Part shown: positions 1-32,000 of the stretch, one piece after another | How positions within the stretch are numbered: the stretch's first letter is position 1 | Layout of the letters: each line of letters begins with the position of its first letter | Assembly: GCA_000025185.1 (NCBI GenBank) | Contig: CP001848.1 | Location: 390,001-422,000, forward strand | From: Pirellula staleyi DSM 6068 | GTDB lineage: Bacteria; Planctomycetota; Planctomycetia; Pirellulales; Pirellulaceae | Reading direction: 5' to 3' | Length of the DNA stretch: 32,000 bases | Notes under the pieces: model-generated | What the model saw: the letters and a program-made list of their open reading frames with translations, nothing else | Databases searched by the model: none | What the model was told of the DNA's origin: nothing | Position numbers and translations under genes: made by a program

Positions 1-1105
1 GACGTTCTACACCGAGCAGCAATCGGTGGATGTGCGTGAGGGGTTGGCTCGCCGAGTGCAAAGTGGCCTCTTCGTGGGCAAGGCTCCGTACGGCTACACC
101 AACAAGCGACAGGATGGGCGGAGTGTTGTTGTCGTCGATCCGAAAGCAGCAGCTGCCGTTCGTCGTGCCTTCGAACTCTATGCCTATCACAGTCACACGC
201 TCGATAGCCTCTCGGCACAACTCACGCGCGAGGGGTTCGAATACTCGCCTACTCATCCTGGGTTCGTACGCAGTAAGCTCCACATGATTCTGCGCGATCG
301 TGCCTATCTCGGCGAAGTTCGGTATCGCGATGCCTGGCACCCTGGCGTTCATCCTCCGATTGTTCCTGGGGAGGTTTTCGAGCGGGTGCAAGAGCTGTTC
401 GGGGTGAAGACCTACCATGCCAGTGAATCGGTCTACGGTGGTGCAATGATTCTTTGCGGCCACTGTGGCAAGCCCCTGGTGGTGGAAGTGAAGCGAAAGA
501 CTTCCAAGACAGGGACACGCGAGTATCGGTACTATCGATGCGCTCGCTACAACGCCGAAGAGCATCCTCGCGTTCGTCTGGTGGAATCGGAACTAGATCG
601 GCAAATGCTCGATCTGTTTCAGAGGATGCGAATCGAAGATGAGGGAGTTCGCCGCTGGGTGGTCGAAGTGCTTCGTGCAAAGTCCAAAACTGCGGAGCAA
701 GATGCGACGGCTGAGCGCGATGAGCTGCAGCGAGAACTCGACGCTGTTCGGAAGCAGAAAGATCGATTGCTGAGCCTGCGTCTCCTTGATGAGATTGAAT
801 CGGAGACTTTTGCCGCGAAGCAGTCGGAACTACGTTCCAAGGAAACGAAGCTGCAAACACGACTCGAAGGAACTTCTCGTCAGCAGTCGGAAAGAGGCGA
901 TTTGGCGGTGAAAGTGTTTGAACTTTCGCAAGCTCTTGGGGCTAAATGGCTTGCGGCCGATATCGCAGAAAAGCGACTACTTCTAGAAATCGTCTGTTTG
1001 AACTTGAAGCTCGTCGACGTAACTCTAGTCCCAGCAATGAGAAAGCCCTTCGACATGCTCGCCGAAGGGCTTCTTGTCTCATCAAGTCGGGGTGACAGGA
1101 TTTGA
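1..1105 (+). CDS. Large serine recombinase, C-terminal portion (5' end outside the window)
   Basis: The frame is open from nt 2, upstream of the ORF-track start at 26. GKAPYGYT...VVDPKAAAAVRRAFELY...SKLHMILRDRAYLGEV matches the recombinase domain of large serine recombinases. It is followed by the zinc-ribbon CGHCG...YYRCARY and a long charged, coiled-coil-like tail. The N-terminal resolvase catalytic domain is not in the window. The last ~6 codons read into the tRNA-like fragment. Confidence 0.85.
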   Translation, partial: TFYTEQQSVDVREGLARRVQSGLFVGKAPYGYTNKRQDGRSVVVVDPKAAAAVRRAFELYAYHSHTLDSLSAQLTREGFEYSPTHPGFVRSKLHMILRDRAYLGEVRYRDAWHPGVHPPIVPGEVFERVQELFGVKTYHASESVYGGAMILCGHCGKPLVVEVKRKTSKTGTREYRYYRCARYNAEEHPRVRLVESELDRQMLDLFQRMRIEDEGVRRWVVEVLRAKSKTAEQDATAERDELQRELDAVRKQKDRLLSLRLLDEIESETFAAKQSELRSKETKLQTRLEGTSRQQSERGDLAVKVFELSQALGAKWLAADIAEKRLLLEIVCLNLKLVDVTLVPAMRKPFDMLAEGLLVSSSRGDRI

Positions 1106-1128
1106 ACCTACGGCATCTACATCCCGAA
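1087..1128 (-). other. tRNA-Pro(CGG)-like 3' half (anticodon loop to discriminator); a fragment, not a functional tRNA
   Basis: The minus strand reads TTCGGGA-TGTAG-ATGCC-GTAGG-TTCAAAT-CCTGT-CACCCCG-A. That parses as anticodon loop (CGG, G37), 3' anticodon stem, variable loop, T-arm with canonical GGTTCAAATCC, 3' acceptor strand and discriminator. The expected 5' acceptor strand CGGGGTG and a D-arm are absent upstream, and only 3 of 5 anticodon-stem pairs form. Confidence 0.55.
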
Positions 1129-1287
1129 TGGTGGAGTGCAGCACTGTAGCAATGTGTAGTTATTTGTTGGCATTCGGGGAGAACTGACTGCAATTCAACT
1201 GAATGTGGTAGTTATCACAGAAGTAGGTGGAAATCGCAGATCTGCCGCGAATTTAGGCTGAAAAGTGGAGCGATAAAGTCCAAAATG

Positions 1288-1398
1288 CTACTTGTCATCC
1301 GCAAAGATCACGATGAAATTGGGCTTGGCTTTATCAGCACCAAAGACAGGCCACGCAAGCAGCAAAGCTGCTGCCGCGAATAGGAATGTACGAGTCAT
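1288..1398 (-). pseudogene. Sulfatase N-terminal stub (signal peptide plus start of catalytic domain), ended by an in-frame TAG after 36 codons
   Basis: My own translation gives MTRTFLFAAAALLLAWPVFGADKAKPNFIVIFADDK*. This is a signal peptide followed by the KPNxxxIxADD opening typical of formylglycine-dependent sulfatases. The roughly 400 further residues expected are missing. Confidence 0.6.
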
Positions 1399-1525
1399 GG
1401 CGCATGTAATCCGTGTCAACTGGGAGAATCACTGATTGTAAACTGCTCAACATGCTGCCACCACTTTTTGGAGTTCAATTGCCAAATTGTGAAGTTCAGC
1501 GCAGCCGCGAAGTCGCGGTCCAATC

Positions 1526-1545
1526 CTAGAGCCTGTTATTGACTT
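1526..1545. repeat. IS5-family left terminal inverted repeat (possibly including TSD CTAG)
   Basis: ctagagcctgttattgactt pairs with the reverse complement of 2371-2390, with one mismatch (t/a). Confidence 0.8.
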
Positions 1546-1573
1546 ATCTGCTTGAAATTGCTGTAGTTAGGGG

Positions 1574-2380
1574 ATGAAACACACGACAGGGAAGTCGTAT
1601 CCCAGCGACGTAACGGATGCGGAGTGGGAATTCCTGCTCCCTTACTTAAGCCTCATGCGCGAGGATGTGCCGCAGCGCGCCTATTCACTGCGCGACCAGT
1701 TTAACGCCATGCGCTACGTGGTGAAAACAGGAATCCAGTGGGACTTCCTGCCGCATGAAATGCCTCCGTGGCGGGCCGTCTATCAACAAATGCGACGCTG
1801 GTTCGAAGCGGGAGTCTTTGAGGAAATTGCGCAAGACCTCAGGCTGATGGTGCGTCTTTTGGAAGGACGTGACGAACAGCCAACCGCTGTGATCATGGAT
1901 GCTCGAACGCTGCAATCGACTCCTGAAAGTGGAGGCCGCGCGGGATACGACGGCGCGAAGAAAAAGAAGGGTTCGAAGGCCAATATTGCCGTCGATACAC
2001 TGGGAAATCTGCTGGCGGTTTACATCACTGCAGCCAATGAGCAAGACCGCGACCAAGTCGCCATCCTCTCGCAGAGAGTGCAAGAGGTGACGGGCAGCAA
2101 CGTGGAGATAGCGTACGTCGATCAAGGCTATACGGGCGCCGCAGCAGCCGAGCAGGCTGAAGCATCCTCGATAAGATTACAAGTTATAAAACATACCGAG
2201 ACCAAGCGAGGCTTTGTCCTATTGCCACGCCGCTGGGTTGTTGAGCGCACCTTTGGTTGGCTGAGTCGCTTCCGCCGTCTCGCGCGTGATTATGAGAGAC
2301 TCACCGTCACGCTCACCAACTTCCACTGGCTCGCCTTCCTCACCATACTCCTCGCAAAAATCTACAGACAAAGTCAATAA
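1574..2380 (+). CDS. IS5-family DDE transposase (DUF4096-type N-terminus plus DDE_Tnp_1 domain)
   Basis: The 268-aa ORF has an N-terminus YPSDVTDAEWEFLLPYL...YVVKTGIQWDFLP...WRAVYQQMRRWFEAGVFE. Its C-terminus is AYVDQGYTG...RRWVVERTFGWLSRFRRLARDYER. Both are hallmark IS5/IS4-type transposase motifs. Confidence 0.92.
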   Translation: MKHTTGKSYPSDVTDAEWEFLLPYLSLMREDVPQRAYSLRDQFNAMRYVVKTGIQWDFLPHEMPPWRAVYQQMRRWFEAGVFEEIAQDLRLMVRLLEGRDEQPTAVIMDARTLQSTPESGGRAGYDGAKKKKGSKANIAVDTLGNLLAVYITAANEQDRDQVAILSQRVQEVTGSNVEIAYVDQGYTGAAAAEQAEASSIRLQVIKHTETKRGFVLLPRRWVVERTFGWLSRFRRLARDYERLTVTLTNFHWLAFLTILLAKIYRQSQ

Positions 2381-2390
2381 CTGGCTCTAG
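2371..2390. repeat. IS5-family right terminal inverted repeat (possibly including TSD CTAG)
   Basis: aagtcaataactggctctag has reverse complement ctagagccagttattgactt. It overlaps the transposase stop codon at 2378-2380. Confidence 0.8.
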
Positions 2391-2606
2391 GGCAGATGGG
2401 AAAGTTGATAACTCCGCATTGTCGAACTGGTCGGTGCTATCGAATCCATCAACCTGCACGTCGTCCAGTAGCGATGCCCCACACGAGAAAGACGGGCACA
2501 ACGCGAAGTTAGTGGCAGTGCATGTGGCGGCTGTTTGGGACAAGTCTACCCAGGTGCATGAAAGCCACATCCCCAAGGTCGCAGGGGACAAGCAAGGCAT
2601 TCGGTC

Positions 2607-3878
2607 TCAAGGTTGGAACCTGTCACTATCGGCTTTCTTCGGTTCTTGGACGACAAGCACAACGACTGGTCGGGAAAGCCCAACCAAATCGGCTGTCGAA
2701 GCAGTTCGCGCAATCAACGTGTGAATTCCGAGCGGAAGTGGGCCGATCTCAAGCGTCAATTGGTGATCCTTCATTTCGCCCGTAGTGAGCAGGTTACCGC
2801 CGTCATAGAGTTCGATCTTGCCATCCGCAAGCGCGGAGTCGGCAGCAATCAAGACGGCGATACGATCCTTAACGCCATAAGTGCTGAGGGGTCGCTTATC
2901 GCCTTGGGGCATTGGCGAAACGATCCGCAAAAGCGGCTTGCGCGCAACGAACGCCTGCCAAACATGGGCCGTTTGTGGACCAGGTAGCCAGCATGCGGTG
3001 GACTTCGCATCCGAATAGCTCTTGGCGGGGGCGATGGTCGCGGCAGCGGAGGTCCATGTGGTCGGATTGCCATACCAAACCGAGTCGGGATCCACGGGCC
3101 GCAGTCTCACGGGGCCATCGACCGGCGAAGCATCGGCGGGAAGCCTTTGACGAATCACCTCATCAAAGAAGGGCCAGAAGAGGTTGTTAGACTGTCCCCA
3201 TTCGTGCTTTCGGTCCCATTGAACGGTGATGGCCCACTTCGAATCGAAGTCGGTTCGACGTTTGGGTAACAGCTCTTCGTGTTGTGACATCTGCCTGCCA
3301 TCGCGCTCGCCGAAGATGCTCATCATCGGCACCCCTGACGTCCGCCTTGTCTCGGGCCCCACTTCGAGACAAGCCAGTCCACAAGCAATGAACCTGTCAG
3401 GCAGTTGCTCGGCCAGAGAGACGCACATGCCAACTCCAGCCGACATACTTGCAGCGATCAGCGGAGCATGTGCGATTTCGGGGTGCTTGCTCTGAGTTGC
3501 CAGATCTTTCAGCCCGGCCAGGAGCGTCGCACCAAACTCTGCCTTATCAACCCGCATGAAGTTGCTGCCCACGAGTGCGAACTTCCAGTGGCGGCACATC
3601 GCACGGGACTGCTCTTGCTCAACTCCCGTGATATTGAAGGGCATCAAGTAGATGCCGCGAATAGACGGTTCGTCTTCGGGCAGCCAGAGCGAGAAGACGA
3701 CATGGTTGAGGCCGCCGTCAATTCGATCGACAGACTTCTTGGGCTTCTGAAGCGGAACTGCCGTCTGGTAGATCGTCTCGCCGGGTTTGCCTAATGGGGG
3801 CAACGGCGGCGGTTCTGCTGCGAAGACAGTGAGCGCAGGGGCGCAGAGGAGAAACAAAAAGAACCAAAAGCGAGACAT
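2607..3878 (-). CDS. Secreted hypothetical protein, possible alpha/beta-hydrolase fold with a C-terminal Ig-like beta domain
   Basis: I chose the internal ATG at 3878 (MSRFWFFLFLLCAPALTVFAAEPP, a signal peptide). It has GGAG 7 nt upstream and avoids overlap with the upstream gene, whose stop is at 3904. An SMSAG nucleophile-elbow-like motif sits in IAASMSAGVGM. The fold assignment comes from motif impression only. Confidence 0.6.
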   Translation of the reverse strand: MSRFWFFLFLLCAPALTVFAAEPPPLPPLGKPGETIYQTAVPLQKPKKSVDRIDGGLNHVVFSLWLPEDEPSIRGIYLMPFNITGVEQEQSRAMCRHWKFALVGSNFMRVDKAEFGATLLAGLKDLATQSKHPEIAHAPLIAASMSAGVGMCVSLAEQLPDRFIACGLACLEVGPETRRTSGVPMMSIFGERDGRQMSQHEELLPKRRTDFDSKWAITVQWDRKHEWGQSNNLFWPFFDEVIRQRLPADASPVDGPVRLRPVDPDSVWYGNPTTWTSAAATIAPAKSYSDAKSTACWLPGPQTAHVWQAFVARKPLLRIVSPMPQGDKRPLSTYGVKDRIAVLIAADSALADGKIELYDGGNLLTTGEMKDHQLTLEIGPLPLGIHTLIARTASTADLVGLSRPVVVLVVQEPKKADSDRFQP

Positions 3879-3903
3879 AGGCCCACTCCGAGTCAGTTTA
3901 CGC

Positions 3904-5286
3904 CTATGCCAGCAATTCCGAGATGACACCCGTTTGATCAACGTCCCGCAGGCCGGGATCGGGCACGCCAAACTTGTCGCGAGGTTTGCCAACCGCATGC
4001 AGGAGCGTGCAATAAAGATTGGCCATCGTGCGGTGGTTTGGGGTCCCGTAGTTGGGGAACTGCAGATAGCGTCCGTCAGTCTTCAGTTTGCCACCGAGAT
4101 TCCCGATCAGTACTACCGGCCATTCATAGAGGCTGGGGTGATGCCCTTCGCCGGAATCACTTAGATAGACGAGCAGCGTATTGTCCAGCATAGTGCCGGA
4201 ACCTTCAGGTGTATTTTGTAGCTTAGCGACCAGTCCGGCGATGAGCCTGGTATGGAAACGCCGCAACTCAACGAAGCAGTCCTCTGACGATTCCCTTCCA
4301 TAAGCATTGCCGTGACCGATCCCATGGAGATCGGGAATGTTAAATTCGGGAAACTTACCGAACTGCTGCCCCCCTCCACCACTCGCCAGCGTGACGACGT
4401 TCGTCAACCCAGCCACGAGTGCCGCGCCGGCGATTTCAAACTGCGCCTCGAGAATCAAACTGGAGACACTGGTCGTCGCCTTTTCACCGAGCTTGGGAAC
4501 GACCTTCTTGAGCTCCTCGGTTTTGGCGACGAGTTCGCGTTGTCGATTGTGCAAGGTCTCGAATGCTTCGAGATAACGATCAAACTTCTGACGCTCGTCG
4601 CCCACCAACTCGGCGCGGGAGCGGCGGACATCATCGGCCATGAAGTCGAGCAGATTCGTGCGACGGTCAAAGGCAGCTTTGCCTGAGCCCTCGGCCACGC
4701 TGCCAAAGAGCGATGCAAAAGCTAAGTCGGGCGAGCAGATAATTGGGACTTCCTTGCCCGGACCGGCTGCCGAGACTCGATAATTCATGGGCCCCTCCCC
4801 GCCATTGAGTCCCACAGCGACATGAGAAAACGTGCCGGGTAAGGCCTCGCCAATCGCTGAGTCGATGGTTTGCATCATCGCTCCCCGGTTCGCTCCATAG
4901 GCACCGAGTGCCCCATGATTGGCCGAATGGTCACTGATGGCGATGCGTCCTGAGAGACCTTGAACGAAAGCCATCCGATCTTTAAACGGCGTGAGCGGCT
5001 CTAAGGCCGAATGCAACTCCTTGTCGTGCAGCGTGAGTTCTTCCAGCTTGTCGTTGGTAGGTCGTTCATTTCGGCCATCGGGCCGACGTTTGACACCCAC
5101 AGGCACAAGATGATTGGGATTCAAGCCGTTGCTTTGGACGACGAAGACAACTCGTTTGCGGAGCGCATGCTGCTCATCACCGGCGGCGTGTGCCGCGAGC
5201 TGTGCGAGGATCGGTGACAGCAGTGTAGCCCCAGCGCCGAGGGTGATCCCCTTGAGCAAGCTGCGACGTGTTAGTTCGGTGCTCAT
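3904..5286 (-). CDS. DUF1552 domain protein with Tat signal
   Basis: The N-terminus is MSTELTRRSLLKGITLGAGATLL (twin-arginine type). Family-typical blocks are VFVVQSNG, GHHPSLYEWPVVLIG and NHRTMANLYCTLLHAVG. Its ATG overlaps the upstream stop (ATGA at 5283-5286). Confidence 0.9.
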   Translation of the reverse strand: MSTELTRRSLLKGITLGAGATLLSPILAQLAAHAAGDEQHALRKRVVFVVQSNGLNPNHLVPVGVKRRPDGRNERPTNDKLEELTLHDKELHSALEPLTPFKDRMAFVQGLSGRIAISDHSANHGALGAYGANRGAMMQTIDSAIGEALPGTFSHVAVGLNGGEGPMNYRVSAAGPGKEVPIICSPDLAFASLFGSVAEGSGKAAFDRRTNLLDFMADDVRRSRAELVGDERQKFDRYLEAFETLHNRQRELVAKTEELKKVVPKLGEKATTSVSSLILEAQFEIAGAALVAGLTNVVTLASGGGGQQFGKFPEFNIPDLHGIGHGNAYGRESSEDCFVELRRFHTRLIAGLVAKLQNTPEGSGTMLDNTLLVYLSDSGEGHHPSLYEWPVVLIGNLGGKLKTDGRYLQFPNYGTPNHRTMANLYCTLLHAVGKPRDKFGVPDPGLRDVDQTGVISELLA

Positions 5287-7463
5287 TGTGGGGCTCCCAA
5301 AGTTGTTGGCTGCGGATCAAGAGGTGACGGGGTAGCGCGAAGCAGGAATGAATCTGACGTTAGCAGTGAGACGACAAGAGCCTTGAAACTTCCTCCGCTT
5401 TCCACATAAGAGCGATCGGCTTGTTGCAACGTCCGAGCATCTGCCAGGGTTTCGTTGCGACCTAGGAAGTAGCGGAACGCATGCCGCACAAAGACTTGGC
5501 GCACACGATCCGAATCAGCCAAGCGGAGGACCAGTTCACGCGGATCGCGGACGGTTCCATCGAGCCGCGCATCTCCGCTATTGGCAATCGTTCCGGAGGT
5601 GTCGAGCGCCACTTCGCGAGTTATTGGCCCCAGTTGTTTCCCCTTGTTATCGACGTTTTTCTCGGTAGCTTCGAGGTCGAGCACCGCTTCCGTCGAGCGG
5701 AATCGGCCATAGTGATCGAAGTTCTCCAAGGGCAATCCGAGTTCATCCATTTGCTGATGGCACTTCCAGCACTTCGCATCACGCGTGACGGTAAGTCGAT
5801 CTCGATAGGTGCGATGTTTATCATCGGGAACTTGGGCCACCACGCCAATCGGCAGATCGGGCACGGTTCCTCCGAGCAAGCGTTCTCGAATCCAGCGGCC
5901 GCGGCGAACGACGTCGTTGTCAAAATTCGTGCTCCAGGCGACCAACCAACTTGGTTGCATCAGAATGCCCAGCCTCTGGCCTTCGGGAAGCTCTGTCGGT
6001 TGCTTCTGGGGCCATTGCTGAAAGCCATAAACGGCATCGACGCCTCCGAGCCATTCCGGCTTGTTCTTGGGGTTTTTGTCCGGTGGTGGGATCACATCGA
6101 ACGGCACTCCGACCAGCGGTCGATCGGGTTGGGACTTGTCGACCTTGGTGTTGTAATTCACAAACGAGAGTCGCGTGGTGAGCAATTCACGCAAGACATC
6201 TTTGTCTTGCTCCAGGATATGGAGTACCAGACGATCGGTGTCGCTCACCAATACTTGGGGAACATGCTTGATCTTGTCGGTCGGTTTGTCCTTGAAGACA
6301 TCTGGGGCGCGGTGGTATTCGAAGTACTCTTGGAAAAACCGCAGCAGTCTCGGCTTCTTGATTTTGGGATCATCCAAAATGCGCTTCACATGAGCGGCCA
6401 CCTCTTCCCTGGTGGTTAGTTCACCTTTTTCAGCAGCCTGCATGATGCCGCTTTCTCGACGGTCTCCCAGGGCCAAGCTCAATGCGCGGGCTAATTCCAG
6501 CGGCTTCAGCGCTTGCCGACCGGAATCACCTTCGGTCGCTGCACCGACTTCGGAACGATACATCGCATCGGCACGTAGCAGCACCGCCTGAAGCATCGTC
6601 TTTACGGCGGCGGGGCGATCTCCGTCCGTCGCACATTTTTCATAGAGAGAAAGGAATCGTTCAACTTCGCTGGCATCCGCTTTGCGGCCAATCGCTAAGC
6701 GGAACTGTGTTTGCACTGCGGATTCCAACTGCTCGCGACTCGGCACAAGCGCCGGGTCCATCAGTTTGACGAATTCACCGATGGTGTCGTTCTTGCCCTG
6801 AAGTTTGCCCTCTTTGATCACGTGGGCCGTTTGTCCCGCAACGATGATTTCGGCGTTCCGCAGCAAGACTTCAGTGCTCGGTTCATCAATCGAGTACAAC
6901 TCGGCGAAATCCTTAATGCCGCGTTCGGGAATCACTGTGAACGGCTGAACCAATCCGTCGGCGCGTCCCCGATGCACTTCTCCTACAAAGCCTTTGTAGC
7001 CATCCGGGCTGAGCCGCCACACTCGTGCGGAAGTGGGCGCATTGCCTGTAGCTAGATTGCCGAACAATAACTCGTGTGAGATCAAATTCCCTTGGTTCGG
7101 CAGGGGGAGCCGCTGTTTGCTCGCTTGCAGAGAAAGCCACTCCAGAACCGTGGCTAACTTTTCGCGGGGGATTTGGGGTTCTTCCTCCGGTGGCATGAGT
7201 CCCCCGCGAAGTTGTTCTCGTACCATGTTCCAGCGAGCAAGATCGTTGCTTTCGTTGGTTGACAAATCGTCCAGACGGACGTCACCCTCCTGCTTGTTCG
7301 GGCCGTGACACTTCATGCAGTGCGTCTTGATCACTTGCCTAACAAGAGTGGCATTCGCGTCTTCCGCCGCAATTGCAGCGTGGTGTGTAGGAGCAACTAG
7401 GCACCATGCAACAAAAACGCACGACGAGAAGACGTTACAGACTCTGTTTATGTCGCTGTTCAT
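5283..7463 (-). CDS. Planctomycete CxxCH-motif protein of the DUF1592/DUF1588/DUF1585 family
   Basis: It has a signal peptide and CMKCHGPNKQEGDVRLDDL, a PSCyt-type CxxCH motif. The conserved C-terminal blocks are RRGRWIRERLLGGTVPDLP, CWKCHQQMDELGLPLENFDHYGRFR and FRYFLGRNETLAD. Confidence 0.9.
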   Translation of the reverse strand: MNSDINRVCNVFSSCVFVAWCLVAPTHHAAIAAEDANATLVRQVIKTHCMKCHGPNKQEGDVRLDDLSTNESNDLARWNMVREQLRGGLMPPEEEPQIPREKLATVLEWLSLQASKQRLPLPNQGNLISHELLFGNLATGNAPTSARVWRLSPDGYKGFVGEVHRGRADGLVQPFTVIPERGIKDFAELYSIDEPSTEVLLRNAEIIVAGQTAHVIKEGKLQGKNDTIGEFVKLMDPALVPSREQLESAVQTQFRLAIGRKADASEVERFLSLYEKCATDGDRPAAVKTMLQAVLLRADAMYRSEVGAATEGDSGRQALKPLELARALSLALGDRRESGIMQAAEKGELTTREEVAAHVKRILDDPKIKKPRLLRFFQEYFEYHRAPDVFKDKPTDKIKHVPQVLVSDTDRLVLHILEQDKDVLRELLTTRLSFVNYNTKVDKSQPDRPLVGVPFDVIPPPDKNPKNKPEWLGGVDAVYGFQQWPQKQPTELPEGQRLGILMQPSWLVAWSTNFDNDVVRRGRWIRERLLGGTVPDLPIGVVAQVPDDKHRTYRDRLTVTRDAKCWKCHQQMDELGLPLENFDHYGRFRSTEAVLDLEATEKNVDNKGKQLGPITREVALDTSGTIANSGDARLDGTVRDPRELVLRLADSDRVRQVFVRHAFRYFLGRNETLADARTLQQADRSYVESGGSFKALVVSLLTSDSFLLRATPSPLDPQPTTLGAPQ

Positions 7464-7483
7464 GTCGGGTCAGCCTTGATGAT

Positions 7484-7987
7484 TTAATCGGCAACCGAAG
7501 AGGAGGCGATGGGAATCGTGCGCAGGAAATATTCCTGCCAGGCGGTGTTCGGGCCCCCATTCGCCTTCTCGCCAGCATGGGCAATCGTCGTGTGGAACAG
7601 GTCATCGAAACCAGCCCGCTGCGAAGTCCAGCTCTCGCCCCTCGCTGTTGCTTGCAATGGTGCCTGGTCGTCTACTTGGAGCGGTGCTCGCTGCCGAGCG
7701 TCGAGGCGACCTGCGGCCAGTTCAGTGGCACGCTTTTCGAGGAATTTTCGCATCTCGAAAATCTCAAAGATGTCGTCGGTGGTGATGCCAGCCACGTGTG
7801 CGCGGCAGTTGTAATGTCGGTGCACGAGCCCCTCTTTCGCGAGTTGCTGTAAAGCATCGTGAATTGGCATGTGGCTCACTCCAAATTCACGAACAACGCC
7901 CAGTTCGCTTCGCTCAGTTCTCGAAGCAAACTGCCCCGAAAGAAATTCCTTGGAGCAGGCGATGATAAACGGCCTCGCGAAAGCAAC
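7484..7987 (-). CDS. GntR-family (FCD-type) transcriptional regulator; start codon unresolved, possibly a pseudogene
   Basis: The ORF track starts at GTG 7879, which lies inside the winged-HTH. The frame is open upstream to a TGA at 7990-7988. It encodes VAFARPFIIACSKEFLSGQFASRTERSELGVVREFGVSHMPIHDALQQLAKEGLV, a recognisable GntR HTH. No ATG, GTG or TTG occurs in frame between 7987 and 7880. Confidence 0.6.
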   Translation of the reverse strand, partial: VAFARPFIIACSKEFLSGQFASRTERSELGVVREFGVSHMPIHDALQQLAKEGLVHRHYNCRAHVAGITTDDIFEIFEMRKFLEKRATELAAGRLDARQRAPLQVDDQAPLQATARGESWTSQRAGFDDLFHTTIAHAGEKANGGPNTAWQEYFLRTIPIASSSVAD

Positions 7988-8330
7988 TCATTCGAATAAT
8001 CGATAGGACGCTCCGCTGCCGCCCCGACCTTTCGCCGCAGTTAATCTTTTGTTTCCACGGAATCAGGCTTGCCAGCGGAATCGGCTAGACGCAAAACTGC
8101 ATGCACTTTATAAATCGTAGTGAACTGCACAGTGTCTGTCAATCAAAGCGCACTGGCTGTCCGATCCGGCGACGAGAAAGTGAGCTGCACCGCTGCCGAA
8201 GGGAGGCTGTCGGTGCTGTGCCCCCAACGATTCTGGCAATTGCACGTCCGACCGGAAATTAATCCCCCATAATCTCCCCGCATAGCTACGATAGATCAAC
8301 GCTTCGCTTACCCGTCGCCCGTTTTGTTTT

Positions 8331-11300
8331 ATGGATCAGCAGAATGAAGGTCGCTACATGATGGGGACAAAGTTTTCGCTGGTATTGGCTGGGGGGACGT
8401 TTGTCATCGCAATAGCGTCGGTGCTTGCGGAACCACCTAGCGAGCCGACGCAAGCCGCTGCGGCACCGATCGCCGTGAAGACCGACGCTCCCGATGCCGA
8501 CACGGACCAGACTGTCTTGCGCGATAAGGCCATGCGGGTGCTGGAGACTTACTGCTTCTCCTGTCACGGATCGAAGAAACAGCAGGGTGATGTGCGATTC
8601 GATGCGCTGGAGACGATTGATCCTGTCGATCAGCAGAAGCTCTTTGAAAACGCCAAGAGTGCGTTGCACTTGCAAGAGATGCCGCCTGAAGAGGCGAAGC
8701 AGCCGAGCGAGGCGGAGCGTGCGGTTTTGATGCAGTGGCTCGATAGCCAAATCGTTGGCGAGGCGGCGCAGGCGCTGGCGGAGAAGTTACTGCGATTCGA
8801 ATACGGCAATGTCGTTAATCACGACGATCTTTTTTCCGGCAAGTATGCCGACCTCCCCGGCTCCTCGCCCGACCGTCGTTGGCTGATCAGCGAGTACATC
8901 TTCAACGAAAAGGTAAATCGTCTTCTCGACTATCGCCCGACCCGGACCATCTACGGCAAGCAGTATCCAGTCCAGGGCGACAGCGGGATTCACTGGAGCC
9001 CCAAGACCGAACAAGGCAACAAATTCCGCCGGACGATCACCAACCCCTTCCTGCTGCCGAAGAGAGACGGTGTCCGATACTCCAGCCATGATGCGCTCAC
9101 CGCTGGTCACCTGCTGACGATGATCGGCAACGCCAAGATCATCGCAGGCCACATGTCCTCCGAATCAACGATGAAGTCGCAATACCCGGCGATGTATTCG
9201 CTGATGCAAACCGAACTCGAGCAGCGCAGCACGCTGCGCTCACGCGAGCAGTTCCTTTCCACCTACACCTACATGGATCGCCTGCTCAACGATATCTACG
9301 GGCAGCAGCACGCCTCCTTGCTGCCTCCCTTGAAGCGGCTGGATGTGCGGTACCCAGAACCTGTCATGAAGAATGGCAAGGCGTTCATCGAAACCAATCT
9401 AGGCCTGCTCGGGCGGAACGATCTCATCGACCTCACCGCGGTTTACCGAGGCATCCACGCCTATCAGGGTGAAGGGGTCGAGTACGACCAGATCATCGAG
9501 CAGTGTGAGCGGGAATGGTTCATGGAAGGGGTCGTCGAATCGCGCATTCATAACCGGATCTCGATGATGAAGGCCTTTTATGTTCTCTGGGACATGGAAG
9601 GGATATTCAAGATCGCATCGAGCAGCCAGTATTCCCGGCCCAAGTATGTGCCGCTCAGTGATGCGGAAATGGCCGTGATCGTCCAGTCGATTCAAAAGCA
9701 CCGCCAGCAGGGAGACACCTATCAGGACATCATCAACAAGTGCATGGCCGACTGGGAGGCTTCGTTCAAGGGACAGCAGCATGCAAACTCTGCGTCCGAC
9801 CATACGCTCTTGTCGCAAATGGTGATCCAGCTCTACGAGAAGATTTTTGAGCGTAAGCCGACCCAGGACGAAATCGAGAACAACCTCTCGATGCTCCAGT
9901 CATTCATGGGCAGACTCGGGCGCCAAGCGGCGATCGCCAAGCTGATCGAGTCGATGATCCTGAATACGGAGTTCGCTTACCGCTATGAATATGGCCAAGG
10001 TGAGGCAGACCAGCACGGCCGAAGGATTTTGTCCCCGCGTGATGCGAGCTACGCGCTGGCTTACGCATTGACCGATTCGAGCCCCGATGCAGGGCTGGTC
10101 AAAGCGGTGCAAGAAGGTCGTTTGAGCACGCGCGAGGACTACGAGCGCGAAGTCCGGCGGATGCTGAAAAAACGCGACGTTTGGACCATCATCGACGAGG
10201 GGGTGCAAGCTGCCAATCTCAACGCCAGCGTGACCAACCAGCCAATCCGCAAGCTTCGGTTTTTCCGCGAGTTTTTCGGCTACCCCAAGGCGATGAGTGT
10301 CTTCAAGGACGATGTTCGTTTCGGTGCCGGTCCCCATGAACCAGCGCTCAGCCGGTTGATCGACGAAGCGGACATGCTGGTGGAATACGTCCTCCACAAG
10401 GATAAACAGGTCTTCGAAGAACTATTGACCACCGACCAATTCTATGTGTTTCACTCCGGCGATCCGAAGGAGATGCAGGCCGGTTCTGATCGATACCACT
10501 CGGTTTACAACTACTTCAAAAAATACGACTGGAGGAATTGGACCCCAGCTGATTGGTACGAGCACAAGCCCTTCTATTCGCAAAACGAAGCCCTGAAGTC
10601 GCACAAGGTGGTGGCGGGTAACGAGATTGTGAATGCCTCGCAGGACGATCCGAAACTCGGCAGCTATTTCAAGGCTTTCCTCGTGCAGATGGAGAACCTC
10701 GAGAGACGATTTGGTGAAGGCCAGCAGAATGCCGTCCCTTATCACACGTTTGGCCGGGGCTTTTGGCGACCCAACGTGGTGCTCGGCAGAACCGGCCAGC
10801 AGATGCGTGGTCATGAGGCGACCAGTTACTGGAACATCGACTGGCGCAGCTGGGACTACCCGACTCAGCAACCAGTATCGATCCCCAACCGCAAAGGAAT
10901 CCTCACCCACCCGGCCTGGCTGATCGCCTACTCACAAAACCTCGAGACCGACCCGATTCACCGTGGAAAATGGGTCCGAGAGAAACTGCTAGCCGGAACA
11001 ATTCCCGACGTGCCGATCACCGTGGATGCTGTCATCCCCCCCGATCACACGAAGACGATGCGTCAACGGATGGAAGGCCGCACGGGAGCCGAGTTCTGCT
11101 GGCGATGCCACCAGAAGATGGACCCGCTCGGTTTCCCCTTCGAGCTTTACGACGACTTTGGTCGATTCCGGACCGAGGAGAACCTCGAACACCCCGAGAA
11201 CCTTATCAAACCCGCTCCGAAACACAATGCTCCCGTCGAAGAGCTTACGTTCGGGGCCCACCTGCCGGTCTATAAGACGCTGCCGGTTGATGCCCGTGGT

Positions 11301-11594
11301 ATGCTCAGTGGAACGGGTGATTCGGCGCTTGATGGTGATGTTAAAGATGCGTTCGACTTGATCGACCGCCTGGCGAAGTCCGACAAGGTTCGCCAGTCGA
11401 TCATCCGCCATGCGTTCCGCTACTTCCTGGGGCGCAACGAGACCCTTGCCGATTCCAAAACACTGATCGATGCCGAAAAGGCTTATCTCCAGAGCAATGG
11501 CAGCTTCGACGAAGTGATCGTCGCGCTACTCACCTCTGACTCCTTCATCTATCATAAGTCGCCGACGATATCGCCAATCCCAGCGAAGGACTAA
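8331..11594 (+). CDS. Planctomycete CxxCH-motif protein of the DUF1592/DUF1588/DUF1585 family (long paralog, 1087 aa)
   Basis: It carries CFSCHGSKKQQGDVRFDAL, HRGKWVREKLLAGTIPDVP, CWRCHQKMDPLGFPFELYDDFGRFR and FRYFLGRNETLAD. This is the same block order as the 5283-7463 protein. An alternative start at ATG 8358 has GAAGG 7 nt upstream and would begin MMGTKFSLVLAGG (signal peptide). Confidence 0.9.
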   Translation: MDQQNEGRYMMGTKFSLVLAGGTFVIAIASVLAEPPSEPTQAAAAPIAVKTDAPDADTDQTVLRDKAMRVLETYCFSCHGSKKQQGDVRFDALETIDPVDQQKLFENAKSALHLQEMPPEEAKQPSEAERAVLMQWLDSQIVGEAAQALAEKLLRFEYGNVVNHDDLFSGKYADLPGSSPDRRWLISEYIFNEKVNRLLDYRPTRTIYGKQYPVQGDSGIHWSPKTEQGNKFRRTITNPFLLPKRDGVRYSSHDALTAGHLLTMIGNAKIIAGHMSSESTMKSQYPAMYSLMQTELEQRSTLRSREQFLSTYTYMDRLLNDIYGQQHASLLPPLKRLDVRYPEPVMKNGKAFIETNLGLLGRNDLIDLTAVYRGIHAYQGEGVEYDQIIEQCEREWFMEGVVESRIHNRISMMKAFYVLWDMEGIFKIASSSQYSRPKYVPLSDAEMAVIVQSIQKHRQQGDTYQDIINKCMADWEASFKGQQHANSASDHTLLSQMVIQLYEKIFERKPTQDEIENNLSMLQSFMGRLGRQAAIAKLIESMILNTEFAYRYEYGQGEADQHGRRILSPRDASYALAYALTDSSPDAGLVKAVQEGRLSTREDYEREVRRMLKKRDVWTIIDEGVQAANLNASVTNQPIRKLRFFREFFGYPKAMSVFKDDVRFGAGPHEPALSRLIDEADMLVEYVLHKDKQVFEELLTTDQFYVFHSGDPKEMQAGSDRYHSVYNYFKKYDWRNWTPADWYEHKPFYSQNEALKSHKVVAGNEIVNASQDDPKLGSYFKAFLVQMENLERRFGEGQQNAVPYHTFGRGFWRPNVVLGRTGQQMRGHEATSYWNIDWRSWDYPTQQPVSIPNRKGILTHPAWLIAYSQNLETDPIHRGKWVREKLLAGTIPDVPITVDAVIPPDHTKTMRQRMEGRTGAEFCWRCHQKMDPLGFPFELYDDFGRFRTEENLEHPENLIKPAPKHNAPVEELTFGAHLPVYKTLPVDARGMLSGTGDSALDGDVKDAFDLIDRLAKSDKVRQSIIRHAFRYFLGRNETLADSKTLIDAEKAYLQSNGSFDEVIVALLTSDSFIYHKSPTISPIPAKD

Positions 11595-11597
11595 GGC

Positions 11598-13004
11598 ATG
11601 CTGATCAACCGCCGTGAATTGCTAAAGACGACCGCCCTGGGCACCACAACACTGGCGTTCACGCCATCGTTTAACTACCTCCTCGCTGCTCCTGCTAGCG
11701 CTGTGCCGGCCCGCGATTCTGGTGTCCCCCACCGGTTTGTCTTCATCCGAAAATCCAACGGCAATCTCCCCTTCCAATTTGCCCTCCCCTCGTTTTCTGC
11801 CGAAGAAGCGAAGATGGACAAAGAGAAGCAGGCGTTCGAGGTGTCGCTCGATAAGCACGAACTTCCCGAGTGGCTCCGCGGACTCGATGCTCACAAGCAG
11901 AACATGACGGTGCTGCACGGCATCTCCATGTCAGTCTCCGGTGGCGGGCACTACTCGTACTCGGGCTGCATGGGAGCGTACAAGGCAGGACGCGACATCC
12001 TCAGCAACATCAAGTGGGCAACGGTTGACTTCGAACTCGCCAAACTGTTCCCCTCCCCCTTTGGCCACGTGGAGATGTCGCTGGCGGTCCCGCACGGACG
12101 TGAATTCCGGACCGGGATTGTCTCAGGGTACTCCGCCCCAGCCGCCAATCAGCGCAACTATTGTTACGCCGATCCGATGACCGCTTACAACGAACTTTTC
12201 AAGTCCGTGCTGGATCAAGGAATGGTCGCCTCCGATAACACCTTGCTGGACTACCTCCGCGAGGAAGAGTCCCATCGGCTCCAGGGGTTGGATGGCGAAG
12301 AACGGGTGAAGATCGACAACCAAGTTCGGGCCCTCGAAGCGATCCGTGAGCGTAACGAGAAGGTCACGGCGCTCGGTGAAACCATCAAAAAACACCTGCC
12401 GAAGCTCGATCCGATCCACGACAACGGCGGACGAGACGCGACGCTCCCCAGCAAGATGGCGGCTTACACCGACGTCATTGTCGCCGCGCTTGTGTCGGGC
12501 CTGACCAATGTGGTGACCTACACGATTGACGACTTGGGGACCGACATCAGCACCCTTCCCGAGAACGAAGAGAAGACCAGCATCCACGCGATCGGCCATG
12601 GCCAAGGGGGCAGGTCGGACGAAATGCGCAGCGTGATGCAAACCCACCACATGAGGCAAGTCGAAACCCTGGTCAACAAACTCAAGGCCGTCCCCGAAGG
12701 CAACGGCACGATGTTCGATAACACCACGATCATCTACATGCCCGAGACAGGCGCGGGACACCATAGCCCCGACACCGAAGCTCCCATGGTGATCATGTCT
12801 GGCAAAAACTCGAAGCTCGACCTAGCCGGCCGATACATCCGTCTGCCGTTCCATGGCACCGAGGGGCACAAGACTCTGAGCAACTGGTACACCACGCTGC
12901 TCAATGCTTACGGTAACCCGATCAAGCACTACGGCGATCTGGACCTGACCATGCAGCGCAACCGACTGGACCAGCTCGGTGCGATCAAGCGATTCCTCGC
13001 CTAA
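11598..13004 (+). CDS. DUF1552 domain protein with Tat signal
   Basis: The N-terminus is MLINRRELLKTTALGTTTLAF. The blocks FVFIRKSNG, GAGHHSPDTEAPMVIMSG and GHKTLSNWYTTLLNAYG parallel those of 3904-5286. It starts 3 nt after the upstream stop. Confidence 0.9.
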   Translation: MLINRRELLKTTALGTTTLAFTPSFNYLLAAPASAVPARDSGVPHRFVFIRKSNGNLPFQFALPSFSAEEAKMDKEKQAFEVSLDKHELPEWLRGLDAHKQNMTVLHGISMSVSGGGHYSYSGCMGAYKAGRDILSNIKWATVDFELAKLFPSPFGHVEMSLAVPHGREFRTGIVSGYSAPAANQRNYCYADPMTAYNELFKSVLDQGMVASDNTLLDYLREEESHRLQGLDGEERVKIDNQVRALEAIRERNEKVTALGETIKKHLPKLDPIHDNGGRDATLPSKMAAYTDVIVAALVSGLTNVVTYTIDDLGTDISTLPENEEKTSIHAIGHGQGGRSDEMRSVMQTHHMRQVETLVNKLKAVPEGNGTMFDNTTIIYMPETGAGHHSPDTEAPMVIMSGKNSKLDLAGRYIRLPFHGTEGHKTLSNWYTTLLNAYGNPIKHYGDLDLTMQRNRLDQLGAIKRFLA

Positions 13005-13439
13005 CGCTTTCCGCAGGTGCAAGCCTTCACGTGCTGCACATTTCAACCCAGCCTCAGCCCCACCGCGCAGCGCACGATTCTGACGCGGTTTACAGCCGAC
13101 CACAGGTCAGCGGCGATCTCTAGTCCCAACATTCTCGGCGCACTATCTCACACTGGGCTAGTGTCTGTCGCACGGACGAGTAGCGCGCGTGGCAGCAAAA
13201 ATCCTCGCGCAAATTGACGAAACAGCCGCACCAAAAAAGTGAGATGCGCTCGACCGCGATGCTGAAGCGCTCGATAGATCGATCGGCGACGCTGGAGGAT
13301 AATGCGCAGCAGGCTCAGGACTTACGGGAGATAGAGACCAAGCCGTGGAGCAGGTCGCCGAGAAAATTCACGTTTTTTATCGATTCGGTGTCGAAAGGTC
13401 TCCGGAAGCTGTGTTTGTCCTTGGTAGGAGACTCGACGC

Positions 13440-14051
13440 GTGACCAATTCCGACAGCCAATTCCCTGAAACCCATGCCAGCTTGTTGCTGCAGGTGCAGG
13501 CTGGGGACAGTCAGGAAGCGTGGCTCGAATTTGTCTCGATCTATAGTCCGATCATTTATCGTCTGGCTCGCCGCCGTGGACTACAAGATGCGGATGCTCA
13601 GGACTTGGCTCAGAAGGTTCTGATCTCCATTTCCCGATCGATTGAGCACTGGCAGAAAAACGAAGAGTCGGTTCGTTTTCGCCACTGGCTACGACGCGTT
13701 GCCAAGAACGCAATCTGCAACGCCCTGACGCGCCAGCCCAAGGATCGCGCTGGTGGCGGTACGTCGCTTCAGAACTTCCTTGAAGAACGAGCCGATCCAG
13801 ACCACTTTCAGGCTCGCGAACTTGAGCTCGAGCATCGCCGCGAACTCTTCTTGCGCGCCGCGGCAGCCGTAAAAGCCGATGTGGCGGCGGAAACCTGGCT
13901 GGCATTTCAATTGGCCGTTGTTGAAGGGCTTCCCATGGAAGAGGTCGCAGCCCGGGTGAACAAATCGGTGGGGGCCGCCTATGCAGCGCGCGGTCGAGTG
14001 ATGCATCGTCTTCGACAAGTCGTGGATGAAATGGAGCAGCGCGAATCATGA
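13440..14051 (+). CDS. ECF-type RNA polymerase sigma-70 family factor
   Basis: It has a GTG start with AGGAG 9 nt upstream. The region-2-like segment is WLEFVSIYSPIIYRLARRRGLQDADAQDLAQKVL. The region-4 HTH is LPMEEVAARVNKSVGAAYAARGRVMHRLRQ. Its stop overlaps the kinase ATG. Confidence 0.85.
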   Translation: MTNSDSQFPETHASLLLQVQAGDSQEAWLEFVSIYSPIIYRLARRRGLQDADAQDLAQKVLISISRSIEHWQKNEESVRFRHWLRRVAKNAICNALTRQPKDRAGGGTSLQNFLEERADPDHFQARELELEHRRELFLRAAAAVKADVAAETWLAFQLAVVEGLPMEEVAARVNKSVGAAYAARGRVMHRLRQVVDEMEQRES

Positions 14052-17000
14052 AGACAAGCCAGTGTGATCGAAAGCGGATCGACGACTTCTTCCAGAAAGT
14101 AGAAATTGACTCGGACCCAGAATTGACGCAGCACCTGCAGCAGTGCGAGGTGTGCCGGGAGTATTTTGATTCCCAAGCTGCGCAACCTACCCTCTGGCTC
14201 GAAGCGCAGAAGTTGCTCCGGCCAACCGAGTTTGATCTGGCCAGCTCCGCCGATTTCTCAGCTGGCGGCCTAGAGTCTCGTGCGACTCCATCGACACTTG
14301 CGATTCAATCGATCCTCGATTCACTCGCTCCATCGGAGGATCCGGCTCGGCTCGGGCGTTTAGGTACCTACGAAGTATCAGGCGTTGTTGGTGCCGGTGG
14401 CATGGGGGTCGTACTCAAAGCGTTTGACCCTTCGCTGGATCGCGTGGTCGCGATTAAAGTCTTGGCACCCCATCTCGCCAACAACGGCACCGCTCACAAA
14501 CGCTTTTCCCGTGAAGCGAAAGCGGCAGCGGCCGTTTTGCATCCGAACGTCATCCCCATCCATGGTGTGTCGAGCGAGACTGTGCTTCCCTACCTGGTGA
14601 TGGCGTACATCCGCGGGGGCTCACTACAAAAACGGTTGGATCGCGAAGGTCCGCTGACCACGGTAGAGATACTTCGCATTGGATCGCAGGTTGCCGCAGG
14701 ACTGGCTGCGGCACACGATCAAGGACTTATCCATCGAGACATCAAACCAGAAAACATCTTATTAGAAGATGGCGTTGAACGTGTCACGCTCACCGACTTT
14801 GGTCTGGCCCGCGCCGTCGATGACACTTCCGTGACACGCGAGGGGACAATCGCCGGAACACCTCAGTACATGTCTCCCGAACAGTCGCGTGGGGAATCGA
14901 TCGATCAAAAAAGCGACCTCTTCAGCCTAGGGAGCGTTCTCTACACCCTTTGTACCGGCCGTCCACCCTTTCGAGCCGACTCCTCGTACGGAGTGATGCG
15001 GCGAATCAGTGACGAAACGCCGACGCCGATTCGTGAGCTGAATCCCGATATTCCGGATTGGCTGGTCGGCATTATCGCGAAGCTGATGGCAAAGGAAAAA
15101 GCCGAACGCTTTGGTTCCGCCAGCGAGGTCCGCGACCTCCTGGAAGCATGCTTGAGCCATGTTCAACATCCGACCGCGGTAAGTTTGCCATCCCGATGGC
15201 TGACAACGCACAAGACACTCCCTAGGAAAAAGAACACGCTATTCCGCACACATAAAATGATTGGAGCATTATCGATGTTTAGTTTATTGATCGTCCTAGC
15301 GCTGGGCTCATTCCTATTTCAAGGCGACACCGAGACGTCACAGAACACAAGCGAAACAAAAGATGTCAGTGAAACAACAGGCGAGGTAGTAGGTCACGGC
15401 TACACTCGCAAGGGTGAATTCATTTACTTTAAGAACCAGCGGATCGACCAAGCTGGCAAGGAAGATATTGACGAGTTCGCCAAATTCATTGGCCACCCCC
15501 TGAAGCTCTGCTCCAACGTCGATGCAGTAAGTTTTAAAGCCCTAAGCGAAGAGTACTCCAAAGACAAGAACAAGGCCTATTATAAATGGATCAGCCAAGA
15601 TCATTTTTGGGTTGTAGAACTTCCCATGGCAGATGCCAACAGTTTTGAGGTAGTCGGGTTCAACTTCGGCAAAGATGGCAAACACGTCTGGTGGTACGGC
15701 AAAGTGCTGCCAGGGGTAGATCCGCTGACGGTAGAAATTGTTAATGATGGTTTTGTTTGGAAGGATGCCAAAAGTGTTTGGTATCAGCACGAGAAAATTA
15801 CTGATGCCGATGTCAACACTTTTAGGCATCTTGAGCAAGCCTTCTACTGCGACGCAACTCGAGTCTACTGGTCGTCGACGCCTCTCGAAGGTGCCGATCC
15901 CAACACCTTTCGTACTTTTGGCGATGACAGTCCATACGGTGCTGACCGACATAGCGTTTGGAAAGGTGCTACCAAGATCGCGGGTCTCGATAGCGCAACA
16001 TTCGAACCCATACATCAGTCGATCTACAAGGACAAAAATGGCGTATATGCCAGTGGCTATCCTATGAAAGATGCGGATCCGAAAACGTTTCGAAAAGTCG
16101 CGAACCTTGATCAGCACTTTACGGCCTTATTTGCGGATGGGGATAAGTACTACATCTTCCTCCCGTTTCGAGGTGAGGTTTTTCTGCTAGAACCAACCAC
16201 CGACTCGCTAAAAGTTAGTCGCCAGATCTGGTCCCCTGGAGCTCCACAGCATCGAAAGGCTGGCGTTGAGCCCGTCGCTATCTCTGCGGCTGAACTCACC
16301 GCCGATGGCTGGAGCAAGCATCACGTTGCAACGCAACTGGATGACAGTGCCGTCAAGTCGCTCAAGGATCAAGAATCACACCTGTTTACCATCTATCAGG
16401 AGCAGTTCACGAAAGCCTGGGCTGTTTTGCGTGATGGGCCTATTCCAACGAGTCAACTCCAGGGAAAGACAACCCGAGCAGAGCCCACAGGTGGCAAGAC
16501 AGTAGACGAAGCTTGGCGAACCGATCTTGTTGCTTTCGAAAAGTTCCTCAGTGAGCTTGTAGCCAAGGGGCGGGTCCCGAGTAAGCAGGAGTTGGCCAAT
16601 CGCATCAAGATCAGCCCGCAGGGCAAACTGGCGAACTCCGAGGTCCTGCCAGTTACCAAAGGAGCCGGTGGATTTATTGATCTCAAGTCTGGCCAGGATA
16701 CGGTGCAGTTTCAAGCGAATGAAGCTCTCCAGGGGGAGAAGGTGACTTGGGAATTTAAGCTCGGCCGGGATGTTTTGATCCGCAATGGCGGTATTGTGTT
16801 GACACCGCAGTCAATCACCGATCAGGATGCGAAGGATCCGAAAAAAACCGCCCCATACCTGAGTGCCATTAAGGCGAGTGTCCCTCGTGACCAAGCAGCT
16901 GAGATGGCGTTCAAGGCTGGAGATCTCGTTAAAGTGGAAGGTACGATCGGCGATTCTTCGAGCAACAAAGGTACCGCTGCTCTACTGTCGCCGTCGGGCC

Positions 17001-17566
17001 CTATCGTGGTGTACCATTCAGATGCTGCTCCTCATCCAATCTTCTGGGTTGGTCTGCAAGACGTGAAAATCACAGGACCTAAGTCGAAGGGGATACCTTT
17101 ACGCAAGCCGGCTGAAGAGATCGTTAAGGTCGCAAAAACTGCGCTGCGGGCAGTCTTTCAATACGACGAGCAGGCACTCAAAGACATTTACGCCAGTGAG
17201 GTGCGACTGCTCCCCGGGAACCGACTCTTTCATTTTGGTCTCGAGCTTCCGTCGGAGATGACTCCCTCGGGAGTTATTGTCAAACGCGACAATATGCTGC
17301 CTGCATTGAAGAAACAGTCAGAACGAGATCCTCCCCCTGAGCCTGTTGTTGCCTTGTTGGTGGATGAGTTTCGAATCGAACAGGTAGTTGTGTCAACTGG
17401 TGAGTTTGTTACAGAACCAAATCAGCCTAGCGACTCACTGGTTGGTAAGTTGCAATTTACGATGGAAGAGAATGACGTTCTGGTCAAGGTTTCAGTGCCT
17501 AGTGCATTTCGGTATTTGCAATTACGGAAAATAGACGATCAATGGAAGATCGTAGCTGAGTATTAA
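14048..17566 (+). CDS. Membrane Ser/Thr protein kinase with anti-sigma-like zinc-finger N-terminus, DKNYY repeats and a large uncharacterised C-terminal region
   Basis: An HxxxCxxC motif occurs at aa 29-36 (HLQQCEVC). Hanks kinase motifs are GAGGMG, VAIKVL, HRDIKPENILL, DFG and GTPQYMSPE (aa ~107-368). One TM helix spans aa ~404-424 (IGALSMFSLLIVLALGSFLF). Repeats of the form xD/KxxxVYYxGxxIxGADxxTF cover aa ~453-705. Confidence 0.9.
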   Translation: MKTSQCDRKRIDDFFQKVEIDSDPELTQHLQQCEVCREYFDSQAAQPTLWLEAQKLLRPTEFDLASSADFSAGGLESRATPSTLAIQSILDSLAPSEDPARLGRLGTYEVSGVVGAGGMGVVLKAFDPSLDRVVAIKVLAPHLANNGTAHKRFSREAKAAAAVLHPNVIPIHGVSSETVLPYLVMAYIRGGSLQKRLDREGPLTTVEILRIGSQVAAGLAAAHDQGLIHRDIKPENILLEDGVERVTLTDFGLARAVDDTSVTREGTIAGTPQYMSPEQSRGESIDQKSDLFSLGSVLYTLCTGRPPFRADSSYGVMRRISDETPTPIRELNPDIPDWLVGIIAKLMAKEKAERFGSASEVRDLLEACLSHVQHPTAVSLPSRWLTTHKTLPRKKNTLFRTHKMIGALSMFSLLIVLALGSFLFQGDTETSQNTSETKDVSETTGEVVGHGYTRKGEFIYFKNQRIDQAGKEDIDEFAKFIGHPLKLCSNVDAVSFKALSEEYSKDKNKAYYKWISQDHFWVVELPMADANSFEVVGFNFGKDGKHVWWYGKVLPGVDPLTVEIVNDGFVWKDAKSVWYQHEKITDADVNTFRHLEQAFYCDATRVYWSSTPLEGADPNTFRTFGDDSPYGADRHSVWKGATKIAGLDSATFEPIHQSIYKDKNGVYASGYPMKDADPKTFRKVANLDQHFTALFADGDKYYIFLPFRGEVFLLEPTTDSLKVSRQIWSPGAPQHRKAGVEPVAISAAELTADGWSKHHVATQLDDSAVKSLKDQESHLFTIYQEQFTKAWAVLRDGPIPTSQLQGKTTRAEPTGGKTVDEAWRTDLVAFEKFLSELVAKGRVPSKQELANRIKISPQGKLANSEVLPVTKGAGGFIDLKSGQDTVQFQANEALQGEKVTWEFKLGRDVLIRNGGIVLTPQSITDQDAKDPKKTAPYLSAIKASVPRDQAAEMAFKAGDLVKVEGTIGDSSSNKGTAALLSPSGPIVVYHSDAAPHPIFWVGLQDVKITGPKSKGIPLRKPAEEIVKVAKTALRAVFQYDEQALKDIYASEVRLLPGNRLFHFGLELPSEMTPSGVIVKRDNMLPALKKQSERDPPPEPVVALLVDEFRIEQVVVSTGEFVTEPNQPSDSLVGKLQFTMEENDVLVKVSVPSAFRYLQLRKIDDQWKIVAEY

Positions 17567-17612
17567 TCCCAGAACACGGCCTTAAGTAGGGTAAGCCCGA
17601 TTCAGAACTATC

Positions 17613-17905
17613 TTAGAGGTAAATGCCAATATCTGGATTCCACGATAGATCCTGGAACCCATTTTTAAAACCTTCTGAGACTGATAAGTCCGCAGGCGAG
17701 GAGGAGGAAGGCCTGCACAAGATGTGCTGATCTATTCGTGGCGTACGAGGAGACGTCAACAAGTTGCCGTGCCAGCAGATCGTGCATTCGATGATCCAGC
17801 GGCGGCGGTAGCGGTGAAGCTTGCGACCATCTTGCGTGGGAGGTTTGGTGCGTCCAGAACGATGCGCACACATTGAGTCCCAGCCTTCCCACCGCTCTCT
17901 CAAAC
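17613..17905 (-). mobile_element. Decayed IS5/IS4-type transposase C-terminal remnant (frameshifted)
   Basis: Two overlapping minus-strand frames together give ...YRRRWIIECTICW / LARQLVDVSSYATNRSAHLVQAFLLLACGLISLRRF*. This parallels the C-terminus of the intact transposase in this window ([24 protein letters not shown]...). No DDE core lies upstream. A possible outer end is TTAG|AGGTAAATGCC at 17613. Confidence 0.45.
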
Positions 17906-18365
17906 TTCATTTGCCATGGGGCTAATTTGCTATCTCGCTTCGCGCTGAATCTCTCCCCAAGCCGAAGTGCCTCTGATTCTCACAGCCACTCAGACATCGG
18001 ATAAGGAGATTTCTGCTTGGGACTTATCACGAGAGCACCACCAGAAAATGGGGTGGGGATCTGGTTCAACTCTGGAAGCCATGAGTCCCTCGGGTCCCTT
18101 GCGAATTTCTTACGGGGGCGTTGATGCCGGTTCGGTCGGTGTTGGCTATCGCTGAATCCATCTCATTGCTGGCCGATGCCCTCGAAGTCCGGTAAATCGC
18201 TACTCGGTTCTCGCGAAAAAAGCGGTGTTTCGTGGAAGCTACCGCCGACAGCCTTCGTCGAAGTACCTCGGCTAGTCACTTCCCAGTTGCGCTGCTGAGG
18301 CTCTATCATGAGCGCCCGCGAATGATGCATCTCCCTCAGACCAGTTGTTTATCGTGAATCACACT

Positions 18366-20585
18366 ATGTTCGCTCGAAAAACTCCTTCATCTCCTCTGCA
18401 ACAAGCGCTCGTTGTTTGCGGTTATGCCTTCCTCACTTTGGGAATTGAAAATACCCTCATGGCCGAAAAACCACCCGTCGCTCCGATTAAGACTGTCGCC
18501 GAAAACTACCACGGTGAAACGATTGTCGATCCCTATCGATACATGGAAGATTTCCATAGTCCCTTAGTTCAAGAGTGGGTCAAGGGACAAGCGGAGTTTG
18601 CGGCCAACACTTTAAAAACGATACGCGGACGCGATGCCTTACTCGCGCGAATTGCCGAACTCGATGCCGGTACGCCTTACACGATCTCGAACATAACCTG
18701 CCGGCCCAACGGTGACTTGTTTTACTTCAAGCAGTTAGCCTCCGAGAATGTAGCGAAGGTATTTTTGCGCGACGGGAAAACCAGCCAGGAGCGGCTGCTG
18801 ATCGATCCCGAAACATTTCCCAAAGCGAATGCGGATGATCATTTTACGATCAGTTTTTTTCGCGTCTCGCCCAATGGATCGCAACTGCTCTACGGATTCG
18901 CGGCTTCGGGTAGCGAAGAAACCACGCTCAAAGTGTTCGATTTGCTTACGAATGAAGATCTGCCGCTGGCCATCGATCGAATAGAAGCTGAGTACGCCTT
19001 ACCCTCTTGGATGCCGGATGGAAAATCATTCACGTACAGTCGGCGGCGAGATATCGCAGCCGATGCACCACCGACCGAGGGTTATAAATTCACACAAGCG
19101 TTCCGTTACACCATCGGTGATGCAAACGAAAAAGCGACGATGATTTTCGCGCACGGGGCCAACGGTTCGCCCGCTATGGCGGAGATGGATTTCCCTGCCG
19201 TCATCCTTCCCGCAGGCTCTACTTGGGCGCTTGGTCAAGTGAAACATGGCGACGAAACCGACATGTCACTCTACGTCACGCCGCAAACTGCTTTGGGTTC
19301 GCCCCACGTAGAGTGGGTGAAAATTTGCGACCGAACCGATCAAGTTACGGGCTATGCCGTTCGCGGCGATGACATTTACCTTCTGTGTGCGCAAAATGCT
19401 CCGCGATTTAAAGTCCTTCGCACTTCGCTGCGCGAGCCGAGCCTAGCCAAGGCTGAAACGATTGTCCCCAGCGGGGAATACGTGGTGGATTCGTTGGCGG
19501 TCGCCCAGGATGCACTTTACGTGGACGTACTCCAAGGAGTCTCCAGCCAAGTACTGCGAATCCCTTTTGAAGCGAACGCTCCTACTGAAACGATCACCTT
19601 GCCTGCCGATGAGCCCTCCGGCACCGTTGCGGTTGCGCATCCTGAAATACCCGGCGTGATGATTCGCACTCGCTCATGGACACAAACCGGACATTTGTAT
19701 CAATACGACCCCGTGGCGCGATCACTATCGGAAACAGGGTTGCAACCTCAAGGAAAATATGACAGCCCCGATTTTCTCACTTCCGTCGAATTCATGGTGA
19801 CGAGTCATGATGGCGTGAAGGTCCCGCTATCGATTATTCATCGTAAAGACATTCGTCTGGATGGATCCAACCCCACATTGCTCTCGGGTTATGGTGCGTA
19901 TGGATTCACGCTCCCGATGCGATACGACCCTATTTCACTCGCTTGGCTGCAACGAGGCGGAGTATTGGCGTTCGCACACACTCGCGGTGGCGGAGCATTC
20001 GGCAAACAGTGGCATCACGCTGGACGTAAACAAACCAAAGCAAATACTTGGAAAGATTTCATTGCTTGTGGCGAGTATTTGGTGCAAAAGGGCTATACGT
20101 CGCCCAGCAAATTGGCAGGCAAAGGTGGCAGCGCAGGAGGAATCTTGATCGGGCGAGCCATCACCGAAAGGCCCGATTTATTCGCGGCTGCCCAAATCTC
20201 AGTTGGGTGTACCGACATGTTGCGATTCGAATCCACGATGAATGGACCTCCCAACATTCCAGAATTCGGCACCATCCAGAAGGCCGATGAATTCCGCAGT
20301 TTGCTGGCGATGAGTACCTTCCATCACATTCAAAATGGCGTGAAGTATCCCGCTGTGATCTTGACGCACGGCATCAACGACCCGCGTGTTGAACCGTGGC
20401 AATCAGCCAAAACAACTGCCCGTTTGCAAGCCGCTAGTTCTAGCGGAAAACCGATCCTGTTTCGCGTCGATTATCACTCTGGCCATGGGATCGGCTCGAC
20501 AAAAAAACAACGCCAGGAAGAACTCGCCGATGTCTGGTCGTTCCTGCTCTGGCAGTTTGGCGATGCATCTTTTCAAACGCATTGA
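18366..20585 (+). CDS. Prolyl oligopeptidase (peptidase S9A family)
   Basis: The N-terminus has ENYHGETIVDPYRYMED, the classic prolyl endopeptidase opening. A beta-propeller-length middle section follows. The C-terminal catalytic domain has GGSAGG (nucleophile Ser), NDPRV and GHG. I preferred ATG 18366 (MFARKTPSS..., signal-like) over the ORF-track TTG at 18345. Confidence 0.9.
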   Translation: MFARKTPSSPLQQALVVCGYAFLTLGIENTLMAEKPPVAPIKTVAENYHGETIVDPYRYMEDFHSPLVQEWVKGQAEFAANTLKTIRGRDALLARIAELDAGTPYTISNITCRPNGDLFYFKQLASENVAKVFLRDGKTSQERLLIDPETFPKANADDHFTISFFRVSPNGSQLLYGFAASGSEETTLKVFDLLTNEDLPLAIDRIEAEYALPSWMPDGKSFTYSRRRDIAADAPPTEGYKFTQAFRYTIGDANEKATMIFAHGANGSPAMAEMDFPAVILPAGSTWALGQVKHGDETDMSLYVTPQTALGSPHVEWVKICDRTDQVTGYAVRGDDIYLLCAQNAPRFKVLRTSLREPSLAKAETIVPSGEYVVDSLAVAQDALYVDVLQGVSSQVLRIPFEANAPTETITLPADEPSGTVAVAHPEIPGVMIRTRSWTQTGHLYQYDPVARSLSETGLQPQGKYDSPDFLTSVEFMVTSHDGVKVPLSIIHRKDIRLDGSNPTLLSGYGAYGFTLPMRYDPISLAWLQRGGVLAFAHTRGGGAFGKQWHHAGRKQTKANTWKDFIACGEYLVQKGYTSPSKLAGKGGSAGGILIGRAITERPDLFAAAQISVGCTDMLRFESTMNGPPNIPEFGTIQKADEFRSLLAMSTFHHIQNGVKYPAVILTHGINDPRVEPWQSAKTTARLQAASSSGKPILFRVDYHSGHGIGSTKKQRQEELADVWSFLLWQFGDASFQTH

Positions 20586-20590
20586 AATGC

Positions 20591-20607
20591 GAACCAGTCG
20601 GTTCTTT
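20591..20607 (+). terminator. Weak intrinsic-terminator-like hairpin after the peptidase gene
   Basis: GAACC-agtc-GGTTC is followed by TTT, 6 nt after the TGA stop. The stem is only 5 bp. Confidence 0.3.
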
Positions 20608-20923
20608 AAGATTTCTAGTACGCCCGTCGGATTCTGCGTCGGTTAATTTGCAAAATGCCCTATTCCCCTTGGAATATGGAGGATGTTGGCCTCCCGTAGG
20701 GAGTACTGCGCAGATAAAATCCCAGAATTAGAAACCCCAAGAATCGCCACAACGGTGTGCTTTGCCTGGTGGTTTTGCCTTTCGTAACCTTGACGGCAAC
20801 CTCCTAGATGCGCCCTATTTTTCTAGCCTCCTGCGCCGGATATTGCACGGTCACGAAGGACAGATCGACCAAGCCAGGCAGGGGCAACTTGGTCATGAGG
20901 ATGAGACTCGAGGGGGAACGTAC

Positions 20924-21133
20924 TTAGTTCCACTGATAGGGCTTGTTCGCTACGAGTTCCAGACGCTTGCGGGCGGCTACTTGCTTCTGGGCCAGCACAT
21001 AGGCCTGCTGATAGATACTCGCCTCGGCTGTTGGCAAACAGCATGACACTGTAACGAATCCCCCCTTGGTGATCGCGACATTTTCCGGAGTCAATCGACT
21101 GGCAACGATGCTGTGAGCAGGTAGGCGATTCAT
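20924..21133 (-). CDS. Hypothetical small protein (69 aa)
   Basis: This is an ORF only, with reasonable codon usage and no family recognised. It lies in a gene-poor stretch. Confidence 0.3.
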   Translation of the reverse strand: MNRLPAHSIVASRLTPENVAITKGGFVTVSCCLPTAEASIYQQAYVLAQKQVAARKRLELVANKPYQWN

Positions 21134-21553
21134 GGCGGACTCAGTGGCAGCGAAATTTGAAACATCAGATCGATGATCAATTCAATTGCAATGAGCGTGC
21201 CACTCATGCAAATTCCCTCGGCCCGCCAAACTCGCCAGATTACGAGCAACTTCGTGATGCTTCAACAACCAGTGCTGCAAACTTTCCGAGCCTGGCAACT
21301 CCAACCGCGCCATTTGTAAGCGAGTGCCATCGCTAATCGCGGCCAGCCATCACCTGTGCTGGAATAGAGCCCGCGAGCGACGCAATCGGAATTTGCCATC
21401 AACGAGCCGGACACTCTCCGACGCGCATCCTCGGCAGTCTGCCCCTGAGAAGCTCGTCAAGAGTGACCAATGAAAATGGGTCAGATGCTGGGCATTACAT
21501 GAAGACACTAAGCAATTGAATCAGCCGACCCAGCATCTATCAAAGAAGAGCCA

Positions 21554-21847
21554 TCATATTTGATAGTCAATGCCGCACTTCGACATAATCTGCTGCCATT
21601 CTTCTTTGGCTAAACGCTCAGTCACTTGCTTTTGCGCTTGCTCGTGGGCGGCCATCACAAGGTTCATTCCCCAGCTGCCGTCAGTTGGGCTAGATGCCAT
21701 CGGTGGCGGGTTTGGTGCCGCAAATCCCGGCAAATAGCACACGGCGAACCCACGCCATTGCAGCGGAGATTCTGGGATCTTCTTTGATTTTTCTTGGTCC
21801 ATATAGGCTCGTATTCGGTTGGTCGACATCCTAGCCCAACCTCCCAT
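21554..21847 (-). CDS. Hypothetical small protein (91-97 aa)
   Basis: This is an ORF only. The internal ATG at 21829 has GGAGG about 10 nt upstream. A 10-bp inverted repeat (21483-21492 / 21529-21538) lies just downstream of the stop. Confidence 0.35.
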   Translation of the reverse strand: MGGWARMSTNRIRAYMDQEKSKKIPESPLQWRGFAVCYLPGFAAPNPPPMASSPTDGSWGMNLVMAAHEQAQKQVTERLAKEEWQQIMSKCGIDYQI

Positions 21848-21984
21848 CTTGAAGGAGAGTGTTTAGCAACTTGATCAACATTAAATATCGGAGTTTATCA
21901 AGCCGCGCACGGGGAGTGACCTAGGATTTGTTTGACATGATTCTACTCTAGCGACGAAAAAATCGTTATAGACGGAAAATGTTA

Positions 21985-22014
21985 TTGACGAAATTACTTC
22001 GACATCATTAGTGT
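21985..22014 (+). promoter_or_regulatory. Candidate sigma-70-like promoter for the Cys-rich gene, overlapped by a 7-bp inverted repeat
   Basis: TTGACG (21985-21990), an 18-nt spacer, then TAGTGT (22009-22014). The inverted repeat GACATCA-n6-TGATGTC (22001-22020) spans the -10 element. This is a pattern match only. Confidence 0.25.
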
Positions 22015-22184
22015 GATGTCCTAACGCTGCCGACCCGTCTATCGGGAGGCCTCTTTTAATGCCCCCCGGCGTTGCTGACTGAACCTGTTCAGAGGCACGC
22101 GGATCAGCCTGTTGATCATCCTTGCTTGCCCAGACTCATTTTCGAGTGGCTCTGCGATTGATCCAGGTGAAAGGAGTCCCCTCC

Positions 22185-22634
22185 GTGTCGACCGCAATCA
22201 TGATGGAACGTTTCGCTGCTGGAACCACCACCACGGCAACCCCAGCAGCTCCGACCACAGTGCCAGCTAACTGGTGCGTGGTTCCACGCTGCAAAATGAC
22301 CTTCGAGAAGTGTGCCGGTGGTTTCAAGATCCACTGCAAATGCGATGACAGCGTTGCTGCTGCCACCCTGCAGAACCTCTGCAACATGCTCGCCAGCGGA
22401 CTTTGCAGCTGCTGCTGCACTTGGAACGGCATGGTCATGTGCAACGTGAATCTCTGCTGTGGCAACTGCACCTGCGAAGCCACCAAAGATGGCGTTTGCA
22501 TCAGCTGCTGTAGTGGCGATCAGAGATGCTGCGACATGCTCCAAGCTTGCTGCGAAGCCCTTAGCTGCTGCTGCGAAAGCGGATGCTGCTGCTATGTTTG
22601 CTTTAACGGCACCCCTTGCTGCTGCTGTTGCTAA
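22185..22634 (+). CDS. Hyper-cysteine-rich protein of unknown family (34 Cys, C-terminal CCCCC)
   Basis: AAAGGAG lies 8 nt upstream of GTG 22185; the alternative start is ATG 22200. The sequence is non-repetitive, Cys-rich and uses C-ending codons like the neighbouring genes. There is no signal peptide. An internal duplication is detectable at a 57-aa offset. Confidence 0.7.
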   Translation: MSTAIMMERFAAGTTTTATPAAPTTVPANWCVVPRCKMTFEKCAGGFKIHCKCDDSVAAATLQNLCNMLASGLCSCCCTWNGMVMCNVNLCCGNCTCEATKDGVCISCCSGDQRCCDMLQACCEALSCCCESGCCCYVCFNGTPCCCCC

Positions 22635-22656
22635 TTGAGAATCAGAAACGACAGAT

Positions 22657-22670
22657 CCGAGCTTGCTCGG
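22657..22670 (+). terminator. Short GC hairpin downstream of the Cys-rich gene
   Basis: CCGAGC-tt-GCTCGG (effectively a 5-bp stem with a 4-nt loop) lies 22 nt after TAA. The T-containing tail is not immediately adjacent. Confidence 0.3.
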
Positions 22671-23593
22671 CCAAGTCTTTCATCTTCAAGTGCCGAGTCC
22701 TACCTGACCTGCAGGAGGACTCGTGTCACTTTCTTGACGCATGCTGCGTCTGCGCCACTCGGGTGCACTTGGCGAAATCTTTCGCACCTACCCGCCACCT
22801 TTCGCCGTGATATTTACTATCGCCAGACTATTTCACGGCCGCTGCACTCCTCGATAACGGCAATCTGCAATTGGATACTGAAAAAAAGAAGCAAAGTCGC
22901 TTAATGCAAGACAAAATGATCGATTTGATCGCGATACTAAACATTTCGTATCTTTGGCACGCCACTCGCTACAACCGTCATCCGATGCAGTAAAAACCTG
23001 CTGATCGACAGATGCAGAAGCGACTAGCCAGTCGTGTCACCCACCCGGCATTTGCAAACCCGGTATGCAGCGGCACGAGCAGTTTTTTCAGCGATCGCCG
23101 ATTACCAGTCAGACTGCGTCACACGGATGTAAGTTCCGAACCATCGGACCAAAAATTCTCTACTAGTTGCGTTGCTCACTGGATTTTACCGGAGGCGATC
23201 GCGGCGACTCTCCTTTGGAGTCATCGCATGTTTGCTGTTCTCACTCGCCATCCAGGCACACTGGATCGACTGGCCGCTTCACTTCAGAAGCTGCCACTCG
23301 CCTCACGCGGCGCTCACTCACTCGCCAGCCGCTGTTGTTTCGCCTCGCTTACCCTGAGCCCTGCTACCAGGCCAGGTCGGTGTTGTTGTTAGAGGCCATC
23401 GCGCCTCCCCAAATCACCGGTGGAGTCACTCTCTGACTTCACCTCTGACTGACCTCATCGACTTCTCCAGCCTAACGTCCCAGCGTTCGCCATCCCTCGA
23501 TGGTGGATCAGCAAACGACAAGCTGTGGATCGATGATCAGTCTCCCAGCAACTCCCCAGGCTCCAGCAAAATTTAATCCGGAAATCACCCATC

Positions 23594-24529
23594 ATGAATA
23601 CGCGACCAATCTCCCTATCGAATCAACGCCACGCCTTTACGCTTGTTGAACTGCTCGTCGTCATCGCGATCATCGGTGTACTAGTAGCACTGCTACTTCC
23701 CGCCGTCCAAGCTGCTCGCGAAGCGGCCCGTCGCATGCAATGCAGCAACAACCTGCGACAAGTGGGGCTCGCGTCACACAACTTTCACGACACACTCGGC
23801 TTCCTTCCCCCCGCCTTCATCGGTGACAACTCCGATACTCCAAATGGCTGGGCGACTTGGGGCGCGCTGGTACTCCCTTACATGGAAGGGGGCAACCAGT
23901 TTGCTAAATGGGATGTAACGCGACGTGCGTCGCTTCAGCCGCTCGAGGCCTATCAGCCACAGATCAAGGCTTACGTATGCCCCTCGCGTCAACTGCCGGT
24001 CCTGAGTGTCAATGATTTCGCGACCCCTGGAGGCTCCCTTTCGGATTACGCTTGCGCGTTCGGAACAGCGGCCGACTACACCTCTTCCAATGGCGCGATG
24101 ATTCCCAACATGCCATTCGTTGTGCTTGATTCCGCGAGTGGCGAGTATCGGGTCTCTAAGTGGTCGGGGCAATTGACACTGGCCGACCTAACTGATGGGA
24201 CTTCGAACACGTTTCTCTATGGCGAGAAACATATCCGCCCTAACTCACTGCGTGGGAAAAACGAAGATCGAAGCATTTTTAGTGGCGTCCGCAACACACA
24301 TCGTCGCATGTGCGGAATCGCAGCCAATGGCGATCAACGCCCACTCCTCCCTCCTCAAGTTCAGGCGGCTGCTTTGGCCAACAGCAGCTTTGGAGGACCT
24401 CACCCCGGGGTGTGCCAGTTTGTGTTCGCCGACGGTAGCACTAAACCGGTGCGGATTACCGCCTCACTCGACACACTGACCCGCCTAGTGCGGCGCAACG
24501 ATGGCGAAGTGATCGCTGGGGACTACTAA
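23594..24529 (+). CDS. DUF1559 (H-X9-DG) protein with prepilin-type N-terminal cleavage/methylation domain
   Basis: The N-terminus is [43 protein letters not shown]. The C-terminal [12 protein letters not shown] gives the H-X9-DG signature. Confidence 0.92.
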
Positions 24530-24561
24530 TCGGCTTCGAACACATCCGTACCAACTGAAAA

Positions 24562-25023
24562 ATGAATGCTATGACGCCTACTCACGGATCACTACCGCTA
24601 CACCGACAGACTCGGCAATTCCTACCAGCATGGCTACTGCTGGCAACCTTGCTTGCCACTGGCTGCGACTCGGGTCCGGCAGTTTATCCCATTCATGGAA
24701 AACTGACGGTTTCCTCCGGTGATCCCTCGCCTCTGGCAGGTCACAGCATCGAGATCGTGAGTCGGGAAAACAATCAGATTCGATCGTTTGCCTCGATTAA
24801 CCCCGATGGAACCTTTGAGATCGAGTCGCTGATCGAAGGCAAACTTGTTAAAGGCGCCTTGCCTGGCGACTATGCCGGAAGAGTGATTTTTACAGACGAT
24901 CATCCGGCCCAGCGCCATCAAGCCATGCAACTTGTTCCTCCTAAGTATCTCAACATTGACTCTTCGAATCTCTCTTTAAAGGTTCCAAGCGATTCCGATA
25001 TTGAGTGGAACCTCGTTCCTTAA
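24562..25023 (+). CDS. Putative lipoprotein, small beta-sandwich (carboxypeptidase-regulatory-like) type
   Basis: A hydrophobic leader ends in LLATGC, which is lipobox-like. The mature part, VYPIHGKLTV...INPDGTFEIESL, resembles transthyretin/CarboxypepD_reg-like domains. It lies directly downstream of the DUF1559 gene. Confidence 0.65.
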   Translation: MNAMTPTHGSLPLHRQTRQFLPAWLLLATLLATGCDSGPAVYPIHGKLTVSSGDPSPLAGHSIEIVSRENNQIRSFASINPDGTFEIESLIEGKLVKGALPGDYAGRVIFTDDHPAQRHQAMQLVPPKYLNIDSSNLSLKVPSDSDIEWNLVP

Positions 25024-25163
25024 AGAAAACGTGCAGCGACAATCATCACTTCGAGACGAAGCAATGATCTCACGCAGCCCCACAATATGTTAAGCCACTG
25101 AAACATCTTTGTAGTATCAGCTCCTGAGCTACAGTTGCTGAGCTACCTCCAGGAATAAACACG

Positions 25164-27860
25164 ATGCTTGTTTCTCTAATATCCAAGTGCTCTCGAGTTG
25201 CACGGCGAAGAGCGGTACGCAACATCGAGATACTAGTAGCTGTTGCTATCAGCATGGCCTGCAGCGGCATCGCGCTCGCCATTGAAGCCCCCGAGGTCGA
25301 TCCACAAAAGATCGAGTTTTTCGAAAAGGAGGTTCGGCCGATCCTGGTGAGCAATTGCTACAACTGCCATTCGGCTGATAACAAAGCAGCTGGCGGGTTG
25401 CGTGTCGACGACCATCTGGGGCTGCTGGCGGGCGGTAGTAGTGGCCCGGCAATTGTCCCTGGCAAGCCTGATGAAAGCATTTTGATTCAGGCGATTCGCT
25501 ATGAGGGGTTTGAGATGCCCCCGAAGAAGCGACTCGCGGACGATGAAGTGGCTACTCTCGTGAAATGGGTGGCGGATGGTGCTGTATGGCCCGTCGAGCA
25601 GATTGCCACTTCGATCGGCAAACCGAACGAGCAATACGACAAACTAAAGACGGAGCACTGGGCTTGGCAGCCGCTGGCGCAAGCGAACGTCCCATCGGTT
25701 CAAAACACCGCTTGGCCTCGCACCGAGATTGACCACTTTATTCTCGCTAAGCTCGAAGCTGCCAACCTCAGTCCCGTCGAGGATGCGGACAAGCTGTCCC
25801 TCCTTCGACGCGTTACGTTCGACCTCACTGGACTTCCTCCCACACCTGAAGAAATCGATGCCTATGTCGCCGACGAATCGGCAAACGCCTTTGAGAAAGT
25901 GGTCGATCGACTCCTGTCTTCACCAGCCTATGGCGAGCGATGGGGCCGCCATTGGCTCGACATTGCCCGCTATGGCGAATCGACCGGTTCGGCTCGCAAC
26001 GTCCCTTATCCTCATGCCTGGCGCTACCGCGACTATGTCATCAAGTCGATCGGTGAAGACAAACCCTACGATCAGTTCCTAAAGGAGCAAATTGCCGGTG
26101 ACTTGTTGCCCGCAATCTCCCCAACGCAGAAGGCGGAGCAACTCACGGCGACAGGTTTTCTGGCACTTGGCGTGAAGGATGTGAATCAACGCTTTAAAGT
26201 TCGCTTCATCATGGACAACGTCGATGAACAGATCGACACAGTGACACGAAGCGTGCTCGGACTTACTGTCAGCTGTGCTCGTTGCCACGATCATAAGTTC
26301 GATCCGATTCCCACAGCCGACTACTATGCGCTGGCCGGCATTTTCACCAGCACCGATTTGTGTGCCGGCGTGCGAAACAAAATGGGTGGCGGCGGATTGG
26401 ACTACTACGACTCGGCGATGCTTATTCAAGTGGGCGTAGCGACTGGCGAGAAGGCCCATGTCACGGCTCAAGTGGAAGAGCTTCAGGCAAAAGTCGAAGC
26501 GGCTAAGTCTGAATTCGAACGGCTGCGTGACTCAGCTGAAGGAGAAGAAAAAGCTCCCAACGGTCGCCCCAAACGCCAAGTGGCGCGACAGAAGCTCAAT
26601 CGGCTTCAGCAAGAACTTTTGGCGCTCACCGATCCGGCAACTCAGGTCGATGTCGCCCACGGTGTCCGCGACGCCAAGCAGATTGCCGACACGCAAGTGC
26701 GCATCCGCGGCGAAGCTGAACGGATCGGACCGGTCGTCCCACGTGGTTTTCTGTCCCTCGTGAATGTTCCAGATGCTCGCCCTATGAACACCTCGCAGAG
26801 TGGCCGCTTGGAACTCGCCGAGTGGCTCACCAGCAGTCAGAATCCGCTCACCTCGCGAGTGATTGCCAATCGAGTGTGGCACTACTTGCTTGGCAAGGGA
26901 TTGGTGCAAAGCGTCGACAACTTTGGTGTGACGGGCGACACACCTTCGCATCCTGAATTGCTCGACCATCTTGCTGCGAAGTTCGTTGCTGATGGGTGGT
27001 CGCTCAAGAAGGCAATTCGAAGCGTCGTCCTCTCGCGTGCTTATCAGCTTAGCGCTGCTGCGGGCGATTCGCAGATGAGTGTCGACCCAGCCAACAGGCT
27101 CGTTTGGCGTCATTCGCCTCGTCGACTTGAAGCGGAAGAACTGCGCGACGCGATGCTCGCCGTCGCCAGTTCGCTTGACGTCAAGAATCCAGGGGCGTCG
27201 CCAGCAGCAGAGCTCAAGATGATGGAGATTCGCAACAATGGACCTGAAGCTGCCAAACTTTCCGACCTCGCGCTGGCTAGCAAGCATCGCAGCATCTACT
27301 TGCCATTGGTACGAGGTATCGTTCCCACTTCTCTCGGCGTCTTCGACTTCGCAGAGCAAGGGATGGTAACTGGTTCGCGCGATGTCACCACGGTCTCGAC
27401 GCAGGCTCTTTACTTGCTTAACGATCCGCTCGTAAGGCGTCAATCGCTCGTGCTTGCCGATCAGTTGCTTGCCGATAGCACACTATCAGATGAAGCTCGA
27501 CTGTCTGTCGTCTATCGACGCACCCTTGGCCGCACTCCTTCGAGCGAGGAGCTTCTTCGAGCTACCGAGTTTCTCGATTCTTATGAGCAAGTCTGGCTCG
27601 CCGCAAAGAGCCAAGCTTCTGCCGACGCGCCGGAAGTTGCAGTCGATCAACCAGCAGAAACAACTGCCGATGCGGCGACTGCTAACACGAATGCTGCTGC
27701 TAACGCCACAGCAAATGCCATTGTCGATCCCGACAACGTCGATCAAACCGACCTGACGGTGCGAAACGATTCGGTCGAGGCTGCAACTAGCAAATCAGCT
27801 GCTCTCGCAGCGTTCGTTCAAGCGATTTTTGGATCAGCTGAATTTCGCTACGTGAAATAG
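25164..27860 (+). CDS. PSCyt1/DUF1549(PSCyt2)/DUF1553(PSD1) protein
   Basis: FFEKEVRPILVSNCYNCHS is the PSCyt1 CxxCH motif. IDHFILAKLEAANLSP...LLRRVTFDLTGLPPTPEEI is DUF1549-like. CARCHDHKFDPI and RVIANRVWHYLLGKGLV...FG are DUF1553-like. Confidence 0.92.
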   Translation: MLVSLISKCSRVARRRAVRNIEILVAVAISMACSGIALAIEAPEVDPQKIEFFEKEVRPILVSNCYNCHSADNKAAGGLRVDDHLGLLAGGSSGPAIVPGKPDESILIQAIRYEGFEMPPKKRLADDEVATLVKWVADGAVWPVEQIATSIGKPNEQYDKLKTEHWAWQPLAQANVPSVQNTAWPRTEIDHFILAKLEAANLSPVEDADKLSLLRRVTFDLTGLPPTPEEIDAYVADESANAFEKVVDRLLSSPAYGERWGRHWLDIARYGESTGSARNVPYPHAWRYRDYVIKSIGEDKPYDQFLKEQIAGDLLPAISPTQKAEQLTATGFLALGVKDVNQRFKVRFIMDNVDEQIDTVTRSVLGLTVSCARCHDHKFDPIPTADYYALAGIFTSTDLCAGVRNKMGGGGLDYYDSAMLIQVGVATGEKAHVTAQVEELQAKVEAAKSEFERLRDSAEGEEKAPNGRPKRQVARQKLNRLQQELLALTDPATQVDVAHGVRDAKQIADTQVRIRGEAERIGPVVPRGFLSLVNVPDARPMNTSQSGRLELAEWLTSSQNPLTSRVIANRVWHYLLGKGLVQSVDNFGVTGDTPSHPELLDHLAAKFVADGWSLKKAIRSVVLSRAYQLSAAAGDSQMSVDPANRLVWRHSPRRLEAEELRDAMLAVASSLDVKNPGASPAAELKMMEIRNNGPEAAKLSDLALASKHRSIYLPLVRGIVPTSLGVFDFAEQGMVTGSRDVTTVSTQALYLLNDPLVRRQSLVLADQLLADSTLSDEARLSVVYRRTLGRTPSSEELLRATEFLDSYEQVWLAAKSQASADAPEVAVDQPAETTADAATANTNAAANATANAIVDPDNVDQTDLTVRNDSVEAATSKSAALAAFVQAIFGSAEFRYVK

Positions 27861-27897
27861 AGTTGCCGAATCAACCTCAACCTGATTGAAGCGAGGA

Positions 27898-27921
27898 GAA
27901 GCGACTTAGTGAAGTCGCTTC
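27898..27921 (+). other. Perfect 10-bp stem / 4-nt loop hairpin between the DUF1553 and DUF1501 genes
   Basis: GAAGCGACTT-agtg-AAGTCGCTTC starts 38 nt after the TAG at 27858-27860. It has no U-tract. The ORF-track GTG start at 27909 sits in its loop. Confidence 0.5.
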
Positions 27922-28001
27922 GACCACCAACCCCAACTACCGACACATCGCTCGGCTACAAAAAATGTCAGCTGCGCGATCATTTGCCAAGGATACCTTC
28001 C

Positions 28002-29405
28002 ATGCTGTCGCAATTCATCACTCAACATTCCAGCTTCCTCATCTCGCGTCGCGATGCACTGCGAAGCGCGGGGGCAGGCTTCGGCTATCTCGCACTAGCG
28101 GGACTGCTGGGAGCGAACGCCCCTCGACTTGCCTCGGGTAGCGAGCCACCTTCGGTCAATCCCGGGCCTCTTGCTCCGAAAGAGTCTCACTTTCCTGCGA
28201 AGGCGAAGCGCGTGATCTTCTTGTTCATGCAAGGCTGCATCTCGCAAATGGACACCTGGGAATACAAGCCCAAGCTGCAAGCCTCCGATGGTCAGGTTGG
28301 TCCTGGTGGCGGAACGCTCACCGCATCGAAATTCAAGTTTGCCCAGCATGGCGAAACGGGAACTTGGGTCAGTGAGCTGTTTCCAAATCTGGCCAAGCAG
28401 GTCGATAAGTTCTGTTTTCTACGCGGACTGCACACCGATACACCAGCGCACCCACAAGCGGTCATTCAACTTCACACCGGTGCTGCCATTGCGTCCCTCA
28501 CACGCCCTTCGATGGGGGCTTGGCTGACCTATGGACTTGGCACCGAAAATCAAGATCTTCCTGGCTACATCACCATCAATCCTCCACCGAACTTTGGCGG
28601 TGCAGTGAACTACGGTAGCGCATTCCTACCAGCGCATTACCAAGGGACAAAGATCAACGATCAAGGCTATGTGCCGAATCTCAAGGCGACAACGGCAAGC
28701 GACCTGCAGCGCCGACAGCTTGACCTGCTGCAGTCGATGAACAAAGACCTCGCCCGCGATCCAGCTGCCCCTACCGAACTCGATGGCGTGATCGAGTCGT
28801 ATGAACTGGCATTCAAGATGCAGGGAAAAGTGCCAGAATTACTCGACATTTCGCAAGAACCGCAGCATGTGCTCGATGCCTATGGTGTCAAGCCGGGACC
28901 CGCAGGAAGCTTTGCGCGACAATGCTTGATGGCCCGTCGCTTGAGCGAAGCGGGGGTGCGATTTGTGGAGATTTGCCAGCCAGGCTGGGATCATCACAAC
29001 AACTTGCATAAGGGGCTCATTAACGGCTGCGCGATGACCGATCAGCCCTCGGCCGCACTGCTGGCAGATCTCGAGCAACGCGGCTTGCTCGAAGATACGC
29101 TCGTGATTTATGGCAGCGAGTTTGGTCGACTTCCAACTTCGCAAGGAGTGGATGGTCGCGACCATAACATCACCGGCTACACCATGTGGCTCGCTGGCGC
29201 TGGAGTGAAAAAAGGATTCTCCTACGGAGCAACCGACGACGTGGGCATTCATGCGGTCGATGGCCGAATGCACACCAACGACTTCCACGCCACGCTGCTC
29301 GCGTTCTTGGGGCTCGACCACGAAAAACTGACGTACAAATACGCAGGTCGCAATTTCCGCCTCACCGATGTTGCCGGTCAGGTGGTGAAAGAGATTTTTG
29401 CCTAA
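28002..29405 (+). CDS. DUF1501 domain protein (sulfatase-like fold) with Tat signal
   Basis: I preferred ATG 28002, with AAGGA 8 nt upstream. It gives MLSQFITQHSSFLISRRDALRSAGAGFGYLALAG (twin-arginine). Family blocks are GWDHHNNL, GSEFGRLP...DGRDHN and NDFHATLLAFLGLDHEKLTY. Confidence 0.92.
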   Translation: MLSQFITQHSSFLISRRDALRSAGAGFGYLALAGLLGANAPRLASGSEPPSVNPGPLAPKESHFPAKAKRVIFLFMQGCISQMDTWEYKPKLQASDGQVGPGGGTLTASKFKFAQHGETGTWVSELFPNLAKQVDKFCFLRGLHTDTPAHPQAVIQLHTGAAIASLTRPSMGAWLTYGLGTENQDLPGYITINPPPNFGGAVNYGSAFLPAHYQGTKINDQGYVPNLKATTASDLQRRQLDLLQSMNKDLARDPAAPTELDGVIESYELAFKMQGKVPELLDISQEPQHVLDAYGVKPGPAGSFARQCLMARRLSEAGVRFVEICQPGWDHHNNLHKGLINGCAMTDQPSAALLADLEQRGLLEDTLVIYGSEFGRLPTSQGVDGRDHNITGYTMWLAGAGVKKGFSYGATDDVGIHAVDGRMHTNDFHATLLAFLGLDHEKLTYKYAGRNFRLTDVAGQVVKEIFA

Positions 29406-29456
29406 CTGGGTTCGCCGTTAAAACTCGGCTTTGTCGATCTCAACAGGTGTGGGACC

Positions 29457-31022
29457 TTACTCAAGAGCCCCCGCCTCGGCGGCGCTAATCAGCCCATCAT
29501 GATCGGCATCGAGCTCGTCGAATTTCGCCAGCGGTCCTACAAACTCACGACGGGAGACATCGCCGTCGTGATTCCGGTCCATGCCGCGATGCCACGTCGG
29601 CCGAGCAGTTTCGCGCGCCTCGAGCAGCGCTATTGGCTTTCCCAGGCTGGCGACTAGAAATAGCTTGCGCGGAAATTTGTCGAGCTGAATGGTCCCGTCG
29701 CGCAGCGATTTCGATTGCTCGACCACCTCGCTTAAGCGGCGCAGTTCGCGGCGCGAGAGGTCTCCATCGCAGTTGGTATCGAACTGGTTAAACAGGCTGC
29801 GGCCGGTGTCGATGATTGTCAGGAGTGCCAGTCCCTCGGCTATCTGGTGCTGAAGTGCGAGCCAGGCATCCCGTTCGCCTTCAGTCAACTCGCCATCGGC
29901 GTTGCGATCGAGTAGCGGAAATAGTGGATCGAGGGGAGGCGATGAGCGGGCCTCTTCGCGGTCGATTGCCTTGTTGCGCGTCGTATCGGCTCGCGCCCAA
30001 GCAGCAGCGATCCCTTTCTCGGCGTCGATCAGCACCTCGCCTAGGCGGCCTCGACTCACGCGTGCGTCGATCCAGCAATCGGTTGCGACAAGCGTTCCGC
30101 GCGGTGTTGGTGAAGAAGCATTGGGGGAGAGTTCGGCATTCCAGCGCAGTGGCGAGGGGAGGCTTCGCCACGCGGTAAGTTCAGCCGCTGTGAGCTGCGC
30201 ATCGCCATCGGTATCGAGCTGCTGATGGATCTCCGGTGAGAGACCACTTTCGGCTGCATCGAGCTTGGTGTCGCTCTGTTTGTCGCGGAGCGAGACCAGC
30301 AGCGCGGCCCAGTGCGTGTCCTGTAGATCGATCGGCAAAAGGAGCGTCGAGCGTGACGAGAACTCCTCCCGATCAGTCGCTGCATCGCGCGGTGGCAGCA
30401 TCCCGAGCGTCCCTGTCGCTCCGGGATACTCCCAATGACGAAGTAGTTCGCTCGACGAAAGAAGCTCATCGTCGTTGGTGTCGAGTTGCATCAGAGATGC
30501 TTCGATTCTCGCAAGTTCCGCTGAATCGAGCGAACCATCGCCACTGGTATCAAGTGCGCGGAGCATGGCGACATGTAGATCGTCCTGACGGTCCGAGTTT
30601 CCCATTCCCACAACGGATTGCCCCAAACCATGACGACGATAGTAAGCAGCCATCTCCAGCACGCTTACCTGGGCATCACGATTGGCGTCAATTTCCTCGA
30701 GTGAAACGTGACGGGTGGAGTTAGGGGTGAAATTTCCCCAGAGAATTTGTCGTAGCGCGAGGGGCGAAGGGAGCAGTGCCACTTCGTCGGCATCAAGCAT
30801 CCCATCCCCCGAGCGATCGCAGAACTGGTGCAGCTGATCGAACGACTCGTCCCAAATCGTGGTGAGACTCTTACCCTCCCAAGTGAGCTCAATCTCCAGC
30901 AGCTCAAGTGAGCTGGCAGATTGCACGACAAGCTGCACGCGCGAAGCGGTGACTGTTTTTTGATCAGCGGGCTGGGTGCCGACTAAGCAGAGGGCGAGCA
31001 GAGCGAGCATGGCGCCGTTCAT
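29457..31022 (-). CDS. Secreted protein with multiple EF-hand calcium-binding loops
   Basis: I chose ATG 31022 (MNGAMLALLALCLVGTQPA, a signal peptide); it overlaps the upstream stop as ATGA. There are ten DxDxDG-type 12-residue loops, for example DRSGDGMLDADE, DTSGDGSLDSAE, DRNADGELTEGE, DRNHDGDVSRRE and DADHDGLISAAE. Confidence 0.8.
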   Translation of the reverse strand: MNGAMLALLALCLVGTQPADQKTVTASRVQLVVQSASSLELLEIELTWEGKSLTTIWDESFDQLHQFCDRSGDGMLDADEVALLPSPLALRQILWGNFTPNSTRHVSLEEIDANRDAQVSVLEMAAYYRRHGLGQSVVGMGNSDRQDDLHVAMLRALDTSGDGSLDSAELARIEASLMQLDTNDDELLSSSELLRHWEYPGATGTLGMLPPRDAATDREEFSSRSTLLLPIDLQDTHWAALLVSLRDKQSDTKLDAAESGLSPEIHQQLDTDGDAQLTAAELTAWRSLPSPLRWNAELSPNASSPTPRGTLVATDCWIDARVSRGRLGEVLIDAEKGIAAAWARADTTRNKAIDREEARSSPPLDPLFPLLDRNADGELTEGERDAWLALQHQIAEGLALLTIIDTGRSLFNQFDTNCDGDLSRRELRRLSEVVEQSKSLRDGTIQLDKFPRKLFLVASLGKPIALLEARETARPTWHRGMDRNHDGDVSRREFVGPLAKFDELDADHDGLISAAEAGALE

Positions 31023-32000
31023 AACAGCTCCTTGATGAGGCGCGCTTCTGGATCGGCAATGCGAATCGGACGCCCGACGTTCGAAGCATTTTGCTTGCGC
31101 GGATCGATGCCGAGCGTGTGACAAATCGTGTGAATCAGATCGGGGACTCCCAGCGGCGCATCGGTGATTTCCATGCCGTCGGCGCTGGTCTTGCCGAGTG
31201 CTTGACCACCACGAATGCCACCACCTGCGAGAACGGTGCTCCACGATTTGGGCCAGTGATCCCGTCCACTGTTTTCGTTGATCTTGGGTGTGCGCCCGAA
31301 CTCTCCTTGCCAGACAACAAGGGTCGACTCCAGCAATCCACGGTCAGCTAGATCGTTTAGGAGTGCGGCGAAGGCGTTGTCGACGTTGCTCGAGAGCTGC
31401 GCGACCTGCTGAAAGTTATCGCGATGCGTATCCCAGCCATCGAGCGTCACTTCGACGAACGAAACACCGCGCTCGACAAGGCGACGTGCGAGCAAGCAAC
31501 CTTGCCCAAAGAGTGTGGTGCCATAAGCGGCGCGCGTTGCTGCGGACTCTTCCTCGAGCGCGAAAGCGCGACGTGCTGCGGGCTGCATCATCCGTAGCGC
31601 GCCAGCGGTTGCAGCTTCGATACCTCCGAGCACTTCACCTGTACGGCGCGCTGCTAAGGAGCGTTCCAGGTCGGCGAGCATAGCCAGCCGCGTTTGCTGC
31701 GAGGCATCGTCGAGCGATGGATGCGGCGCAAGATCGGCCACTTGCAAATCGGCCGGAACAATCGCCCGTTCTCCGACGAGCAGCGGCGCGGTGCTGGAGC
31801 CTAAAAAACCGCCACCCACCGTGCGCATCACGCGCGTTGGTGCCACGCTGATGAAGCGTGGCAAAGCCCCCTCCGCATCACCAATTTCATGACTAATCAA
31901 GGAGCCAAGAGCTGGAAACTGAATAGCCCCCTGCGGAGCATAGCCGGTACGCAGGAAAAACGATGCGCGCTCGTGGTCCCCTTCTTTCGAGGTCATCGAG
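31019..32000 (-). CDS. DUF1501 domain protein, C-terminal ~325 aa (5' end outside the window)
   Basis: The frame stays open to the window edge. WDTHRDNF, GEFGRTPKINENSGRDHW and DLIHTICHTLGIDPRK parallel the blocks of 28002-29405. The Tat signal and first ~150 aa are missing. Confidence 0.9.
   Translation of the reverse strand, partial: SMTSKEGDHERASFFLRTGYAPQGAIQFPALGSLISHEIGDAEGALPRFISVAPTRVMRTVGGGFLGSSTAPLLVGERAIVPADLQVADLAPHPSLDDASQQTRLAMLADLERSLAARRTGEVLGGIEAATAGALRMMQPAARRAFALEEESAATRAAYGTTLFGQGCLLARRLVERGVSFVEVTLDGWDTHRDNFQQVAQLSSNVDNAFAALLNDLADRGLLESTLVVWQGEFGRTPKINENSGRDHWPKSWSTVLAGGGIRGGQALGKTSADGMEITDAPLGVPDLIHTICHTLGIDPRKQNASNVGRPIRIADPEARLIKELL

Follow-up and report, generated by a model that had tools for sequence, protein, structure and literature searches.

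Known cysteine-rich systems

Several described systems offer parallels for a small bacterial protein that is exceptionally rich in cysteine. The bacterial metallothioneins (SmtA/BmtA, with the divergent regulator SmtB) are small, cytoplasmic, very Cys-rich proteins with a divergent small gene beside them, and the Csp1/Csp3 proteins (DUF326) carry many cysteines, apparently in the interior, on a stable scaffold. In plant seeds, Cys-rich (beta- and gamma-zeins) and Met-rich (delta-zeins) storage proteins and 2S albumins act as sulfur sinks, with the Cys and Met versions balanced against each other and interchangeable (PMC3420316). In mycobacteria, polycysteine leader ORFs attenuate cysteine-biosynthesis operons (bioRxiv 10.1101/834739), and in Pseudomonas the oscA, sbp, and cysA genes are induced by silver and tellurite stress (PMC10433965). 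The window analyzed here, a stretch of 32,000 nucleotides from Pirellula staleyi DSM 6068, encodes a hyper-cysteine protein that can be set against each of these.

22185..22634, + strand: hyper-cysteine CDS (ORF, composition, family N-terminus, Shine-Dalgarno sequence, homologues, selection, and frame test)

Like the metallothioneins, the protein is small, very Cys-rich, predicted to be cytoplasmic, and encoded beside a divergent small gene, and it would be expected to bind soft metals where these are present. However, comparisons of sequence, profile, and fold all fail to match it to them (Pfam Metallothio_Pro), and it has a 120-residue ordered alpha/beta domain, in contrast to the short, zinc-finger-like, metal-dependent metallothionein fold with its CxC/CxxC and His ligands; the partner is not of the ArsR family, unlike SmtB, and the regulon concerns sulfate rather than metal. 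The Csp proteins may share its design principle, as suggested by the hydrophobic residues that replace its cysteines in Cys-poor relatives and by the heptad-spaced Cys pairs in its second helix, but it has no four-helix bundle, DUF326 match, or CxxxC pattern, there are no copper genes nearby, and its sister clades are rich in methionine. An earlier note on this DNA had likewise set it apart from both the CxC/CxxC metallothioneins and the CxxxC-type Csp proteins. The plant sulfur-rich seed storage proteins are probably the closest analogy to the reading that we favor below, in function only: there is no homology, and they are eukaryotic and stored oxidized in protein bodies, whereas the present protein is bacterial and predicted to be cytoplasmic. 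Like the mycobacterial leader ORFs, it brings runs of Cys codons to a sulfur-metabolism setting; nevertheless, its length of 149 codons, conserved predicted fold, and strong Shine-Dalgarno sequence, and the usual lack of a same-strand downstream gene, indicate that the gene is no leader ORF in its own right. Finally, a small protein of the DUF2292/YezD type with similarity to OscA, the sulfur starvation response protein (E = 1e-9, under the NCBIfam OscA cut-off), lies immediately 5' of the operon-internal copies of the leader motif described below and is a frequent neighbor of the hyper-cysteine gene; it is distinct from the hyper-cysteine protein and marks the regulon without explaining that protein.

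The coding sequence

The CDS runs from a GTG start to a TAA stop (149 amino acids plus the stop), and an alternative ATG at 22200 would yield 144 amino acids. The GTG at 22185 is the start, because the MSSAxxLER-type N-terminus of the family aligns with VSTAIMMER in the window protein and because the spacing of the Shine-Dalgarno sequence is conserved, this element being kept as GAAAGGAGT, 7-8 nt 5' of the start codon, in nearly all homologous loci.

22170..22177, + strand: Shine-Dalgarno sequence AAAGGAGT, very strong, 8 nt 5' of the GTG
22657..22687, + strand: terminator-like hairpin CCGAG-CTTG-CTCGG with a T-rich tail, 23 nt 3' of the stop

The hairpin, which comes from reading the sequence and was not listed by the consensus scan, is consistent with a monocistronic transcript. 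The unusual composition reported in the earlier note is confirmed throughout: of the 34 cysteines (30 TGC and 4 TGT codons), the C-terminal 59 residues contain 23, and there are CCC runs at residues 76-78, 128-130, and 134-136 besides the terminal CCCCC (residues 145-149). The cysteines lie in CC/CCC clusters, there is a single His, and the pI is acidic at 5.2, against a family median of 5.8. Hydropathy at the N-terminus is low (maximum 15-residue Kyte-Doolittle value over the first 50 residues, 0.61) and hence shows neither a signal peptide nor an h-region; more than 140 family members all lack a signal peptide, a lipobox, and transmembrane segments, in line with the cytoplasmic location proposed earlier.

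A gene of this composition might conceivably be no gene at all, the sequence being a TGC/GCA microsatellite-like tract or the antisense Ala-rich ORF being the real gene. Antisense ORFs are indeed called as genes in two closely related metagenome contigs (L088 and L089; window positions 22135-22365 and 22135-22500), and the two frames have a common wobble position, so that codon-position tests cannot tell them apart. Against this, sense-frame identity among homologues is 0.61 versus 0.52 for the antisense frame, and amino acid replacements are far milder in the sense frame (mean BLOSUM62 score, -0.12 versus -1.16), while stop codons interrupt the antisense frames in 57-100% of homologues. Start codon, Shine-Dalgarno sequence, and stop position are conserved, and TGC-tract lengths are unchanged between two relatives at 97.7% nucleotide identity. 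Close relatives show 2 differences per 450 nt in the CDS against about 2.3% in the flanks, and the CDS is thus under purifying selection. A confident AlphaFold model and a single fold profile that covers Cys-rich, Met-rich, and Cys-poor sequences alike speak in the same direction. The earlier note's case for real coding therefore stands, substitutions favoring the sense frame and not the Ala-rich one, and the absence of a gene is effectively refuted by these computations.

A family with conserved cysteine columns and methionine-rich sister clades

The protein, first described as an orphan, proves to have 141 close homologues, to which it is 50-74% identical and with which it keeps all invariant columns; relatives occur patchily in 173 species-level Planctomycetota genomes. 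It carries the hallmarks of the family, namely, the MSSAxxLER-type N-terminus, a PRC motif, the conserved Cys columns, and the duplicated module. Across 123 sequences with 50-74% overall identity, some 20 Cys columns reach a conservation of 88% or more, a check that the earlier note had proposed. Six cysteines (C36, C51, C53, C66, C136, and C146) are ancestral. Cysteines 91, 109, 128, 145, 148, and 149 are specific to the lineage of the window protein, as is its terminal CCCCC; the family consensus C-terminus is TPVCCGxC.

The main clade has 28-36 Cys per approximately 155 residues. Other members covered by the same profile contain 30 Cys and 32 Met, 18 Cys and 55 Met in 172 residues, or 5 Cys and 55 Met in 169 residues; in the sister clades Met takes the place of Cys and reaches 33% of the sequence, and in the Met clade the disordered linker is also rich in Met. 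In Cys-poor relatives, the conserved Cys columns are occupied by Leu, Val, Ile, Phe, or Met. The cysteines show i/i+2 and heptad spacing, with the pairs 115/116, 122/123, and 129/130 in helix 2. Taken across its clades, sulfur content is the trait common to the family. The neighborhood of one Cys-poor, two-domain relative (P0216) is uninformative, with no more than a STAND NTPase and a gene of the metallo-beta-lactamase fold.

A duplicated module with a new predicted fold

AlphaFold2 confidently predicts a beta-beta-alpha-beta-beta unit that is present twice, giving an ordered part of approximately 120 residues with eight strands and two helices behind a disordered N-terminal region (pLDDT < 50 for residues 1-29).

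22185..22283, + strand: N-terminal region, residues 1-33, a conserved tip of the MSSAxxLER type and then a variable Ala/Thr/Pro/Gly linker with predicted disorder (family alignment and AlphaFold pLDDT)
22284..22454, + strand: module 1, residues 34-90, predicted strands 35-43, 46-53, 74-80, and 83-90 and helix 56-69, pLDDT about 90 (AlphaFold and hhalign of the halves)
22464..22631, + strand: module 2, residues 94-149, richer in Cys, predicted strands 94-99, 103-109, 135-140, and 143-148 and helix 113-131 (AlphaFold, hhalign, and Cys columns)

The tandem duplication of about 57 residues that the earlier note had recognized is reproduced exactly, with 13 identities (9 of them non-Cys) between T39-C78 and T96-C135 at an offset of 57. 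This score was reached in 5 of 300 shuffles, a modest significance for a single sequence; comparison of the halves of the family alignment with hhalign recovers the same register (E = 3.3e-5; probability, 72%; 49 columns), and the structure prediction, which the note had suggested as a check, gives the unit twice as well.

The family was also correctly suspected to be undescribed. Pfam and NCBIfam yield no family for the protein at E values up to 10, searches of PDB by sequence and by profile return nothing beyond chance matches (E of 0.06 or more), and a Foldseek search of the model against PDB and BFVD finds no match (best E, 0.2-0.5; TM < 0.33). Searches of Pfam, NCBIfam, PADLOC, and PDB with both partner proteins described below and with Cys-poor or extended relatives likewise gave no result; among the PADLOC anti-phage profiles, neither the hyper-cysteine protein nor partner 1 has a match, and that of partner 2 is at chance level (E = 0.013).

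A leader RNA in common with sulfate uptake operons

The upstream regions could not be aligned globally with MAFFT and were instead anchored on a shared motif and modeled with a covariance model (R1). The motif consists of two hairpins of one design, 5'-GCY-GA-C[stem-loop]G-A-GGC-3', of which the second has an additional outer stem.

22026..22104, + strand: leader RNA motif with hairpin 1 at 22029-22050 and hairpin 2 at 22069-22100 (covariance model R1, covariation, and minimum-free-energy fold)
22131..22155, + strand: third leader hairpin, 3' of the motif and 5' of the ribosome-binding site (RNAfold of -75..-15 and of the whole leader)
21985..22014, + strand: tentative promoter, TTGACG at 21985-21990 and TAGTGT at 22009-22014 (sequence reading and analogy)

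The window leader is the best R1 match (68.8 bits; E = 7.5e-14), and its single-sequence minimum-free-energy fold contains both hairpins. In the leader alignment, the fraction of paired cells is 89.6% and does not exceed 59% once the partners are slid; of the 18 pairs, 16 change on both sides, and the 111 compensatory cells compare with 23 ± 7 after shuffling, a number attained in none of 500 shuffles. As G-U pairs are abundant, the evidence points to an element that acts as RNA rather than as a DNA palindrome. Rfam 15 returns nothing on the window leader at E ≤ 1 and, over 12 loci, nothing at the gathering score other than one tRNA and one group II intron outside the leader, and hence no known riboswitch. 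Hairpins also occur at the position of the third one in most loci, being of the GGAA-N-TTCC type in three clades. The candidate promoter would give a 5' untranslated region of about 165 nt; it was not reported by a consensus scan and is proposed by analogy with a conserved TTGACG-N17-TAGACT in the Pirellula clade. A scan for sigma-54 promoters gave no general signal and a candidate in the Pirellula clade only, and a linkage to ECF sigma factors was rejected, being limited to one clade.

Just 5' of the hyper-cysteine gene, R1 is positive in 54 of 87 sources (E < 0.01), and in sulfate operons it has 11 further matches, with the OscA-like gene on one side and the BON/lipoprotein/DUF1559 genes on the other. 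An independent pattern scan of metagenomes produced 38 matches, 15 of them before members of the hyper-cysteine family, 20 in the sulfate-operon context sbp-cysTWA-DUF2292-[motif]-porin or BON/lipoprotein/DUF1559, and 3 not classifiable. With R1, the motif is absent from the Pirellula, Gemmataceae/Isosphaeraceae, and Met clades; in the Pirellula clade, however, the hyper-cysteine gene has an sbp operon and a sigma-54 activator immediately 5' of it. Altogether, linkage of the gene to the sulfate importer takes three different forms and is seen in 8 of the 23 lineages obtained at a 70% identity cut, the importer genes scoring above the NCBIfam cut-offs for Sbp, CysT, CysW, and CysA. At a single locus (L084), it lies directly 5' of sbp on the same strand; at most loci, the genes 3' of it are convergent or unrelated. 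Membership of the hyper-cysteine gene in a Planctomycetota sulfur acquisition regulon is the best explanation of these findings.

In the operon copies, short ORFs with runs of Cys codons, such as MNCCCCCRGSHT and MRSSHVIFCCCC, often lie 3' of the motif (L056, L060, L077, L111, L117, L121, and L123). By analogy with the mycobacterial leader ORFs, we argue that the regulon might sense cysteine through Cys codons.

A conserved small partner

The stretch around the gene had been taken to be gene-poor and free of adjacent maturation, transport, or regulator genes, a picture that does not hold: it contains two genes of a small partner family and the structured leader RNA, as well as a Cys-ending upstream ORF (see below), and at other loci the linkage to a sulfate ABC importer recurs.

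21554..21829, - strand: partner gene 1, 91 residues, MSTNRIRAYM...GIDYQI, divergent from the hyper-cysteine gene (partner-family HMM)
20924..21133, - strand: partner paralogue 2, 69 residues, ...IYQQAYVLAQ...YQWN (HMM E = 5.2e-5)

The partner-family HMM matches at 75 of 86 loci, with genes of 70-90 residues that lie either 5' of the hyper-cysteine gene in divergent orientation or 3' of it in the same orientation; paralogue 2 has the family motifs GF, IYQxAY, and a C-terminal WN. A profile search recovers 88 small proteins, from Planctomycetota only, one of which (P0271) is 96% identical to partner 1 over 91 residues. Between close relatives, partner 1 differs at 17 nt and shows only 4 amino acid changes. 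The partner is a small protein, helical by prediction, with a conserved extreme C-terminus; modeled alone by AlphaFold, it forms two helices, and the remainder is disordered (pLDDT, 58). It is also encoded at Met-clade loci and in clades that lack the leader motif. The C-terminal extensions of Cys-poor relatives were considered as fused partners and rejected (partner HMM E > 1).

A possible sink and reserve for sulfur

Given a leader RNA in common with a sulfate uptake operon, the hyper-cysteine gene most likely encodes a sink or reserve for sulfur. We propose, with a probability of roughly 0.45, that it provides a Cys/Met sink and reserve for the sulfur regulon, its synthesis being gated by cysteine supply. 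Of the two functions predicted in the earlier note, metal-thiolate binding and sulfur storage, the second appears to be favored by the sequence evidence because of the apparent membership in a sulfate regulon and the interchange of Cys and Met between clades; conserved neighbors, by contrast, include no gene related to metals. The product would be a cytoplasmic, stably folded protein with two modules behind a disordered N-terminal tail, in which the positions that are hydrophobic in Cys-poor relatives carry cysteine or, in the sister clades, methionine. Its transcript would be co-controlled with sulfate uptake, and since nearly one codon in four specifies Cys, its completion would require plentiful charged tRNA-Cys, so that the protein would take up assimilated sulfur when supply exceeds demand. 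This would limit free cysteine and build a protein-bound reserve from which proteolysis might later recover the sulfur, and the small helical partner might act on the protein as a chaperone, adaptor, or regulator. The Cys and Met clades may parallel the Cys-rich and Met-rich storage proteins of plant seeds.

Several points count against a sink. The approximately 20 conserved Cys columns are more position-specific than a compositional store would need and would suit a metal-thiolate cluster too, and 34 cytoplasmic thiols would bind zinc or copper in vivo whatever their purpose. If the leader switches on in sulfur starvation, making a protein with 23% Cys at that time would be counter-intuitive. 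No protease or other mobilization gene is conserved near the gene, and the distribution of the family over its 173 species-level genomes is patchy.

Bacteria store carbon, nitrogen, phosphorus, and iron, but we know of no bacterial protein that serves as a reserve for assimilated sulfur; the literature searched holds no specific account of such a protein, of a planctomycete Cys-rich protein, or of a link between DUF2292 and sulfate. If the sink is real, it would be the first dedicated protein of this kind described in bacteria, and it would suggest how cells that derepress sulfate uptake escape a toxic overshoot of cysteine.

Alternative functions

The main alternative, though itself unlikely, is that the protein stores or buffers Cu(I), Zn, or Cd as metal thiolates in a new fold, by the logic of a Csp protein with its Cys-lined core on a stable scaffold or by that of a metallothionein, the sulfate link reflecting only its need for cysteine. 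Characterized bacterial proteins with such a Cys content are, to our knowledge, metal binders; moreover, the Cys columns are strongly conserved by position and stand where Cys-poor relatives carry Leu, Val, Ile, or Phe, helix 2 has heptad-spaced cysteines, and the predicted location is cytoplasmic. Cys and Met are both soft-metal ligands, the tails of the Met clade resemble Met-rich Cu(I) motifs, and the silver and tellurite induction of oscA, sbp, and cysA in Pseudomonas (PMC10433965) would also fit. However, neither profile nor fold searches connect the protein to a metallothionein or Csp protein, only one His is present and the CxC/CxxC pattern is absent, about 125 loci contain no gene for a metal sensor, efflux pump, or metal chaperone, and the leader RNA is shared only with sulfate uptake genes. 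Nor do we know of any cytoplasmic metal store that exchanges Cys wholesale for Met.

It is improbable, though of mechanistic interest, that the gene acts as a cysteine gauge, the rate of translation of the ORF reporting tRNA-Cys charging and the product and partner feeding back on the sulfur regulon. In a variant that we regard as equally improbable, the 34-Cys ORF would be finished only with well-charged tRNA-Cys, and product and partner would bind the two-hairpin leader on the gene's own mRNA and inside the sulfate operon, thereby setting sulfur acquisition. Behind the same leader stand either short poly-Cys ORFs or this long Cys-dense one, two protein modules would match two RNA hairpins, and the motif on the gene's own mRNA would permit autoregulation. 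The position directly 5' of sbp at L084 and the divergent arrangement of partner and gene, like that of many regulator-target pairs, could be read in the same way. Against a gauge, the protein is acidic and has no nucleic-acid-binding signature, and the partner is retained in clades without the motif; the very strong Shine-Dalgarno sequence and extreme Cys load suggest bulk synthesis rather than a low-copy regulator. As the downstream genes are usually convergent, the ORF is not a cis attenuator. Were a gauge nonetheless to be confirmed, it would represent a new form of amino acid sensing, with a codon-biased ORF yielding a trans-acting regulator instead of serving as a cis-acting attenuator.

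We likewise give little credence to a sacrificial thiol/thioether buffer against oxidants or oxyanions (selenate, chromate, or tellurite) that is co-induced with derepressed sulfate transporters. Apparent co-regulation with sulfate uptake and the oxidizable nature of both Cys and Met would suit such a buffer, as would the response of OscA-type genes to tellurite and silver (PMC10433965) and the reported induction of antioxidant proteins by sulfur starvation in Pseudomonas (PMC12581299). Nevertheless, the conserved neighbors of the hyper-cysteine gene include no gene for a thioredoxin, a methionine sulfoxide reductase, or a peroxidase, thiols apparently buried in the core would be ill placed for scavenging, and a buffer leaves the strict conservation of particular Cys columns unexplained.

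Cystine-rich envelope proteins have long been reported in planctomycetes, and chlamydiae have cysteine-rich outer membrane proteins. It is nevertheless very improbable that the present protein is an exported, disulfide-cross-linked envelope component with the partner as its export chaperone: every other gene behind the leader motif does encode an envelope protein (porin, BON-domain protein, lipoprotein, or pseudopilin), and the partner is small and helical with a conserved extreme C-terminus, but the family lacks export signals and membrane segments throughout, no secretion genes are linked, and a Met-rich clade could not form disulfides. A RiPP precursor was rejected in view of the conserved 120-residue ordered core and the absence of modification or transport genes, and an encapsulin or microcompartment cargo in view of an N-terminal tip of only 9 residues and the absence of such genes nearby.

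Other members of the regulon and downstream elements in the window

Whatever its function, the protein defines a Planctomycetota-wide family with a confidently predicted fold that has no structural match and a conserved small partner, and the new covarying leader RNA appears to define a sulfur regulon comprising the sulfate ABC importer, the OscA-like protein, anion porins, envelope genes of the BON, lipoprotein, and DUF1559 types, and the hyper-cysteine protein. It also brings to light poly-Cys leader ORFs outside Actinobacteria. Elements resembling the distal part of the sulfate operons follow the hyper-cysteine gene in the window.

23130..23204, + strand: weak second copy of the leader motif (R1, 15.8 bits, E = 0.38; weak on its own)
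23228..23392, + strand: upstream ORF of 54 codons ending RCCC-stop (sequence and translation; GGAGTC-N5-ATG)
23594-24529, + strand: DUF1559 pseudopilin-like gene (Pfam N_methyl and SBP_bac_10)
24562-25023, + strand: small lipoprotein gene, resembling the operon lipoprotein of L015 (BLASTP E = 3e-7)

The hairpin-2-like part of the weak copy is GCGTTGCTCACTGGATTTTACCGGAGGCGATCGC (23169-23202), and the copy is placed like the operon-internal ones of other genomes. The upstream ORF has the Shine-Dalgarno-to-ATG layout and Cys-run ending of the operon short ORFs and is intact, with its CCC retained, in L088 and L089. In other genomes, a DUF1559 and lipoprotein pair such as that at 23594..25023 stands behind the motif where sulfate uptake operons reach their distal end; the regulon would, for the first time, give a functional context to a subset of the DUF1559 genes, which are very numerous in planctomycetes.

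Coding status of the Cys-rich gene

The ORF proposed in the earlier note is present on the plus strand, from GTG 22185 to TAA 22634, and encodes 149 aa (144 aa if ATG 22200 is used). Its composition is as claimed there: 34 Cys (30 TGC and 4 TGT codons), 23 of them in the last 59 residues, with three CCC runs, a terminal CCCCC, and a nonhydrophobic N-terminus that agrees with the stated absence of a signal peptide or membrane segment. Cys and Met make up 28% of the residues, and the calculated pI is 5.2. We place the start at 22185, because the family N-terminus MSSAxxLER matches translation from the GTG and because the spacing of GAAAGGAGT, which lies 7 to 8 nt ahead of the start codon in nearly all homologues, fits that codon.

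Two metagenome contigs (L088 and L089) match the window with 97.7% identity across 3 to 4 kb. In the Cys-rich gene, 2 of 450 positions differ (one synonymous, one R-to-K); the flanking intergenic DNA has 37 to 39 differences. The TGC tracts, in which length polymorphism would have suggested a noncoding microsatellite, contain zero indels between these contigs and the window. In both contigs, automatic gene calling annotated an Ala-rich ORF on the antisense strand in place of the Cys-rich gene:

L088 5873-6103 (window 22135-22365), minus strand, antisense ORF called
L089 1144-1509 (window 22135-22500), minus strand, antisense ORF called

Since the calls in these closest relatives took the antisense ORF, the family is probably under-annotated in public data. 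Wobble positions coincide in the antisense and sense frames, and hence the quality of substitutions was compared instead: identity among homologues is 0.61 in the sense versus 0.52 in the antisense frame, the mean BLOSUM62 score of replacements is -0.12 versus -1.16, and stop codons interrupt the antisense frames in 57 to 100% of homologues. The sense frame is therefore the coding one, as the earlier note had held, and an artefactual origin is effectively excluded. Two flanking signals were read from the sequence only:

21985-22014, plus strand, tentative promoter
22657-22687, plus strand, terminator-like hairpin

In the stretch GGAGUCCCCUCC (window 22172-22184, plus strand), the SD GGAG can pair with CUCC directly before the GTG; this small hairpin, found in the window only and not kept at other loci, would mask the ribosome-binding site.

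A planctomycete family with a predicted novel fold

The protein is not the orphan that it had been taken for: a search of 5.8 billion clustered proteins recovered 141 full-length homologues (E down to 5e-63, identity 50-74%, length about 150-160 aa), all annotated “hypothetical” and every named one from Planctomycetota. The family is small and restricted, as only 182 matches were obtained when 1.84 billion cluster representatives were searched with a profile. Scanning one genome per species, we found a relative in 173 genomes spanning Planctomycetaceae, Pirellulales, Lacipirellulaceae, Gemmataceae, and Isosphaeraceae, with Planctomicrobium sp. SH661, Planctomicrobium sp. SH664, and Anatilimnocola sp. 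NA78 as cultured carriers.

The self-alignment at offset 57 (T39-C78 against T96-C135) has exactly the 13 identities reported, 9 of them non-Cys, a count that is modestly unusual on a single sequence (reached by 5 of 300 shuffles). At the level of the family, the tandem duplication is confirmed, with the two alignment halves matching in the same register by hhalign (E 3.3e-5). An AlphaFold2 model built on 32 sequences is confident (core pLDDT about 90, pTM 0.70) and predicts, after the disordered residues 1-29, a beta-beta-alpha-beta-beta unit twice. No relative was found in Pfam, NCBIfam, PADLOC, or PDB sequences, and Foldseek against PDB and BFVD gave no match to the model (best E 0.2-0.5, TM < 0.33), which upholds the claim of an undescribed family. 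The distinction from known Cys-rich proteins stands too: the protein shows none of the testable defining features of bacterial metallothioneins or of Csp/DUF326, and only an interior placement of its Cys, a Csp feature, may be a resemblance. The Cys-rich protein belongs to a conserved family with a predicted novel fold.

Among 123 sequences of the Cys clade, Cys is at least 87% conserved at columns 36, 43, 51, 53, 66, 74, 78, 86, 95, and 97, and likewise at columns 105, 108, 115, 122, 123, 129, 134, 136, 146, and 147. The window protein has Cys at 91, 109, 128, 145, 148, and 149, which few family members share, and the family consensus C-terminus is TPVCCGxC; given the rarity of the last three, the terminal CCCCC is a lineage peculiarity. 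The same fold profile is matched by a Met-rich sister clade (P0147, P0151, P0190, P0248, and P0142; loci L087, L092, and L093), which reaches a Phycisphaerales MAG. Its members combine, for instance, 18 Cys with 55 Met in 172 aa or 5 Cys with 55 Met in 169 aa; Met attains up to 33%, the linker too is Met-rich, and the N-terminal tails are rich in Met and Gly. Cys conservation is position specific, and Cys and Met interchange between the clades. In Cys-poor relatives, most conserved Cys columns are occupied by Leu, Val, Ile, Phe, or Met; only C36, C51, C136, and C146 are retained, with C53 and C66 retained in part. These substitutions suggest that, in the hyper-Cys clade, Cys came to occupy hydrophobic positions of an older scaffold, as Met did in the sister clade, and that the Cys side chains are probably buried. 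Three different conserved C-terminal extensions, without a Pfam match, occur on Cys-poor relatives (P0162, P0181, P0185, P0257, P0155, P0132, and P0216); P0216 has two tandem domain copies and adjoins genes for a metallo-beta-lactamase-fold protein and a STAND NTPase.

A predicted leader RNA common to the Cys-rich gene and sulfate-uptake operons

Conserved blocks upstream of the gene resolve into two like hairpins of the form 5'-GCY-GA-C[stem-loop]G-A-GGC-3', the second with an additional outer stem, and a third hairpin lies ahead of the SD:

22029-22050, plus strand, leader hairpin 1 (conserved-block inspection)
22069-22100, plus strand, leader hairpin 2 (conserved-block inspection)
22131-22155, plus strand, third leader hairpin

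In 23 seed sequences, 87.7% of cells pair in the specified structure; sliding the partners lowers this to 51.5% or less. A covariance model of the two hairpins (R1), searched over 940 kb, gave its best match at window 22026-22104 (plus strand, 68.8 bits) and was positive (E < 0.01) in 54 of 87 sources, each time just upstream of the Cys-rich gene. Eleven more matches lie on the other strand (L014, L015, L026, L046, L048, L056, L060, L065, L071, L077, and L079), and copies are also present at L094-L131. Across 73 aligned matches, 89.6% of cells pair, a value somewhat inflated because the alignment was fitted to R1; two-sided changes occur in 16 of 18 pairs, and compensatory cells number 111 versus 23 +/- 7 in shuffles (0 of 500 reach 111), G-U pairs being common. 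Both the controls with slid partners and the strand specificity of the G-U pairs support an RNA structure rather than a DNA palindrome; it has no corresponding family in Rfam. In three clades, an inverted repeat, GGAA-N(2-8)-TTCC, makes up the third hairpin and precedes the start codon by about 60 to 90 nt (L008, L009, L017, L021, L030, L031, L035, L037, L038, L044, L045, L050, L053, L057-L059, L061, L063, L069, and L083). It occurs 24 times within the 200 nt that lead up to the start, compared with 2-3 times per 200-nt bin elsewhere. Other clades have different stems where this hairpin lies.

The 11 opposite-strand matches fall at the distal end of operons that encode a sulfate ABC importer, between a DUF2292 gene and BON, lipoprotein, and DUF1559 genes. 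The importer genes exceed the NCBIfam cut-offs for Sbp, CysT, CysW, and CysA, and the DUF2292 gene encodes a protein similar to OscA (E 1e-9, short of the NCBIfam cut-off), a sulfur-starvation protein whose gene is counted among those of sulfur homeostasis (PMC10433965). When public metagenomes were scanned independently for an exact pattern, which samples only the commonest motif variant, 38 sites were found: 15 directly upstream of a Cys-rich family ORF, 20 in the context sbp-cysT-cysW-cysA-DUF2292-[motif], and 3 unclassifiable. At the 20 operon sites, the motif is followed by a porin gene (Porin_O_P or Porin_5) at a distance of about 28 nt or by the BON-lipoprotein-DUF1559 set. The motif thus occurs in these two settings only, and the Cys-rich gene shares a predicted cis-regulatory RNA with sulfate acquisition. 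Moreover, in 8 of 23 lineages (set at 70% identity), no more than 6 kb separates the Cys-rich gene from the importer or its DUF2292 gene, and three arrangements of this linkage occur. At the family level, this linkage and the shared leader supersede the claim that no transport or regulator genes are adjacent. The Pirellula clade is without the leader motif; there, a sigma-54 activator and a divergent sbp operon precede the gene, and CGGCGCGC-N-CTTGCA is conserved about 256 nt upstream of its start:

L050, L057, L058, L061 at about 4130-5840, plus strand, sigma-54-dependent activator flanked by the divergent sbp-cysTWA operon and the Cys-rich gene

As side observations, the motif copy at L026 10886-10965 (minus strand) is followed not by a porin or BON gene but by one for a 948-aa protein whose N-terminal region is of the planctomycete-cytochrome type, and in one MAG a group II intron domain (L046 4995-5071, plus strand; Rfam RF00029, 68 bits) precedes the Cys-rich gene by about 1 kb.

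Short polycysteine ORFs

Downstream of operon-internal motif copies, behind GGAGTC-N5-6-ATG, are short ORFs with Cys runs, which in the sulfate operons have the leader motif on one side and the BON/lipoprotein genes on the other:

L117 ~5795-5833, MNCCCCCRGSHT
L056 ~10750-10795, minus strand, MRSSHVIFCCCC
L060 ~7950-8000, minus strand, MRRSLVIFCSCC
L077, downstream of the motif copy, MECCCC...
L123, L111, and L121, downstream of motif copies, ending ...RRACCCAR, ...FACCLAACCSA, and ...GCGGCRACCRAK, respectively

In mycobacteria, polycysteine short ORFs act as cysteine-responsive attenuators (bioRxiv 10.1101/834739), and by analogy the planctomycete ORFs are candidates for the same role. The Cys-rich gene itself is not a leader ORF. 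The window repeats the operon arrangement downstream of it:

23130-23204, plus strand, weak second motif copy (R1 E 0.38), with a hairpin-2-like element at 23169-23202
23228-23392, plus strand, 54-codon ORF ending RCCC-stop, behind GGAGTC-N5-ATG, intact in close relatives
23594-24529, plus strand, DUF1559 gene
24562-25023, plus strand, lipoprotein gene related to the operon lipoprotein

Two strains with 97.9% regional identity keep the 54-codon ORF and its terminal CCC, while 3 of the 5 differences within it change an amino acid, a pattern that fits a leader peptide. What had been described as a gene-poor stretch is instead a compact piece of the sulfur regulon.

A partner gene family

Close to the gene, which had been reported to lack adjacent maturation, transport, or regulator genes, all long contigs inspected carry a small unannotated ORF. 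An HMM built from 27 such ORFs detected a member of this partner family in 75 of 86 loci. The partner is usually encoded on the opposite strand, 300-700 bp upstream of the gene; the Pirellula/Anatilimnocola group has it on the strand of the gene itself, about 100 bp downstream, and it also occurs beside Met-clade genes. This linkage, outlasting rearrangement, argues for a functional two-gene unit. The partners (67-111 aa, Planctomycetota only, no Pfam or NCBIfam match) share the motifs MxxNRIxxY, PxGF, and IY[RQ]xAYExA and a conserved extreme C-terminus (WN or D[YF]QI); AlphaFold predicts for the partner alone two helices in an otherwise disordered chain (pLDDT 58). The window has two copies:

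21554-21829, minus strand, partner copy 1, 91 aa, relative with 96% identity
20924-21133, minus strand, partner copy 2, more divergent paralogue, 69 aa, ending YQWN

Between close strains, copy 1 shows 17 nucleotide differences versus only 4 amino acid changes. Copy 2 sits 420 bp past it on the same strand; a few other loci (L025 and L068) likewise have two copies. The Cys-rich family, the partner family, and the leader RNA motif are all undescribed.

Functional considerations

Taking together the family, its Cys conservation and Cys/Met interchange, the partner, the shared leader, the poly-Cys ORFs, and the lack of metal-related genes in any Cys-rich gene or motif context examined, we propose, with a probability of about three in four, that the Cys-rich protein works in sulfur homeostasis. 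The specific role that we favour, tentatively, is that of a cysteine/methionine sink and reserve. Its mRNA would be controlled jointly with sulfate uptake, and, nearly one codon in four being Cys, charged tRNA-Cys would self-gate completion of the protein. So controlled and gated, the protein would take up assimilated sulfur while supply exceeds demand, and proteolysis would later recover it. Plant seeds offer a functional parallel, in that Cys-rich and Met-rich storage proteins interchange as sulfur sinks (PMC3420316). If correct, this reading of function from genomes would make a protein-bound sulfur sink a new kind of bacterial system.

A sink is opposed mainly by the tight conservation of about 20 Cys columns, beyond what composition by itself needs; such conservation would suit a defined metal-thiolate cluster on a Csp-like, thiolate-lined scaffold; with metal-related genes missing from every context examined, we regard such a cluster as unlikely, even if so many thiols are likely to bind metal in vivo whatever the primary role. 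It is improbable that the ORF or its product is instead a translation-gated cysteine gauge or regulator, and equally so that the protein is a thiol buffer against oxidants or toxic oxyanions entering via sulfate transporters. An exported, disulfide-linked envelope protein is very improbable.

Returning to the sulfur-homeostasis reading, two genes that follow the DUF1559-lipoprotein pair might also be part of sulfur acquisition, as DUF1501 belongs to the sulfatase/alkaline-phosphatase superfamily:

25164-27860, PSCyt1/PSCyt2/PSD1 gene
27909-29405, DUF1501 gene

Some 20 kb away from the locus, mobile-element remnants occupy the left end of the window:

26-1105, plus strand, serine-recombinase-type gene (Recombinase and zinc ribbon)
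1574-2380, plus strand, IS4/IS5-family DDE transposase
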